NCBI GenBank assembly: GCA_964397655.1
Contig: CAYNKA010000004.1
Location: forward strand, 249,413 to 313,412
DNA length: 64,000 nt
Direction of reading: 5' to 3'
From: an uncultured Spirochaetaceae bacterium
GTDB taxonomy: Bacteria > Spirochaetota > Spirochaetia > DTKZ01
Made by a program: the position numbers and the translations under genes. A model generated the notes under the pieces. That model worked only from the letters and a program-made list of their open reading frames with translations, had not been told where the DNA came from and ran no database searches. Below are positions 1 through 64,000 of this stretch, one piece after another; the stretch's first letter is position 1, and the number at the start of each line of letters is the position of its first letter.

Positions 1-508
1 TTCCCGAGGGATCGACCGCGAGGCTATAAGGAAAATTGAAGGTCGCGGCCGTACCCTGACCGTCGTCGTTGCCCGAGGCCCCGGAACCTGCGAAGGTCGA
101 GACCATGATCGAGACCGTCGTTGCTTTCACCGCGGCGCTCCGTGCGCCCTCGCCTACCGAGTTCGTCGCCGAGACCTTGTACCAGTAGTCCGTGGTCTGG
201 GCGAGGTCCCGGTCGCGGTGGGTGAGGGCCGTGAGCCCGGTCTTGACCGCGGCGTAGGTCCCGTTCTCCGACGCCGAGCGGTAGAGCGTGTAGCTCGTGG
301 CTCCCGAAGACGCGGACCAGGAGAGGGTCAGGGTGATGCCCGTGGCCGCCTGGACCGCGAGCCCCGTCGGCGCGGCCGGCGCCGATGGCGACGCGGGATT
401 GCCGGTACCGTCCGTGCTGTCGGAATCCGAATCGGACTGGGAACAGGCCGCTATGAGCGAAACCGCAAGGGCGAGAATGGCGATGACGTTTTTCGATGGA
501 TACCGCAC
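1..508 (-). CDS. Lipoprotein with FN3 domain followed by NHL repeats (partial, runs off the window start)
   Basis: Not in the ORF track. AGGAGG then GTG at 508 opens a frame reading MRYPSKNVIAILALAVSLIAAC (lipobox), then APTGLAVQAATGITLTLSWSAS...YTLYRS...TDYWYKVSATNSVGEG (FN3), then VSTFAGSGASGNDDGQGTAATFNFPYSLAVD (NHL start). Confidence 0.8.
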   Translation of the reverse strand, partial: MRYPSKNVIAILALAVSLIAACSQSDSDSDSTDGTGNPASPSAPAAPTGLAVQAATGITLTLSWSASSGATSYTLYRSASENGTYAAVKTGLTALTHRDRDLAQTTDYWYKVSATNSVGEGARSAAVKATTVSIMVSTFAGSGASGNDDGQGTAATFNFPYSLAVDPSG

Positions 509-625
509 GATTTTCCTCCTTTTCGTGTCCCAAGAACGCGGATGCGTTCCGTTCCCGGAGGCTGCTCGGCGGCGGTGCAAGGAGCGGATGACTGGGTTGT
601 GCCCCTCTATTCGTTCTTGTGAGTA

Positions 626-634
626 ATTATAGCA
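626..634 (-). promoter_or_regulatory. Extended -10 promoter (TGcTATAAT) of the FN3/NHL lipoprotein gene
   Basis: The plus strand reads ATTATAGCA at 626-634, which is TGCTATAAT on the minus strand, about 115 nt upstream of the GTG. Confidence 0.55.
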
Positions 635-700
635 CGGCGTTGGGGAAAAAACGTATTTTGAAGGGATGAAAGCCCCGGCGCGGCCGGCCGGGGGCACTGC

Positions 701-1188
701 TTAGAACGTGATCTTCCTGATCGTCTGATTGCCGGTGTCGGCAACATACATGTCGCCCGAGGAGTCGAAGGCCATGCCTTTCGGGTAGTTGAACTTCGCG
801 GACGCGAGGGTCCCGTCGGCGGTTCCCGCGATCGTCGACACCATCGCGGTGATGGAGGTCCCGCTCACCGCGGGACTCAACTCGCTTTCTCCCGCACCGT
901 TCGCGGCCGAGACCTTGTCGTACTAGGTGGTGGTCTCCGAGAGGCCCGTGTTCTTGCCGTTGCTCGTCGTCGAGCGGTAAAGGGTGCAGCTCGACGCTCC
1001 CGACGAAGCGGTCCAGGAAAGCGTCATGGTGATTCCGGTACTGGCCGATACAGCGAGACAGGCGGGGGCCGATGGTACTTCGCGTTCGTCGTTGTCGGAA
1101 TCTTTGCCGAGACCTGTGCAGCTCGGCAACAGGGTCGCGGCGATCAGGATAGGCGACAGGGAGAGAATTTTTCGATTCTATTCGACAT
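701..1188 (-). pseudogene. Degraded paralog of the FN3/NHL lipoprotein
   Basis: AGGAGG and ATG at 1188. A 1-nt frameshift lies within the first 7 codons, before KILSLSPILIAATLLPSC. The FN3 segment has an in-frame TAG at 923-925 (TT*YDKVSAANGAGES, against TDYWYKVSATNSVGEG in the neighbour). Only one NHL repeat remains (AKFNYPKGMAFDSSGDMYVADTGNQTIRKITF*). Confidence 0.8.
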
Positions 1189-1427
1189 CCGTATTCCTCC
1201 TTGTTTCAACCATGCAGCAAACACGCACTCGCGGGGATTTCAGGGGAGAAAGGCCGGGAGCACGACTCCCGTGCGAAATATCTGCATGTATAATTTGTTA
1301 CTATATATTGAAATAATATCACCCGATCTGAAAAAATCCCGGCGAAACGGCGATGACCGGTAGAATTCCTCCATGAGTCCTGCAGGGAGCCCTTCACAAA
1401 ACGGGAGAATCGGCTACAATTGCCGGT

Positions 1428-2600
1428 ATGAGCCTATCGAACCAGCTCCGCGACAGATCGCGCCGCGTGATGCCGGGCGGAGGCGGAACTGCGGGTTCGT
1501 CCTTCTTCGCCTCGGCCGAAGGCGTACGCTTGAGTACGGTTGACGGCAGGACTCTCGTCGACTTCACCGCCGCCTGCGGAAGTCTCATCCTCGGCTCCGG
1601 GAACGAAGCCGTCGAACGCGCGGTGAAGGCCGCCTGCGAGCGGGGCCTGTATCCAGGTCTCCGCTCCGAGGACGAAGTGAGACTGGCGGAGCTTCTCGTC
1701 TCGTACATCCCCTTCCTGGACGCGGTGGTGCTCTCGGATTCTGGGAGCCGGGCGATCCGCTCCGCGGCGGATATCGCGAGGAGAATCACGGGCAGGAAGA
1801 CCGTCCTTTACGCGGGGCAGGGCCGCGCCGCGGACCTCGCCTCGGATGCGAAAAGGATTCCCTACAACGATCTCGCCGCCGCTTCGGCGGCCTTTTCCTC
1901 CCGGAAGGGGAGGATCGCGGCCGTTCTGGTCGAGCCGATCGCCTCGAGCATCGGGGTCGCGGAGCCTGCGGCCGGATACCTCAAGGGGCTTCGCGATCTC
2001 TGCGACGCCGGAGGCGCCTTCCTCGTTTTCGACGAAAGGATTTCCGCATTCCGTTTCGGCCTTTCGGACTACGCTTCCTTCTGCGGGGTCCGGCCGGACC
2101 TCGTCTGCCTCGGGGGAATCGTCGGGGGAGGCTTCCCCATCGGCGCGCTCGGCGGAAGCAGGGAGGCGCTCAAGGAAGCCGCGTCCTTCGCGGAGGCGGG
2201 CTCCCCGGCACATCCCGCGGCGATCGCGGCCGGCGTCGCGGTCCTCCTCGAGCTGGAAAGGACAGATCCCTACGACCGCCTCGATCTCTACGCGAGGAGA
2301 ATCCGGGAAGAACTCAACGCATTCGCGGCCGAGAACGACATGGATTTCCGCGTCGCGAATGCTGGCGGCGTTTTTTCACCGTTCTTCCGCAAGGAGAGAG
2401 TAGTCACCGAAGCGGACGCCGAGAATTGCGACGTGGGAAGATACGGCATGTTCGCGCGGAGGCTCCTCGACCGGGGATGGCTCGTTCCCGCTTCCCGGTT
2501 CGCCCCCTGCTTCGTGTCGGCGGCCCACGAGGACGGCGAGATCGACGGCTTCATCGAGGCCTGCCGCCTGACCCTGGACGAGGTGTTCGAAACGGTATGA
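1428..2600 (+). CDS. Glutamate-1-semialdehyde aminomutase (HemL)-like class III aminotransferase fold, catalytically degenerate
   Basis: Collinear with HemL (MPGG, DG..VDF, SG, PYNDL, VEPIA, GLRDLCD.G..LVFDE, PDL.CLG.I.GGGFPIGA.GG), but the PLP lysine position is Gly (GGA at 2115-2117) and the YHG loop is absent. Confidence 0.8.
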   Translation: MSLSNQLRDRSRRVMPGGGGTAGSSFFASAEGVRLSTVDGRTLVDFTAACGSLILGSGNEAVERAVKAACERGLYPGLRSEDEVRLAELLVSYIPFLDAVVLSDSGSRAIRSAADIARRITGRKTVLYAGQGRAADLASDAKRIPYNDLAAASAAFSSRKGRIAAVLVEPIASSIGVAEPAAGYLKGLRDLCDAGGAFLVFDERISAFRFGLSDYASFCGVRPDLVCLGGIVGGGFPIGALGGSREALKEAASFAEAGSPAHPAAIAAGVAVLLELERTDPYDRLDLYARRIREELNAFAAENDMDFRVANAGGVFSPFFRKERVVTEADAENCDVGRYGMFARRLLDRGWLVPASRFAPCFVSAAHEDGEIDGFIEACRLTLDEVFETV

Positions 2601-3694
2601 AACTGCTGCATTGCGCGGATCTTCATCTTTCCCGTTCCGAGGAGGACTATTCCTTCCGCGTCCTCGACGAAATCGCGGACGTCGCGGCGAAGGAGTCCTT
2701 CGGGGCCCTGCTCTTCGCCGGAGACGTCTTCGATTCCCGCGCCGACCTCGAGGCGCTCCGGGACCGGTTTCGGAAAACTCTTGAGCGGCTTCCCGCCGAG
2801 ACTGGCGTCTTCATGATCCCGGGCAACCACGAGTATCTGGGCGCGGCCTCCGAGGACGAGGCCGGACTTTCGCGGTTCGACTTCGGAAGGGCCCGGCTGC
2901 TCGCGAAAAGGCCGTTCGCCCTCGTTCCGCTCGGGGCCGGAATCGAGCTCCTCGCGCTTCCCTTCCGCAGGGACTACGCCGATTATCGGGACTGGAGCGT
3001 TCCCCCGAAGGACGGGGCGTTTCGAGTCCTCCTCGCCCACGGGACGGTCCCGGGCATGAGCTTCTCCGGCCCGGACGAGGAAGGAGCGACCGCGGTGATC
3101 GACGCCGACTTCCTTTTCCGCTTCGGAATAGACTACGCGGCGCTGGGGCACATCCACGCCGGCGCGGCCGCGAACGTCGGGTCGACGGCGGCGGTCTACC
3201 CGGGCTCCGCGAGGGTCTGGCGCGAGGGAGAGGAGGGCCCGAGAAAGGTCGTCGTGTTCTCCGCCGGGACGAAGCCGGTTAAGCTCGAGGAGAGGGTCCT
3301 GAAATCCGCGGGCCGTTTCATCCCCCTGCGCCTCGAAGCGGGCCTGGACGGGACTCTTCCCGCGCCGGAGGCCGTCCTCGGCGGGATGCCGCAGGTTCCG
3401 GGCCGAGGAGACTGGGTCCGCATCGAGGTCTCCGGCCTCGTGGAGGACGAGACCGTGACGATGAGGGACCTGGAAAAGCTAGCGGTCGAGATCGGTCGGC
3501 TCTGCAGGAGGGTGACGTCGGACGCCGGAGCGCTCGACGTGTTCGCCGGCATTTCGGCCCACCCGCTCGCTCTGCGCTTCGCCGAGGCCTGGGAGAAGGC
3601 GAGGGCCGCGAATCCGGACAAGGACGAGCTCTACCGTCTCGCCCGGCTCAACGGCCTCAAGACCTTGAAGGAAATCCTGGAGTCCAGAAAATGA
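2597..3694 (+). CDS. Mre11/SbcD/YhaO-family metallophosphoesterase (DNA repair exonuclease)
   Basis: MKLLHCADLHL, AGDVFD, PGNHE, LAHG, ALGHIH and YPGS motifs. ATG at 2597 overlaps the upstream TGA (ATGA). Confidence 0.88.
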   Translation: MKLLHCADLHLSRSEEDYSFRVLDEIADVAAKESFGALLFAGDVFDSRADLEALRDRFRKTLERLPAETGVFMIPGNHEYLGAASEDEAGLSRFDFGRARLLAKRPFALVPLGAGIELLALPFRRDYADYRDWSVPPKDGAFRVLLAHGTVPGMSFSGPDEEGATAVIDADFLFRFGIDYAALGHIHAGAAANVGSTAAVYPGSARVWREGEEGPRKVVVFSAGTKPVKLEERVLKSAGRFIPLRLEAGLDGTLPAPEAVLGGMPQVPGRGDWVRIEVSGLVEDETVTMRDLEKLAVEIGRLCRRVTSDAGALDVFAGISAHPLALRFAEAWEKARAANPDKDELYRLARLNGLKTLKEILESRK

Positions 3695-5955
3695 TCAAAC
3701 GCCTCGTCCTCGAATCCTTCGGAAAATTCAGGAACAGGGACTTCGCCTTCGGTCCGGTCACCCTCTTCTTCGGCCCCAACGAGGCCGGGAAAACCACCGT
3801 CTTCGACGCGGTCTTCGACGGCATCTCCGCGCCGAAAGGTACGATCGAGGCCGGCAAACGGCTCAGGGACCGTTACGGTCCGGACCGGAAGGCGAGGCTC
3901 GAGTTCGACGGCGAGCCGGTCTCGATCCCCGCCCCGGACTTCCTCAACCTCTTCGCGGTCCAGGCCGGGAAGATCTCCTTCGACATCGACAAGAATTCGG
4001 AATGGATGAACCGGGTGAAGGCCGAGTTGTTTTCGGGCGGAGTCTCGCCCGCGGTCGTCGCCCAGAAGCTCGACGGGAAGCTCAAGAGCAGGACGAAGGA
4101 TTCGCTCCGCGCGGAGATCGAACGGCTCGAACTCGAGTTGGGTGCGACGCGGGATGCGCTCCGAGCCGCCAGAGGCGAACGCGAGGTCTGTCTGGCGGAC
4201 GAGAAACGGATCGCATCGCTCGACGAGAGGAGGAGGAGTGCCCAGGAGGAGATCGAAGCCCTCGCGGCGGAAACGAAGACCCTGCGCGAGGACATCGACC
4301 GGCAGCGCAATCTCCGGGAGGCGAAGTCGGTCGAGAATCTGCTCGCCCTCTTTCCGGAAAGGAAGAGGCTCGCGGAGGACCTCGAGCGGTACGGGCGGTA
4401 CTCGGGCGAGACGCTCGAGGAACTGAAGCGGATGGAGGCGGACCGCCAGAAGCTCAAATCGGAGGCGGACCGGTGCGAGGCCTCCCTGCAGGCCGCGGAG
4501 GAGAAGCTCGGAGATCTCCTCGACGAGAAGGCCGAGGCGGAAGCGGAAAAAACGAAACTCGAGAAGGCCGGGATCGCGGCCTCCATGCTCAAGAAGGGCC
4601 TCCTGGACCGGGAGAGGCTCGTCGACAGGAAGACGACCCGTTCCTTCAGACCGCCGCTCCTCGCAGCCGCCGCGGTCGCCCTGGCCGCTGGCCTCGTCCT
4701 TTTCTTCCTCGCGCCGCCCGCGGCCTCGCTCTTCGCGTTCGTCGCCTCCACCGCAGCGGGCCTCGTCCTCTTCTTCCTCTCGATGCGGAAGGAGACGCGG
4801 GAGGACTTCTCGAGACTCGAGGCCGCCTTGCGCGACGTCCGCGAAGCGTGGAAACGGGAAACTGGCGGCGACCTCGGCGAGGGGGGCTACGAAGCCGTCC
4901 TCGTGGCCCTGGACAGGGCCGCGGAACGGGCCGCCCGGGCGGCGAGCCTCTTCGAGAAGGTGCGCGACCGGGCTGCGGAACAGGAGAAGGCCGCCGCGGA
5001 CCGGAGGGCCGAACTCAGGCGGGCCCAGGACGCCGTTCTCGATGCCGAGCGGGGCATCCGGCGGGTCCTGGAACGGGCCGGAGCCGCGGACCGCGAGGAG
5101 TACGCCGCCAGACTTCAGAAGCGGGAGTTCCTCGAAAAACGGCTCGAGGCGATAGACGCGGCGCTCGGCGCCGCGAGGCTTCGTTACGGCGCCGCCTCGG
5201 ACGCGGACCTGGAGGGCAGGGCTTCGAGGAAACTCGCCGAGCTCGCGGCCGTTCCCGCCGCGGACGAGGCGGGCGAAGCGGAATTCAGGGCTCTGGAACG
5301 GGCCTTCGCCGAGAAGACCGCGAGACTAGAATCGCTGCGAAGCGACGAGCGCGCGGCGCTCGGCGATCTCGGCCTGAACAGGGGTTCGCTCCGCGAGCGG
5401 TTCAAGGGACTTCCCGAGCGGATCGCAGGCCTCGAGCGGGCCGAGGCGGAAGGCGTCCGCCTCCTCGCGGAAAGGCGAAATTCCATGAAGGCGATCGAAC
5501 TCGCCCGCGACATCTTCGCCTCCCTCACCGGGGACGACGGCGCCATGCTGTCGGAGCTCTCCCGGGAGATTGGCGCGACGTTTTCGCGGGTCCTCGCGAT
5601 GGAGCGCAACGTCGTCTTCGAGTCCTTCGACGCCGAAGAGGCCGCGGTGACCGACGCGGGAGGCGGGGCGAGACGTGAGAACCAACTCTCCTCCGGCACG
5701 CGCGACGCTTTCCTTCTCGCCGCGAGACTCGTGCTCGCGAGGAAATCCCCGGCGGGGCCGGGGGGCGGCCTCGTGGTCCTGGACGAGCCCTTTCTCGCGC
5801 TGGACCGCCCGAGGACGAGGAAGGCCCTCGAGGTGCTCGACGAATTCCGCTCGAATGCGGGTTGGCAGATCGTCCTCTTCACGAAGGATGAAGCCCTCGC
5901 CGAGGACGCGAGGAAGGTCTTCGGCGGCACCCTAACGGTGCACGACCTGGGCTGA
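3691..5955 (+). CDS. Rad50/SbcC-like YhaN (AAA_27-type) ATPase with coiled coil and a central hydrophobic hairpin
   Basis: Walker A GPNEAGKTT, long coiled coil, LSSG signature, Walker B VLDEPF. Two hydrophobic segments lie mid-protein (LLAAAAVALAAGLVLFFL / LFAFVASTAAGLVLFFL). ATGA overlap with the nuclease gene. Confidence 0.88.
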   Translation: MIKRLVLESFGKFRNRDFAFGPVTLFFGPNEAGKTTVFDAVFDGISAPKGTIEAGKRLRDRYGPDRKARLEFDGEPVSIPAPDFLNLFAVQAGKISFDIDKNSEWMNRVKAELFSGGVSPAVVAQKLDGKLKSRTKDSLRAEIERLELELGATRDALRAARGEREVCLADEKRIASLDERRRSAQEEIEALAAETKTLREDIDRQRNLREAKSVENLLALFPERKRLAEDLERYGRYSGETLEELKRMEADRQKLKSEADRCEASLQAAEEKLGDLLDEKAEAEAEKTKLEKAGIAASMLKKGLLDRERLVDRKTTRSFRPPLLAAAAVALAAGLVLFFLAPPAASLFAFVASTAAGLVLFFLSMRKETREDFSRLEAALRDVREAWKRETGGDLGEGGYEAVLVALDRAAERAARAASLFEKVRDRAAEQEKAAADRRAELRRAQDAVLDAERGIRRVLERAGAADREEYAARLQKREFLEKRLEAIDAALGAARLRYGAASDADLEGRASRKLAELAAVPAADEAGEAEFRALERAFAEKTARLESLRSDERAALGDLGLNRGSLRERFKGLPERIAGLERAEAEGVRLLAERRNSMKAIELARDIFASLTGDDGAMLSELSREIGATFSRVLAMERNVVFESFDAEEAAVTDAGGGARRENQLSSGTRDAFLLAARLVLARKSPAGPGGGLVVLDEPFLALDRPRTRKALEVLDEFRSNAGWQIVLFTKDEALAEDARKVFGGTLTVHDLG

Positions 5956-6046
5956 GACCGCATCGCGGCCGGCTCGTCCCGCATGCCGCGAACCCGGAGC
6001 CCGGTTTCCCCCCTGTTGTCCGCGGCAGATGATGATAATTAGTCGA

Positions 6047-6074
6047 TTGAAATGTGCAAAAACCGTGCTATAGT
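6047..6074 (+). promoter_or_regulatory. Sigma70-type promoter
   Basis: TTGAAA (6047-6052), 16 bp spacer, TGc-TATAGT (6069-6074), then AGGAGG at 6081-6086. Confidence 0.6.
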
Positions 6075-6094
6075 TGAAGAAGGAGGAAAAATTG

Positions 6095-7117
6095 ATGAAA
6101 AAGTCAATTATCACTATTTTTATCGTATGTTTGCTGGCAATTCCCTCTTTTTCCGATACCATCACCATCACTGATTACAAAGAAGGTTTCAAAACCTTCG
6201 CCGACGACATGGCAGCCGCGCTTCCGCTCAACACCATGGTCGGCCTCAACTGGTCGGACGCCTATATCGGTCAGCTCATCGATCTTCCGCCGCACTTCGG
6301 AATAGGTTTGACCGGCGGCTTCACGACGGTCCCCTACGACGCCTTCAAGAAAATCATGGTGGACACCCTCAAGACCCCGGAAAGCGACATCCCCTCGGTG
6401 ATCAGGGATTACGGCCTACCGCTTCCCGCGATGGTGATCGACGGGCGCGTCGGCGGCTTCATCCTGCCGTTCGACGTCGGCTTCAAACTCGGTTTCCTTC
6501 CGAAGCAGGTGAAGGACAGCATCGACAAGAAGGTCGACATCGACTACCTCCTCGTCGGCTTCGACTTCCGATACAAACTTCTCGATCAGACCTTCATCGT
6601 CATCCCCGAGATTTCCGTGGGTGCCGGCTTCAACTACCTGAAGGGCTCGGTCACCTTGAGCGACATCGTTCCGGGAACGACCATCTCCGACCTCGGCACG
6701 GTCAATCCCGCCCTGAGCGGCCAGACCCTCAGCCTGTCCTCGCCGGACTTCAGCATCGACTGGACGAGCAAAGTCTTCGACCTCAAGGCCCAGGCGAGCT
6801 GGAGTCTCCTCATCATCCAACCGAGCATCGGTGTCGGTTTGAGCTACGCGAAGTCCAGCGTGACGGGCGGGGCGGCTTCGACCCTGCTCCTCAACGGCAA
6901 CCCCCTCACCACGACTCAGAAGGATTATTTCCGTGCCTTCGGCTTCGACGTGGATAATACCGGGATTTCCGTATCCTCGGACGTGACCTCCTGGGGCTTC
7001 CGTGCCTTCGGCGGCATGTCGGTCAACATCCTCCTGCTCCGCGTCGATTTCGGCCTCATGTACGACCTCATCGGCAAGAACTGGGGAGCGACCGTCGGCG
7101 GCCGCCTTCAGCTCTAG
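6095..7117 (+). CDS. Exported hypothetical protein, probable outer-membrane beta-barrel
   Basis: Signal peptide MKKSIITIFIVCLLAIPSFS. The C-terminal half has alternating hydrophobic strands and ends GKNWGATVGGRLQL. Confidence 0.65.
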   Translation: MKKSIITIFIVCLLAIPSFSDTITITDYKEGFKTFADDMAAALPLNTMVGLNWSDAYIGQLIDLPPHFGIGLTGGFTTVPYDAFKKIMVDTLKTPESDIPSVIRDYGLPLPAMVIDGRVGGFILPFDVGFKLGFLPKQVKDSIDKKVDIDYLLVGFDFRYKLLDQTFIVIPEISVGAGFNYLKGSVTLSDIVPGTTISDLGTVNPALSGQTLSLSSPDFSIDWTSKVFDLKAQASWSLLIIQPSIGVGLSYAKSSVTGGAASTLLLNGNPLTTTQKDYFRAFGFDVDNTGISVSSDVTSWGFRAFGGMSVNILLLRVDFGLMYDLIGKNWGATVGGRLQL

Positions 7118-7132
7118 GTCCCGTATCCTCCG

Positions 7133-7163
7133 AAAAAGGCCCCCGTCCGGGGGTCTTTTTTTT
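7133..7163 (+). terminator. Rho-independent terminator (possibly bidirectional)
   Basis: AAAAAGGCCCCC-GTCC-GGGGGTCTTTTTTTT, 16 nt after the stop codon. Confidence 0.85.
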
Positions 7164-7503
7164 CGGCCCCGCTCGCCGAAGCCGCTCCGCCTTTTTCCCC
7201 CCCCTCGGTCAGGCCCTCCCGACCGCCGTCGCATCCTCAACCCACCGACGACCATCCGTCGACCGTCCTCCGTCCCTGCCGCCCCGCTGCGCCTACTCTC
7301 GCCGCCTCTCCTTGAGGAGGCGAGCCTTGAAGCGTCCCAACGTCCAGAAAAAATCCGCTTGCGGGACCGTTTGATTCGAGTTACTCCTCGTCGTGTCTTC
7401 GCGAGGAGCCGATAGAAGACCTTGGTCGACGGACTCCGGAAACGGATTTTTAACGCCCTCGGGGTCTGTTCAGGGAGGGCTTTTGTCACTATAGTTGGGA
7501 ATC

Positions 7504-7884
7504 ATGAAAAAGCACATCGTTCAAACCGAAAAAGCGCCCAAAGCGATCGGGCCGTATTCTCAGGCGGTCAAGGCCGGAGGTTTCCTCTACGTTTCCGGCC
7601 AGCTCGGCATCGATCCGGCGACGGGCAACGTAGTTACGGGGAGCATGGAGTCCGAGGCCCGTCAGGTATTCAAGAACATCCAAGCCATCCTCGAGGCCGC
7701 CAAGATAGATATGGACCGCATCGTGAAGACCACCGTCTATCTCACGGACATGGAAAACTTCGCGGTCATGAACGGCGTGTACGGGACCTACATCCCGGAG
7801 CCCTACCCCGCGAGGACCACGGTCCAGGTCGCGGCCCTTCCGAAGGGCGGCAGGATCGAGGTCGAGGTCGTCGCCGAGGTCTAG
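7504..7884 (+). CDS. ridA: RidA (YjgF/YER057c/UK114) family enamine/imine deaminase
   Basis: APKAIGPYSQAV, SGQLGIDP, VKTTVYLTDM.NFAVMN.VY, PARTTVQVAALPKGGRIEVE motifs. Confidence 0.9.
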   Translation: MKKHIVQTEKAPKAIGPYSQAVKAGGFLYVSGQLGIDPATGNVVTGSMESEARQVFKNIQAILEAAKIDMDRIVKTTVYLTDMENFAVMNGVYGTYIPEPYPARTTVQVAALPKGGRIEVEVVAEV

Positions 7885-8032
7885 TCCTCGTCTCCTGCGG
7901 ATCCCTGACCGGTCCGCAAAAATATTTTCCTGACTCCATGACTTATTACCCGGCATGACGTTGCGTTGCGCACGTCGCAGTCCTTCATTCGATGACGGGA
8001 TTCACAACAAGCGAACACAGGAGGTTCGTCCC

Positions 8033-9142
8033 ATGCCCATCAAAGTGTCGTCGAGAACGAACGCGGATATAGACTCCGTGGTCAAGGAAATCGACCAGCG
8101 GGATGTCCGAGTCGTCATCTATTTCTTTTCCGTCGATCTCGAACGAATCAAACCTCACGAGAAGTTCAAAAGGGCCTTTCCCCGGGCCGTCTGCATCGGG
8201 GCCTCGATGATCGGGGGCTGGTCTTCCTCGAACGCGCTGGAAACCGGCATCACCGCGATGTCGCTCTCCTCGGAAGAGGTTGACGAGACTTTCGTGTCCT
8301 TCCGCGAAGGAGTGAAGAAGGATCCGAAAGGGGCGGCCCGGGAGGTGATCGAGGACCTCAAGCGGAAGATCGGACGCCGGCAAGTCAATCCCGAGGATTA
8401 TCTCGGCATCGTGCTTTTCGACGGGCTCTGCCTGGGCGAGGAAGTGATCCGTGAGTTGACGGTGGAGGACGGTTTCGTGTTCCCCATAATCGGAGGAGCC
8501 GCAGCCGATCAGCTCGATTTCAAGACGACGTTCATCGCCTGCGACGACAGGCTTTCCGGTGACGGCGTGCTCGTGCTCGTCATGAAGATGAGGATTCCCT
8601 TCTACTACAACCATTACGTCCATTACGTGCCGACGGGTCATTCCTTCGTCGTCACGAGAGCCGAACCTTCCCGCAGGATCGTCTGGGAGATCGACGGCCA
8701 GCCCGCGGCGCCCTACTATGCACGGCTGCTCGGGCTCAAGGACGCGGCCGAGCTTCGGCACGGCCATTTCGCGCGCAATCCCCTCGGCGTGGTCATCGGG
8801 GACACCGTCTATGCCCGGAGTCCCAATGCGGTGATGGAAGGGACGGGACTTCAATTCTATTGCTACATAGAAGCAGGCACGCGGGTGAGCATGTTGAAAC
8901 AGGGCGACATTCTGGACAACGCGAGAAAGGCCCTTGAGGAGGCCCGTGATTACGTCCCGAATCTTCAGGGAGCCATCCTCTTCAACTGCGTGCTCCGTTA
9001 TCTCGAAATGAAGGAACTGAACAAGCTCAAGGACTTCAACGATGTCTTCAAGCCTCTCGATTTCATCGGCTTCAACACCTACGGAGAGGAATTGTTCACG
9101 CATCACAACCAGACCCTGACCGCAGTCTTTTTCGGGAGATGA
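8033..9142 (+). CDS. FIST (NosP-like) N- and C-domain sensory protein
   Basis: IGASMIGG, LFDGL, IIGGAAAD, EIDGQPAA..Y, NPLG, ILFNCVLR and GFNTYGE motifs. GGAGG precedes ATG at 8033. Confidence 0.85.
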   Translation: MPIKVSSRTNADIDSVVKEIDQRDVRVVIYFFSVDLERIKPHEKFKRAFPRAVCIGASMIGGWSSSNALETGITAMSLSSEEVDETFVSFREGVKKDPKGAAREVIEDLKRKIGRRQVNPEDYLGIVLFDGLCLGEEVIRELTVEDGFVFPIIGGAAADQLDFKTTFIACDDRLSGDGVLVLVMKMRIPFYYNHYVHYVPTGHSFVVTRAEPSRRIVWEIDGQPAAPYYARLLGLKDAAELRHGHFARNPLGVVIGDTVYARSPNAVMEGTGLQFYCYIEAGTRVSMLKQGDILDNARKALEEARDYVPNLQGAILFNCVLRYLEMKELNKLKDFNDVFKPLDFIGFNTYGEELFTHHNQTLTAVFFGR

Positions 9143-9145
9143 ACC

Positions 9146-9997
9146 ATGGAAACTTCGACCGCAACCGTCACGAAGAATGAAACGGACCGCCTCAAGCTCA
9201 AGATGAGAAGGTCGGTCCATTACCTGAACAGCAAGCTCAAGGCCCTGATCTTCGAGATCGTTTCCCGGAGCGAGCTGCTCAACGTAACGGTCAATTACCT
9301 CGAAGAGAATTTCGGCCGCGTCACCGACATCATGAAGAGGGTCGACCTTTCTCTCCACGTCAGCATGAAGAGCTTCATCGAAACATTCAGGCGTTCCCAG
9401 GAGCACATCGAAGAGATCGACCGCAATTTCAAGTCCATAGAGGACGTCTTTCGAGCCTCCTTCGAGCTCAGCGTCGAGTTGAAGAGTCTTGCGAAGAAGG
9501 CCGGAGAGAATCTCGCGGTCATCAACGACATCACCGAGATCACGAACATTCTCGCGCTCAACGCGTCCATCGAAGCGGCGCGCGCGGGGCAGGCGGGCAA
9601 GGGATTCGCGGTCGTGGCCTCGCAGATCCGAAAGCACGCAGCCACCACGCAGGACTCCATCCGACGGACGGGAAGCAACCTGGAAAGCCTCATCAAGAAC
9701 ATCAACGTGCTCTCGGAAAAGATGAACGGAATCAAAACCGAAGTCGGGCAGGGCAAACGGATGGTCGACGAGCTGGTCGAGATCAACGGCCAGGGCAAGA
9801 CGGTCCTCGACACGGTGGCCTCGGACATGAATTCCGTCGAGACCGTTTTCAAGCAATACGACGAGGTGAAAGCCACCCTGGACAGGATGATTCGGCAATC
9901 CTCGGTCTCGAAAGAAGAGATAGAAAAGATGCTTCTCGCTTTCCGGAACGACGTGAACCGGATCGAAAAGGCCGACGCCGGCACCGGTCTCCGTTGA
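9146..9997 (+). CDS. Soluble methyl-accepting chemotaxis signalling-domain protein (no TM or sensor domain)
   Basis: Hairpin-tip motif NILALNASIEAARAGQAGKGFAVVA. No hydrophobic segment. Confidence 0.85.
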   Translation: METSTATVTKNETDRLKLKMRRSVHYLNSKLKALIFEIVSRSELLNVTVNYLEENFGRVTDIMKRVDLSLHVSMKSFIETFRRSQEHIEEIDRNFKSIEDVFRASFELSVELKSLAKKAGENLAVINDITEITNILALNASIEAARAGQAGKGFAVVASQIRKHAATTQDSIRRTGSNLESLIKNINVLSEKMNGIKTEVGQGKRMVDELVEINGQGKTVLDTVASDMNSVETVFKQYDEVKATLDRMIRQSSVSKEEIEKMLLAFRNDVNRIEKADAGTGLR

Positions 9998-10062
9998 AAG
10001 TTTCCGACCGCTTCGGGTATAGTTCGGTTGTAGCGTAAGGACGGACCAAAGGAGGGCCGCGC

Positions 10063-10590
10063 ATGGCAAAGAAAGCGAAGACTCTCGTCGGGATCGTCAT
10101 GGGAAGCGATTCGGATCTTTCCGTGATGAAGGAAGCGGCGGAAATCCTGGAGCAGGCGGGAGTCTCATTCGAGATCACCATTGCCTCCGCGCACCGCGCC
10201 CCCCGGCGCGTATACGATTACGCGGAATCCGCGGCGAAGCGCGGATTGAAACTGATCATCGCCGGCGCGGGCGGCGCGGCCCATCTTCCGGGGGTCGTCG
10301 CCGCGCTCACCCCGCTTCCCGTCATCGGAGTCCCGATCAAGACGGGGGCCTTTTCCGGCCTGGATTCGCTTCTCTCCATCGTCCAGATGCCTTCCGGCAT
10401 TCCCGTCGCGACGGTCGGCGTGAACGGGGCGAAGAACGCGGGACTCCTCGCGGTCCGGATTCTCGGCCTCGAGGACGCGGGAATCGCCGGGTGGATCGAA
10501 GGATATCGGAAAAAGCTGGAGAGCGAAGTGGAAAAGAAGGCGAAAAAGCTGGAACTCGCCGGATTTCGGGATTATCTTCAGGATACGTGA
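10063..10590 (+). CDS. purE: N5-carboxyaminoimidazole ribonucleotide mutase
   Basis: [42 protein letters not shown] motifs. Confidence 0.97.
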
Positions 10591-10632
10591 TATATTCCGT
10601 AACGTAAAAAACCGGGAGTTTCGGCGAATCCA

Positions 10633-12726
10633 ATGACGACTAAAATACCTTTGGAACGCACCATAGACGAGTTCATCCTCGGGCGAAAAGTCCGCTTTAC
10701 GCTGGAGGAATTGCTGCAGGCCGTACAGTCCAAAGGCGGCAAGCGGTACGACGAAAAGGAAATACTCGACATCCTGGAGACGGAAGGCCTCGTCTTTTCG
10801 CGGGACTTCAAGGGCTTCATGCCGCGTCACGCCTTTTTCCGGAACGCCCGTTTCATGATCTCCCCCACCGAGGAGGAGGCGAAGGAGAGGATACTCTTTC
10901 CGGGGCACAGGTTCGTGCCTTTCTGCTCCCGGAGGGTCAGGCCCTGGGACTGCACGTTGAAATGCGGCGGCGTGCTGGTACCCCGCGAGAGCGTGAAACG
11001 CAGGCTCAAGGCCGTTTCCGTCTACCATTCGCTCTACGGAGCAGAAAGCCTTCCCGGCATCCTCATCGAGAACCACCCTTCGAACGAAAAGGCTTTCCGC
11101 GAGGCGAAAAGCCTGGACTGGGAGGCGGAACTCACCATCTACGATTTCACTCTTCCCTTCGAGCGGTGGAATTTCAAATTCGGCGACGGCCTCGTTTTCA
11201 CCGTCGAGGACTGGTCGGCAGGAGTGTATTCGGTGGATTTCGTTTCGGCGAAGGAACGGAAGGCCCTCATGAAGAAATCCGGGGACTGGATCGCGCGCAT
11301 GGAAAAGGGCTTTCTCAAGGCTTTCGACGATCTCGGCCTCGACTACCCCATGGAGGAGCAGATAGCCTACGGCTACTATTACGCGGGGAAGGAAGTCCAG
11401 AAGAATCCTCCCATCCATCTCGGCGGCTTCATCGATTCGTCGTCGAAGGTCAATTTCGTGGAATACGGGATGGAGATCCGGCTGTGGCACGAGCCGCACC
11501 TCGACCCTTCCCTGCTGAACCTGCCGGAGGCGGTCGGTGCCGAGGGGGCTACGGGCAGCATCGACGCGATTTTCCGGGATCTGGGAATCAGCCTCTCCGA
11601 GGTCGAGGTCGAAGCCTACATGAGGGACGAGCTTTTTCACCGGCGGGACCAGCCCGAAGCCGTGCTCAAACGTATCTTTTCCGGAAGGGCCCTGAAGTTC
11701 TATTCGGAAGAACAGCTCGACGATTTCGTGAAGTACTTCGACAAGCTGTGGAAACGGGTCCGGAGATCCTACAACTTCTTCGCCGACCAGCACGTCGGAA
11801 AGGTCAGGGAGAAGATCCTCGCCCTCCTCGACCGCCAAGTCGCATGGCTTCGCGGCCTCGACGCGCTCGACGTGTCCCCCGACGCCCTTCCCGTGAAGGA
11901 GATGACTCTGGCTTCGCAGACGAGCGCCTTCCTGGAAACCTACCTCCGGATCTTCAACAGGAAGAATCCCGTGTCCGAGGCGGAAATCGACGAGGTGCTC
12001 GACCTGCTTCCGCAGATCGATTCGTCCCTCGAGGGCCTTCGACGGACGGTCGACGAGGATATCAGCCGGAAGAGGGGCGGAACCCCGGCCGCTCCCGAGG
12101 TCGAACGGAATTTCAAGCTGATCAAGGCCGAGAAGCCCGGAAAGAAAGGCGATGATAAGAAGGACAAGCGCCAGTTCGTGCTGAAGGTCTCCCTCCAGCA
12201 CCTCCGGCCCCCGATCTGGAGGCGCCTGCGGGTGCCGGGCGACTTCACGCTCGCGGACCTCCACGAAGCGATTCAGGCCGCGATGGGGTGGGACAATTTC
12301 CATCAGCACGGCTTCCTCGTCGATTCCCGTTCCTATTCGCCCACCGACGAGGAAGGCAGGACTCCCGAAGGCGAAATCGACGAAGCGACGGCGGTCCTGG
12401 ACGAACTCGACCTGTCGTCGGATTCGGTGATCCGTTACACCTATGATTTCGGCGACGATTGGGTCCATTCCATATCGGTGGAGGAGATCGTTCGGCGCTC
12501 CGGCCTTTCCGAGGAGGAAGCCTCCGCTGCTGTCTGCCTGGGCGGCAAGCGGGCCTGCCCGCCGGAGGATTGCGGCGGTCCGGCGGGTTACGAGGAAATC
12601 ATCCAGGCCCTGAGGTCGCCCCGGAAGAAAAAATACCGTGAACTCCTCGACTGGGTCGGCGACTACGATCCCGAGGCCTTCGACATCGAGGCGGTCAATT
12701 CCAGGCTCAAGGGCCGGGACAGCTGA
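10633..12726 (+). CDS. Large protein with a C-terminal plasmid pRiA4b ORF-3-like domain
   Basis: C-terminal LKVSL..LRPPIWRRLRVP..FTLADLH.AIQAAMGW...H.H.F, Y.YDFGDDW.H and CPPEDCGG. The first ~500 aa are unrecognised. Confidence 0.75.
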   Translation: MTTKIPLERTIDEFILGRKVRFTLEELLQAVQSKGGKRYDEKEILDILETEGLVFSRDFKGFMPRHAFFRNARFMISPTEEEAKERILFPGHRFVPFCSRRVRPWDCTLKCGGVLVPRESVKRRLKAVSVYHSLYGAESLPGILIENHPSNEKAFREAKSLDWEAELTIYDFTLPFERWNFKFGDGLVFTVEDWSAGVYSVDFVSAKERKALMKKSGDWIARMEKGFLKAFDDLGLDYPMEEQIAYGYYYAGKEVQKNPPIHLGGFIDSSSKVNFVEYGMEIRLWHEPHLDPSLLNLPEAVGAEGATGSIDAIFRDLGISLSEVEVEAYMRDELFHRRDQPEAVLKRIFSGRALKFYSEEQLDDFVKYFDKLWKRVRRSYNFFADQHVGKVREKILALLDRQVAWLRGLDALDVSPDALPVKEMTLASQTSAFLETYLRIFNRKNPVSEAEIDEVLDLLPQIDSSLEGLRRTVDEDISRKRGGTPAAPEVERNFKLIKAEKPGKKGDDKKDKRQFVLKVSLQHLRPPIWRRLRVPGDFTLADLHEAIQAAMGWDNFHQHGFLVDSRSYSPTDEEGRTPEGEIDEATAVLDELDLSSDSVIRYTYDFGDDWVHSISVEEIVRRSGLSEEEASAAVCLGGKRACPPEDCGGPAGYEEIIQALRSPRKKKYRELLDWVGDYDPEAFDIEAVNSRLKGRDS

Positions 12727-12775
12727 GCCGCCGCTCCCGGCCGTTCCGGCGTCGAGCCGGTACGCTTGCCGGAAT

Positions 12776-12804
12776 TTGCCTTTTCCGCACGAAAGTCCTA
12801 CATT
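12776..12804 (+). promoter_or_regulatory. Sigma70-type promoter of the small ORF
   Basis: TTGCCT, 17 bp spacer, TACATT, followed by AGGAGG at 12811-12816. Confidence 0.5.
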
Positions 12805-12821
12805 TTAACCAGGAGGTCGCC

Positions 12822-12974
12822 ATGGAAGTCACGAATTCCGTCGAATCCGTCGCTCCGGTTGCGTCGACTGCGAACCCGGTTCCGGCCGAGGCGCCGCTCC
12901 CCTCCGAGCCGCCCGTGGAAGAGATATCTCCCGCCGACGAAGGAAAGGGAACCGTTCTGGACGTTCTCGCCTAG
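12822..12974 (+). CDS. 50-aa acidic Pro/Ala-rich small protein (below the ORF-track cutoff)
   Basis: AGGAGG, 5 nt, ATG. Translates as MEVTNSVESVAPVASTANPVPAEAPLPSEPPVEEISPADEGKGTVLDVLA*, with its own promoter. Confidence 0.7.
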   Translation: MEVTNSVESVAPVASTANPVPAEAPLPSEPPVEEISPADEGKGTVLDVLA

Positions 12975-13058
12975 GTCTCCGACATCCCCGCCGAATCAGT
13001 TCGTATCTATTTCTCTATTTTACCGGCTGTTGGACGGAATGGGCATTTCTTGCCGAAA

Positions 13059-13148
13059 TACTGACCGAAAGAGGCTTTTCGGTCAGTAAATGAAATTCGG
13101 TCATCGACCGATAAAAATACTTGACGAACCGAAGAATACGGTTAATAT
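13059..13148 (+). promoter_or_regulatory. Promoter with clustered inverted repeats (operator and/or terminator)
   Basis: TACTGACCGAAAG-AGGC-TTTTCGGTCAGTA (13059-13088), TCGGTC-ATC-GACCGA (13097-13111), and TTGACG-AACCG-N7-CGGT-TAATAT (13121-13148). Confidence 0.55.
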
Positions 13149-13192
13149 TGATCTATATTTTCGTTTTGGAAATTCTGGAAGGAGAAATAGGA

Positions 13193-14170
13193 ATGAAGAA
13201 AGTAGCTTTGGCGCTCGTATTGGCCGCCCTCGTGCTTCCGGCCTTCGCGGACGAAGCCCTCGTCCTGCCGGAAGGCGTCTTGAGGATATCCGTCGTTCCG
13301 AATTACGGGTTCGCGACCGAAAAATGGGACAGCGACGGCGAGGCCCAGGACATTTCGTACAGCATATTCAAGTCCGACGGGATGAAGTTCTTCAACCTCG
13401 CCTTGGCCTTCGAGTACGGAATCAACGACTGGATCACCGGCGCCATCCAGTGGACCCCCGGTTGGAACCTCTGGTCGACCGCTGGTTTCTCCGAAGAAAC
13501 CCACCCCGTCTACCATATTCCGCTCTATCTGAACCAGGGAAAACTCGGGAATTTCAACGACCTCTTCATCGGCGCGAAGTTCCAGCTCGTCGGCAAGAAG
13601 GCTCCGGTCCAGCGCGACGACATGAGGTTCTCCCTCGCCGCCGGCGTGAAGGCGCCCCTTCCCGGAGCGAGCTCCGCGGACATCAAGCCGACCGAGGATT
13701 CCGCGTTCGTCATGAACGAGACGGACAGGCACCTCTGGGGCCTCGGGTTCCGCGGCTACTACGATTACATCTTCAACGAATACTTCTTCCTCAACTTCTT
13801 CACCGAGCTGATCTACTACCCGGAACAGAAGGTGAGCGACAGCGTGAACTTCGGCGACGACAACAAGGTCAACTTCAAGTACGACCTGAAGCTCGAGGTC
13901 GAGCCCCAGTTCCAGTACCCGATCGGAAACGGAGTCAACCTCAAGACCAGCCTGATGGCCACCTACACCATGAACCCTGACTACACGGTCGAAGGCAACG
14001 ACGTCGACGGTTCCTACATGTTCTCGGTCACGCCGAACGTAGGCCTCTTCTTCACGAAGACCTTCATGCCCTTCGAGCTCACGCTCCGCTATCGCCTGCC
14101 CCTCATGGGCGAGAACGCCGTGATCGTCCACAACGTGGCGCTCGTCGGCAAGTTCTACCTCAAGTTCTGA
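13193..14170 (+). CDS. Exported protein, probable outer-membrane beta-barrel
   Basis: Signal peptide MKKVALALVLAALVLPAFA. Aromatic-rich amphipathic strands and a terminal Phe (GKFYLKF). Confidence 0.7.
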   Translation: MKKVALALVLAALVLPAFADEALVLPEGVLRISVVPNYGFATEKWDSDGEAQDISYSIFKSDGMKFFNLALAFEYGINDWITGAIQWTPGWNLWSTAGFSEETHPVYHIPLYLNQGKLGNFNDLFIGAKFQLVGKKAPVQRDDMRFSLAAGVKAPLPGASSADIKPTEDSAFVMNETDRHLWGLGFRGYYDYIFNEYFFLNFFTELIYYPEQKVSDSVNFGDDNKVNFKYDLKLEVEPQFQYPIGNGVNLKTSLMATYTMNPDYTVEGNDVDGSYMFSVTPNVGLFFTKTFMPFELTLRYRLPLMGENAVIVHNVALVGKFYLKF

Positions 14171-14190
14171 TCGGCAGACGGGGGTCCATA

Positions 14191-14216
14191 CCCCGGAGCT
14201 TGCTCCGGGGTTCTTC
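14191..14216 (+). terminator. GC hairpin with CUUG loop after the OMP gene
   Basis: CCCCGGAG-CTTG-CTCCGGGG followed by TTCTTC. Confidence 0.6.
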
Positions 14217-14247
14217 ATGCGACGCTTCCATACTGAGCAAGATTGCG

Positions 14248-14276
14248 AAGCCGCCCGGTTCCCGGGCGGCTTTTTT
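14248..14276 (+). terminator. Rho-independent terminator
   Basis: AAGCCGCCCGG-TTC-CCGGGCGGCTTTTTT. Confidence 0.8.
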
Positions 14277-14336
14277 CATCGCTTGCGGCGCCCGTCGACA
14301 CGAGCGGGGCGGTTTGCCGGCCTCGGCCTCCCGCGT

Positions 14337-15512
14337 CTATCCGACGTGAGGCCTGCGACTCCTCATGCGGATGACCGCGAGGACGCAGGCGAAGGCGAGG
14401 CCGGCGTTCACGGTCGCGGCGAGGAACACGGCCTGAAGTCCGTAGCCGTCCGCGAGCCAGCCGGAGAAGGCGGCGGCGGCGGAGCCTACGCCGAAGCTCA
14501 TGAAGAACATGACGCCGTAGCCCACGCCGAGCCGTTTTTTCGGGAGGAGTTTCGAGATGAGCATGTTCTGCAGCGGCTGGTACGCGAAGGTGAAGAAGGC
14601 GTTCACGACCGAGGCCGCGATGAGGACCATGCCGTCGGATATGGTCATGACGACGAGGGTCGCCGCGGCAACGAGAAGCGTGACGGCGTAGAGGAAGTCC
14701 GGTCGGTGCCGATCCACGAGGCGGCCGGCGACGTACTGCCCGGCGGCACCGAAGACGAGGGTGAGGGTCGCGAAAACGCCTCCCAGGGTAACCTTGTCCA
14801 AGGAAACACCCAGCACGACCTTCTGGCCGAGGTAGGTCGGCAGGAAGGTCAACGTTCCGCGGCTCGCCATGCCCATGATCGCGCACGAGGCGAAGAAGGC
14901 GACGAGGACGGGCGGGTCGATGGCGTCGTCCCCTGTCTCCTCCGACTGCTTTCCTTCTCTGCGTTCCGGTGAAGGAAGCCTCAGGGCGAAAACGCCGACG
15001 AGAAGGGTCAAGGAGCCGAATATGACGTGCGGAGCCTTCCAGCCGAGCCTGGTCCCAAGCCAGGCGGCGAGGACCGGAACGGCGGCGGTTCCGATACTGC
15101 CCGCTATGCCGTTGATGCCGAGGGCCTTGCCCTGTTCCTTCATCTCCATGATGATCATGGTGTTCGCCGCCGGGTGGTAGAGGCTTCCGAGCAGACCCAG
15201 GAAACCGAGGATGATTCCGAACGGCAGAAGCCCGTTCACGGGAAGAACGGCGAGGCACAAGATGCCGGCGCCGAAGAGGTAGGCGACGAGCAGCCGTTTC
15301 GGCCCGAATTTGTCGGCGAGAACACCCGCGGGCAAGGAGCCGAGGCCGAAAGCGTACGAGAATACCGTCATCACGAGACCGAGCTGGAAGTAGTTCGCGC
15401 CGAACACCCCGAGGAGGAGGGGGAAGAGCGGAGGGACTGCCCCTTCGATGAGGTGAACGAGCGTATGGGAGAGGGTGATCACCTGAAGAGTCTTTCTTTC
15501 TTGCCTGTCCAT
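14337..15512 (-). CDS. MFS transporter
   Basis: About 12 hydrophobic segments. Motif A-like G.LADKFGPKR and GRLVDRHRP. Start MDRQERKTLQ. Confidence 0.88.
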   Translation of the reverse strand: MDRQERKTLQVITLSHTLVHLIEGAVPPLFPLLLGVFGANYFQLGLVMTVFSYAFGLGSLPAGVLADKFGPKRLLVAYLFGAGILCLAVLPVNGLLPFGIILGFLGLLGSLYHPAANTMIIMEMKEQGKALGINGIAGSIGTAAVPVLAAWLGTRLGWKAPHVIFGSLTLLVGVFALRLPSPERREGKQSEETGDDAIDPPVLVAFFASCAIMGMASRGTLTFLPTYLGQKVVLGVSLDKVTLGGVFATLTLVFGAAGQYVAGRLVDRHRPDFLYAVTLLVAAATLVVMTISDGMVLIAASVVNAFFTFAYQPLQNMLISKLLPKKRLGVGYGVMFFMSFGVGSAAAAFSGWLADGYGLQAVFLAATVNAGLAFACVLAVIRMRSRRPHVG

Positions 15513-15640
15513 GCGAGGGCTCCTCGTTTCATGATTCCGAAAAGGGTAAACGTTTGTCCGGTTCCTGTCAAATTCCGTCGGTGCCCGGATTAAGACCGGG
15601 AGTTTCTTTCCCCGCGGGCCGGCCTCCTCGGTCCGAATTC

Positions 15641-15669
15641 TTGACAGGCCCGGGGGGTGCCGGTACTCT
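15641..15669 (+). promoter_or_regulatory. Sigma70 promoter retained in front of the aconitase remnant
   Basis: TTGACA, 17 bp spacer, TACTCT, then AAGGAGG before GTG at 15704. Confidence 0.7.
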
Positions 15670-15703
15670 GGCATCGACCTTTATGCGAAGGAGGGGCGTT
15701 TCC

Positions 15704-16150
15704 GTGAAAGTGACTCCCTCGATCGATTCCCTTTCCTGCAAGGATGTTCTCGAAACCGGTTCCGAAAAATTCCTCTACTACAGCCTGAAGAAGCTCGAAA
15801 AGATCGTTCCTTCGATCGGTCGTTGGCCTTATTCCGTGCGGATCCTCCTCGAAGCGGTGGTTCGGGCCGAGAACGGGCGGGAGATCACGAAGAAGGACGT
15901 CGACTCCTTTCTCGCGTACGATCCCGAGAAATCGGGAGACATCGAAATCCCCTTCATGCCGGCGCGGGTCCTGCTTCAGGACTTCACCGGCGTGCCCTGC
16001 GTCGTGGACCTCGCCGCCATGCGGGCCGCGGATAAAAACGCCGCCGTCGAGTTCGAGCGGAACCGGGAGCGTTACGAGTTCCTCAGGTGGGGGCAGAAGG
16101 CGCTTTTCTCTTTCGCCGCCCGATCCGGCCTCCCCCGGCCTCGAGCCTAG
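15704..16150 (+). pseudogene. acnA: Aconitate hydratase A remnant (internal deletion, C-terminus missing)
   Basis: YYSL, PYSVRILLE and IPFMPARVLLQDFTGVPCVVDLAAMR join directly to KNAAVEFERNRERYEFLRWGQKA. The VIDHSV segment and everything after WGQKA are absent. Confidence 0.88.
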
Positions 16151-18153
16151 TCCTTTCTCCGGCTCTTCTTCGCCCGCCCCTGCGCGGGCCTTTTCCGCCG
16201 AGGCTCCTCACGCCCGAGGTCCGCGAGCCATGCCGCGGCTTCCGCGTCGCTCGGCATGCGCCAGTCGCCGCGGGGCGAGAGGCTCACCGAGCCGACCTTC
16301 GGACCGTCGGGGACGCAGGATCGCTTGAACTGCTGGCCGAAGAACCTCTTGATGAAAACTCCGAGCCAGGACCGGATCGTCTTCTCGTCGTAGCTTCCCT
16401 CGAAGGCCCGCTTCGCGAGGAAGAGGATCTTCGACGGCGGGGCTCCGTAGCGGAAGAAGTGGTAGAGGAAGAAGTCGTGGAGCTCGTAGGGGCCCACGAT
16501 GTCCTCGGTCTTCTGCCGGATCTTCCCCGACGCGTCGGGCGGCAGGAGCTCCGGGGTGATGGGGGTGGCGAGGACGTCGCTGAGCACGTCCTTCGTCCTC
16601 GGTTCCGCCACGTGGTCGGCGACCCATTGGACGAGGTACTTCACCAGGGTCTTGGGGACGCTCGAGTTCACCGCGTACATGGACATGTGGTCTCCGTTGT
16701 ACGTGCACCAGCCGAGGGCGAGCTCGGACAGGTCGCCGGTCCCCACGACGAGCCCGCCGTTCTTGTTCGCGATGTCCATGAGGATCTGTGTCCGTTCCCT
16801 GGCCTGCACGTTCTCGTAGGTCACGTCGTGGACCGAGGGGTCGTGTCCGATGTCCTCGAAGTGGCGGAGGCAGGCCTGCCTGATGTCGACCTCCCGGCAG
16901 GAAACCCCCATGGAGCGCATGAGATCGAGGGCGTTCGTGTACGTCCTGTCCGTGGTGCCGAAGCCGGGCATCGTGGCCGCGATGATGTTCTTCCGGTCCA
17001 TTCCGAGGAGGTCGAAGGTCTTCACCGTGACGAGGAGGGCAAGCGTGGAATCGAGGCCACCGGAGATGCCGAGGACGGCGCAGGCGCACTTCGTGTGCTC
17101 GAGTCTCTTGGCGAGGCCCGCGGTCTGGATCGAGAAAATCTCCTCGCAGCGCTCGTCCCTGACCTTGGGGTCCGCGGGCACGAAGGGCCGGGGATCGACT
17201 CGTCGGGAGAAATTCGTGAACGGCTTGGGCGGGAGCCTGAATTCGGAGTACCTGTAAACGGGGACGCCGTACGGCGAGGATCTCGTTTCCATGAACGAGG
17301 TGAGCCGTCGGCGCTCGTTCGCGAGGCGGTCCAGGTCGACCTCGACCGAACGCATTTCGAACGAGCGGGAGAACCTCTTCGATTCGGCGAGGAGGACGCC
17401 GTTTTCCGCGATGAGCACGTGGCCGCCGAAGACGAGGTCGGTCGTCGACTCGTCCGGGCCGGCGCCTGCGTAGACGTAGGCTGCGGCGCAGCGGCCGGAC
17501 TGCATTCGGACGAGATCGCTCCTGTAGGCGTGCTTGGCGATCACCTCGTTGCTCGCCGAGGGGTTGCAGATCACGAGGGCGCCCGCCGCGGCCTGGAAGG
17601 AACTCGGCGGCGCAGGGACCCAGAGGTCCTCGCAGATTTCGACGCCGAAGCAGACTCCCGGGTCTTCGGAGGCGCGGAAGAGGAGATCGGTTCCGAACGG
17701 GGCCTCCCGTCCGGCGAGCCGGACCGTGCCGCATTCCGCCGATGCGCCGGAGGCGAACCACCGTTCCTCGTAGAACTCCTGATACCCCGGCACGTAGGTC
17801 TTGGGGACCAGACCGAGAAGCGAGCCGGACTGAACTACCGCCGCGCAGTTGAAGAGCTGGTTGTCCGCCGCGACCGGGATTCCGACGACCGCGACGAGCC
17901 CGAACCCGACGCTCGCGCGGAGGATCTTCTCGAGGGCGCTCTCGGCGCTTCGGAGAAGAGCCTCCTGGTGGAACAGGTCGCCGCAGGTGTAGCCCGTGAC
18001 GCAGAGTTCGGGCAGGACGAGAAGCCGGGCGCCGTCCTTTTCCGCGGCGGCCATCGCTTCCAGGATGCGGTCCGAATTGAAGCCGGGATCGGCGACTTTC
18101 AGGCGAGGGACCGCCCCCGCGATCTTGAAGAATCCGTAGGGTAGAGTGCTCAT
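16147..18153 (-). CDS. nadE: Glutamine-dependent NAD+ synthetase
   Basis: Nitrilase domain (PELCVTGY, EICEDLW) followed by the synthetase domain (GISGGLDSTL, ENVQARERT, GTGDLSE). Confidence 0.96.
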   Translation of the reverse strand: MSTLPYGFFKIAGAVPRLKVADPGFNSDRILEAMAAAEKDGARLLVLPELCVTGYTCGDLFHQEALLRSAESALEKILRASVGFGLVAVVGIPVAADNQLFNCAAVVQSGSLLGLVPKTYVPGYQEFYEERWFASGASAECGTVRLAGREAPFGTDLLFRASEDPGVCFGVEICEDLWVPAPPSSFQAAAGALVICNPSASNEVIAKHAYRSDLVRMQSGRCAAAYVYAGAGPDESTTDLVFGGHVLIAENGVLLAESKRFSRSFEMRSVEVDLDRLANERRRLTSFMETRSSPYGVPVYRYSEFRLPPKPFTNFSRRVDPRPFVPADPKVRDERCEEIFSIQTAGLAKRLEHTKCACAVLGISGGLDSTLALLVTVKTFDLLGMDRKNIIAATMPGFGTTDRTYTNALDLMRSMGVSCREVDIRQACLRHFEDIGHDPSVHDVTYENVQARERTQILMDIANKNGGLVVGTGDLSELALGWCTYNGDHMSMYAVNSSVPKTLVKYLVQWVADHVAEPRTKDVLSDVLATPITPELLPPDASGKIRQKTEDIVGPYELHDFFLYHFFRYGAPPSKILFLAKRAFEGSYDEKTIRSWLGVFIKRFFGQQFKRSCVPDGPKVGSVSLSPRGDWRMPSDAEAAAWLADLGREEPRRKRPAQGRAKKSRRKD

Positions 18154-18275
18154 GGCTCCAGTATAAAGGAATTCGCGAACCTTCGGGTAGCGGGACGGGG
18201 AAGGGACGGGGAAGGTCCGGCCGAAAGTGAATGTTGCGGGTTACATTACGGTCGGAGAGGGCTATAATACGGCTT

Positions 18276-19688
18276 ATGAAGCTCGAAACTTTGTTGGAAG
18301 GCCTGCCGCCCGCCCGGCGCATCGAGGATTGCCGGAGGATTTTCCGTTCCGGCCTCGAGCGGACGGGAAGCAGACTCGTCGTGGTGGACGACGATCCCAC
18401 GGGGACGCAGACGGTCCACGGCGTCCGCGTCTACATGGACTGGTCCCTCGAGACCCTGACGAAGGCCCTTTCCGCGCCGGAACCGGTTTTTTACGTTTCC
18501 ACGAATTCCCGCGGTCTTGCCGACGCCGAGATGTACGAGATGACGAAGGAACTCGGTAGGAATCTCCGTGCGGCCCAGGCGAAGACCGGGACGAAACTGC
18601 TCTTTTCGTCACGGAGCGACAGCACCCTCCGGGGCCATTTCCCGCGCGAAATCGGCGCCCTCCTCGAGGGGTACGGGCGCGGAGTCGACGGCGTCATCCT
18701 GGCCCCGGCCTTCTTCGAGGTCGGGCGCTACACGATCGGCGACGTCCATTGGGTGGATCAGGGCGGCGAGCTCGTCCCCGCGTGCGAGACGGAGTTCGCG
18801 AAGGACCCGGCCTTCGGATACGCGAGCCGTGACATGAGGAGCTGGGTGGAGGAGAAAACCCGCGGCGCCTGGAAGGCCGAGCAGGTGCTTTCCCTTTCCC
18901 TCGAGGCGGTCCGCGATCCCTCCGGCAAGGCCGCGCTCGACCTCCTCGAGAAGGCGCGGGGCGGCGTTCCCATCGTCCTGAACGCCGCCTGCTACGAGGA
19001 CATCGAGGCCGCGGTCGCCGCGATCGTCGAGGCCGAGCGGCTGGGGAAGACCTTCGCCTACCGGTCGGCCGCGTGCTTCGTGAAGGTGAGGGGCGGCTTC
19101 GAGGACGTGCCTCTGCTCGGGCCGGCGGATGCTGCCGCGGTCGGAGGGGGGAAGGGACCGGGTTTCGTGGCCGTCGGATCCTATGTCGGCAAGACGACGC
19201 GGCAGCTGGAGAAGCTCCTCGCTTCCGGCCGGGCCGAGGCGATAGAACTTCGAGTCGGCGAAATCGGCGATCCCGGCCGGAGGGAGTCCGAGAAGGCCCG
19301 CGTCGTTCGTCTCGCGGACGAGGCGCTGAGCTCGGGAAGGACCGCGGTTCTCCACACTTCAAGGGAGGTGAGGAAGGCAGAGGGCGAGGACTTCCTCGCC
19401 TTCGGGAACCTCGTCATGAAGACGCTGTGTGAGGCGGTGAGGACGGTCCGCGTCAGGCCCGCCTTTCTCGTCGCGAAGGGCGGCATCACCGGGATCGAGA
19501 TCGCGAAGACCGGACTGAACGTAAAAGAAGCCTTCGTCGAGGGGCAGATCGCGAAGGGAGTTCCGCTCTGGCGGCTCGGTCCGGAGTCCAAGTGGCCGGG
19601 CTTGGCCTATGTGGTGTTTCCCGGCAACGTAGGTACCGACGAAACCCTTAGGGAAGCCGTCGATTTTTTCGGAACTGCTGAAGGATGA
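18276..19688 (+). CDS. Four-carbon acid sugar kinase family protein (DUF1537, OtnK/DtnK-like)
   Basis: VVDDDPTG, RSDSTLRGH, PAF...GR.T, AKGG.T and VFPGNVG motifs. Confidence 0.85.
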   Translation: MKLETLLEGLPPARRIEDCRRIFRSGLERTGSRLVVVDDDPTGTQTVHGVRVYMDWSLETLTKALSAPEPVFYVSTNSRGLADAEMYEMTKELGRNLRAAQAKTGTKLLFSSRSDSTLRGHFPREIGALLEGYGRGVDGVILAPAFFEVGRYTIGDVHWVDQGGELVPACETEFAKDPAFGYASRDMRSWVEEKTRGAWKAEQVLSLSLEAVRDPSGKAALDLLEKARGGVPIVLNAACYEDIEAAVAAIVEAERLGKTFAYRSAACFVKVRGGFEDVPLLGPADAAAVGGGKGPGFVAVGSYVGKTTRQLEKLLASGRAEAIELRVGEIGDPGRRESEKARVVRLADEALSSGRTAVLHTSREVRKAEGEDFLAFGNLVMKTLCEAVRTVRVRPAFLVAKGGITGIEIAKTGLNVKEAFVEGQIAKGVPLWRLGPESKWPGLAYVVFPGNVGTDETLREAVDFFGTAEG

Positions 19689-19701
19689 TGAGGAGGAGCG
19701 C

Positions 19702-20586
19702 ATGAAGAAGATCGGATTCGTCGGGCTCGGCGTCATGGGGCTCCCCATGGCCTCGAACCTATCCGTGAAGTTTCCCGGCGTCAAAGTTTTCGACGCCGAC
19801 TCCGGACGGATGAAGCTCGCCCCGGCGGGTAAAACGATTCCGGCCTCGGGGCTCCGGGAAATCGGGGAAACCTGCGACCTCGTCTTTCTCTCCCTTCCGG
19901 CGACTGCCGTCGTGCGCGAGGTCGTCTTGGGCAAGGGAGGCCTCGCGGAGAGGATGAAATCCGGGAGCGTCGTCGTCGACACGAGCACGACCGAAGCGTC
20001 GGCCGTCCTCGACATCGCGGCAAGGCTCGGGGACAAGGGCATCGCCTTCCTCGACGCGCCGGTGAGCGGGGGCGAAAAGGCCGCGGTCGAGGGGACCCTC
20101 TCGTTCATGGTCGGCGGCGATGAGGAGGTCTTCGCGGCCTGTATGGAGTGCTTCCGCGCGATGGGGGCCTCGGTCGTTCGGGTCGGAGGTTCCTCGATGG
20201 GGCAGGCCGCCAAGTGCGTCAACCAGATGATCGTCGGCGCGACCTTCGCGGTCGTCGCGGAGTCCTTCGCCCTCGGCGCGAAGGCCGGCCTCGATCCCGA
20301 GACGCTCTACGAGGCCATCAAGGGCGGGTGGGCGGGTTCCAAGGTCCTGGACGTCGCGGCGAAGGACATGTTTTCGCGCGAATTCAAGCCCGGCGGCACG
20401 GTGAACATACATTGGAAGGACCTGGGCTACGCGCTCTCCCTGGCGAAGGACGCGGACGCGCCGACGCCTGTCACCGCCATCGTCCACGAGGTGTTCAAGG
20501 CCGCGCGAGCCGCGGGGGACGGAAAACTTTCACAGCCCGCGGTCGTCATGCTTTGGGAGAGACTTCTCGGCCTCGAAGTGAAGTAG
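19702..20586 (+). CDS. NAD(P)-dependent beta-hydroxyacid dehydrogenase (3-hydroxyisobutyrate DH / GarR / LtnD family)
   Basis: IGFVGLGVMG, DAPVSGG, GQAAKCVNQ and KDLGYAL motifs. Confidence 0.9.
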   Translation: MKKIGFVGLGVMGLPMASNLSVKFPGVKVFDADSGRMKLAPAGKTIPASGLREIGETCDLVFLSLPATAVVREVVLGKGGLAERMKSGSVVVDTSTTEASAVLDIAARLGDKGIAFLDAPVSGGEKAAVEGTLSFMVGGDEEVFAACMECFRAMGASVVRVGGSSMGQAAKCVNQMIVGATFAVVAESFALGAKAGLDPETLYEAIKGGWAGSKVLDVAAKDMFSREFKPGGTVNIHWKDLGYALSLAKDADAPTPVTAIVHEVFKAARAAGDGKLSQPAVVMLWERLLGLEVK

Positions 20587-20623
20587 GCAGGCACGATGCG
20601 GACGGGCGGCGGCCCGCCGAGCC

Positions 20624-22063
20624 TCATGCCGAGGCGAGCGATTTCGCGAGACCGCCGAGCTTGCGGACCGCCTCGTCCGTCTTCTCGGACCAGTAGGCCG
20701 CGTTGAGCCGGATGAAATTCCGGTACTTGTCGCCTGCGGAAAAAAGGTAGCCGGGGACGAGGGTGATTCCCTGCCCGAGCGCCTTGTGGTAGAGGACGAG
20801 GGAATCGACCTCTTCCGGCAGACGGACCCAGAGGACGAAGCCTCCCTGGGGCGACGAAACCCTGCTTCCTTCGGGGAAACTTCGAAGGACGGTCTGCGCC
20901 ATCCTCGATGTTTTTTCAGCGTACGCCCGCCGGATCTTCCTGAGATGACGGGCGTATCCTCCGTTCTCCAGGAACTCCGCGATCGCGAGCTGGGCGAGGA
21001 TGGGCGTGCACACGTTCGTCGCCATCTTGAGCTTCTCCACGTCCTGAAAACGTCTTCCCGGCACCACCCAGCCGATGCGGTAGCTCGGCGAAAGGTCCTT
21101 CGAGAATGACGAGCAGAGGAGAACTCCGCCGCTTCGGTCGAAGGCCTTGGCCGTCGACGGTCTCGGCTCGGAAAAGCCCAGCTCGCCGTGGATGTCGTCC
21201 TCGATGAGCGGAATCCCCTTGGAGGCGAGGAATTCGGCGAGCTGCTCCTTGTTTTCGTCCGGCATGAGGCTTCCGAGCGGATTGCTGAAATTCGTCATGA
21301 CGAAACATGCGCTTATCCTCCGGTGCTCCGCGGCGAAGCGGAGCGCGTCCAGGCTGAGTCCGGTCACGGGATGGGTGGGGATCTCGAGGGCCTTGAGCCC
21401 CTGGGACTCGAGGGCATGGAGGACCCCGAAGTAGCTCGGGGCCTCGACCGCCACGGTATCACCCGGGCTGCACACCGCCCGGAGCGAAAGGCTGACCGCT
21501 TCGAGGCAGCCGGCGGTGATGATGATCTCATCCGGGGATACCCTGGTCCCGGAGGAAACGAGATGTTTCGCTATTTGGAGCCGGAGTTCCTCGCAACCGA
21601 CGGGACTACCGCAGACGTTCTGCCTGTAATCGTTGCGCTTGGCGAGTCCCGCGAGAATTCGTCCCAGTTTGGCGGTCGGAAGGAGGTCGGGATTGGGAAG
21701 GGCGGCTCCGAACTGGACCAGGGCCGGATCGAGGGCGTCCTTGTGGACCTGCATGACCATGCTCTGGACCGTGACGGGCGAAGGATCCTGGGCCGAAGCC
21801 TCTTCCGGCTCCGGCAGTCCTCCGGAACTTTTCGCCGCGATGTAGTAGCCGGACTGCGGCCTCACCTCGATGAGGCCCCGGTCTTCCAGAAGCCGATAGG
21901 CCTCGAGGACCGTCGTCACGCTCACCTTTTTCAGGCGGCTCGTTTCCCTGACCGAAGGTATCCGGTCGCCGGTATGAAAGGTCCCGTTTTCCGCCATCTC
22001 CGCGATTTCCCGTGCGATCCGCTCGTAAAGAAAGGCTTTTCCGTCGCCCGTTTTATCCATCAT
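20624..22063 (-). CDS. MocR/GabR-type regulator (GntR wHTH plus PLP aminotransferase-like domain)
   Basis: GDRIPSVRE...VS..TV..AY HTH. IEDDIHGEL and SSFSKDLSP..RIGW, with the PLP Lys intact. AGGAGG 8 nt before the ATG. Confidence 0.92.
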   Translation of the reverse strand: MMDKTGDGKAFLYERIAREIAEMAENGTFHTGDRIPSVRETSRLKKVSVTTVLEAYRLLEDRGLIEVRPQSGYYIAAKSSGGLPEPEEASAQDPSPVTVQSMVMQVHKDALDPALVQFGAALPNPDLLPTAKLGRILAGLAKRNDYRQNVCGSPVGCEELRLQIAKHLVSSGTRVSPDEIIITAGCLEAVSLSLRAVCSPGDTVAVEAPSYFGVLHALESQGLKALEIPTHPVTGLSLDALRFAAEHRRISACFVMTNFSNPLGSLMPDENKEQLAEFLASKGIPLIEDDIHGELGFSEPRPSTAKAFDRSGGVLLCSSFSKDLSPSYRIGWVVPGRRFQDVEKLKMATNVCTPILAQLAIAEFLENGGYARHLRKIRRAYAEKTSRMAQTVLRSFPEGSRVSSPQGGFVLWVRLPEEVDSLVLYHKALGQGITLVPGYLFSAGDKYRNFIRLNAAYWSEKTDEAVRKLGGLAKSLASA

Positions 22064-22088
22064 GACTTGGGCCTCCTGAAATACCATT

Positions 22089-22143
22089 ACAGTTGTAAAA
22101 AAACCGAACTGTTATGGATACAATTCAATATTACTGAATCTGT
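22089..22143. promoter_or_regulatory. Putative MocR operator repeats in the divergent intergenic region
   Basis: ACAGTT (22089-22094), AACTGT-N7-ACAATT (22107-22125) and ATCTGT (22138-22143). Confidence 0.5.
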
Positions 22144-22175
22144 TTACTTTTTTTGGAGTTTAGTATGTTTTTCCC

Positions 22176-22484
22176 ATGAAAGCAACCTATCAAACCGAAG
22201 GATTCTCCCTGGTCGGAGTCGACTCACGAAAAGGGGCCGAAGCCGTCTCCACGACGAAAGTGATCGCCGATCATTCCGCCTTCAGCTTGAAGGTGGGATC
22301 CGGCGGCGTGAAAATCTCCTGTATGGAGGGCTTCGTCTGGATAACGCAGGAGAACGACCGGAAGGATTACTTCCTGGAGCGGGGCGGAAGGTTCGCGGCC
22401 GACCGACCCGGCACCCTCGTGGTCCAGTCCATGGCGTATCGCGTCGGCTCGCGGGGCGAGTCGAAAATCGCCATCGAGGCCTAG
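22176..22484 (+). CDS. DUF2917-like small cupin-type protein
   Basis: ISCMEGFVWITQENDRKDYFLERG motif, divergent from the MocR gene. Confidence 0.75.
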   Translation: MKATYQTEGFSLVGVDSRKGAEAVSTTKVIADHSAFSLKVGSGGVKISCMEGFVWITQENDRKDYFLERGGRFAADRPGTLVVQSMAYRVGSRGESKIAIEA

Positions 22485-22545
22485 CCTCGCGGGTCGCGGC
22501 CGGAGCTTGACCATCCCTCGGGAACGGCTCTACCATTCTCCCTGC

Positions 22546-23502
22546 ATGGCGGCGGACCGTTACATCCTCGAAGAGTACAAAGCGCGCATCAACCGCGTGG
22601 TGGATTTCATCGAACGGAACCTCGGTCGGGACCTTTCGCTCGAGGACCTCGCCGGAATCGCAAATTTTTCGAAGTTTCATTTTCACCGCATCTTCTGCTC
22701 CATGGTCGGCGAGACGCTCTTCCGGTTCGTCATGCGTCTCCGCGTGGAGAAGGCCGCATCCTTCCTCGCGGCGAATCCCAAGATGCCCCTGACCGAGATC
22801 GCCTCGGAATGCGGATTCGCGGACTCGGCGCATTTCTCGCGGAGTTTCAAGTCGTACTTCGGCATGACGCCCAAGGCCTATCGCGAGCGTTCGGCGGGGG
22901 AAAGCAATCCGGTTCAAACGGAGCGCAAATTCAATCAAACGTTCGGCAACGGGGGAAAATCCTTTTCGTCGGCTCTGCCCTACAATCGGAACGATACGAA
23001 AACCGATTCAGGGAGGAACCATATGGAAGGAAAGGTCGAGGTCAGGGATTACCCGGAAACGAACGTGGCGTACGTGAGGTACATCGGCCCGTACAAGGGG
23101 AACGCGAAGCTGTTCGAAAAGCTGTTCGAAAAGCTCTACGCTTGGGCGGGTCCGCGCGGGCTCGTCGGTCCGGAGGCGAAGAACATCATCGTCTATCACG
23201 ACAATCCGGACATCACCCCGGAGGACAAGCTCAGGGTGAGCGTCTGTCTCACGGTACCGAAGGACGCGAAGTCGGAGGGAGAGGTCGGGCGGATGTCGAT
23301 CCCGAAGGGAAAGTACGCCTTCGCCCGGTTCGAACTCGGGACGAAGGACTATGCTGCGGCATGGAATTGGGTCTACGGGACCTGGCTTCCCTCGAGCGGC
23401 TGGCAGTGCGACGACCGGCCCTGCTTCGAGCTCTACCACGAAACGATCGAGGGTACCGATCGAATGATCGTGGACATCGTCGTGCCGGTCAAGCCTCTCT
23501 AG
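22546..23502 (+). CDS. AraC-family regulator with C-terminal GyrI-like effector domain
   Basis: LSLEDLA..ANFSKFHFHRIF and IA.ECGF.DSAHFSRSFK, followed by VAYVRYIGPY, YHDNPDIT and AWNWVYG.WLP.SG. Confidence 0.92.
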   Translation: MAADRYILEEYKARINRVVDFIERNLGRDLSLEDLAGIANFSKFHFHRIFCSMVGETLFRFVMRLRVEKAASFLAANPKMPLTEIASECGFADSAHFSRSFKSYFGMTPKAYRERSAGESNPVQTERKFNQTFGNGGKSFSSALPYNRNDTKTDSGRNHMEGKVEVRDYPETNVAYVRYIGPYKGNAKLFEKLFEKLYAWAGPRGLVGPEAKNIIVYHDNPDITPEDKLRVSVCLTVPKDAKSEGEVGRMSIPKGKYAFARFELGTKDYAAAWNWVYGTWLPSSGWQCDDRPCFELYHETIEGTDRMIVDIVVPVKPL

Positions 23503-23568
23503 CCGTCGGGATATTCTCAAACCGCCCTCCGGATGCTACCATTTCGAACGGAACTGAAGGAGGGCGTT

Positions 23569-25674
23569 ATGAAGAAAGGACTGCTCCGCGTTCTCGTTTC
23601 GGCGGCGATCGTCGCAGTTCTCTCCCCGGCACCGCTCTTCGGGGGGGAAGGAAAGGTCGCGCTCGTTCTGGGGAACGGTTCATATACGAAGATACAACCG
23701 CTCGCGAATCCCGTGAACGACGCTGCGGACATGGCCGCGGCGCTCGGACGCATGGGATTCACGGTTCTTTCCGCCACCGACGCCGACCGAAGGACCATGC
23801 GGACGCGGATCGACGAATTCAGCCGGGCGATCCGGGGCGCGTCGATCGCGCTTTTCTATTACTCGGGGCACGGCGTTCAGCTCGACGGCGAGAACTATCT
23901 CGTCCCGGTCCACGCCGAGGTGTCCGTGCCCGGCGACGTTCCGGACGAATGCGTTCCGCTCTCGCGGATCACGGCGAGGATGGAGGAGGCCAGGGCCGGG
24001 ACGAACGTGATCATCCTGGACGCCTGCAGGGACAATCCGTTCAGGGCGGTGACGCGGGGCATCGAGCGGGGGCTCGCCGTGATCGGCCGGAAGCCGCCCG
24101 AAAGCATCATCGTCTATGCGACCGCCGAGAACGAAAAGGCCGAGGACGGAAGCGGCAGGAACGGGGTCTTCACCGCCGCGCTGCTCAGGCACATCGAGCG
24201 GAAAGAGGCGTTCACGGACATTCTGCTCGACGTCAAGGCGGAGGTGAGGGCCGCCACCTCGGACAAGCAGAAACCCGCGAACTACGACAACCTGACCCGG
24301 AAGGTCCATCTTTTCGGATCGGACGCCGCGGCGAAGCCGGTTCCGCGTCCTGCTTCGGAGCCGAGCGGCGCCGATGCGGTTCGGGCGGCGGAGGAACTGC
24401 GCCGCGGGATCGCCCTGTACTACGGCCGCGGGGTGAAGGAGGACCGGGAGGAAGCGAAGCGACGGATCGAGACCGCCGCGAACCTCGGGTCGGCCCGGGC
24501 CCAGTTCCAGCTGGCCTCCATGCATCTTTTCCAAAGATCGTATGCGCGTACCGGAGCGGGCGACATCGGGAGCCTCGATGAGGCGGTGAAGTGGCTGAGA
24601 ATCGCAGCTGAAGCAGGTTTCCCGCAGGCCCAGCTGTATCTCGGCGGGTTATACAGGGACGGCGCCGGCGGTCTCGCGAAGAGCGAGGCCGAGGCGAAGA
24701 AGTGGTTCGATCGGGCAACCGCACAGCTTCCCGCGATGCTGCGCGACGCGAAGGAAGGCGACGTCGAGACGCTTCGGACGCTGTCCATCCTCTACAGCAT
24801 GGGCTTCGGCGTGCAGAAGGACGAAAGCGAGGCGAGGAAGTGGTTTCGCAGGCTCCTCGAAGTCTCCCGGTCGGACGCCGAAGGAGGAAGTCTCTCCGCC
24901 CAGATGTTTCTCGCCGAACAGGCGCTCTACGGCGAAGATGGTCTCGAACCTAATGAAGCCGAGGCCGCGAAGTGGTATCGAAGGGCCGCGGACCAGGGAA
25001 GCCTGGAGGCGATGTTCATGCTCGGCGGAATGTGCCTTGAAGGCCGGGGCATCGCGAAGGATTCGGCGGAGGCATTGAGACTCCTGCGAAAAGCCGCCGA
25101 GGGAGGCCACGAAGGGGCCCGGTGCAGACTCGGCATGCTGTACATCTCCGGGAACGTCGTGAAGAAGGACGTGGAGGAGGGCCTGCGGTGGTACGTGAAG
25201 GCGGCGGAGAAAGGCAGCATCCAGGCCATGCTCGACCTCGGGGATCTCTATTCGGCGGGATCCGGAGTTCCGAAGAATCCGGCCGAAGCCGCGAACTGGT
25301 ATCGCAAGGCGGCCGAACTCGGGAACACCTACGCCCAGTACAATCTCGGCCGGATCTTCGAGGACGGAGCCGGCGTCGGGCAGAATTACACGGAAGCCGC
25401 GAAATGGTACGGCCGGGCCGCGGAGCAGGGACACGCGGAGGCCCAGAACTGCCTCGCCGGTCTTTACGAGGAGGGCCTTGGCGTCATCCAGGATTTCGTC
25501 CTCGCCCACATGTGGTACAACCTCGAGACGATGTTCCGCTACGACGAGGACGGCAGGGCCGAGGCTGCCTCGAAGCGCGACGCGGTGGCGAAGAGAATGA
25601 CGCCGGGGCAGATCGCGGAAGCCCAGAAGCTCGCTCGTGAGTGGATGGAAAACCATCCCGGCCTCAAGCCCTGA
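23569..25674 (+). CDS. Exported caspase-family (peptidase C14) protein with Sel1-like repeats
   Basis: Signal peptide, ALVLGN..Y, L.NPVNDA, FYYSGHG and ILDACR (His/Cys dyad intact), then about nine AxxWYxKAAEQG..AQ..LG..Y repeats. Confidence 0.9.
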   Translation: MKKGLLRVLVSAAIVAVLSPAPLFGGEGKVALVLGNGSYTKIQPLANPVNDAADMAAALGRMGFTVLSATDADRRTMRTRIDEFSRAIRGASIALFYYSGHGVQLDGENYLVPVHAEVSVPGDVPDECVPLSRITARMEEARAGTNVIILDACRDNPFRAVTRGIERGLAVIGRKPPESIIVYATAENEKAEDGSGRNGVFTAALLRHIERKEAFTDILLDVKAEVRAATSDKQKPANYDNLTRKVHLFGSDAAAKPVPRPASEPSGADAVRAAEELRRGIALYYGRGVKEDREEAKRRIETAANLGSARAQFQLASMHLFQRSYARTGAGDIGSLDEAVKWLRIAAEAGFPQAQLYLGGLYRDGAGGLAKSEAEAKKWFDRATAQLPAMLRDAKEGDVETLRTLSILYSMGFGVQKDESEARKWFRRLLEVSRSDAEGGSLSAQMFLAEQALYGEDGLEPNEAEAAKWYRRAADQGSLEAMFMLGGMCLEGRGIAKDSAEALRLLRKAAEGGHEGARCRLGMLYISGNVVKKDVEEGLRWYVKAAEKGSIQAMLDLGDLYSAGSGVPKNPAEAANWYRKAAELGNTYAQYNLGRIFEDGAGVGQNYTEAAKWYGRAAEQGHAEAQNCLAGLYEEGLGVIQDFVLAHMWYNLETMFRYDEDGRAEAASKRDAVAKRMTPGQIAEAQKLAREWMENHPGLKP

Positions 25675-25741
25675 ATACGGGCGTCTCGTCCTTCGGGGAA
25701 GGACCCTCCGGCACGACCCGTCTCCGCAGGCTGCGGCGGAT

Positions 25742-27373
25742 TTACGGGCGTCCAGTCCATCGACCGAAGGCCTCGGTGAAGAAGGGCGCGTGGTTCGATC
25801 CGAAGTACGGAGGCAGGCGCCGGACCAGAGGCGCGAGGGCCGGGTGCCGCTTGAACCGCCGCTCGATGAAATTCCGCGCCTCTCCGCGGTTCCATCCCCT
25901 GGGATGGACGAATTCGCTGTATAAGGAAAGGTCTCCCTCGTAGAACGGGGCGGTATCGAGGTCCCCGGCGAGTTCGCTCCCGCGCGGCAGGTTGAAGATC
26001 GCGAGGTTGAGAAAGCCGATGCAGTCGGCGTGGACCGCCGCGAATTCGAGGGTGCTTTCCGCCTCCTCCGGCCCCTCGGCCGGCGTCCCGAAGAGCAGGT
26101 ACACGAATGCGGAGATGCCGGCCGCATGCAGGCTGCGGAGGACCCGTGACGCGCTTCCCACCGTGGTTCCTTTTTCCATGGAATCCAACACGGCCTGACT
26201 GCCCGACTCGATCCCGAGCTTCAGCATGACGCAACCGGCCTTCGCAAGGGCCCTGCAGAACTCCTCGTCCTCCAGGGCGGGATCGACGCGCGCGAAGCCG
26301 TACCAGGGGACTTCGGGCGGCCGTTCCGCGAGGGTCTTGAGAAGGGCCGGGCTCATCTCGCTGTCCAGAAAGTGGATGAGGACGGGGGATGTCGCTTTTA
26401 CGAGCGCTTCCAGTGCTTCCGGGACCTTCGCCGCGGGGACGGAGGAATAAGGGGAATTCTCCGCTTTTTCGGGACAGAAGGCGCATTTTCTCCATGCACA
26501 GCCCGAGGATGCGGCATAGGGGAGGATGAAACCGGGGGCGAGGTAGGGAAGACCCGCGAAATCGGCGTAATCGGGCGTGAAAAACCTTCCTCCGTCCCCG
26601 CGACCTCCGTCCCCGGAGCCTTCCTCCGTCCCTCGGGCGAGGCCGAGAAGCGGCCTCTCTCCGGGGCCCTCCACGAGAAGGTCGAAGGCCCCGGCGAAGG
26701 GCCTGTCGAAACCGGGAAGCCGGAGCCAGGACGTGACGAGGCTTCCGCCGAGGACGAGCCTTGTTTCGGGCGAGCGCGACCGAATGAGGCCCGCGATCGC
26801 GAAGGCGGGGAGGGCCTGGCTCAGGAACGAGAGGGAAATCCCCGCGATCCGGGGCGCTCCGGCTTCGAGAAGCTTGTCCGTCGCGCGGTCGAGGAAGGGG
26901 AAAAGAGGGCTCGATTCGGGCTTTTCGAAGACTGCGAGAAGGTCTCCGCTCCGGAGAGGGCTGCGGCCTGCCTCCTCGTAGTCGCAGAGGGACAGCCGCG
27001 AGGCGCGCGCAGCGGAGCCTCGGCTCCAGGCCGAGGAGTCTCCGAGCCCGCCGGATCGAAAGCGGATTATCCGGTTCAGGTCCTCGACCGCTCGCACGTA
27101 TCTCGGGAAATTCCGGTAGCCGGCCGGGCTTGCGAGGAGGTCGAAGCTGCGCAAGCGGTTCTTGAACGCTCGCCGGGTCCATGTGTCGCGGGCAGGCTCT
27201 TCGGGATCGCGGAGCATGGAGTCTAGGGTCAGGAAGGCGAGGTCCGCCGCGCTGCAGGCGAAGCCTCCGTCCCTGAGGGCCCCCGCGAGGCGGGCGATTC
27301 CGGCCGGCGCCTCGCAGGGCTTCGCCGACGGCGGATTGAGGAGAAGAACGGAGGCTTTCGGAGGGGCGGTCAT
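25742..27373 (-). CDS. Radical SAM protein with N-terminal B12-binding-like domain
   Basis: CAWRKCAFC (CxxxCxxC), GC..LKLGIESGS and Y.LFGTP.E. The N-terminus has LLNPP..P..AP.GIA.L.GALR. Confidence 0.82.
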   Translation of the reverse strand: MTAPPKASVLLLNPPSAKPCEAPAGIARLAGALRDGGFACSAADLAFLTLDSMLRDPEEPARDTWTRRAFKNRLRSFDLLASPAGYRNFPRYVRAVEDLNRIIRFRSGGLGDSSAWSRGSAARASRLSLCDYEEAGRSPLRSGDLLAVFEKPESSPLFPFLDRATDKLLEAGAPRIAGISLSFLSQALPAFAIAGLIRSRSPETRLVLGGSLVTSWLRLPGFDRPFAGAFDLLVEGPGERPLLGLARGTEEGSGDGGRGDGGRFFTPDYADFAGLPYLAPGFILPYAASSGCAWRKCAFCPEKAENSPYSSVPAAKVPEALEALVKATSPVLIHFLDSEMSPALLKTLAERPPEVPWYGFARVDPALEDEEFCRALAKAGCVMLKLGIESGSQAVLDSMEKGTTVGSASRVLRSLHAAGISAFVYLLFGTPAEGPEEAESTLEFAAVHADCIGFLNLAIFNLPRGSELAGDLDTAPFYEGDLSLYSEFVHPRGWNRGEARNFIERRFKRHPALAPLVRRLPPYFGSNHAPFFTEAFGRWTGRP

Positions 27374-27388
27374 CGGCGGTCCCGGACC

Positions 27389-28486
27389 TCAGTCCAGAAA
27401 CACGATGTCTTCGGGCCGGGCGACGACGTCGCGTTTCTTCGCCCCGAGCTGTTTCCGTATCTCAGAGCTGTGCTTCCCGAGGAGGCTCTTGAGTTCCGTG
27501 GAGTTGAGGCCCGTGACGATCTTCGCGACGTCGTTCACCGATACGATGTCGCCCGCGGCGAACACGCCCTGGACCTCGTGGACGCCCGAGGGCAGGAGAC
27601 TCTTGTGCGCGCGAAGGGCCTTGATGGCGCCCTCGTCCACGATGATTTTTCCCTCTGGCGCCGCGTTGATGATCCAGCGTTCGCGGGCCGCGAGCTTCTC
27701 CTGCGCGAGGAAGAGGGTTCCGATCTCCTCGCCCGAGAGGATGCGGGCGAGCACGTCCTTCTCCCTCCCGTGGGCAAGGACCATGCGGCAGCCCGCCCTT
27801 GCCGCGATCTGGGCCGCGAGGACCTTGGTTTTCATCCCGCCTGTGGAGAAGGTGCTTCCAGCCGCTCCCGCGCATGCGAGGATCTCGTCGGTCACCTTCT
27901 TCACGAGCCGTATCGGCTTGGCATCGGGATGTTCCTTCGGGTTCGCGTCGTAGAGCGCATCGATGTCGGTGAGGAGGATGAGGAGATCAGCGTCCACCTT
28001 GCTCGCCACGAGGGCGGAGAGACGGTCGTTGTCGCCGAAGGCGTTGCCGATCTCCGCGGTGGAAATCGAGTCGTTCTCGTTGAAGATCGGCACCACACCG
28101 AGGGAAAGGAGGGTGTCGACGCTGTTCCTGAGGTTGAGGTAGCTTTTCCGGTTGTTGAGCACCTCGCGCGTGAGCAGGATCTGTGCGGTGACCATGCCGT
28201 ATTCCCGGAAGATCTCCTTGTACTCCTTCATGAGGAGCGGCTGGCCGATGGAGGCGCAGGCCTGGCGCATCTTCACGCTCGTGATCTTCTCGCGGATGCC
28301 GAGCTCGCCGGCCCCCATCCCGATCGCGCCGGAGGTGACCACGAGCACCTTTCTTCCGGCCTCGACGAGTCCGGCGATCTGGCCGGCCATGGTCCTGAGG
28401 TAGCCCGTGTCCACGCTGTGGTTCTTCGAGAGGAGGTTCGTCCCGATCTTGATGACGACCCTTTCGGCTTTCTTGAAATTCCTCAT
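27389..28486 (-). CDS. proB: Glutamate 5-kinase with PUA domain
   Basis: VIKIGT, VTSGAIG, NENDSIS, FGDNDRLSA and TGGMKTK motifs. Confidence 0.96.
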   Translation of the reverse strand: MRNFKKAERVVIKIGTNLLSKNHSVDTGYLRTMAGQIAGLVEAGRKVLVVTSGAIGMGAGELGIREKITSVKMRQACASIGQPLLMKEYKEIFREYGMVTAQILLTREVLNNRKSYLNLRNSVDTLLSLGVVPIFNENDSISTAEIGNAFGDNDRLSALVASKVDADLLILLTDIDALYDANPKEHPDAKPIRLVKKVTDEILACAGAAGSTFSTGGMKTKVLAAQIAARAGCRMVLAHGREKDVLARILSGEEIGTLFLAQEKLAARERWIINAAPEGKIIVDEGAIKALRAHKSLLPSGVHEVQGVFAAGDIVSVNDVAKIVTGLNSTELKSLLGKHSSEIRKQLGAKKRDVVARPEDIVFLD

Positions 28487-29769
28487 GTCGTGAGATCCCG
28501 GTGCGTGTAGGTTTTCGCGTCCGGCCCCGAGTAGTCCGCGACGATCTGGCCGGAGCCGAAGAGGCGCCACTTGTAGATGACGAGGCCCTCCAGGCCCACG
28601 GGCCCCCTGGCGTGCAGCTTGCCCGTGGAGATGCCGACCTCCGCGCCCAGGCCGTAGCGGTAGCCGTCGGCGAATCGGGTGGAGGCGTTCCAGATCACGT
28701 CAGCCGAGTCCACCCGGTCCATGAACCGGAGGGCCTTTTCGCGGGAACGAGTGGCGATCGCGTCGGTGTGGCGCGAGCCGTAGATGTTGATATGGTCGAC
28801 GGCTTCATCCAGCGATCCGACGATCTTGATCGAAAGAATGTAATCGAGGTATTCGGTCTTCCAGTCCTCCTCGGTCGCGGGCGAGCAGGGGATGATTTTC
28901 CGGGTCTCGTCGCAGCCTCGGAGTTCCACGTGCTTCTCGTCCATCGCCTTCTTGAGGAGGGGAAGGTATTCCGCCGCCGCGCCTCGGTGCACGAGGAGGG
29001 TCTCGATCGCGTTGCAGACCGCGACGTACTGGGTCTTGGAGTCCACGGCGAGCCGGACCGCCATCGCGCGATCCGCGTCCTCGTCTACGTAGAGGTGGCA
29101 GAGGCCGTCGGCGTGTCCCATGACCGGGATGAGGGTGTTCTTCATGATGTGCCGGACGAACTCGTTCGATCCCCGGGGGATTATGAGATCGATGGACGAG
29201 TGGAGGGCGAGCATCTCGTTCACCTCCTCCCGTGTTTCGAGGAGATGGATCCAGCCTTCCGGGAGTCCGGCCTTCGCCGAGGCTTCGGCGATCGTGTCGG
29301 CGAGAACGCGGTTCGTCTCCAGGGCCTCCCTGCCTCCCTTGAGGATTACGGCGTTCCCGCTTTTCAGGCAGAGCGTGGAAATCTGGACAAGGGCGTCCGG
29401 CCGGGACTCGAAGATCACGCCGATGACGCCGATGGGGCAGGTGGTCCGGTAGAGCTCGAGCCCCGCGTCGAGTTCTCGGGCGGAAAGCACGCGCCCTACG
29501 GGGTCCGGGAGGCCGAGGAGGCTGTCGATGCCGTCGCAGACGCCGGCGAGCTTCTGTCCGTCGAATCTGAGCCGCGCGAGGAGGGGCGGCGCGAGTCCTT
29601 CCTGCTCCGACCGTTCGAGGTCCTTCCGGTTCGCTTCGAGGACGGACTCCCGGCGTGAAAGGAGGGCGGCGCGGATTTCCCCGAGTGCGCTGTTTTTCGT
29701 CTCGGCTCCGAGCGAACCGAGGACGACCGAGGCTTTTTTCGCGGCCTTCGCCGCATCTTCGCATCTCAT
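28483..29769 (-). CDS. proA: Gamma-glutamyl phosphate reductase
   Basis: PIGVIGVIFESRP, LKSGNAVILKGG, PRGS, VCNAIETLL and GAEVGIST.KLHARGP.GL motifs. Confidence 0.97.
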   Translation of the reverse strand: MRCEDAAKAAKKASVVLGSLGAETKNSALGEIRAALLSRRESVLEANRKDLERSEQEGLAPPLLARLRFDGQKLAGVCDGIDSLLGLPDPVGRVLSARELDAGLELYRTTCPIGVIGVIFESRPDALVQISTLCLKSGNAVILKGGREALETNRVLADTIAEASAKAGLPEGWIHLLETREEVNEMLALHSSIDLIIPRGSNEFVRHIMKNTLIPVMGHADGLCHLYVDEDADRAMAVRLAVDSKTQYVAVCNAIETLLVHRGAAAEYLPLLKKAMDEKHVELRGCDETRKIIPCSPATEEDWKTEYLDYILSIKIVGSLDEAVDHINIYGSRHTDAIATRSREKALRFMDRVDSADVIWNASTRFADGYRYGLGAEVGISTGKLHARGPVGLEGLVIYKWRLFGSGQIVADYSGPDAKTYTHRDLTT

Positions 29770-29855
29770 TGCAGGTTACTTTAACGCTTCCCGGGGGCGA
29801 AGAACAAGACGTGATCCCGTCCGAATGAATCGCCGCCGCTTCCGAACGTTTTTTC

Positions 29856-29884
29856 TTGACCTGGATATTGCCATGCTTTACAAT
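29856..29884 (+). promoter_or_regulatory. Sigma70 promoter of the GntR-MBL-TRAP operon
   Basis: TTGACC, 17 bp spacer, TACAAT. Confidence 0.65.
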
Positions 29885-29931
29885 CAATCTCATCGACTCA
29901 GCGGACGTCTGATAAGTAGCGAGGATCCTCT

Positions 29932-30642
29932 GTGCAACCATTGAAGACTGTACGATTGTCCGAACGTGTATGCGAGGTCTTGAAGAAGCTCATCACGGAA
30001 GAGGGATTCAAGCCCGGGGACAAATTCTATTCGGAAAACGAGCTCACGAAAAGACTGCAGGTGAGCCGCTCGTCCGTAAGGGAGGCGGTGCGCATACTCG
30101 AGGCTACCGGCTTGGTGAGGGTCGAGCACGGCAAGGGCATATTCGTTTCGGATCCGAGCTACCAGGGCTTCGACGCCTTCTCGAGCTGGCTCGCCGACAA
30201 CAAGGAAGGAATCCTGGAACATTTCGAAGTGAGGCTCCTCATCGATCCGAAGGCCGCCGCCTACGCCGCGAGGAACGCGGAGGAGGAAGACCTGGCCGCG
30301 TTGGACGCTGTCTGCGCGGAATTCAAGCGGAGCGCCGAGACGGGGAACACCGAAGAATTGATCAAGATCGACGAGCAGTTTCATTCCACCATCGCGAAAT
30401 CTACGAAGAACAGGACCCTGTCCGTCCTGATGAAGACGATGACGAAGCTGCTCCACGAAGGTTGGATCTCCAGCCTCCATGTTCCCGGCAGGGTGGGGAA
30501 AACCGTGAAGGAGCATTGCAGGATCGTGGACGCCATCAGGAGCCGCGACTCCGAAAAGGCGGAACGGGCGATGGTCGATCATCTGCAGAAGGCTCTCAAG
30601 GACATTCAGGCGTCCATGAAAGAGGGGAATCATGCCGGTTAG
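29932..30642 (+). CDS. FadR/GntR family regulator (FCD domain)
   Basis: PGDK..SENEL...LQVSRSSVREA HTH and D..FH..IA..T.N. Confidence 0.92.
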   Translation: MQPLKTVRLSERVCEVLKKLITEEGFKPGDKFYSENELTKRLQVSRSSVREAVRILEATGLVRVEHGKGIFVSDPSYQGFDAFSSWLADNKEGILEHFEVRLLIDPKAAAYAARNAEEEDLAALDAVCAEFKRSAETGNTEELIKIDEQFHSTIAKSTKNRTLSVLMKTMTKLLHEGWISSLHVPGRVGKTVKEHCRIVDAIRSRDSEKAERAMVDHLQKALKDIQASMKEGNHAG

Positions 30643-31462
30643 GGTCGTCACGCTTGTGGAGAACTCCGGAGGAGAGCATCTCGCGCTTCTGCACGAACAT
30701 GGGCTTTCCTTCTACGTGGAAAAGGACGGACGGAAACTGCTCTTCGACCTCGGGCAGTCCGACGCCTTCCTGAAGAACGCCGGGAAGTTGAACATCGATC
30801 TTTCCGACGTGGAGTTCGTCGTTGCGAGCCACGGCCACTACGATCATTCCGGCGGCCTGCGGTCCCTCGTCGGGGTCGCGAAGCGTTTCACGTTCGCGGC
30901 GGGCAGGGGGTTCTTCGACGGGAAGTACGCGACGGACGGCTTCGCGTACGAATTCCTCGGCAACGATTTCGACGAAGGTTTTCTCGACGGGAACGGAATC
31001 CCGCGGCGCACGATCGGTGTCGGCAAGGAGGAAATCCTCCCCGGAGTTTTCGTCCTCTCCGGCTTCCCCCGCGTCCACGCGGACGAGGTCGTCAATCCCC
31101 GCTTCAGGCTGTTGAGGAACGGAAAGTTCGAAGCGGACGCCTTCGAGGACGAGGTGCTTCTCGCGATCGATGCCGGGAAGGGGATGGTTGTATTGCTGGG
31201 TTGCTCGCATCCGGGCTTGAAGAACATGCTCGACGCCGTGAAAGCGTCCTTTCCGAAACCGATCCTCGCGATCCTGGGAGGGACGCATCTCGTGGAGGCG
31301 TCCGCCGGGAGCCTGGAACGCTCGCTCGCCTACCTCGACGCGTTGTCCGCGGGCGTCCTGGGGTTGTCGCACTGCACGGGCAAGACCGCCGTGGACCGGA
31401 TCGCCGCATCCCCTCTCCGGCAGTTCCGCAACGGAACGGGACGCATGCTGGCGTTCGACTGA
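30632..31462 (+). CDS. MBL-fold metallo-hydrolase
   Basis: EHGLSF, LFDLG, SHGHYDHSGG, GCSHPG, GGTHL and HCTG motifs. Confidence 0.88.
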   Translation: MPVRVVTLVENSGGEHLALLHEHGLSFYVEKDGRKLLFDLGQSDAFLKNAGKLNIDLSDVEFVVASHGHYDHSGGLRSLVGVAKRFTFAAGRGFFDGKYATDGFAYEFLGNDFDEGFLDGNGIPRRTIGVGKEEILPGVFVLSGFPRVHADEVVNPRFRLLRNGKFEADAFEDEVLLAIDAGKGMVVLLGCSHPGLKNMLDAVKASFPKPILAILGGTHLVEASAGSLERSLAYLDALSAGVLGLSHCTGKTAVDRIAASPLRQFRNGTGRMLAFD

Positions 31463-31529
31463 TTCGCGCATAGGGGACCGGGCCTCGCCCTGTCCTTGAA
31501 ATATGCAACGTCAAACAGGAGGAAGTATC

Positions 31530-32600
31530 ATGATGAAACGAAAATCGCTGTCGGTGTTCCTGATCGCCGCGAGCCTGGTCGTCGCGCTGGTTTCATGCCA
31601 GAAGAGCGAACCCGCCAAGGCGGCCGGAGCGGCGGCTCCCGCCGAGAAGATCGTCTGGAAATCGTCGGGCCACGGACCCGCGAGCGATCCCTCGCAGATT
31701 TTCCACGACAACGCGTGCAAGGAGATCACGCAGGCCTCGGGCGGAAGGCTGGAAGTGAAGCCCTTCGTCGGCGGCTCGGTCGTTCCTGCGTACAAGGAAC
31801 TCGACGCCGTCCATGAGAACGCGCTTCAGATGGCCTACACCTGCCCGATGTACAGCCTGGACAAGTGGCCTGCGGCAGGCCTCATCAGCTCCCGACCCGG
31901 CGCGCTCGCGGGCGAGGCGCTCAGGTCCTGGTTCAACTACGCGGGCGGAGCGGACCTCATGAACAAGATGATGGAAGGCTACAACGTGATGACTTTCCCG
32001 GGCGCGCTTTCTCCGCTGCCGGAAGAGGTGTTCTTCCATTCCAAGAAGAAGATCGAGAAGGTAGCCGACCTCAAGGGACTCAGGGCGCGGTGCATGGGCG
32101 ACGGCGGCGAAGTCATGAAACGGCTCGGCTGCGCGGTCGTCATCATCCCCGGCGGGGAGGTGTACGAGGCCATGAAGCGCGGAGTCATCGACGCCTTCGA
32201 ATATTCGACGCTCGCATCGAACTGGAACATGCACTTCAACGAGGTCGCCAAGTACGTTATCATTTCCCCGGTCCGCGCCCCGAGCGATCCCCAGGTGTTC
32301 TTCGTGAACAAGGACGCCTGGAACAAGCTTCCCGACGATCTCAAGGTCCTCGTGAAGGCGGTCATCGACAAGTGGACCCAGGCGGAGCACGAATACCTCG
32401 TCGCCGAATCGATCAAGGCCGTGGACAAGTTCAAACAGGCAGGCTGCGAAGTCTACAAGCTGCCCAAGGCCGTCGAAGACGCGGTGGCGTCGGAAGCGGA
32501 GAAATTCTACGCTGAAAAAGCGGCCAAAGAGAAACCCATCTTCGCGGAAATCCTGAACTCCATGAAGGCCTACGGTCAGGCCTATGCCGCGATGAAGTGA
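31530..32600 (+). CDS. dctP: TRAP substrate-binding lipoprotein (DctP/TakP-like)
   Basis: Lipobox LVSC, ASGGRLEVKPF, DLKGLRAR and GGEVYEAMKRGVIDAFE. Confidence 0.88.
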   Translation: MMKRKSLSVFLIAASLVVALVSCQKSEPAKAAGAAAPAEKIVWKSSGHGPASDPSQIFHDNACKEITQASGGRLEVKPFVGGSVVPAYKELDAVHENALQMAYTCPMYSLDKWPAAGLISSRPGALAGEALRSWFNYAGGADLMNKMMEGYNVMTFPGALSPLPEEVFFHSKKKIEKVADLKGLRARCMGDGGEVMKRLGCAVVIIPGGEVYEAMKRGVIDAFEYSTLASNWNMHFNEVAKYVIISPVRAPSDPQVFFVNKDAWNKLPDDLKVLVKAVIDKWTQAEHEYLVAESIKAVDKFKQAGCEVYKLPKAVEDAVASEAEKFYAEKAAKEKPIFAEILNSMKAYGQAYAAMK

Positions 32601-32625
32601 GATCCTGCCCCGTCAAGGAGGAGAC

Positions 32626-33136
32626 ATGGGAATTATCGTTAAGATCATCAAATTCTTCGATTTCTTGAGCGAGAAATCCGGTACTTATGGGAAATGGGCG
32701 GCCTTCCTCCTTGTGCTCGTGGGTACCTACGATACCATCGCCCGCCACTTCTTCAATGCCCCCACGGTGTGGGGGTACGATATGATCTGCATGCTCGGCG
32801 GGGCGATGTATCTTTTGGGGGCTTCCTACGATTACTTTCACGAGGCTCACACGCGGGTCGACCTGCTCTACAACCTGCTCAAGCCGCGCTGGAGGGCCTT
32901 GTTGAACGTGATCGCATCGCTGGTGCTGTTTTTCCCTTTGATGACGATCATGTTGAAATTGGCAGTCGAATGGGCGATCAAGGCCTGGAAGGTGAACGAG
33001 GTCATGTTCACGAGCATCTGGTATCCTCCGGCCCTTCCGTACAGGTCGGTGTTCGCCCTCGGACTTCTACTCCTCGTGCTGCAAGGAATATCGAAGTTCG
33101 TCAAAGACCTGTATTTCGTAATACGAGGAAAACAAA

Positions 33137-33144
<8 letters not shown>
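32626..33144 (+). CDS. dctQ: TRAP small permease
   Basis: Four TM segments, R..FNAPTVW and H.RVD.LY. Confidence 0.88.
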
Positions 33145-34480
<1,336 letters not shown>

Positions 34481-34546
34481 GCGCCCGGGGGAGCCTTCGT
34501 CCGAAAGCCCTCTTCCGCCGATTCATGTCCGCAGCTGTCGAACGCA

Positions 34547-34582
34547 CGGCCGCCCTCCCCCGGGAGGGCGGCCGCTCTTTTT
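34547..34582 (+). terminator. Rho-independent terminator after dctM
   Basis: CGGCCGCCCTCC-CCCG-GGAGGGCGGCCG followed by CTCTTTTT. Confidence 0.7.
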
Positions 34583-34612
34583 CCCTTTCTGCAGGGCGTG
34601 TATAATCCCCGC

Positions 34613-35656
34613 ATGAATGCAGTCCGAAAATCAGGTCTACTCCTCGGCCTCGATATCGGCGGAACGAAGTGCACCGTTGTCCTCGCCGGGGCGGACGGAA
34701 GACCGATTGCTTCGCGCGCTCTGCCTACTTCCAGGGACCGGGATCCGTACGGAACGCTCGCCCGCCTTCTCGACGCGGCAGCTGCCCTCCTATCCGGTCG
34801 CGATTCGGAGATCGGAGCAGTCGCGCGGATCGGCATAAGCTGCGGCGGGCCGCTCGACGCGGAAAAGGGGCTCGTCCTCTCGCCGCCCAACCTCCCGGGC
34901 TGGGACGAGTTCCCGATCGCGAGGCTCGTCGCCGAGCGGTTCCCCGAGGCGGTGGTCTTCCTGGAGAACGACGCGAACGCCTCGGCCCTCGCGGAATGGA
35001 AGTACGGCGCGGGCGTCGGGAGCCGCAACATGGTCTTCCTCACCTTCGGTACCGGCCTCGGGGCGGGTCTCATCCTGGACGGAAAGCTCTACGCGGGGAC
35101 CAACGGCCTCGCCGGGGAGATCGGCCACTGGCGCATGGCGGAGGACGGGCCCGAGGCCTACGGCAAGCGGGGCTCCTTCGAGGGTTTCTGCAGCGGAACG
35201 GGAATCGCCCGGCTCGCGGAATTGCGTCTCGGGGAGTTCGCGGCATCGGGCGGGAACTCGGCCCGCGATGGGGCGGCGGCCAGCGCTTCGAGGTCTTCGC
35301 TCCGCACGGCGGCAGCGGAGGGACGCCTAACGGCGAAGGACGTCGCCGAGGCCGCCGGGGCGGGAGACGAGCTCGCGTGCAGGGTCGTGGAGGAGTCAGC
35401 CCGGACGCTCGGTCGAGGGCTCGCTCTCCTCGTCGACCTGCTCAACCCGGAGGTGATCGTGATCGGGAGCGTCTACGCCAGGAACGAGGCCCTCTTCAAG
35501 GGCCTCGTCGCGGAAGAAATCCGACGGGAAGCCCTCGGCCTCGCCGCATCGGCCTGCAGAGTCGTGCCCGCGAAGCTGGGCGAGGAGCTTCCGCTCTACG
35601 CCCCCGTCGCGGTCGCCCTGGAAGCCGTCGGGGAGGCGAAGCCTTCCTCGCCGTGA
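34613..35656 (+). CDS. ROK-family sugar kinase
   Basis: GLDIGGTK, ENDANA.ALAE, TFGTGLGAG, GEIGH and G..GSFEGFCSG motifs. Confidence 0.9.
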   Translation: MNAVRKSGLLLGLDIGGTKCTVVLAGADGRPIASRALPTSRDRDPYGTLARLLDAAAALLSGRDSEIGAVARIGISCGGPLDAEKGLVLSPPNLPGWDEFPIARLVAERFPEAVVFLENDANASALAEWKYGAGVGSRNMVFLTFGTGLGAGLILDGKLYAGTNGLAGEIGHWRMAEDGPEAYGKRGSFEGFCSGTGIARLAELRLGEFAASGGNSARDGAAASASRSSLRTAAAEGRLTAKDVAEAAGAGDELACRVVEESARTLGRGLALLVDLLNPEVIVIGSVYARNEALFKGLVAEEIRREALGLAASACRVVPAKLGEELPLYAPVAVALEAVGEAKPSSP

Positions 35657-35705
35657 ATGACCGCGCCTCCCGGATCATTTCACTGCGCCCGCGTCCCTGC
35701 CTGCC

Positions 35706-37610
35706 TTAGGGAGCGGACTTCGTCTTCGAGGCCGCGTTCGCCTTTTCGTCCGCCCTCTTCAGTATTTCGAGCATGACCTGTTCGTCCACGAGCCACTTCG
35801 CCTGCAACTCCCGCACCTCTTCCTTCGCTCCCAGCTGGGCGAGGAACTCCAGGGCGTCGAAGGCCTTCTGTTTCTCCTTCAGCGACCAAAGAATGGAACA
35901 GGCCTCCTTCAGGTCCTTGATCCAGTACGACCTCGAGGCGATGAAGCTTTCCTTCGCGGCTTCGTATTTTTTCTTGTATTCCTGGATCGAGAATCCCGAC
36001 TTGACGTTGGCCGCCATGACCGCCAGGTACAGGTTCATCTGGGACACTTGCTTGTCGTACGAATCCTCCGCGTTCTTGTGCATGGTCTCGGCGACGCGCA
36101 GCTGCGACGGGCGGTCGCCGATTCGCCCGTAGTACTCCGCCGCCTTGACGAAACGCTTGCTCTTTTCACACATCGCGGCGAAGCGGGAGCACATCGTCTT
36201 CTCATCGACGCCGAACGCCCGTGAGTAGCCTTCCATGCGTTCGAATTGATCGTAGGCGTCGTAAGCGACCGTGATGCATTTATTATAAAGATCGATGTTC
36301 TTCAGGGCCGTCGCTATCGCCGCCGCCGCGTCCGTGTCGAGAAGATAAGCCGCCTTTTTCTTTTTGTATTCTTCGCTGGAAAGCGAGTAGCTCCTCGATT
36401 GCACCCTTGCCGCGTCCGAGGCCCATTCGGTCGCGGCCTTTTCCATCTTCGCCCTGTCACCTGACAGGATGAGGTACTTGGCGACGACCGTGGATGCGTC
36501 CTTGCGATTTTCTGCGACGCGCGAAAGGGTGAGTCCGTATTCCGAAGCGGGGATGCCGTCTTCCTTGAAAAGGGCTTCGGCGGCGTCGTAGGCCCCTGTC
36601 AAGGCAATGCTTATGGGGATGATTTCCAGCCATTCCTTGAAATCCTTGTTTTTGGGATCCTTGGCGGCTTCCTTCTTGTAGTAGGCATGGATGTACCGGG
36701 CCGATTCGAGATCCGCCTTGTCCCCGAGGCGGGCGTCCAGGGCGTAGTTCACAAGCGCCTTCGCGGTATTCTGAACGTACTTTTCGTCCCCGAGGGAAAC
36801 CGCGAGCGTGAAGGCCTTCCGGGCGAAGGCGGCGGCCGAGAGGAGCCGTGCCTCGATTCCGGCCCTGCCCTTCGCCTGCCTTTCGGGTTTCCTTTCCGAT
36901 TTGATTTCGTAGGCTATCGCGTCGGCGCGCACCTTGAGGGACCATGCGGCCTGCATGTTCGCGATGCAGGTCAGTTCCAGCTTTTTCCTTTCATCGATCT
37001 TCGACCCTGCGATGATCTTCTCCGCTTCCTCGACGCGAAGATCTCCTCCCAGAAGATGGGCTGCCGCACGGGGGTACTCGAACGATTCGCCGGACCTTTT
37101 CAGCCTGTCCAGGGCGAAGGTTCGCGTCGCTTCGAAGGAGTTCCTGTCTTTTTCATAACCGTCGATCCGATCCTTCGACTGCAGCAATTCCTTGTCTTCC
37201 ACACGGCTGTTGAGGCGAAAGAGCTCCTGTTCGGCCTCCGAGGCGGCGACCGTGCCGATCTTCGCGTCGACTTTCTCCTGCGGAAGTCCCGCCAGCTTGA
37301 TGAACTTCTCGCCTTCCTCGTACTTCCTTTCGCGGATCCTGCCCTCGCCGAGCTTGACGAGAGCCTCCTTGGCCTGCGGCGTTCCGGCCCGCACGAGCAG
37401 ATCGGCCTTCTTCTCTGGACTGAAGTACCGGCTCTTCACCGCGATCTCGGTGAAGTATTCCGCCTGTTCGGGGCCTTTCGCGGTTTCCGCCAGGGACAAG
37501 GCCTTGTCGTAGTCTTCCTTCCCGACGGCCTCGGCGTACTGCTCCTGCAGAGTCGCGCAGGAACCGAGAAGAATCAACGAGGTGAAAAGAGACAGAAACA
37601 CTTTTCTCAT
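35706..37610 (-). CDS. Hypothetical all-alpha (TPR-like) lipoprotein
   Basis: MRKVFLSLFTSLILLGSC lipobox. 634 aa rich in Ala/Lys/Glu helical segments; no family recognised. Confidence 0.7.
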   Translation of the reverse strand: MRKVFLSLFTSLILLGSCATLQEQYAEAVGKEDYDKALSLAETAKGPEQAEYFTEIAVKSRYFSPEKKADLLVRAGTPQAKEALVKLGEGRIRERKYEEGEKFIKLAGLPQEKVDAKIGTVAASEAEQELFRLNSRVEDKELLQSKDRIDGYEKDRNSFEATRTFALDRLKRSGESFEYPRAAAHLLGGDLRVEEAEKIIAGSKIDERKKLELTCIANMQAAWSLKVRADAIAYEIKSERKPERQAKGRAGIEARLLSAAAFARKAFTLAVSLGDEKYVQNTAKALVNYALDARLGDKADLESARYIHAYYKKEAAKDPKNKDFKEWLEIIPISIALTGAYDAAEALFKEDGIPASEYGLTLSRVAENRKDASTVVAKYLILSGDRAKMEKAATEWASDAARVQSRSYSLSSEEYKKKKAAYLLDTDAAAAIATALKNIDLYNKCITVAYDAYDQFERMEGYSRAFGVDEKTMCSRFAAMCEKSKRFVKAAEYYGRIGDRPSQLRVAETMHKNAEDSYDKQVSQMNLYLAVMAANVKSGFSIQEYKKKYEAAKESFIASRSYWIKDLKEACSILWSLKEKQKAFDALEFLAQLGAKEEVRELQAKWLVDEQVMLEILKRADEKANAASKTKSAP

Positions 37611-37742
37611 GATTTGATCTCCATGTTGTTCGAATCCGAGCCGGGAGGCGGCTGTATCGCCGGCCGGCGGTTGATAATTGCCTTCCATAGTCGCTTCACA
37701 CCGTCCCGTTGTCAAGGTTAAAATGCCGAAGAGGTCTCAAAT

Positions 37743-38483
37743 ATGGAAAGACGATTCACGGACCTGAGGAACCTGGGCAAAACCGTCCTGATCTTCGATC
37801 TATTCCACACCCTGACCGATTTCGAGTCGAAATGGTCGACTATGCCGTCAACGTCCCGATTCCTGGGATTGGATTCGAAGGAATGGAATCGCCGCTTGTT
37901 TTACGATACCCACGACAGACTGTGCGGTTTCGTAAGGGACGAGTTCAGGATCCTGAGGGACATCGTGGACAAGATCGACCCCTCCATCGACGATTCCAGG
38001 GTCGAAGAAGCGGTTAAGCATCGCAAGGAAAGGTTCCGGCAGTGCCTGATGAATATTCCCGTCCGAAACGTCGAAACGCTGAGGCGCTTGAGGGAAGACG
38101 GCTACAGACTGGGGCTGCTCAGCAACGCCGACGTCATGGAAAAAGCCTTCTGGTCGGAATCGCCCTTGTTCGGATTGTTCGACAGCGTGGTTTTCTCCTG
38201 TGACGCGGGTTTCGCCAAACCGGAAAGGGAATTATTCGAGCTCTCCCTGAAGTCCCTCGGCTGTCTTCCCGTCGAGGCGGTGTTCATCGGCGACGGAGGC
38301 TCGGACGAGTTGAAAGGGGCGCGGGAGGCCGGGCTGGAAACCATTCTCATGTCGGGGATCATCGAGGAGCTGTGGCCCGAGAAAATACCCGAGAGGAGAG
38401 GATGGGCCGGCCATGAAATATCCGCCATATCCGATCTCATGGATGGCAGAATCATGATCCTGCCGAAGGAGGAACGAAGATGA
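37743..38483 (+). CDS. HAD-family hydrolase
   Basis: LIFDLFHTL, LLSN, KP and FIGDG...ELKGA...G motifs. Confidence 0.88.
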   Translation: MERRFTDLRNLGKTVLIFDLFHTLTDFESKWSTMPSTSRFLGLDSKEWNRRLFYDTHDRLCGFVRDEFRILRDIVDKIDPSIDDSRVEEAVKHRKERFRQCLMNIPVRNVETLRRLREDGYRLGLLSNADVMEKAFWSESPLFGLFDSVVFSCDAGFAKPERELFELSLKSLGCLPVEAVFIGDGGSDELKGAREAGLETILMSGIIEELWPEKIPERRGWAGHEISAISDLMDGRIMILPKEERR

Positions 38484-39895
38484 AGGATTTCCTGGATGAT
38501 GATTTTCTGCTGCAGAACGAGCCCGGCCGAGTCCTGTTCCACGACTATGCCGAGGGTATGCCGATCTTCGATTACCACAACCACCTCGTGCCTCGGCAGA
38601 TCGCCGAGGACGCGAAGTTCGAGAACCTCGCGAAGATCTGGTTCGACGGGGACCACTACAAATGGCGCCTCATGAGGGCTTTCGGCATAGAAGAAAAGTA
38701 CATAACCGGCGATGCCTCGGACTACGAGAAGTTCACGGCCTGGGCGAAGGTCGTTCCGTACACGATAGGCAACTGCCTGTACCAGTGGACCCACATGGAG
38801 CTGAAGAACCCCTTCGGCATCACCGGCAGGCTGTTCGGGCCGGACACGGCGGAGGAGATATGGAAGACCACCGCCGAGCTTCTGCGGCGGGACGACTTCT
38901 CCGTCTGCGGCATCATCCGAAGGATGAAGGTCAAGGTCATGTGCACGACCGACGACCCCGTCGATTCCCTCGACCAGCACGGGCTGATCCGCGAGCGGCA
39001 CGAGGGCTTCGCCGTGCTTCCCACCTTCCGGCCCGACAAGGCCCTCGACGCCGAGAACCCGGCGGCCTGGAACGCCTACCGGAAGAAGCTCGAGGCTGCA
39101 TCGGGAACTGTCGTCGATTCCTTCGAAACCTTCGTCCGCGCCCTGGACCTGCGTCACGAGTTCTTCCACCGCATGGGGGCGCGGGCCTCCGACCACGCGA
39201 TCCTGTGTCCTTTCGCGGAGGAGGCGTCCAAGGACGAGCTCGAGAAGATCTTCGGCAGGCTGCTCGGGAACGAGGAACTCACCGAAAAGGAACTCCTGCA
39301 GTTCAAGACCGCGGGGCTGTACGAGATCGGCAGGATGAACAGAAGGCGAGGCTGGGTGATGCAGCTTCACATGAGCGCGCTCAGGAACGGCAACCGGAGG
39401 CAGTTCGAGCTCCACGGGCCGGACTCCGGATTCAACTCCATGGCCGATTTCGCGGTCGCCGCTCCCCTCTCCCGCTTCCTCGATCTCCTGGACCGCACGG
39501 ACGAGCTGCCGAAGACGGTCCTCTTCACCCTGAACCAGAACCAGAACGACGTCCTCGCGGCAATGACCGGCAACTTCAACGACGGCAGCGTCCGCGGCAA
39601 GATCCAGTTCGGCGCGGCCTGGTGGTTCAACGATCAGAAGGACGGCATCGAACGCCATCTCACGTCGATCGCCAATATGGGGCTGATGGCCGTGTTCATC
39701 GGCATGCTCACCGACTCTCGCAGCGTCTTCTCGTTCATCCGGCACGAGTACTTCAGGAGGATAGTCTGCAACCTCGTGGGGAAGTGGATCGACGAGGGGG
39801 AACTTCCGCGCGACTTCCCGCACCTGGGAGGCATCGTGCGGGACATCTGCTACAACAACGCGCTCTCCTACTTCGGCGTAGAGGAGCCCCGGTAG
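38480..39895 (+). CDS. uxaC: Uronate (glucuronate) isomerase
   Basis: PIFDYHNHL, DHYKWRLMR, CTTDDP, WWFND and GMLTDSRS...RHEYFRR motifs. Confidence 0.97.
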   Translation: MKDFLDDDFLLQNEPGRVLFHDYAEGMPIFDYHNHLVPRQIAEDAKFENLAKIWFDGDHYKWRLMRAFGIEEKYITGDASDYEKFTAWAKVVPYTIGNCLYQWTHMELKNPFGITGRLFGPDTAEEIWKTTAELLRRDDFSVCGIIRRMKVKVMCTTDDPVDSLDQHGLIRERHEGFAVLPTFRPDKALDAENPAAWNAYRKKLEAASGTVVDSFETFVRALDLRHEFFHRMGARASDHAILCPFAEEASKDELEKIFGRLLGNEELTEKELLQFKTAGLYEIGRMNRRRGWVMQLHMSALRNGNRRQFELHGPDSGFNSMADFAVAAPLSRFLDLLDRTDELPKTVLFTLNQNQNDVLAAMTGNFNDGSVRGKIQFGAAWWFNDQKDGIERHLTSIANMGLMAVFIGMLTDSRSVFSFIRHEYFRRIVCNLVGKWIDEGELPRDFPHLGGIVRDICYNNALSYFGVEEPR

Positions 39896-39935
39896 GCACG
39901 GCTCCTGCGAGGACGCTCCTCCGGATGCGCGGAAT

Positions 39936-41129
39936 TCAGGTCCCCGCTCCTCTACGCGAAAGTCCGGCGGCGAAGGACCTTGCGAGGAGGAAGAGCAGCG
40001 CTCCTGACGCGACGAAAGACGGCCCGTAGCCGATGAGGCCGATGAGCCTTCCGACTGCGGTGACTCCGACCGCCTGGCCGAGGAAAAGCCCGAACGCGAA
40101 GATCGCTATGCTTGTCCCCCGGGCTCCGGGATTCATTTCCGTGGCCTTCGTCTGCAGGGTGTTGTGGAAGAGGTAGAGACCGAAGCCCGAAAGCATGAAG
40201 AGCGGCGCGGCGGCCTGCCAGAAGGGGATGAAGGCGAGGATTCCGAAGCAAGCGAGGAGCACGGCTCCCGCGGACTTCACGAACGTCGACTCGTCCATCG
40301 CAGCGAGGAGTCTGCGGACGAGCAGGCTGTAGATGAAGCCCCCCATCCCGTAGCAGGCCATGAGGGATCCCGTGACCGCGTAGGAAAGCGAGAATTTCGT
40401 CCTGAGGTATACGCCTGCGAACGCGAACGAACCGAAAAAAAGCCCGCCTTCGAGGAAGACCGTGACGACTACGGTGCGGACCCACGGATCCCGCAGCGCC
40501 TCGGCGTAGCTCTTCAGGAACGAAGTCCGGGCGGTGCAGGGAGGCGCCGCGGCAACGTCGGTTGCCGGACTTTTCTTCCCGGCCTCCCGGACGAGAAGGA
40601 GACCTACGATGAGGAATACGGCCGACAGAGCGTAAAACACATCCCTCCAGCTCAGCGCCTGGGCGAGGAAGCCTCCCAACGCGGGACCGAGCACCTGACC
40701 CATCAGGAGAAAGCCGACGAACCGGCCCAAGGTCGCCTGTCGCGTCTCGTAGGTGGTGACGTCGCCAATCCAGGCGAGCGAAAGGGGGACGATCGCCGCT
40801 GCGCCCATCCCCGCCGCGAAACGAAGGAGGGTGAGCGCGCGGATGGACGGAGCGAAGGCGGAGCCGAGCGATGCCGCGGCGGCCAGGAGGGTGGCGACTG
40901 AGATGACCCTGAGCTTGCCGAAACGGTCGCCCACGGGTCCGTACACGATTTGGAACAAACCGTAGGCGAGGGAAAAGGCGGTGACCACCACCGCGGCCGA
41001 TACCGGCTCCGCGCCGAAGTCCTCGGCTACCTTCGGCAGAAGGGCGTCGAAGAGACGCAGGTTCGCTCCGGAGACGAAGGCCGCGGCCGCGAGTGTGTGG
41101 AAAGTGGATCGTTCGACGAGTTTTTTCAT
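39936..41129 (-). CDS. MFS transporter
   Basis: About 12 TM segments, GP.GDRFGKLR motif A. Confidence 0.88.
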   Translation of the reverse strand: MKKLVERSTFHTLAAAAFVSGANLRLFDALLPKVAEDFGAEPVSAAVVVTAFSLAYGLFQIVYGPVGDRFGKLRVISVATLLAAAASLGSAFAPSIRALTLLRFAAGMGAAAIVPLSLAWIGDVTTYETRQATLGRFVGFLLMGQVLGPALGGFLAQALSWRDVFYALSAVFLIVGLLLVREAGKKSPATDVAAAPPCTARTSFLKSYAEALRDPWVRTVVVTVFLEGGLFFGSFAFAGVYLRTKFSLSYAVTGSLMACYGMGGFIYSLLVRRLLAAMDESTFVKSAGAVLLACFGILAFIPFWQAAAPLFMLSGFGLYLFHNTLQTKATEMNPGARGTSIAIFAFGLFLGQAVGVTAVGRLIGLIGYGPSFVASGALLFLLARSFAAGLSRRGAGT

Positions 41130-41206
41130 GCCTTCATCCTGCGCATCGCATTCTTTCCGTGATCGAACCGTTGTACTCCGTCGATCCTGAGCGGTGCTTG
41201 GTTTGC

Positions 41207-41535
41207 TTATTGAAGCTCTTTGTAAGAGAAGATTCTCAAATTCCAATCTTTGCATGTCTTCAAGAGAATCTCCAGCCGTTCACGGGTTATACCCCACTTG
41301 TACGAGTTTATGCTGTGCGAAGTGAAAGGGATGACAGCGTTCGATTCGTATCGTATGCGTCGAAGAGATCGATATTCGTCTCCCACGTATCCGGGCTGTA
41401 ATCGTCGAAACTCAAAACGATCCCAGAAGTTCCTGATGGGACGTCGGAGCGTTCGAATGAACAGGATAAAAAAAAAGAGAAAGCAAGGCATCCTATCATG
41501 TGGAGCCAGGATGGTTGCAAGACCTGCTGTTTCAC
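41207..41535 (-). pseudogene. Polysaccharide deacetylase (NodB/CE4-like) lipoprotein remnant
   Basis: One frame gives a lipobox-like CLAFSFFLSC and the CE4-like motif GIVLSFDDYSPDTW...DLFDAY. A second frame then gives a C-terminal-like FTSHSI...WGITRERLEILL...LRIFSYKELQ*. The middle is missing and the region is AT-richer. Confidence 0.6.
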
Positions 41536-41686
41536 GAAAGCGGCGAATTCACGGCACAGCAGCTTCGTCGAGGTACTCATTGATGAAAGAGCATTTTCCA
41601 TGTTTTCGTCGTACCGCTTCAACAGCGATGATTATAAAATGATATAACATAGAAGCGGTTTCTTTTCTACATGCCGGTGTCCGCGA

Positions 41687-42736
41687 TCACGGCAGATCCG
41701 CGGCCATCCCGTAATCCCGCGCCAATCCCTCGAGACTCGCCGTGACGTGATCGGGCAGTTCGATCCCCTCTCTGAGGGCCTTTTCCCGCCGTTCCCATTC
41801 CATTTCGCCCGGCAGGTAGATGCGCTTCGCGCCTTCGGCGAGGGGTGCGCTCTTTATCTGACGGATGAGACCGTCCATTCTCTTCCCGAACTCGACCCGA
41901 GGCATGAAAGCCTCGACGTCGATGGCGATATAACTGTGCGATTGGTTCACGCCTGCGGTTACCGGCATGAGCCAGCTCGTGATTTCGTTTCCTACTGCTC
42001 CTCCGGCGATTACGCCGGTGAGGATTTCCACGAGGAGAGCGATCCCGTAACCCTTGTGGCCCGCCATGGGCTGCAGCGCTCCTTCCGCCGGATACCGGGA
42101 CGGGTCGTTCGTGGGCAGCCCGTTTTTGTCCACGAGCCAGCCGTCGGGCAGATTCTGCTTCATGTCCCGCAGGGCGAACACCTTGCTCGCCGCCACGACG
42201 CTCGTGGCGATGTCGAACAATATCGGATGCTCCTCGCCGGCCGGGACCGCATAGGCCAGAGGATTGGTGCCGAGCACGGCCGCCCGCGACCCGGGGACTG
42301 CGACTCCGGGATCGACGTTGGTCATACACAGGCCTATCATTCCGGCTTGTGCCGCAAGGTTTGCGTAGTATCCCGCGGCTCCGAAGTGTCCGCTGTTCCT
42401 GACCGCGGCGACTGCGATGCCGGTCCGTTTCGCCTTCTCGAGGACGGTATTCACGGCTCGGACGGAGCTTACCATGGGCATGGCGCGGCGGCCGTCGAAG
42501 ACCGCCCATCCCGGGCCTTCGGATACGAGTTCCGCAGAAGCCCCGATTCTCATTCTCCCGTCCCGATAGTTCTTCAACAATCCGCGAAGCTGCTTCGTGC
42601 CGTGCGTGAATACCCCCCAGCTGTCGGTGGTCACGAGGACGTCCGCGGTGATCGCGGCCTCCTCGGCGTTCATTCCTGCTCTGCGCATCGCCTCCGTGCA
42701 GAATTCCGTCAGTTTGCCTATTTCCGTCTTTTTCAT
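41687..42736 (-). CDS. Ldh_2-family (malate/L-lactate/ureidoglycolate-type) oxidoreductase
   Basis: D..GV.THG, VRNSGHFGA.G.Y, GTNP.A, D.ATS, GHKGYG and YLPGE motifs. Confidence 0.9.
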   Translation of the reverse strand: MKKTEIGKLTEFCTEAMRRAGMNAEEAAITADVLVTTDSWGVFTHGTKQLRGLLKNYRDGRMRIGASAELVSEGPGWAVFDGRRAMPMVSSVRAVNTVLEKAKRTGIAVAAVRNSGHFGAAGYYANLAAQAGMIGLCMTNVDPGVAVPGSRAAVLGTNPLAYAVPAGEEHPILFDIATSVVAASKVFALRDMKQNLPDGWLVDKNGLPTNDPSRYPAEGALQPMAGHKGYGIALLVEILTGVIAGGAVGNEITSWLMPVTAGVNQSHSYIAIDVEAFMPRVEFGKRMDGLIRQIKSAPLAEGAKRIYLPGEMEWERREKALREGIELPDHVTASLEGLARDYGMAADLP

Positions 42737-42761
42737 GTTTTTCCGCCTTTCCGCAGTCCGC

Positions 42762-44033
42762 TCAAGCTCCGAAGATGAGGTTCGGAAGCCAAAGACAAAT
42801 CGCCGGAACGAAGGTGATGAGGAGGAGAACGGCGATCAGGACGATCACATGAGGAACGCAGGCCTTCGCTATGCTTTCGAAGGGCTTTTTCGAGAGGGAT
42901 GAAAGGACGTACAGGACCACGCCCACGGGCGGGGTGATGAGCCCGATCATCAGGTTGAGGATGACGATGAGGCCGAGATGCACCGGATCGATGCCGAAGC
43001 CGACGGCCACGGGCAGGAGGATCGGAGTCAGGATCATGATCGCAGCCACGGTCTCCATGAAGCAGCCCACGACCAGCAGGAAGACGTTTATCACGAGGAG
43101 CATCAGGAATTTGTTCGAAAAGCTGCCGATGAAGAATTCCGCGGCCCTCTGGGGGATCTGCTCGCTCGCGAGGATCCAGCCGAACAGCGATGAACTGCAG
43201 ACGATGAAGAGAAGAGGCGCTATCACGCTAGCGGTCTCGCGGAAAAATTTCCAGAGCTGCTTTGCGTCGATGGTCTTGTAGACGAAACCCAGGCCTACGG
43301 CGTAGATCACGGTCGCGACGGCAGCTTCGGTGGGCGTGAAAACGCCGCCGAGGATGCCGGCTACCACGAGGAGCGGCGTCAGGAGGGGGAAGAAAGCGTA
43401 TCGCAGGGATTTCGCGAATTCACGGAAGGTCGGTTTCGGTTCCTTGGGATATCCGCGCTTTTTCGCCTGTACCGTGACGAGGATGCTCAGAGCCACCCCC
43501 ATGATCAGGCCCGGAACGAAGCCCGCGGCGAAGAGCCGTCCGACGGAAACTCCGGCCGTCACGCCGAAGATGACGGCGGGAACGCTCGGAGGGATGATCG
43601 GACCGATGGTGGAGGAGCTGGCGGTGATCGCCAGGGAGAACTCGTCGTCGTAGCCCGCGTCCCGCATCGCCTTGAGCTCGATCTGTCCGAGACCGGCGGC
43701 GTCCGCGACCGCGGCGCCGGACATCCCCGCGAAAATGACGCTTGCGAGGACGTTCGCGTAGCCGAGTCCGCCGGGGAAACGGCCGACGCATTTCTTGGTG
43801 AAATCGAAGATCCTTTCGGTGACTCCGGCGGTGTTCATGATCGCCGCGGCGAGGATGAAACCGGGAACCGCGAGCAGGGGAAACGAGTCCACTCCCACCC
43901 AGATTCTCTGCACGGCGATGCCGAAGGGGATGTCGTTCACGAACATGTAGAGCAGGGAACTCGCGAACATGCTGAAGGCGACCGGCATTTTGAACACCAG
44001 GAGGATGATGAAGGTCCCTAAGAGTAAGATCAT
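42762..44033 (-). CDS. dctM: TRAP large permease
   Basis: DSFPLLAVP.F, SGAAVADAA, GPIIPPS, FTPTEAA and GLITPPVG motifs. Confidence 0.92.
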   Translation of the reverse strand: MILLLGTFIILLVFKMPVAFSMFASSLLYMFVNDIPFGIAVQRIWVGVDSFPLLAVPGFILAAAIMNTAGVTERIFDFTKKCVGRFPGGLGYANVLASVIFAGMSGAAVADAAGLGQIELKAMRDAGYDDEFSLAITASSSTIGPIIPPSVPAVIFGVTAGVSVGRLFAAGFVPGLIMGVALSILVTVQAKKRGYPKEPKPTFREFAKSLRYAFFPLLTPLLVVAGILGGVFTPTEAAVATVIYAVGLGFVYKTIDAKQLWKFFRETASVIAPLLFIVCSSSLFGWILASEQIPQRAAEFFIGSFSNKFLMLLVINVFLLVVGCFMETVAAIMILTPILLPVAVGFGIDPVHLGLIVILNLMIGLITPPVGVVLYVLSSLSKKPFESIAKACVPHVIVLIAVLLLITFVPAICLWLPNLIFGA

Positions 44034-44530
44034 TCTACGTATACCTCCGTTTCGCTTTCCGATCCGCCTTTGGCGACGTCGACGATGTCCAAGCAAAGAC
44101 GCAGGACGAGCAGGCTGCACCCGACGGGAACAGCCGCCATGACGAAACTCATGGGGATTTCCAGGCCCACGGCCTTGATCTTGTTCTGGGCGGAGAGGAG
44201 GGGGATGGAAATCGGGATGACGATCGAGTAACAGATGATCGCGATCGAATCGACGGCGATCTGGACGATTTTCCGGAGGGCGGGGGAAAGCATCTTGAAA
44301 AACACCGTCAATTCGATGTGGGAACGATGCCTTACGCCGTATCCCGCGCCTATGAAGGCGATCCAGATGTACAGGTAACGGGCCAATTCCTCGGTCCAGA
44401 CCAAGGGATTGTTCAGGATGTATCTGAAGAAAACCTGAACCGCCATGGACGTCATCATGACCATGAGGAGGATGATGATGAAACCCTCCTCCAACCGGTC
44501 TAACAGTCTCAGCATGTTCTTTTTGCTCAT
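44030..44530 (-). CDS. dctQ: TRAP small permease
   Basis: QVFFRYILNNPL.WTEELARYL.IW..FIGA and HI motifs. Confidence 0.9.
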   Translation of the reverse strand: MSKKNMLRLLDRLEEGFIIILLMVMMTSMAVQVFFRYILNNPLVWTEELARYLYIWIAFIGAGYGVRHRSHIELTVFFKMLSPALRKIVQIAVDSIAIICYSIVIPISIPLLSAQNKIKAVGLEIPMSFVMAAVPVGCSLLVLRLCLDIVDVAKGGSESETEVYVE

Positions 44531-44558
44531 GGTTCATTCCTCTCGCGGCGACGACGTC

Positions 44559-44589
44559 CGCGAGCGGAGGCTCAACGCCTCCGCTCGCG
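44559..44589. repeat. Perfect 13-bp inverted repeat between dctP and dctQ (mRNA-stabilising or attenuating hairpin)
   Basis: CGCGAGCGGAGGC-TCAAC-GCCTCCGCTCGCG, with no U-tract. Confidence 0.6.
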
Positions 44590-44598
44590 GAGCCCGGC

Positions 44599-45609
44599 TC
44601 ACTGAACGTTGCGGAGCTTCTCGTACAGTCCTGGGAAGTTGTTCTGCTTCTCCCACTCGTCCACCATGGGAAGGACCGCTTTTCGGAAAGCCTCCCTGTC
44701 CGGCTCGATCACCTGCATGCCTCGCTTCACGAGATCGTCGAACAGCGTTTTTTCCGCGTTGAGGATCGTCTGGTCCGCGGATTTCTCGAACCTCTTCGCA
44801 CACTCCGTGAAGGTCTTCTTGAGGTCCGGCGGGAGAGCCTGGAATTTCTTCTCGGAAATCCAAATGGCGTTGGGCGGACACATGTGGGCCGTCAGGATCA
44901 GGTATTTCTGGACTTCGTAGAACTTCATGCCGTGGATTGTGGGAATCGGGTTGACCTGTCCTTCCACGACCTTCTGGGAAAGCGCGAGATAGACTTCGGC
45001 CAGCGCCATCGGGACGGGGTTGGCCCCCATCAATTGGACGATCCTCTTGATGATCGGCTGGTCGTAGACGCGGATCTTCACGCCCTTGAGGTCGGCGGGG
45101 CTCTTGACCGGGGTGTTCGCCGTCGTCATGTGGTTGATCCCGTACCAGACGTTGGCGATCATCCTCACGTTCAGCGTTTTCGCCATCTCTTCGACCATTT
45201 CCTGGTACGCCGGACTCGCGGTCACTTTCCGGAGATGTTCGTAGCCGTTGAAGAAATACGGAAGGACCTCCACGAGTATCTTCGCGTATCGCTTTCCCAT
45301 TTCGCCCGTCCCGACGTGACCCATCTCGATGGTGTTGGCCACCAGGGCGTCGGCCACGTCCTTTTCCACTCCCAGCTGGGATGCCGGATAGACGTTGATC
45401 ACGACCTTGCCGCCCGTGCTCGCCTTGACGTCGTCGGCGAACTTCCGGAATTCCGCGACATAGGCGTGGTCCATGGACATGTGGGTCGCGAATTTGTAGG
45501 TGACGGGCTTGAATTCGTCCTTCGAAGCCGCCGCCTCCTTGCTTCCTCCCGCGAACAGGGGAACCGAGAGGACCGCGAGAGCGAGAATCGCCGCGCTGAT
45601 GATTTTCAT
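44599..45609 (-). CDS. dctP: TRAP substrate-binding protein
   Basis: Signal peptide plus GGSKE, YPASQLG.E, DLKGVKIRV and EVYLALSQKVVEGQ.NP motifs. Confidence 0.92.
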   Translation of the reverse strand: MKIISAAILALAVLSVPLFAGGSKEAAASKDEFKPVTYKFATHMSMDHAYVAEFRKFADDVKASTGGKVVINVYPASQLGVEKDVADALVANTIEMGHVGTGEMGKRYAKILVEVLPYFFNGYEHLRKVTASPAYQEMVEEMAKTLNVRMIANVWYGINHMTTANTPVKSPADLKGVKIRVYDQPIIKRIVQLMGANPVPMALAEVYLALSQKVVEGQVNPIPTIHGMKFYEVQKYLILTAHMCPPNAIWISEKKFQALPPDLKKTFTECAKRFEKSADQTILNAEKTLFDDLVKRGMQVIEPDREAFRKAVLPMVDEWEKQNNFPGLYEKLRNVQ

Positions 45610-45686
45610 TGTCTTGCCTCCTGAATTTTTATCTTTGCCGTTTTCTATGCGTTTTCTAGAAACCTCCGTCCTTCTTCAACCGTTTT

Positions 45687-46658
45687 TCACCTCCTTTTTT
45701 CCGAGTATCCGGAACGGAACGCATCGAACATTCTCCGGATATTTTCCGGTCGAGCTCCGAGGCCGACGAGGTCCGTCGGGACGACTCCGATGAGGCCTCC
45801 TCCGCGGTCGCCGAGATGCTCGACGAGCAGTCCGATCTCGCGGTCGATGTCTTCGCCGCTGCCGGTTATGCCGGTGGTCTGATAGCTCACCGGGCAGGCA
45901 AAGCACAGCCTGCCCGAGAAATCGGCGCCCATGCGCTCGATGCCGTTTATGTTCGGCTGCCCGGGATTGAGGATGTCCAGTCCGATGTCGATGAAGTCGG
46001 GAATGATGTCGTAGATGTATCCGCAACAGTGGAAATACACGTCCAGCCCGCAGGAATGGGCCAGCTCGATCTGCCGCCGGTAACGGGGCTTGAAGATTTC
46101 CCTCCAGAGCGCGGGCGATATGAACAGGCTCTGCTGGGTTCCCCAATCGTCGGCGAGGCCCACGGAGTCGAAACCTGCGGCTTTGAGCCCCGTTATCACG
46201 GCCTCCTCGAAACCGAACACGACGTCGGCGAGCCTTTCGACGTTTTCGCGCTCCAGGATCAGGTCCTCCATGACACGGGAGAATCCCCTGAGGCAGCTCA
46301 TGACCGCGAAGCCCGACAGGACGAAGTTCGCCTTGTAGTACTTGCCGGCTCCGAGCTCCGCCTTCTTGGCCCTCATCGCATCGAAGCGACCCGCCTCGAG
46401 CGGATCGGGCGCCCGATAGCTCTTCAGGTCGGACCAGGCCTCTATGACCGGCCTTTCGGGCTGTCCCAGGGCGAGATCGTTTTCGAGATGAGACCACCTG
46501 AAACCCCATTCGGAGGTCTTCCTGTCGGCGCCGAGATGATTCGAGGTGACTTCGACGTTCACGATGTCCGAAAGCCCCCAGTCGTACGGGTACTGCACGG
46601 GTATGCGTTCGGGGTCTTCGAACGAGATCGCCCTTTTTACCAGCTCTTTTCCGTCCAT
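45687..46658 (-). CDS. Uroporphyrinogen decarboxylase / MtaA-CmuA-fold protein 3
   Basis: DDWGTQ.SLFISP..WREIFKP.Y, YFHCCG and IDIGLDILNP motifs. Confidence 0.8.
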   Translation of the reverse strand: MDGKELVKRAISFEDPERIPVQYPYDWGLSDIVNVEVTSNHLGADRKTSEWGFRWSHLENDLALGQPERPVIEAWSDLKSYRAPDPLEAGRFDAMRAKKAELGAGKYYKANFVLSGFAVMSCLRGFSRVMEDLILERENVERLADVVFGFEEAVITGLKAAGFDSVGLADDWGTQQSLFISPALWREIFKPRYRRQIELAHSCGLDVYFHCCGYIYDIIPDFIDIGLDILNPGQPNINGIERMGADFSGRLCFACPVSYQTTGITGSGEDIDREIGLLVEHLGDRGGGLIGVVPTDLVGLGARPENIRRMFDAFRSGYSEKRR

Positions 46659-46670
46659 GCGGCTTCCCCC

Positions 46671-47714
46671 TCAGCGCTGGATCCTTCCGGATGCGTCGCC
46701 GTGCATGAGGGCCAGAACCTCGTCGAAGCTGACGAGGTTCACGTCGCCGTGGATAGAATGCTTCAGGCACGATGCCGCTGCCGCGAATTCGACCGTTTCC
46801 CGGAGGTCCTGCCCCGTGAGGAGGCCGTAAATGATGCCCGCGGAATACGCGTCCCCTCCGCCTATCCTGTCGATGACCGGGTCGATGTGGTATTTGCGGC
46901 TGACGTAGAAGGAACGTCCGTCGTAGAGCATCCCGGACCAGTCGTTCACGGTCGCGGATACGCTTTCCCGTAAGGTTATGGAGACGTATTCGAAGCCGAA
47001 ACGATCCTTGAGCTGACGCGCGACGTCGCGGTAACCCTCTTCGTTCAGGGAGCCGGCCTTGACGTTCGTGCCTCCGGCCCGGATGCCGAAAACGACCTCC
47101 GCTTCCTCCTCGTTGGTGAACAGGACGTCGACGTACTGCATGAGCCCGCCCATGACCTCGCGGGCCTTTTCCGCGGACCAGAGCTTCTTCCGGAAGTTGA
47201 GGTCGGCGCTCACCGTGACGCCGCTGCGTTTGGCCGCGGCGCAGGCTTCGCGCGTCATGTCCGCGACGGAATCCGAGAGGGCCGGAGTTATGCCCGTGAA
47301 ATGGAACCAATGCTTGCCCGCGAAGATGGCGTCCCAATCGAAGTCGCCCGACTTGAGTTCGGTTATCGAGCTGCCCTTGCGGTTGTACAGAAAGGTGGAC
47401 GGCCTCTGGGACGCCCCGGTTTCCACGTAGTAGATGCCGAGACGGAAGCCGTTCCTCTTCACGTTCTCCAGGCCGAGGCCGTACTGCCTCATGTAGGCGA
47501 TGCACGCGTCCCCGACCGCGTTGTCCGGGACGCTCGAAACCATGTGGCTGCGGACTCCGTAATTGACGAGCGAGACTCCCAGGTTCGCCTCCGCGCCGGA
47601 ATAGCTCACGTCGAATTCCCGAGCCTGGACGATGCGTTCGTGCCTTTTCGTGGACAGCCTCATCATGAGCTCCCCGAAGAACACGGCCTGCTTGTCCGTC
47701 TGTTTCCTTTCCAT
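46671..47714 (-). CDS. kdgK: PfkB-family 2-keto-3-deoxygluconate kinase
   Basis: FGE.MMRLS, GAEAN, HFTGITPAL, DLNFRKKLW and DRIGGGDA motifs. Confidence 0.9.
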   Translation of the reverse strand: MERKQTDKQAVFFGELMMRLSTKRHERIVQAREFDVSYSGAEANLGVSLVNYGVRSHMVSSVPDNAVGDACIAYMRQYGLGLENVKRNGFRLGIYYVETGASQRPSTFLYNRKGSSITELKSGDFDWDAIFAGKHWFHFTGITPALSDSVADMTREACAAAKRSGVTVSADLNFRKKLWSAEKAREVMGGLMQYVDVLFTNEEEAEVVFGIRAGGTNVKAGSLNEEGYRDVARQLKDRFGFEYVSITLRESVSATVNDWSGMLYDGRSFYVSRKYHIDPVIDRIGGGDAYSAGIIYGLLTGQDLRETVEFAAAASCLKHSIHGDVNLVSFDEVLALMHGDASGRIQR

Positions 47715-47734
47715 GGTGAATCTCCCCTTCCCGG

Positions 47735-48400
47735 TCATCCCTCGGCCGCGTTCTTGGCGGCCCGCACGATTTCGACCATCCTGCGGGCGTTCGCGGTGAT
47801 CGCGGGATAGTCTTTTCTCGCCAGGAGGTCCTTGTTCACGATCGCCCCTCCTATTCCAACCGCCAACGAGCCCGCCTTTATGAAGCGGGCTGCGGTTTCG
47901 AAGTCCACTCCGTTCGTGGGGACGAGCTCGACCTGCGGCAGGGGCTCCTTGACCGCCTTGATGTAATCCGCGCCTCCGACGCTCTTCGCCGGAAACACCT
48001 TCACCGCGTCCGCCCCTCCTTTCCAGGCCGTCATGATCTCGTTCGGCGTCAGTCCCGCCGGCATGACCGTAACTCCGTAGGAGCGGCACAAATCTACCGT
48101 GGACCGATCGAACACGGGACTCACGACGTAACTCGCGCCGGCGAGGATGGCTGCCCTGGCGGTCTCGGCGTCCAGTACCGTTCCGGCACCGATGAAGACG
48201 TCGAGCCCGCCGAGCTGCCTGACCGCCTTCTCCACGACGCCCAGGGCTCCGGGAACCGTCATCGTGATCTCGACGAATTTGACCCCGCCGTCGTGCAAGG
48301 CCTTAGCCGTGTCCACGAGAGCGTCGGGGCTTTCCGTGCGGAGAACCACGATCACGCCGCTCTTCCTGAGTTCATCCATGACGATGTGTTTCGCCGTCAT
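47735..48400 (-). CDS. eda: KDPG/KHG aldolase
   Basis: VEITMTVP, GAGTVLD, VSP, TPNEI and KVFPA motifs. Confidence 0.92.
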   Translation of the reverse strand: MTAKHIVMDELRKSGVIVVLRTESPDALVDTAKALHDGGVKFVEITMTVPGALGVVEKAVRQLGGLDVFIGAGTVLDAETARAAILAGASYVVSPVFDRSTVDLCRSYGVTVMPAGLTPNEIMTAWKGGADAVKVFPAKSVGGADYIKAVKEPLPQVELVPTNGVDFETAARFIKAGSLAVGIGGAIVNKDLLARKDYPAITANARRMVEIVRAAKNAAEG

Positions 48401-48451
48401 TTTCTCCTCCTTTTTCAGACGTCGGGGAATTCGCCGCGAGGCGCCGCCGGC

Positions 48452-49600
48452 TCAGGGCCTGCCCCCGGTATGCAGGGGATAGCGACCGGCCGACATCGCC
48501 TCCTCGAACATGGCGCGGACGTTTTCCGGGGGCACGTCGGGTTGGATGCAATGCACCGCCGCGAGAATGTATCCGCCGCCGGGCCCCAGGTCTCCGATTC
48601 GGCGGCGGACCTCCTCACGGACCTCGTCGGTCGTGCCGTGCGGAAGGATTCTCTGCGAATCCACGCCGCCGCAGAACGAAAGCCGCTTTCCGTATCTCCG
48701 CTTCAGCGCTGCAGTGTCGCCCAGGCCGCGGGCGGAGACCTGGACCGGGTTGAGGATGTCCACGCCGATCTCCACGAGGTCGTCGATCAACGGGCCGACG
48801 TTCCCGCAGGAATGATAGAAGATCTTCGCCTTCGTCCTTTTCTTCACCGCGGACATGAGCTCCGCGTGGAATGGCTTGACGATTTCCCGGTACATCGAGG
48901 GTGAGATGAGCGGCGCCTCCTGGCTCGCGAGGTCGTCCCCCGTCACGAGGACGTCGATGCATTCCCCGGCCTCGGCCAGGAGCGCCTCCGCCGCGGCGAG
49001 CTGGAGGTCCGTGACCCTGCGGAGAAGGGCCCGGGCGAAATCCGGATCGGCCGCGAGATCGATCATGAAGGCCTCCATGCCCCGAAGCATGCAGCAGAAC
49101 TCGAAGGGCGTGATCCCGGAAAGCCCGACCGTCGCGTACCCCGCGTCCCGGATCTTCCGGGCCCGAATGCCCAGCCCCTCGAACCTTGACGGATGCGAGA
49201 GATCGGGCCAGGGATGCGTGTCGATGTCCGAGATTCCGGCGTCGTGCAGGGGCGGAACGGAAATTTCGTAGTAGGCGCCTTCGGGAGGCCTGCGCCAGGA
49301 TATGCCCCAGGAGTCCGTGAAGGCGTCTCCTTCCAATTCCCGCTCGTTCGCCGAAGGGGCGGGGCCCGGAGCGAGCATCCTGCCGTCGGATCCGAACCGT
49401 CTCATAACGTCCTCGTCGAGAACCGCGTACTGCAGAGCGCGCCAGAAGACCTCGGTTTCGCCGCCCAGGCCAAGGCTCGACTTGAGTCTGTCGTAGGCGG
49501 AGGCCAGCATGGTCGTGACGCCCGACGTCCCGAAGAAAATGGGCACCCGGTCGGGTTCTTCGTGTTCGAGAGTGCAGAGCACACGTTCGCGGGATGTCAT
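48452..49600 (-). CDS. UroD / MtaA-CmuA-fold protein 2
   Basis: MTSRERV..TL.HEEPDRVP, LRGME.F..DL, DDLASQ..PLISP, YHSCG and HCIQPDVPPENV motifs. Confidence 0.85.
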   Translation of the reverse strand: MTSRERVLCTLEHEEPDRVPIFFGTSGVTTMLASAYDRLKSSLGLGGETEVFWRALQYAVLDEDVMRRFGSDGRMLAPGPAPSANERELEGDAFTDSWGISWRRPPEGAYYEISVPPLHDAGISDIDTHPWPDLSHPSRFEGLGIRARKIRDAGYATVGLSGITPFEFCCMLRGMEAFMIDLAADPDFARALLRRVTDLQLAAAEALLAEAGECIDVLVTGDDLASQEAPLISPSMYREIVKPFHAELMSAVKKRTKAKIFYHSCGNVGPLIDDLVEIGVDILNPVQVSARGLGDTAALKRRYGKRLSFCGGVDSQRILPHGTTDEVREEVRRRIGDLGPGGGYILAAVHCIQPDVPPENVRAMFEEAMSAGRYPLHTGGRP

Positions 49601-49637
49601 GGATAACCCCTCCTTGTTGCGCTCGAGGCGGAACCCT

Positions 49638-50750
49638 TCAGTACCCGCCCAGTTCCAATCCCCGTTCGACGAAGTGCCTGTAGGTGCGGTATTCGACCCT
49701 GTTGCTCACGCTGTGATCGCTCTGCAGGATGTATCCTCCGCCTTCCTTGACCTTCGGAATCGTCCTTTTCAGCATGGCGTCGACCTCGGAAAGGTCGTTG
49801 GTTTCCAGGACGTTGATGTCCATGCCGCCGATGAGGCAGATCCTGTCTCCGTAATTCTTCTTTACCCGGAGAAGGTCCATGCCCGCCTTGATTTCGATCG
49901 GCTGGAGGCAGTCGATGCCCGCTTCGACGAGAAGGGGCAGGAGCGGCTCGATGAAACCGTCGCAGTGAAGGATGACCGGCAGTTTCCGGGAGTGCGCGAA
50001 ATCGAACAGGCGTCGATGGGCGGGAAAGACTATGTCCCGGTACATGTCCGGAGACATGAAGGGCCGGTCCTTGAAGCCGAGGTCGTCCCACACCCAGAGC
50101 CCGTCGGGAAGCCCCTCCCGCTCGAAGAGCGATTCCAGGAGCCTGACCGTCGTCTCGGCATAGGTCATGGCCATCCTCTTGACCCAGTCCGGGTCGAGGG
50201 CCATTCCCGCCAGGAGGTTCTCGTGGCCGCACATGGGAGCCATGAGGTCGAACGCCCCGATCACGCCGCAGACGAAGAAACGTGAGTCCCGGGAGCACTT
50301 CTCCCTGAGCCTCCGGTAGTTTTCGAAATCGATGCGGCTCCCGTCGAGCCCGGCGTCCGAGAGAAACGGTAGGATGCTTCTTTCCCAGTCCGGTCTTTCC
50401 CTCACCGCGAACCCGACGTGCTCGGGGGCGCCGGAGCCGTTCCTGAGCCAGCGGAGGATCGCCCCGTTGCCGTCCCTGACCAGTCTGGCTGTTTCGTTTT
50501 CCTCGACGAGAACCTGGCCGTATCCGGGATCCCCCACAAGGTTCAAGGCCTTCCACGCGGCAGGCGTGATTTCTCCGCCGGTTCGGCGAAGATCGAGCCC
50601 GAAGTGGTCGCTGACCTCTTCCGGGTTCCTGATGCCGCCGTTTCGGGCCCAGGACTCGGCCGTTTCCCGCCAGTAGACTTCGAAGAGCCCGATCCTATCG
50701 ACCGGTCTGCGGGTCAGTATCCTTTCGATGCGTTCCTTTCCGCTCAGCAC
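49638..50750 (-). CDS. UroD / MtaA-CmuA-fold protein 1
   Basis: KERI..IL..RPVDRI, DDLGFK..PFMSP.MYR, LHCDG, LQPIE.KAGMD and GGYILQSDHSV motifs. Confidence 0.82.
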   Translation of the reverse strand: MLSGKERIERILTRRPVDRIGLFEVYWRETAESWARNGGIRNPEEVSDHFGLDLRRTGGEITPAAWKALNLVGDPGYGQVLVEENETARLVRDGNGAILRWLRNGSGAPEHVGFAVRERPDWERSILPFLSDAGLDGSRIDFENYRRLREKCSRDSRFFVCGVIGAFDLMAPMCGHENLLAGMALDPDWVKRMAMTYAETTVRLLESLFEREGLPDGLWVWDDLGFKDRPFMSPDMYRDIVFPAHRRLFDFAHSRKLPVILHCDGFIEPLLPLLVEAGIDCLQPIEIKAGMDLLRVKKNYGDRICLIGGMDINVLETNDLSEVDAMLKRTIPKVKEGGGYILQSDHSVSNRVEYRTYRHFVERGLELGGY

Positions 50751-50809
50751 TTCGGGAACCTCCTTGATTGTGCCGTTCAGCCCGTTTAGGGCGAGACCTG
50801 TGCCGGTTT

Positions 50810-51541
50810 TCAGGACTCCATGGTCGGCGTTTCGCCTTTCCTGTATTTTTTCACGAGATTCGCGAAGTTGAATTCGGAATTTTCCAGGTGCTTCTCCATC
50901 GCCTTGCCCGCGAGCTCCGGATTTTTTTTCTTCAAAGCATTGAAGAGGCGGATGTGCCCTTCAAGGGCCTCTTTCCTCGCCGTGGCGGAATAGCTGTAGT
51001 CGAACATGTACGTCATGATGCTTTCGAGCGGCTGCAGAAGGCTTCTGAACAGGTAATTCTTGGTCGCTTTGGCGATGATGGAATGGAATTCGAAATCCAA
51101 TTTGCCGAGCTCTTCCCTCTTCATCATGTTGTCTTTCATTTTTTCTATGATTTCTTTCAGTCCCCGGAGGTCTTCCTCGGTCGCCCGCTGCGCGGCGAGC
51201 TCGCAGGCCTTCACCTCGAGGGCGAAACGCATTTCGTAGTAGTCCTTGATCGCCGAGTCGCTCAGGATGATGAGCCGGTTGAGCATTTCGCCCAGGTCCG
51301 CCGAAGTCGGTCGCGTGATGAAGCTTCCGGCGCCGTTCTTGACCTCGATGAGCCCGCGCGCCTTCACGTCCCGTAGGGCCTCCCGGACAATGTTCCGGCT
51401 CACGCCGAATTGGGCGGCCAACGCCTGTTCCGACGGAAGCTTTTCCCCGACCTTGAGCTCGCCGCTTATGATCGCCTCCTCCAAAGCGGAGGCGACGATC
51501 TCGTGCTTGTTGCTTTTCTGAACCACGCTGAAATTGGTCAA
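50810..51541 (-). CDS. FadR/GntR family regulator
   Basis: GEKLPSEQALA.QFGVSRNIVREAL and D.EFH..IA..T.N. Start taken as TTG at 51541, after GGAGG. Confidence 0.9.
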   Translation of the reverse strand: MTNFSVVQKSNKHEIVASALEEAIISGELKVGEKLPSEQALAAQFGVSRNIVREALRDVKARGLIEVKNGAGSFITRPTSADLGEMLNRLIILSDSAIKDYYEMRFALEVKACELAAQRATEEDLRGLKEIIEKMKDNMMKREELGKLDFEFHSIIAKATKNYLFRSLLQPLESIMTYMFDYSYSATARKEALEGHIRLFNALKKKNPELAGKAMEKHLENSEFNFANLVKKYRKGETPTMES

Positions 51542-51569
51542 TTGAGCCCTCCGATCAGTCCGCCTAGTC

Positions 51570-51584
51570 ACCTGTACTACAGGT
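51570..51584. promoter_or_regulatory. FadR-type palindromic operator next to the regulator's -10
   Basis: ACCTGT-ACT-ACAGGT, directly downstream (minus strand) of TTGACG-17bp-TACGAT. Confidence 0.65.
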
Positions 51585-51712
51585 ATCGTAAACGAGAATT
51601 TTCTGGCCGTCAATGTTTTTTTGAAGGTACGATGAGGGATCGATCGAGTCGTCGTGAAGGGTCGGCTGCGATGAGGAGGAGGGCGCGGCGGAAATCGTCG
51701 GGCTTCGGCCCC

Positions 51713-52054
51713 CTAGGGGGCCGGCATCACCTTGATGGAGCGGTCGTCCTTTTCGGCGATCCGGAAGGCCTCTTCCCACCGATCGAGCGGGAAGACGTGC
51801 GTCGCCACGTTCCGAGTGGGAAGCTTCCCCGCCTCGATCCACTCGATCACGGTTTCGCAGCAGTACGGGCTGAGGTGCGAACCGAGAAGATTGAACTCCT
51901 TGCGGTCGCTTATGATGCTCCAGTCCGCGGTCACGAGATCCTTGAAGACGCTGAATTCGACGAAGGTCCCCATTTTCCGGATGGGGCCGAGCCCCTGGTT
52001 CACGCTGGCCGGTTTTTCCTTCCTGAAGATGGGATATGCTTCGATGGTTTCCGT
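51713..52054 (-). pseudogene. Zn-dependent polyol dehydrogenase (EltD-like MDR) remnant
   Basis: AGGAGG is followed by ACG (an apparent mutated ATG) at 52054. About 13 codons are then fused in frame to PASVNQGL..IRKMGTFVEFSVF..LVTADWSIISDRKEFNLLGSHL.PY...TH.FPL...IKV, which is only the C-terminal ~100 aa. Confidence 0.75.
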
Positions 52055-52129
52055 TGTGCTTTTCCTCCTGATCTAGTTTTTCTCGGCCGTCACGGGGAGC
52101 CCGGCGTCTCGGTCCCGAGCAGTCGGCGC

Positions 52130-53062
52130 TTACTCAGGCCTCTTTTCCCCGAGCATACGGGCCGCCTTCGCGGTCGTCTCCGCGAGGTCGGTGAGGTCCG
52201 CGCCGATGATCACTCTCGACCCCGACTTCGCGATCCCGCCCAGGGCGTCGATCCAGTTCTCCGAGACGCGAAGGCTCGCCGCGGCCTCTCCGCCCTTGGC
52301 GGTCACCGCTTCGGCCACCTTTCTGATGGCCTCCGCGGTCGCGCGCGCGACGGCGACGATCTCGTTCGCCTCGCCTTCGGCCTCGTTGACCATCCTCTGT
52401 TTCTGGCCTTCGCTCAGGTTCACGGCCTCCTCGTAGGCGGCCTGCGAGAGGTTGATCTTGGTCTCCATCTCGCCCAGGGAACGGGCGATCTCGGCGCGTT
52501 TCTCGCGCTCGGCCTTCATCTGGGCTTCCATCGCGTCCATGATCGATTCCGAGACCTTTATGTTCTGGATCTCGTAGCGCGTCACCTTGACGCCCCAGGG
52601 ATCCGAAGCTTCGTCGACCGCCTTCACGACGCTCGCGTTGATCTTCTCCCTCGCCTCGAAGGTGTTGTCGAGTTCGAGCTGCCCGATGACGGATCTCATC
52701 GTGGTCTGCGCGAGGAGGACCGTGGCGTAGGCGTAGTTCTTGATTCCGTAACTCGCCTTTTTCGGGTCGATCACCTGGAGGTAGAGGACCCCGTCGACGC
52801 GCACCTGAACGTTGTCCTTGGTGAAGCAGTCCTGCGCGGGCACGTCGACGGCCTGTTCCTTGAGGGTCTGCCGGTACCTCACCTTGTCGATGAAGGGAAC
52901 GAGCACGTGGAAACCGGCCTGGAGCGTGCGGTTGTACTTCCCGAGGCGTTCGACGATGAGAGCCGTCTTGTTCGGGACCACGCGGACGCTGCGGAAGAGC
53001 GTGAAGACGAAGACGAGGGCGGCCGCGACGAGTATGACGAAAAGCGGAAGGAAGGGGTTCAT
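52130..53062 (-). CDS. SPFH (stomatin/band-7) family protein
   Basis: IVERLGKY..TL..G.H.L.PFID, TKDNV.V.VDG, LAQTTMRS.IG and E.QM.AERE.RA motifs. Confidence 0.93.
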   Translation of the reverse strand: MNPFLPLFVILVAAALVFVFTLFRSVRVVPNKTALIVERLGKYNRTLQAGFHVLVPFIDKVRYRQTLKEQAVDVPAQDCFTKDNVQVRVDGVLYLQVIDPKKASYGIKNYAYATVLLAQTTMRSVIGQLELDNTFEAREKINASVVKAVDEASDPWGVKVTRYEIQNIKVSESIMDAMEAQMKAEREKRAEIARSLGEMETKINLSQAAYEEAVNLSEGQKQRMVNEAEGEANEIVAVARATAEAIRKVAEAVTAKGGEAAASLRVSENWIDALGGIAKSGSRVIIGADLTDLAETTAKAARMLGEKRPE

Positions 53063-54003
53063 TTCCGGCCTCCTATGTCAGTCTGAGCTTTGGGTTCCGT
53101 GTGTTTTCCGGCGTTCCTGACGAGGTCCGCGACTGAAGCGATGCCGGCCAGCTCTTCGGGATAGACCGAGACGTCGCATTGGGCCAGGGTCGCCCGAAAA
53201 CGTGCGATGTAGCTCTCGGCGAGCCTGATTCCCATCGCGGTCCTGCCGCCGGGGAGGGTGAGCGCCTCGGCCACCATGCCGAGTCCCTCGGCCGTCGCCT
53301 TGCTCGTGATCTCGATCGCACGGGCCCTGCCTTCGGCGATGTTGATCTTCCTCTGCTTCTCGCCCATGGAACGGTTGATCGCGTCCTGCTTGTCGCCGAG
53401 GGAGACGTTGATCCTCGCCTGCTTCTTTCCCTCGCTGGAGAGGATGTTCGCCCGCTTGATCCTTTCCGCCCGCATCTGACTCTCCATCGCCTCCAGGATC
53501 GTCTCGGTAGGCGTGATGTCCCTGATCTCGTACCGGGTCACCTTGATGCCCCAGTTGTCCGAGGCTTCGTCCAGGGCGCGGACGATGTTGTCGTTGATTC
53601 CCTCCCGTCCGCAGAAGGTCTTGTCGAGCTCGAGCTTGCCGATCTCGCTCCTCATCGTCGTCTTCGCGAGCTGGGAGACCGCATAGCGGAAGTTCTCGAT
53701 GCCGTAGCTCGCCTTGACCGGATCGAGCACCCGGAGGTAGAGGATGCCGTCGACCTCGACCTGCACGTTGTCCGAGGTGATGCAGACCTGGGGTTCCACG
53801 TCGATCGCCTCCTCCTTGAGGTGCTGGTGATAGGCGATCCGGTCGATGAAGGGGACGAGCATGTGAAAGCCCGCCTCGAGGGTCGTGGTGTATTTCCCGA
53901 GCCGTTCAACGACGTAGCATTCCCGCTCCGGCACCACGACCGCGATCTTGAAAAGGACGACGACGAAAACGAACGCTACGAGATACGTGAGGATGATGGA
54001 CAT
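53059..54003 (-). CDS. SPFH (stomatin/band-7) family protein
   Basis: VVERLGKY, ITSDNVQVEVDG, LAKTTMRSEIG and QMRAER.KRA motifs. Confidence 0.93.
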   Translation of the reverse strand: MSIILTYLVAFVFVVVLFKIAVVVPERECYVVERLGKYTTTLEAGFHMLVPFIDRIAYHQHLKEEAIDVEPQVCITSDNVQVEVDGILYLRVLDPVKASYGIENFRYAVSQLAKTTMRSEIGKLELDKTFCGREGINDNIVRALDEASDNWGIKVTRYEIRDITPTETILEAMESQMRAERIKRANILSSEGKKQARINVSLGDKQDAINRSMGEKQRKINIAEGRARAIEITSKATAEGLGMVAEALTLPGGRTAMGIRLAESYIARFRATLAQCDVSVYPEELAGIASVADLVRNAGKHTEPKAQTDIGGRK

Positions 54004-54479
54004 CAGGTTCCTCCCTTTTTCCCCGACGAGGCGTCCGTCGCCTCGACGATGTAGGTCATGCCTTCCCGGGCAAGGATCTTCGCCATGCTTCCCGGTGCGA
54101 GTTCCCCCTCCCGGGCCCTGGCCTTCCAGCTCGTGCCCCGGAAACGGACTCTTCCCTCCCGCACGGTGCCGACCGTCTCGATCACCTCCGCGGTCTCGCC
54201 TATCCCTTCCTCCTCGGGATCGCCTTTCCTCGAATCGAAGACCGTTCCCGCGAACACCCGCGAGAACCGCCTGCGGAGGAAGACGAGCGACAGGACGGAG
54301 AAGACGACGAAGAGCAGGATCTGCAGCCAGAAGGCGGACGTCACGGACGGGATCAGGCTGAACATGGCGGTCGCGATCCCTCCCAAGCCGAAGAAAAAGA
54401 TGACGAAGCCGGGAAGGATTATTTCCAGGCCTATGCAGCCGACGCCGACGAGGGCCCATACGAACCACGGTTCAAACAT
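54003..54479 (-). CDS. NfeD-family membrane protein
   Basis: W...G...I.LE...PG......G, then an OB-fold G.V...GT.WKA. TGATG coupling to the SPFH gene. Confidence 0.88.
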   Translation of the reverse strand: MFEPWFVWALVGVGCIGLEIILPGFVIFFFGLGGIATAMFSLIPSVTSAFWLQILLFVVFSVLSLVFLRRRFSRVFAGTVFDSRKGDPEEEGIGETAEVIETVGTVREGRVRFRGTSWKARAREGELAPGSMAKILAREGMTYIVEATDASSGKKGGT

Positions 54480-54596
54480 GCTTGCCTCCGCTCGAATCAG
54501 TATACCATGAATGTCCGGTCGATACCGCTGGTCGGCTGACGAATTCACGATCCGACCGTTATGCGCGATCCGCATTTCCATGAGCAGGATACGGTC

Positions 54597-54950
54597 ATGA
54601 AATGCGCGGGCGAAGATTCGAGGAACGAGCACGAGGGCATTTTGCTCGGATTGGGCGTCCTCGGAAACATGGTCGGAAATTCGAAGGCGAAGCGCGAAGT
54701 CGATGACGATGATCTCGGGGACATGGCGGATTTCCTGAAGGTGTTCGCCGACAAGCGCCATCACGGCAAGGAGGAAGGGTTTCTCTTTCCCGCGATGGAA
54801 AAGTACGGCATTCCGAAGGATCGGGGACCGATCGGACAGATGCTTTCGGAGCACGAAGAGGAAGCCATGGGCAAGAGGGCTCACGAAAAACTCAACGGCA
54901 CGCTCGACGCTTTTCGGCGCAAATACCCGGCGAAGGAAAATAAGGCGTGA
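54597..54950 (+). pseudogene. Hemerythrin/HHE-domain protein remnant (internal in-frame deletion)
   Basis: NEHEGIL, FADK.HHGKEE.FLFPAME and GPIG.ML.EHEE are joined directly to a C-terminal-like MG...HEKL. The second H..KE..LFP helix pair is missing. Confidence 0.65.
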
Positions 54951-55057
54951 AAATCCGGCTCATAGACGTCCGTTCCTCGGAGATCCTCGCCTCGACCCGG
55001 ATCGTCGTCGAGAAAAAGCAGTTGATCGACGACGTGTTGGGTCCGATAAAAGGATGA
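54947..55057 (+). pseudogene. 36-codon fragment resembling the C-terminal strands of a CsgG/FlgO-type domain
   Basis: VKIRLIDVRSSEILASTRIVVEKKQLIDDVLGPIKG*. There is an in-frame TAA two codons upstream. Confidence 0.35.
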
Positions 55058-55144
55058 TCACCCCCTCGCCATCGAAAGGTAGAGCACGAGGATGAAGGCC
55101 ACCGTCTGCAGCGTATCATACCCTAGGACTATTTGGATCTCCAT
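55058..55144 (-). CDS. Possible 28-aa hydrophobic small protein
   Basis: MEIQIVLGYDTLQTVAFILVLYLSMARG*, starting 16 nt after the caspase gene stop, with a weak GGGG SD. Confidence 0.3.
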   Translation of the reverse strand: MEIQIVLGYDTLQTVAFILVLYLSMARG

Positions 55145-55159
55145 GACTCGACCCCGCTT

Positions 55160-57343
55160 TCAGATCCTCACGCCGACGAAGAAGCCCGGCCAGACCTTCG
55201 AGAACTCGAGGTGCTCGTCTTCCGTGTCGGCTTCGTGGACGTCGAAGGAGAGGTTGCAGCTCGCGCCCGCGAAGACCGCGAAATGCTCGGCGAAGGAGTA
55301 TCCGAGGTAGATCCGGCCGCGCTGGATCATTTCCGCGGATTCGCGGAAGACGTATCGGGAATGACGATCGGTTTCGTACGTGTTGCCGACGAGGCCCTCC
55401 AGGTTGACGAAGAAACCGCCGAACTTGACCGAAAATCCAAGACCGAGTTCGGCCATCGCCCGCTCTCCGTCGATCCTTCCTCCGACCGAGTACACGTTGT
55501 ATACGTGCTGAGTGCCGTGGATGAATGCCGTGCCGCAGTATCCGCGCTCGTCGGCCCAGGCCATCCCGTGGGTCTGTCCGCCGTTGAGGACGACGGTCAC
55601 GAGGCCGATGGGAATCCCGTCGTTCGTGTCCGCCACGTTGACCACGCCGAGCTGGAGTCCGTGGGCTTCCCTCGTCACGTTGACCACGCCGAGCTGGAGG
55701 CCCCCCGCCGTATTCGACACGTTCACCACGCCGATCGTCGCGGAAGGGGCCGCGTTGTCGACGTTCACGACGCCCATCTGCAGGCCGCTGACGTCGTCTC
55801 CTATGTTGACGATTCCGAAATCCGCCCCGTAGAGATTCTTCCCGTAGTTCACGACCCCGAATCTCGCGCCGGTGAAATTCCCCGTGTAGTTGACGACCCC
55901 GGATTGGACGCCGACGAATTCGCCCGCCGCGACGTTGAAGGAGCCGGACTGGAAGCCTTTGAAGTCTCCTTCCACGATGTTCGCGACCGAGCTGAACTGG
56001 GCCCCGGTGAAATTCCCGCTCACCATGTTCGCGCCGGCGGCGAATTGGGCGCCGGTCACGTTCCTGCCGACGAAGTTCACGCCTGCCGCGAACTGGGCGC
56101 CGGTGACGTCCGTCGTCACCGAACTCAGCGCTACGCTCATCTGCGCTCCGCTGATTTCGTAGGATTTTCCGCCGATAAGGTTGAAGGCCCACTCGTGGCC
56201 GATCCTCATCTCGTCGATTTCCTTGTCGAATGAGAAGATGCTCAAGCTGAACGGCTTCATGAGCACGGGACTCTCGTCCTCTTCCTTTCCTCGGGCAGAC
56301 GCGGACTCCCTCCCTACCGGAGAGAAGAGTGCGATGCCGAGACGGGTCGTCGTGTTCCGCTCGAGGTTCACCTGAGTGCGGAGAAGCCGTTCGCCCGAAA
56401 GGAGGGTGATCGAGTAGACTCCCGAGGGAAGCGAGAACTCCATGCTCTTGTCCGCCTTCTTGAGCGTTTCGGCCACGAGATGCTCCTGCTCGTCCCGAAT
56501 CGAGATGCGGCCCTTGATGGCTTCCTCGAAGACGATCTTGGTTTCCGCGGACCTGACGTCGGTAAGGACGAGATCCCCGCTTCCCGTGAGCTTGATGTTG
56601 TAGGAGGGGTGCTGGGGTCCCGCCTTGGTGTACTCGGTCCGCGCGAGAGTCTCGGCGAAGGCGTGCGAATAGGCCTCGTTCAGGGTGACCTTGCCGTCGC
56701 CCGACGTGTCGGCCGCCCCGCGAAGTCCGGTCACGAGGTAATAGGTGAAGTAGGATCCCCTGATCTTGTCCGATTCCTGGGTGGCCTCGAACTCCGAGCT
56801 CGAGGTGAGGTAGGCGTGGCCGGACATGGAGCTCGATTCGTCCACGAGGAAGGGCTGGGATCTCGTGCCGCCCTTGAGGCGGGTTATCGCCCCCGAGGAG
56901 CAGGAATCGAGGATGACGACTTCGACCTCGGCCTTCATGCTGCCGATCAGGTTCTTGAGGTCCGCGTACAGCACCTTCTCGTTTCCGAGGAGGATGCCTT
57001 CGTCGTCGGAGTGCCCCGAATAGTAGAAGAGGAACTCGGTCCTGGCGACCGTTTTTTTGGATTCAGCCGGCAGATTGCGGAGGTTCGCGAATTCCCGCAG
57101 GAGAGCGCTCCTGTCCGGGGAGTAGAGTATGCGCTCGTGCCTGGGATCGAGGCCTCCGAGTTCCCGCATGACGGCGGAGAAGGCGCGGGCGTCCTTTTCC
57201 GCGTACTTGAGTTCCGATCTTCCCTTGCCGCCCGAGTTCGAGCCGACGAGCAGTGCGATCCGCCTGAGCGTCCTCCCGTCCTCCTGGGCGTGGAGCGCCG
57301 CCAGGAAGCCTGCGAAAAGAAAAACCGTAAGGAGCTTTTTCAT
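55160..57343 (-). CDS. Exported caspase-family (C14) protease with G-x-Q-x-G-x-x-N (LA_2272-like) repeats and a beta-rich C-terminus
   Basis: Signal peptide MKKLLTVFLFAGFLAALHA. FYYSGHS and ILDSC dyad, DTSGDG loop, about 11 repeats (GAQFAAGVN, GLQLGVVNV). Ends WPGFFVGVRI. Confidence 0.88.
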   Translation of the reverse strand: MKKLLTVFLFAGFLAALHAQEDGRTLRRIALLVGSNSGGKGRSELKYAEKDARAFSAVMRELGGLDPRHERILYSPDRSALLREFANLRNLPAESKKTVARTEFLFYYSGHSDDEGILLGNEKVLYADLKNLIGSMKAEVEVVILDSCSSGAITRLKGGTRSQPFLVDESSSMSGHAYLTSSSEFEATQESDKIRGSYFTYYLVTGLRGAADTSGDGKVTLNEAYSHAFAETLARTEYTKAGPQHPSYNIKLTGSGDLVLTDVRSAETKIVFEEAIKGRISIRDEQEHLVAETLKKADKSMEFSLPSGVYSITLLSGERLLRTQVNLERNTTTRLGIALFSPVGRESASARGKEEDESPVLMKPFSLSIFSFDKEIDEMRIGHEWAFNLIGGKSYEISGAQMSVALSSVTTDVTGAQFAAGVNFVGRNVTGAQFAAGANMVSGNFTGAQFSSVANIVEGDFKGFQSGSFNVAAGEFVGVQSGVVNYTGNFTGARFGVVNYGKNLYGADFGIVNIGDDVSGLQMGVVNVDNAAPSATIGVVNVSNTAGGLQLGVVNVTREAHGLQLGVVNVADTNDGIPIGLVTVVLNGGQTHGMAWADERGYCGTAFIHGTQHVYNVYSVGGRIDGERAMAELGLGFSVKFGGFFVNLEGLVGNTYETDRHSRYVFRESAEMIQRGRIYLGYSFAEHFAVFAGASCNLSFDVHEADTEDEHLEFSKVWPGFFVGVRI

Positions 57344-57348
57344 GTAAC

Positions 57349-58125
57349 TCATTCCTTTATCAGTTTGACGGATATGATTTTGTACCTTCCTCCGAACCGG
57401 GCTTCGAGGGCCCGTGCGACGTCCGGTTCCTTCTTGAGCGCGGCCGCGGCGGCCCTGATCTGGCGTCCGTCGAAGAGTTCGTTCGAGGTGATCAGAAGGA
57501 ATATTTCGAAGTCGGGGGCGCTGTCGAGGACGTAGGAGTAATCGAGCAGCTGGAGCCTGCCGCTCTGCAGCGCAACGGCGAGGTCTCCCCTCTCCGGGAG
57601 GTGCTGGGTCACCTGGCCGTTGCCGTCCACGGAAAGAATGATGCCGTAGAGCTCCGCCGCGGAGGCGTAGGCGATCTGGATCGCGTCGCCGGAACGGACG
57701 ACCGCTCCGTTCGTGAGTTCGGCCGCCTCCCCCGAAGTCTTCTTGTAGAGGTAAAGATGGGAGATTCCGCCCTTCACGCGGTAGTCCTCGTCCGGCCCCG
57801 CAGGCTGTCGGAACATGAAGGGGAGGGCGATCACCGCGGCGAGGACCGCGGCGGCTATGCTCAGCGCCGGGAAACGATTTCGGGATTTTCCGGCGGCGAA
57901 ATCGAAGACCGCCCTGCGACGCGGAGCGGCAGACTCCTCGTTCCGGGCGGAGGCGTAGAGCTCGGGCCGAAAGGGGTGTTTCTCGAGTATGCGCTTGTCG
58001 TCCGCCTCGAGGAGGGCGAGACGTTCCGCGATTTCGGGATTCCCGAGCAGCCTCCGGCTTTCTTCCTCGGAAAGCTCGCCCAGCTTGAGTTTTTCCAGAC
58101 GGTAGTCGGAAATGGATTCGTTCAT
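57349..58125 (-). CDS. Membrane anti-sigma factor with periplasmic DUF4384-like domain (ActD-like)
   Basis: N-terminal LEKLKLGELS..E anti-sigma-like helix with no His/Cys, one TM segment (ALSIAAAVLAAVIALPFMF), then YRVKG...V.SGD.IQ..Y...Y..I.SVDG.G.V....P...SY.LD.AP.FE.F. Confidence 0.75.
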   Translation of the reverse strand: MNESISDYRLEKLKLGELSEEESRRLLGNPEIAERLALLEADDKRILEKHPFRPELYASARNEESAAPRRRAVFDFAAGKSRNRFPALSIAAAVLAAVIALPFMFRQPAGPDEDYRVKGGISHLYLYKKTSGEAAELTNGAVVRSGDAIQIAYASAAELYGIILSVDGNGQVTQHLPERGDLAVALQSGRLQLLDYSYVLDSAPDFEIFLLITSNELFDGRQIRAAAAALKKEPDVARALEARFGGRYKIISVKLIKE

Positions 58126-58127
58126 CG

Positions 58128-58631
58128 TTAAAGCTCCTTCTCCGCGCGCAGGGCCAGGCTTTTCGCCTTGAGGGTCCTGAGCCGCTTCCGCACGCCGGAA
58201 ACGGACATCCCCGCGATTTCGGCGGTCTCATCCAAGGTCAGGCCGTCGACGTAATACAGGACGGCGATCGTTCTCGTCGACGTTTTCGAAGCGTCCGTAT
58301 CGTCCCCGCCGAAGATGCGGTCGAGGACGCTTCTCGCGGCCGAGACTTCCGCGATGTCTTCTCCGGAGGCTATCTCTTCCATGAGATCCTGGTTCCCGGC
58401 TATCCTCGCCCGCTTTCTCCTTCGCAGCGCATTGATGCTCACGTTCGTCGCGATGCGGTACATGAGGCTGCTGGGATAATCCGAGGTCAACGTATTCCGC
58501 CTGCGTAGCACCTGCATGAACGCGTCCTGCATCGCGTCGGCCGCGAGCTCCTCGTCCTTGAGAAGACCGAGACAGCGCCTGAAGACCATGGGGCCGTATT
58601 TCCTGTACAGAGCTTCGATGTCGATGCTCAA
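58128..58631 (-). CDS. ECF sigma-70 factor
   Basis: LY..YGP.VFRRC..LL.DE..A.DA.QD.F (region 2), IATN..IN.LR, and G.TLDE.A...G.SVSGVRKRL (region 4). Start taken as TTG at 58631. Confidence 0.92.
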   Translation of the reverse strand: MSIDIEALYRKYGPMVFRRCLGLLKDEELAADAMQDAFMQVLRRRNTLTSDYPSSLMYRIATNVSINALRRRKRARIAGNQDLMEEIASGEDIAEVSAARSVLDRIFGGDDTDASKTSTRTIAVLYYVDGLTLDETAEIAGMSVSGVRKRLRTLKAKSLALRAEKEL

Positions 58632-58752
58632 AGCAACCTCGTTTTTCCGTCCTCTATTATGCAACACCTGAAGGCGTGAAAAGCGTCACCGAGGCGGGAG
58701 GATATTTTCCTGAAGTTTGGCGAATCCGATCGCGGAGCGGAGGCGAGGACGG

Positions 58753-59271
58753 TCACCAGCCGTCGTAGTGTATCGCGCCGGGATTGTACTTGTCCTTGGG
58801 AGCCGGTGCGTTTCCCGCTATGACCCCCGCGGGGATCACGTTGAGCGGTACGATCCCGGCCGGGATGCCCAGAATCCTGCGAACCGGGGCCATCCTCGCC
58901 TCGTCCGGATACACCGCCGTCCATACGGCTCCGAGACCGAGGGAATGGACGGCCAGCAGGATGTTCTCCGCAACGGCGGCGCAGTCCTCCGTCCAGTGCC
59001 GTTTTGCGGCGTCTCCCTTTTCGGGATTTCCGCATACGACGAAGGCCGCCGCGGCCTTGTCGAGCATCTTCGCGTAGGGAAGCGCGTCGCAGAGCGCGTC
59101 GAGTTTTTTCCTGTCCGTCACGACGACGAGGTCCCAGGGCTGGACGTTCATCGCGCTCGGAGCGGCCATTCCCGCCTTGGCGATCTTGAGCAGCGTCTCC
59201 CTCGGGACCGTTTCGCCCGTGAACTTCCTCACGCTGGTCCGGGTCATGATGACCGATTCTATGAAATCCAT
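58753..59271 (-). CDS. Nitroreductase family protein
   Basis: TRTSVRKF, APSAMN.QPW and ENILLA.H.LGLG..W motifs. Confidence 0.92.
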   Translation of the reverse strand: MDFIESVIMTRTSVRKFTGETVPRETLLKIAKAGMAAPSAMNVQPWDLVVVTDRKKLDALCDALPYAKMLDKAAAAFVVCGNPEKGDAAKRHWTEDCAAVAENILLAVHSLGLGAVWTAVYPDEARMAPVRRILGIPAGIVPLNVIPAGVIAGNAPAPKDKYNPGAIHYDGW

Positions 59272-59294
59272 GGTTTCTCCTTGCCGGCTTTTCA

Positions 59295-60122
59295 TCAGGG
59301 CGCGGCTTCCGGGTCCAGCAGGACGAGCGGGCCGCCGTATTCTTCCAGGGACGAGACGCGGTAGTAGGGCTTCTCGCGGAGCACGTCGCCGAAGGCGTCG
59401 AGCAGGTCGCCGGCGAGCCAATGCTCGGGTCTTCTCCGGCCCGTGCCCGATACGAGGGCCAGGGGACTGTTGATCATCTTGCCTTTTTCGTCCTGGTGGT
59501 CCCTGGGCCGCTTGAGGTTCATGACCTCGACTATGACGCCCCGGCGCACGTGCTCGTGGACGTAATGGATCGTGCCGTCCTCCTCGACGGCGACCACGAC
59601 AGCGGCGTGGGTGCGCGGGTCGTTCGTCAGGTTTCCGTCGCCGTTCGCGTCCCAGGTGTTGTCCCAGATGACGGCATCGCCCGGCCGGGGAATCGCGTCG
59701 CGGTGAAGCGCCCCTCTCGCCTGGAGACTTTGATAGAAGCGCCCGACGCCGTTCCCGTTGTATTTCCCGAAGTCCTTGGTGACGTCTATGCCGAGACGGT
59801 AATAGACGGCGGCGACGGTCCCTATGCAGTCCAAGACGAAGGTTCTGCCGTTCACGACCACCTTGGCCTCCGGCGGCTGGCCAACGAGGAGCTTCGCCGA
59901 GGCGATGACGTCCCTTTCCTCCTGGGAGAGGGGGCGGGCGACGGCGTCCGCACTGCGGTAGCGCCCGGGCTCCTCGACCCGCGGCTTTTCCGGAGCGGCG
60001 GGCTTCGGCGCCTGCTTCTTCACGGCAGGGGCGGACGAGCACCCGGCGAACGCGAAGACGACTGAAACGAGGACGGGAACCGCGATCGAGGAAAGCGGAG
60101 TCCCGAGTCGATCTTTTTTCAT
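59295..60122 (-). CDS. NlpC/P60-CHAP-like lipoprotein (Cys/His peptidase)
   Basis: Lipobox FAGC, LDCIG (catalytic Cys), PRPGD..IWDNTWDANGDG and THAAVV. Confidence 0.75.
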   Translation of the reverse strand: MKKDRLGTPLSSIAVPVLVSVVFAFAGCSSAPAVKKQAPKPAAPEKPRVEEPGRYRSADAVARPLSQEERDVIASAKLLVGQPPEAKVVVNGRTFVLDCIGTVAAVYYRLGIDVTKDFGKYNGNGVGRFYQSLQARGALHRDAIPRPGDAVIWDNTWDANGDGNLTNDPRTHAAVVVAVEEDGTIHYVHEHVRRGVIVEVMNLKRPRDHQDEKGKMINSPLALVSGTGRRRPEHWLAGDLLDAFGDVLREKPYYRVSSLEEYGGPLVLLDPEAAP

Positions 60123-60288
60123 GGAATCCCCCTGGTCCGCGGGCCGGGCCGCACGTAATCATTATGAATCACTTTCGGCGAAATTCAAGAGGCGGCGGAT
60201 TAACGTTTCGCTTCGATCCGTTTACAATGCCGGAAACGTCGCGAACCCGCCGTCCGGCCGGAGAACGCGCCGTGGGGAGGCTTCGAGC

Positions 60289-61437
60289 ATGGCCAGGGAT
60301 CCGCAGCATGAAAAATGGAACGCCGTCTTCGCGGGGCTGAAGGACTCCGAACCCGTCTGCGACGACTGGCTCGACGCCTATGCCGGGGCGCTGTCCGCGG
60401 CACGCGACCTCTTCGTCATAGACCTGGGCTGCGGCTCCGGAAACGATACGAAGTACCTGCTCGAACGGGGATACCGGGTGACTGCCTGCGACTATTCGGG
60501 CGAGGCGATCGAACGCGTCCGGAGGCTTTTCCCGCAGGCGGAAACGAGGCTCTTCGACATGCGGGACGGCCTGCCCTTCCCCGACGCTTCGACCCGCGCG
60601 ATCGTCGCCGATCTTTCCCTTCATTATTTCCCGTGGGAGACGACGCGGCGGATCGCGGCGGAAATAGCCCGGATTCTCCCGGCCGGGGGCCTCTTCCTGT
60701 GCCGGCTGAATTCCGTGCGCGACGTGAACCACGGAGCCGGCGAAGGCGAAGAGATCGAACGGCACTATTATCGCACCGCGGCGGGCCCGAAGCGTTTCTT
60801 CGACGAGGACGACGTCGACTCGCTGTTCACCGAGGGCTGGCTTTGGATCGCGAAGGCGGAGAAAAGGCTTTCCCGCTACGAAAAGGAAAAATCGCTCTGG
60901 GAGCTCGCGCTGAGGAGGACCGCCGCCGGAGCGGTTCGGACCGGACTTCCCTCCGCCGGACCCTTGAGACTCAGGCCCCACCACATCCTCGACATCGTGA
61001 GGAACGTCGGCAACGGCCGGGAGGCGAAGCCCCACGAGTACGGGCATCTCGTCCACCTCGTCACGGATGAAATCGTCCGCAACCCCGGACGAGAATGCCG
61101 CCTCGTGGTAGGAAGCGACGACGTCTGCGGACCCTGCGCCCGCCTGTCGCGGGACGGCAGGTGCGACGACGTACTCGCTCAGCTCGATCCGCCGCTCTCG
61201 AAGCAGGCATACAACGACGAACTCGACCGGAGGCTGCTCGCCTTCTTCGGACTCCCGGAAAACCGCGTCCTCCGCGTCTCCGAGTTCCTCGCTCTGGCCG
61301 CGGCCCGTCTCGACGAGGTCGTGAAGATCTGCACCCACCCCAAGGAGGACGAGAGGTCCCGGCGAGAAGGTCTCGGGAAGGGAATCCTGCTGCTTGGAAT
61401 AAACGGCCGGCCCGGAGCGGGAGACGGCCCCGCATGA
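60289..61437 (+). CDS. Class I SAM methyltransferase fused to a DUF1284-like Cys-rich domain
   Basis: IDLGCGSG, ACDYS and ADLSLHYF, then LRLRPHHILD...DDVCGPC...C...CTH. Confidence 0.72.
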   Translation: MARDPQHEKWNAVFAGLKDSEPVCDDWLDAYAGALSAARDLFVIDLGCGSGNDTKYLLERGYRVTACDYSGEAIERVRRLFPQAETRLFDMRDGLPFPDASTRAIVADLSLHYFPWETTRRIAAEIARILPAGGLFLCRLNSVRDVNHGAGEGEEIERHYYRTAAGPKRFFDEDDVDSLFTEGWLWIAKAEKRLSRYEKEKSLWELALRRTAAGAVRTGLPSAGPLRLRPHHILDIVRNVGNGREAKPHEYGHLVHLVTDEIVRNPGRECRLVVGSDDVCGPCARLSRDGRCDDVLAQLDPPLSKQAYNDELDRRLLAFFGLPENRVLRVSEFLALAAARLDEVVKICTHPKEDERSRREGLGKGILLLGINGRPGAGDGPA

Positions 61438-61524
61438 GGGGTCGGGATGCAGGGCGGCCGCAGGCCGAAGAGGACTCCCCCCCGGACGGTCTCCGCGGCG
61501 CCCGCGCGCTGAAGGACTCGCGGA

Positions 61525-62622
61525 TCAGAGCGTGAGCCGATACGGCTCCAGCATGTCCCGTTTGAAGTCCACGCCGGTTCCCGGGACGTCCGGGGCCGCG
61601 GCGAGGCCCTCCGAGTTCAGGACGAGGGGCCTCGTCGTGTATCTGTCGAGGGGAAAGCTGTGGACCTCGAGATACCCCGAATTCGGTACGCCGGCCAGGA
61701 GGCTCACGTGGAGTTCCTGCATGCCGTGGGACGAAACCGGCAGGTTGTAGAACTGGGCGAGGTTCGCCACCTTGAGCCAGCCCGTGATTCCTCCGACGTT
61801 CGATGCGTCAGGTTGGGGGAAGTCGATCCTTCCGGTCGCGATCGCCTCGCGGAATTCGAGCATCGTATGCAGGTTCTCTCCCATGGCCAGGGCAAGGCCT
61901 CCTTCCTTCCGTATCCTGTCGTAGCTCGGAAAGTCGTCGGGCACGGTCGGCTCTTCCAGCCAGAAGACATCGTAATCCCGCATCGCCCGCGCGGCTTTGA
62001 TCGCGCTTTCCGCCGTCCATTTCATGTTCGCGTCGACCATGAGAATCCTTTCGCTTCCCAGGAGATCGCGTATGGCCCTGATCCTCGCGAGATCGTCCTC
62101 GAGCCTCGGCTTTCCCACCTTTATCTTCACGGCGGGGAATCCGCGCTCGATGTACTTCCCGACGTTCGCCTTCAGTCCGTCGAGGTCGTAATGGAGGTCG
62201 ATTCCCCCGCCGTAGGCCTTGGCCGTTTCGCTTCTGCCGCCGGCGAGGATCCTGAGAGGGAGACCTGCCTTTTTTCCCCGCAGATCCCAGAGGGCTATAT
62301 CCACCGCGGAAACCGCGAAGCCCGCCACGCCTCCCCTCCCGACGTAATGGATGCGCCAGTTCATGCCGTGCCAGAGGGTTTCGATGCAATCAGCGTCCTT
62401 CCCGATCAGGAAAGGCTTGAGATCGTATTCGGCGACCTGGAAGATCGCCCTTCCGCCGAAGCCTCCGGTATAGGTGTAGCCGGTTCCCGTTCTTCCGTCC
62501 GCGGTTTCGATGTCGACGATGACGAGTTCGAAGTGGGTGTGGTCGCCGTGCACCGCGTCCGCCAGAACCTCGTCCAGGGGCACGCGATAATAGGTTACCC
62601 GCAGTTCCTTGATTTCACTCAT
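61525..62622 (-). CDS. Mandelate racemase / enolase-superfamily sugar-acid dehydratase
   Basis: SAVDIALWDL.GK, KIKVG, MVDAN, WLEEP, GEN, QPD and SSHG motifs. Confidence 0.92.
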   Translation of the reverse strand: MSEIKELRVTYYRVPLDEVLADAVHGDHTHFELVIVDIETADGRTGTGYTYTGGFGGRAIFQVAEYDLKPFLIGKDADCIETLWHGMNWRIHYVGRGGVAGFAVSAVDIALWDLRGKKAGLPLRILAGGRSETAKAYGGGIDLHYDLDGLKANVGKYIERGFPAVKIKVGKPRLEDDLARIRAIRDLLGSERILMVDANMKWTAESAIKAARAMRDYDVFWLEEPTVPDDFPSYDRIRKEGGLALAMGENLHTMLEFREAIATGRIDFPQPDASNVGGITGWLKVANLAQFYNLPVSSHGMQELHVSLLAGVPNSGYLEVHSFPLDRYTTRPLVLNSEGLAAAPDVPGTGVDFKRDMLEPYRLTL

Positions 62623-62675
62623 TCCTGTCCCTCGCTCTCCGTCTATCTTTACAGTATGCGAGGCGGGAAACTCGT

Positions 62676-62703
62676 TGTCAAATGTCGAATGTAGACATAT
62701 AGT
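62676..62703. promoter_or_regulatory. Divergent promoter region with 7-bp periodic GntR-type operator
   Basis: TGTCAAA-TGTCGAA-TGTAGAC (62676-62696), containing a minus-strand TTGACA, and TATAGT at 62698-62703. Confidence 0.5.
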
Positions 62704-62710
62704 CTCTTGT

Positions 62711-63316
62711 ATGAGAGGGAAAGTGTACCGCACCATCTCCGAACAGGTTTTCGGCAGACTGCGGCTGGAAATTCTGTCCGGCGAGCTTTCGCACGGGAGC
62801 GATCTCAAGGAAGAATCGATATCCGTGCGCTTCGGCGTGAGCAGGGGGCCGGTACGCGAGGCGTTCAAGGAACTCACGCGATACGGGCTGATCGTTCCGC
62901 GGGGCAAGGCCGGCTACAAGGTGTCCATGCCTGCGATCGCTGACGTCCGGTCGCTCATCGTCGAGCTCAGGAGGAAGATCGAGATTTTCGTCGCCCGGAA
63001 AATTCTGGACAAGGTGACGGACGATGATTTGTCCAACCTGCAGGAAATCCTGAAACGACAGCTCGAAGCCTGCGAGTCCAACGACGTCATGGCGGTACGC
63101 GAAACGGATTTCGAGTTCCACGAGGCTCTCGTTCGAAAATACCGGGACAATGACGTGGAGGATTTGTGGCGGTCCGCCATCAACAGGATGATGATGACGT
63201 ACGTCAGGCACAGGGTGCTGTTCGACAATTATTCCGAGCATTGCGAAATACTCGAGAAGTTGAAGCGCCGTGATCTTCCCGGACTCGTGAAGGCTCTCGA
63301 GCAGAATATTCAATAG
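62711..63316 (+). CDS. GntR family regulator (FCD domain)
   Basis: L.E..IS.RFGVSRGPVREA and D.EFHE motifs. Confidence 0.9.
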   Translation: MRGKVYRTISEQVFGRLRLEILSGELSHGSDLKEESISVRFGVSRGPVREAFKELTRYGLIVPRGKAGYKVSMPAIADVRSLIVELRRKIEIFVARKILDKVTDDDLSNLQEILKRQLEACESNDVMAVRETDFEFHEALVRKYRDNDVEDLWRSAINRMMMTYVRHRVLFDNYSEHCEILEKLKRRDLPGLVKALEQNIQ

Positions 63317-63371
63317 GTATCACGGATTCTGGGCGGCGGCCTTCCCTGGTGTCATACCGAACATAAAAATG

Positions 63372-63400
63372 TTGACAATTAACAACCGGTGACTTACTCT
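63372..63400 (+). promoter_or_regulatory. Sigma70 promoter of the third TRAP locus
   Basis: TTGACA, 17 bp spacer, TACTCT. Confidence 0.7.
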
Positions 63401-63431
63401 TTTTTATATCCTTCGAAAAAGGGGGTTCCGA

Positions 63432-64000
63432 ATGAAAAAGATGTTTCCGGCCTTGTGCATCCTCTGTCTTGCGGCTTTCATCGCGGGTTCCGCATACGCG
63501 GGCGGCTCGAAGGAGCCGGAAAAGATCAAGATGAAGATCTATACCGCGTATCCCGCCGGGGACGAATCCTACGTCACGGCCACGGAATTCGCGAAGCGCG
63601 TAGCCGACCTGAGCAACTCCGCGATCACCGCCGAGGTTTTCCACAGCGGCTCGATGGGCGGAGAAAAAGAGACCGTTCAGGCAGTCAAGCTCGGCGATGC
63701 CCAGGGGGTTACAACCGGCCTGCTTCCCGTAACCATGTTCACCCAGGATTACGGATTCTTCGACGGGATCTACGTCTTCAAGGATTTCGATCACTTCCAG
63801 AAGGTTTGGGACGGAAAACCGGGCGATGGGATCAAGAAAATCCTTCTCGACAACAATCTCAGGACCGCCGGGGTCTATATGCGCGGAATGAGGAACCTCG
63901 CCGCCAACAAGATCATCAAGACCCCCGAAGACGGCAAGGGCCTGAAGCTCAGGACTCCCCAGGATCCAGCCATGGTTCTGACCTACAAGACCATCGGTTT
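63432..64000 (+). CDS. dctP: TRAP substrate-binding protein (partial, runs off the window end)
   Basis: Not in the ORF track. MKKMFPALCILCLAAFIAGSAYAGGSKE, then FHSGSMGGEKE, RGMRNL and PED.KGLKLRTP. Confidence 0.88.
   Translation, partial: MKKMFPALCILCLAAFIAGSAYAGGSKEPEKIKMKIYTAYPAGDESYVTATEFAKRVADLSNSAITAEVFHSGSMGGEKETVQAVKLGDAQGVTTGLLPVTMFTQDYGFFDGIYVFKDFDHFQKVWDGKPGDGIKKILLDNNLRTAGVYMRGMRNLAANKIIKTPEDGKGLKLRTPQDPAMVLTYKTIG

Follow-up and report, generated by a model that had tools for sequence, protein, structure and literature searches.

The concept of a pseudoenzyme is familiar, and PLP-enzyme folds supply two known cases. LCB1 (SPTLC1) of serine palmitoyltransferase, an α-oxoamine synthase of fold type I, is without the cofactor lysine and pairs with the catalytic LCB2, and antizyme inhibitor (AZIN) is a dead ornithine decarboxylase of fold type III. 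A full-text literature search returned no pseudoenzyme derived from glutamate-1-semialdehyde aminomutase (GSAM or HemL; EC 5.4.3.8) or from a class-III aminotransferase, and no description of a link between HemL and VKOR. For active GSAM, functional roles have been assigned to the substrate-binding loop Ser28–Gly39 (NSPVR), to Glu406 and to the phosphate-fixation loop (PMC7338781). The second described system that bears on the present locus is the SbcE (YhaN)–SbcF (YhaO) pair of Bacillus subtilis, in which SbcE has a ‘unique, hydrophobic, insoluble central domain’ and both proteins are insoluble and biochemically intractable (PMC2811018). Here, we analyse a 64,000-nucleotide stretch of DNA (the window) from an uncultured Spirochaetaceae bacterium and show that the product of an open reading frame at 1428–2600 has lost the catalytic set of HemL; judged by its sequence, it is probably a catalytically dead descendant of that enzyme. 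Purifying selection on the rest of the fold, as estimated from sequence divergence, is as strong as that on the adjacent nuclease gene. We tentatively propose that this gene is all that remains of a vanished tetrapyrrole operon and that its product now acts, without catalysis, as a partner of the DNA-repair-type nuclease and ATPase (SbcF/SbcE-like) encoded downstream.

The reading frame (plus strand) runs from ATG to TGA over 390 amino acids without interruption, as a sequence-only reading of the window had claimed. Its product matches Pfam Aminotran_3 (PF00202; 114.7 bits), and its top NCBIfam models are those of HemL, although it falls under their cutoffs: 265.7 against 398 for NF000818 and, far below, 258.2 bits against a trusted cutoff of 527.3 for TIGR00713, half of the family cutoff and unlike canonical HemL. 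The best sequence matches in the PDB are GSA aminomutases throughout (4e77, E = 8e-61). An AF2 model (pLDDT 94.8, pTM 0.93) bears out the HemL fold that had been proposed, with all of the top 28 Foldseek matches being GSAMs (TM 0.92 to 4e77) and with dips in pLDDT confined to three deletion scars. The predicted architecture is that of a class-III aminotransferase (fold type I), shared with canonical HemL, in a protein about 40 residues shorter.

Residue-level alignments show how much of the active site present in canonical HemL has gone, and agree with the sequence-only reading on each element that it named. The Schiff-base lysine (E. coli K265, Synechococcus K273) is replaced by Gly230 (codon GGA, 2115–2117, plus strand), CLGKIIGGG having become CLGGIVGGG (clgKiigg versus clgGivgg in the alignment to 4e77), and the position is glycine in all four members of the dead clade, which comprises the window protein and its three closest lineages. 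The block VNSPVRAF (8 residues) has been deleted in frame from the same four proteins, removing Ser29 and Arg32 and turning PGG-VNSPVRAF-xxVGG into PGG-GGTA at the substrate-binding-loop scar (1479–1490, plus strand; pLDDT 81–82). From the gating loop (Synechococcus Cys149–Thr183, including Tyr150-His151-Gly152-His153), about 26 residues with the G.YHGH motif are missing in frame between Y127 and AGQGRAA (1806–1835, plus strand). The region spans 25 residues here as against 51 in canonical HemLs, query residues 127 to 132 align to 139 to 170 of the 4e77 chain, and pLDDT is 75 in block 131–140. The phosphate-fixation loop G-x-VYQAGTLSGNP is shortened to EAGS-PAHP with loss of Tyr301–Thr305 (2193–2213, plus strand; pLDDT 78 in block 251–260). 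SWG has likewise become ACG, DEVxTGFR has become DERISAFR and SGTEA has become SGSRA. Beyond what had been noted before, Glu406 is replaced by Ala359 and Gly-Asn217 by Ser-Ser, and Thr124 is also replaced (Gly-Thr to Gly-Ser). Across 142 positions that are near-invariant (≥90%) in 20 canonical HemLs, 53 are kept in all four members of the dead clade and 89 are altered or deleted.

What is retained is narrower. Asp202 (equivalent to Asp245, the partner of the pyridine nitrogen), Glu203 (Glu246) and Arg209 (the arginine of the GFR motif) are common to the window protein and canonical HemL; they lie in the DERISAFR motif (residues 202–209; 2031–2054, plus strand), in which the changes of valine to Arg204 and of glycine to Ala207 are clade-fixed. 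Canonical HemL contacts the cofactor through Asp245 at the pyridine nitrogen and through Gly123-Thr124 and Tyr301–Thr305 at the phosphate; of these putative contacts, the alignments would leave Asp202 in place, with Gly-Thr changed to Gly-Ser and the Tyr301–Thr305 loop shortened and changed, and Asn217 is lost as well. We rejected a substitute Schiff-base lysine: the sole clade-invariant lysine, K186, occurs in the active sisters as well and is ancestral. The MocR protein of the window (20627–22087, minus strand) retains its SFSK lysine, as had been stated. With clear homology to an active enzyme and its catalytic residues lost, the product would, on this evidence, be classed as a pseudoenzyme.

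Relatives carrying the same variant do exist, as the sequence-only reading required of a retained protein. The glycine at the lysine position and the same in-frame deletions are common to the window and to L001/L002, L003 and L004, at 86, 72 and 45% protein identity to the window, respectively, and JGI, Logan and ENA assemblies, made independently, show the same lesions. The dead clade thus comprises four lineages, all metagenomic, from a few uncultured sludge spirochaetes. GTDB species genomes scanned with the clade-specific peptides FDERISAF and SDYASFCG gave no relative, the lineage being absent from these representative genomes, and a clade-profile scan of JGI metagenome contigs yielded three distant class-III aminotransferases only (23–32% identity). 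Selection has been maintained: dN/dS for the dead HemL clade is 0.21–0.26 and not about 1, as the claim of a selected fold implied, compared with 0.12–0.18 for active sister HemLs and 0.19–0.26 for the SbcF-like genes of both clades. No segment along the gene exceeds 0.36, and the most constrained segments, residues 181–240 and 271–330, are at 0.07–0.10. Among strain variants from sludge metagenomes, indels are absent, and third codon positions account for about 26 of the 38 changes listed in the reading frame. The dead HemL evolves about 1.6 times further from outgroups than the sister HemLs, and the L004 protein has lost about 23 further N-terminal residues; fold sizes in the clade range from 367 to 390 residues. 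Purifying selection together with conservation across lineages is what these sequences show, as would be expected of a pseudoenzyme.

The ancestry of the locus can be traced through the closest canonical HemLs, P0270–P0273 of related uncultured bacteria, which are 48–51% identical to the window protein, have all motifs intact and share clade- and lineage-specific motifs with it. Neighbour-joining bootstraps support the dead clade at 100% and its grouping with this sister lineage at 87%. The sister operon contains cobO, a sirC–hemA fusion, a hemC–cobA–hemD fusion and hemB, with hemL last, and the order hemB-hemL-ATGA-sbcF-ATGA-sbcE is found in four of four sister lineages, with the hemL start codon position and the ATGA junction the same as in the window. 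The window SbcF and SbcE are also closest to this lineage (54% and 48%, versus 48% and 37% to other Spirochaetales). Because active HemLs in the sister lineage keep both this gene order and the overlap, the coupling of hemL to sbcF is, on these comparisons, ancestral and not an adaptation of the dead protein; adjacency to sbcF and sbcE was inherited and is therefore not independent evidence of a functional link. The pathway genes themselves are absent from the locus: hemA, hemB, hemC/D and a second hemL are absent from the 64-kb window, and there are no tetrapyrrole genes upstream of the dead gene in L001, L003 or L004. In-situ deletion is plausible but not demonstrated, since tblastn recovered no trace of hemA, hemB or hemCD ahead of the dead gene (best E = 0.2) and any resemblance of the promoter region to the 3′ end of hemB in the sister lineage is not significant (z from −1.5 to 1.65). 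An intact tetrapyrrole operon elsewhere in these genomes would instead make the dead gene a paralogue and not the outcome of decay in place, and would allow for other roles.

In place of those genes, a promoter-like site stands directly ahead of the reading frame. The −10 that had been pointed out is part of a full site (1393–1420, plus strand) with −35 TTCACA (1393–1398), a 16-nt spacer and −10 TACAAT (1415–1420), matching the consensus at 10 of 12 positions; the scan found five sites where 0.4 were expected from shuffles. L001, L003 and L004 conserve the −35, spacer and −10 of the window, with unrelated sequence further upstream, leaving one conserved promoter ahead of the three genes. Only 7 nt separate the end of the site from the ATG, so the transcript probably has little or no leader. 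No RNA family was matched by Rfam in window positions 1–6200 at E up to 0.1, and hence no riboswitch. At the other end of the gene, the proposed translational coupling is visible as GTATGA at 2595–2600, where the next ATG (2597) overlaps the TGA stop; none of the four dead-HemL lineages has lost this overlap, even at 45% protein identity. In runs labelled as RNA-seq, a few short contigs of low depth span the hemL′/sbcF (2504–2765) and sbcF/sbcE (3689–3872) junctions and, as DNA carry-over could produce them, are suggestive but not proof of transcription across both.

These features raise the alternative that the reading frame is a relic of expression, kept because translation of sbcF needs termination at the ATGA and because the only promoter of the operon precedes it, with the observed constraint reflecting selection against misfolding or aggregation of a product whose synthesis is unavoidable, and not a function of the protein. 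The overlap is conserved in eight of eight lineages, dead and active; there is no usable Shine–Dalgarno sequence near the sbcF ATG, the closest GAGG lying at 13 nt, too distant for a normal one; the coupling is older than the loss of catalysis; and the trimmed surface loops, together with the further N-terminal loss in L004, fit slow shrinking. Coupling, however, needs the last few codons only, yet a fold of 367–390 residues has been held to 45% identity with a dN/dS equal to that of its functional neighbour, and the two most constrained segments are internal and not at the 3′ end. We regard this explanation as unlikely.

The downstream genes suggest what the protein may serve. The first (2597–3694, plus strand) encodes a 365-residue metallophosphoesterase of the Mre11 family, SbcF/YhaO-like (Metallophos, 59 bits; dN/dS 0.19–0.20), with intact D-x-H, GD, GNHE, HG and GHIH motifs. 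The second (3691–5955, plus strand), joined by an ATGA overlap of its own, encodes a 754-residue SMC/Rad50-type ATPase, SbcE/YhaN-like, which matches AAA_21, AAA_23 and AAA_27, the last being the domain of YhaN type (32.5 bits; cutoff 22), and has Walker A (GPNEAGKT, residue 28), signature (LSSGTRD, 666) and Walker B (LVVLDEPF, 694) motifs. Residues 323–364 (4657–4782, plus strand) would form a hydrophobic hairpin of two stretches around a Pro-Pro turn (Kyte–Doolittle maximum 2.67, residues 319–366); it is also seen in L010 and corresponds to the hydrophobic central domain of B. subtilis SbcE (PMC2811018). SbcD/Mre11 models match the SbcF-like protein below their cutoffs, and neither gene reaches the curated equivalog cutoffs for SbcD/Rad50. 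With Mre11-type motifs followed by a YhaN-type head and a hydrophobic centre in place of a CxxC hook, the pair fits SbcF/SbcE by sequence.

Two broader readings of this association were rejected. In a GTDB scan with an SbcF-like profile, 80 loci were kept, the best in Spirochaetales and Leptospira, and tblastn found no HemL-like gene within 6 kb of any; HemL-like proteins are thus not general companions of SbcF/SbcE, and the pair does not generally need one. PADLOC recognized neither the HemL-like protein nor the gene trio as a defence system, giving only generic N-terminal ABC-ATPase matches for the SbcE-like protein (LmuB, 57.7 bits, residues 2–41) and weak matches for the nuclease.

The account that we favour, while holding it tentatively and at somewhat less than even likelihood, runs as follows. 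In the ancestor, hemL would have ended an operon for tetrapyrrole or corrinoid precursors and already overlapped, through ATGA, an SbcF/YhaO-like gene followed by an SbcE/YhaN-like gene with a membrane hairpin. In the lineage of the window, uncultured Spirochaetales of anaerobic sludge, the upstream pathway genes would then have disappeared from the locus, a promoter stands directly ahead of the old hemL start codon, and HemL would have lost its Schiff-base lysine, substrate, gating and phosphate loops and Glu406 while its fold stayed under selection. The HemL-like protein would still be made together with SbcF and SbcE and may serve them non-catalytically, for example as a scaffold, stabilizer or regulator; which of the possible roles (scaffold, sensor or partner) it plays is a matter of inference. 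Such a partner role may predate the loss, the active enzyme having carried it out alongside catalysis, and may be the sole survivor once tetrapyrrole synthesis became dispensable. A further idea is speculative and in our view doubtful. It holds that HemL in this spirochaete lineage has a concealed second job, giving structural support to a membrane-tethered Mre11/Rad50-like (SbcF/SbcE) machine as its partner, that this job alone was left after tetrapyrrole loss and that, in general, the HemL fold has been reused again and again as a module without catalysis.

A non-catalytic role apart from SbcF and SbcE, either as a ligand sensor (of non-covalently bound PMP or PLP, or of an amino compound, in the remodelled pocket) or as a partner or decoy of tetrapyrrole enzymes (by heterodimerizing with an intact HemL encoded elsewhere or by binding GluTR, as HemL does), is another possible reading. 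The surroundings of the former active site are the most conserved stretch of the protein, and Asp202, the ligand of the pyridine nitrogen, persists beside a Ser-Gly-Ser phosphate cup. The aspartate is kept in 46 of the 46 Lys-less HemL homologues examined, and an arginine fixed beside Asp-Glu (DER) recurs in unrelated Lys-less lineages. One report also refers to HemA–HemL complexes as known (PMC6399207), and another Lys-less HemL, P0122, still stands in a haem context, after hemD. The loss of Tyr150, Asn217, Thr305 and the lysine should nevertheless leave very low affinity for the cofactor, the dimer-interface helix carries changes at Glu125 and Arg132, and the candidate tetrapyrrole partners are not encoded in the window. 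Such a role seems to us rather improbable.

That the protein remains catalytic through a new chemistry, independent of the internal aldimine lysine and of the old substrate loops, is very unlikely: strong purifying selection centred on the former active-site strands and clade-specific fixed replacements (R204, A207, A49 and V101) would suit it, but five separate elements of the PLP site have been removed or replaced together, nearly two-thirds of the canonical near-invariant positions are changed or deleted, and the full-text search gave no active class-III aminotransferase without a Schiff-base lysine. A recent pseudogene or assembly artefact, open by chance, might be suspected from the exclusively metagenomic sources and a score under the family cutoff, but is refuted to the point of being barely conceivable by a dN/dS well under 1, indel-free strain variants, 390 open codons in a genome of 63% G+C, recurrence in independent assemblies, and lesions, in-frame deletions among them, common to four lineages as little as 45% identical.

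Loss of the lysine is common among HemL homologues, affecting at least 46 of 263 near relatives (counted as clusters). They include a planctomycete family (P0075, P0124, P0131 and P0136) that always adjoins VKOR, and the hemD-linked P0122. The existence of many independent Lys-less families with conserved, unrelated neighbours suggests a wider, unexplored class. It also carries a warning for annotation: close relatives such as P0121 and P0075 are labelled ‘glutamate-1-semialdehyde 2,1-aminomutase’, so that these genomes would be wrongly credited with a step of the C5 pathway.

Within this class, the window offers an unusually clean case, because the dead protein can be set against both its active sister and the ancestral operon, a comparison that shows which parts selection has let go (the catalytic residues and three loops) and which it has preserved. 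If the partnership with SbcF and SbcE holds, it would provide a testable handle on a poorly understood system, and, given the intractability of the B. subtilis proteins, knowledge of a partner translated along with them would be helpful. Were the second job of HemL real, the dead protein would amount to a natural ‘separation-of-function’ allele.

Like the VKOR-linked family and P0122, the window protein keeps Asp245 but has lost Glu406 along with the lysine, and its gating loop is shortened; those proteins, however, form clades separate from the dead clade, have other residues at the lysine position (proline, alanine, glutamate and others, as against glycine) and have VKOR or hemD as conserved neighbours in place of SbcF/SbcE. 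Like LCB1/SPTLC1 and antizyme inhibitor, it keeps a PLP-enzyme fold that selection has preserved although the cofactor lysine has gone, and its role, here a candidate one, is non-catalytic or that of a partner. Those two belong to other families and have known partners, whereas in the window protein three whole active-site loops have been excised and the candidate partner is a nuclease–ATPase pair and not a paralogous enzyme. The downstream genes share with B. subtilis SbcE/SbcF (PMC2811018) the order of an Mre11/SbcD-like phosphoesterase followed by an SMC/SbcC-like ATPase, and in both ATPases a hydrophobic, proline-containing central domain replaces the zinc hook. The sequence similarity is distant, and the B. 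subtilis operon has no HemL-like gene, its third gene being the downstream exoribonuclease gene yhaM, whereas at the present locus the third member is a dead HemL placed at the head of the pair.

The ORF at 1428–2600 (+) runs uninterrupted from ATG to TGA over 390 codons and encodes a relative of glutamate-1-semialdehyde 2,1-aminomutase (GSAM or HemL) that has lost the Schiff-base lysine, hereafter dead HemL. It matches Pfam Aminotran_3 (114.7 bits), its best NCBIfam matches are the HemL models, with scores near one-half of the trusted cutoffs (TIGR00713, 258 versus 527) and its best PDB sequence matches are exclusively glutamate-1-semialdehyde aminomutases (4e77, E = 8e-61). Residue-level alignments place Gly230 (codon GGA, 2115–2117) at the lysine position, CLGKIIGGG having become CLGGIVGGG, and reveal loss of the VNSPVRAF block and of about 26 residues across G-x-YHGH and the gating loop. 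SWG is replaced by ACG, DEVxTGFR by DERISAFR and SGTEA by SGSRA, and VYQAGTLSGNP is shortened to EAGS-PAHP. Every residue-level detail of the sequence-only reading—the lysine-to-glycine change, the loop deletions and the motif swaps—is thus borne out.

In Synechococcus GSAM, the substrate is bound by Ser28–Gly39 and Glu406, Lys273 forms the Schiff base, Asp245 engages the pyridine nitrogen, Tyr301–Thr305 from the other subunit bind the phosphate and Cys149–Thr183 constitute the gating loop (PMC7338781). Four of the five elements of this map are removed or replaced in dead HemL, leaving the aspartate (Asp202) as the sole survivor; Glu406 corresponds to Ala359, and Asn217 to Ser. Across dead HemL and its relatives in three further lineages (the dead clade), 53 of the 142 near-invariant positions (at least 90% invariant among 20 canonical HemLs) are retained in all four members. 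Another lysine might have occupied the Schiff-base position, but no conserved replacement exists in the clade, whose only invariant lysine, K186, is also found in active relatives. To judge from these residues, the phrase 'systematically removed' is a fair description of the active site, and an inability to do HemL chemistry can be regarded as established. By descent the protein is a HemL; functionally it lies outside the HemL enzyme family, because the defining catalytic features were looked for and found to be missing.

Two close relatives, with 86% and 72% identity, emerged from a word-indexed search across 5.8 billion proteins; P0121, the most divergent member at 45%, came from exhaustive HMMER searching of 1.84 billion cluster representatives. 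All four lineages have glycine in place of the lysine, share the deletions in the gating and phosphate loops and carry DER[IL]SAFR. Among the three closer lineages, dN/dS (Nei–Gojobori) is 0.21–0.26 at dS 0.33–0.85, rather than the value near 1 expected of decay; it stays at or below 0.36 in every 60-codon segment of the gene and is lowest (0.07–0.10), with constraint strongest, in strands surrounding the old active site. For comparison, dN/dS is 0.12–0.18 in the active sister hemL genes described below and 0.19–0.26 in the downstream SbcF-like genes of both clades; constraint on dead hemL is relaxed about 1.5-fold, yet still present. Strain-variant contigs from four sludge or digester metagenomes contain no insertions or deletions in the gene, and of the 38 substitutions listed for the ORF, about 26 are at third codon positions. 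An AlphaFold2 model built from a 72-sequence alignment (mean pLDDT 94.8, pTM 0.93) superposes on GSAM structures with a TM score of 0.92 and dips in confidence only at the three deletion scars, so that the protein is predicted to fold. Selection at the protein level is established, and the proposal of a selected pseudoenzyme rather than decay is upheld by the four lineages, the low dN/dS and the intact predicted fold.

Searches with P0121 identified four 429-residue proteins (P0270–P0273) that outrank every other HemL and are 48–51% identical to the window protein, compared with about 40% for ordinary HemLs. They share with it the lineage-specific motifs GLSAYATFCG, LERTDPY, DFHVA, MLDRGWYLPPSQ and EIDGFIxAAxxSLxExFE, and carry the canonical NSPVR, SWGP, SGTEA, GCYHGH with gating loop, GNMG, DEVITGFR, CLGKIIGGG, VYQAGTLSGNP and PSQFE. 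In a neighbour-joining tree, the dead clade has 100% bootstrap support, the canonical sister group of four 92.5% and the grouping of the two 87%; distances to the outgroups are about 1.6 times greater for the dead clade than for the sisters (1.26–1.34 versus 0.79–0.82). All four sister lineages have the order cobO, a sirC–hemA (GluTR) fusion, a hemC–cobA–hemD fusion, hemB and hemL, followed with ATGA overlaps by SbcF-like and SbcE-like genes. The window SbcF-like and SbcE-like proteins are closer to those of the sister lineage (54% and 48%) than to their best GTDB Spirochaetales matches (48% and 37%). Together with the sister gene order, this indicates that the hemL–sbcF–sbcE block and its translational coupling are ancestral, older than the loss of catalysis, and gives the pseudoenzyme an explicit evolutionary origin.

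The upstream tetrapyrrole genes are absent from the hemL locus of the window lineage, where tblastn detected no remnants of them. The sequence upstream of the promoter is instead related to lipoproteins and includes a lipoprotein gene in divergent orientation. About 750 bp here (within 636–1388) have no counterpart in the close relative L001; the stretch at 700–1190 (−) corresponds to part of a paralogue of the FN3/NHL-repeat lipoprotein gene beside it, with signal peptide and lipobox and an in-frame TAG stop codon at 925–927 (plus-strand coordinates), and probably represents a duplicate that has become a pseudogene.

A promoter-like site, TTCACA-16 nt-TACAAT, ends 7 nt before the ATG of dead hemL and is conserved in all four dead-clade lineages, with all sequence further upstream differing; it contains the −10 previously assigned to the gene, and the operon transcript is likely to be leaderless. 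The 16-nt spacer AAACGGGAGAATCGGC (within 1393–1430 (+), with equivalents in L001, L003 and L004) is nearly as conserved as the −35 and −10 hexamers across lineages with proteins only 45% identical, and as this exceeds the needs of a bare promoter, the spacer could serve as an operator. The dead hemL stop codon and the following ATG overlap (GTATGA), in agreement with the coupling already proposed. The second gene (2597–3694 (+)) encodes a 365-residue SbcF-like metallophosphoesterase of the Mre11/SbcD type with all motifs intact, and the third (3691–5955 (+)), again joined by an ATGA overlap, a 754-residue SbcE-like SMC/Rad50-like ATPase in which the Walker A, signature and Walker B motifs are all intact and which matches Pfam AAA_27 (YhaN-type head). 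This arrangement, with its 4-nt overlaps, recurs in L001/L002, L003 and L004. It is established that dead hemL opens a unit of three genes and that the second of these has no suitably positioned ribosome-binding site.

Lysine loss is not confined to this clade. Among 263 near relatives of at least 340 residues (the top 150 cluster representatives from the exhaustive search and the listed matches of the first search, a sample enriched for lysine loss because the query itself lacks these features), the lysine is absent in 46, replaced by Gly, Pro, Ala, Arg, Ser, Glu, Asn, Asp or Cys. The gating loop is shortened in 34 of these 46 versus 10 of the other 217, Glu406 is lost in 40 and Asp245 is present in every one, a pattern that, at the level of sequence, shows a repeated and co-ordinated loss of HemL features. 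A separate Planctomycetes family (24 representatives at 50% clustering, for example in a Phycisphaerales genome; L005:8001–9990, L006:8001–10782, L007:2450–5231, L098:1160–3804 and L099:406–2353) has Pro, Ala or Gly at the Schiff-base position; in all four members looked up, a vitamin K epoxide reductase family (VKOR) gene, sometimes fused to DsbA/thioredoxin, lies directly 3′ on the same strand. P0122 (Lys to Glu, short gating loop; L008:1–2787) sits between hemD (HEM4, 86 bits), the end of which its gene overlaps by 4 nt, and serS, and appears to be a dead HemL still in a haem-gene context. Six proteins of 554–670 residues (P0125, P0128, P0139, P0155, P0198 and P0262) carry about 300–400 residues ahead of a C-terminal HemL-like domain. 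Full-text literature searches yielded no description of the dead clade, the VKOR-linked family or P0122.

Apart from dead hemL, the window (G+C about 62%) has neither a class-III aminotransferase gene nor any haem gene. Its lineage was not found among GTDB species representatives; metagenomes that contain its sequence are from biofilm, anaerobic digesters, bioreactor sludge and soil, and the nearest GTDB relatives of the SbcF-like gene are from Spirochaetales, Spirochaetaceae and Leptospira. ProB (27392–28570 (−)) is 78–81% identical to proteins labelled 'Spirochaetales bacterium', with relatives so labelled spanning 78–93%; the next named relatives (64–66%) are labelled Planctomycetes/Phycisphaerales rather than other spirochaetes, which may reflect horizontal transfer or mislabelled bins. 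Three paralogous URO-D-family genes (45690–46658, 48455–49600 and 49641–50750, all (−)) adjoin TRAP-transporter and sugar-acid genes; because their Pfam scores are low (37–104 bits), they are more likely to be relatives of MtaA/CmuA-type corrinoid methyltransferases than HemE, in which case the organism would use corrinoids although its hemL locus lacks the genes for corrinoid precursors. The genes at 23533–25674 (+) and 55163–58231 (−) encode two large proteins with a caspase domain (Peptidase_C14), one with five Sel1 repeats and the other, of 1,023 residues, beside an ECF sigma factor gene (58131–58667). A 697-residue protein (10633–12726 (+)) has a C-terminal plasmid pRiA4b ORF-3-like domain (187 bits) and no Pfam match in its N-terminal 500 residues.

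We propose that dead HemL now serves the SbcF/SbcE-like nuclease–ATPase as a non-catalytic partner, an association that may have been in place while HemL was still active; once tetrapyrrole synthesis became dispensable, the partner role alone would have persisted. We hold this full chain tentatively, as a serious possibility. Adjacency is not independent evidence of partnership because it was inherited, and other spirochaetes have the SbcF/SbcE-like pair without any HemL-like gene within 6 kb, which counts against it. Alternatively, the ORF might persist chiefly as a translated leader for sbcF, its constraint reflecting avoidance of a toxic misfolded product; this is unlikely, because coupling needs the 3′ end only, yet dN/dS across the entire fold is similar to that of the neighbouring gene. 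A non-catalytic role apart from SbcF/SbcE, such as sensing a ligand or pairing with GluTR or with an intact HemL encoded elsewhere, is similarly doubtful, although the universally kept aspartate, the arginine fixed beside it and the conservation of the old pocket above all other regions speak for it; that the protein is an enzyme with a new activity is improbable. A recent pseudogene or artefact is scarcely credible, the former being ruled out by the four lesion-sharing lineages, the low dN/dS and the indel-free strain variants. A physical link between dead HemL and the nuclease–ATPase, or a function for the broader lysine-less class, would make the finding more significant.

Midway along its coiled coil, the SbcE-like protein carries a 42-residue hydrophobic hairpin (4657–4782 (+)), two helices flanking a Pro-Pro turn that take the position of the zinc hook of Rad50 and SbcC, which suggests membrane anchoring of this Rad50-like protein; the hairpin is also present in the SbcE-like protein of Spirochaetaceae UBA1318 (L010). 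The window pair matches SbcF (YhaO) and SbcE (YhaN) of Bacillus subtilis, whose SbcE is reported to have a unique central domain that is hydrophobic, proline-containing and insoluble (PMC2811018). Pseudoenzymes as a kind are already known; one derived from HemL and welded to an SbcF/SbcE-type system is new.
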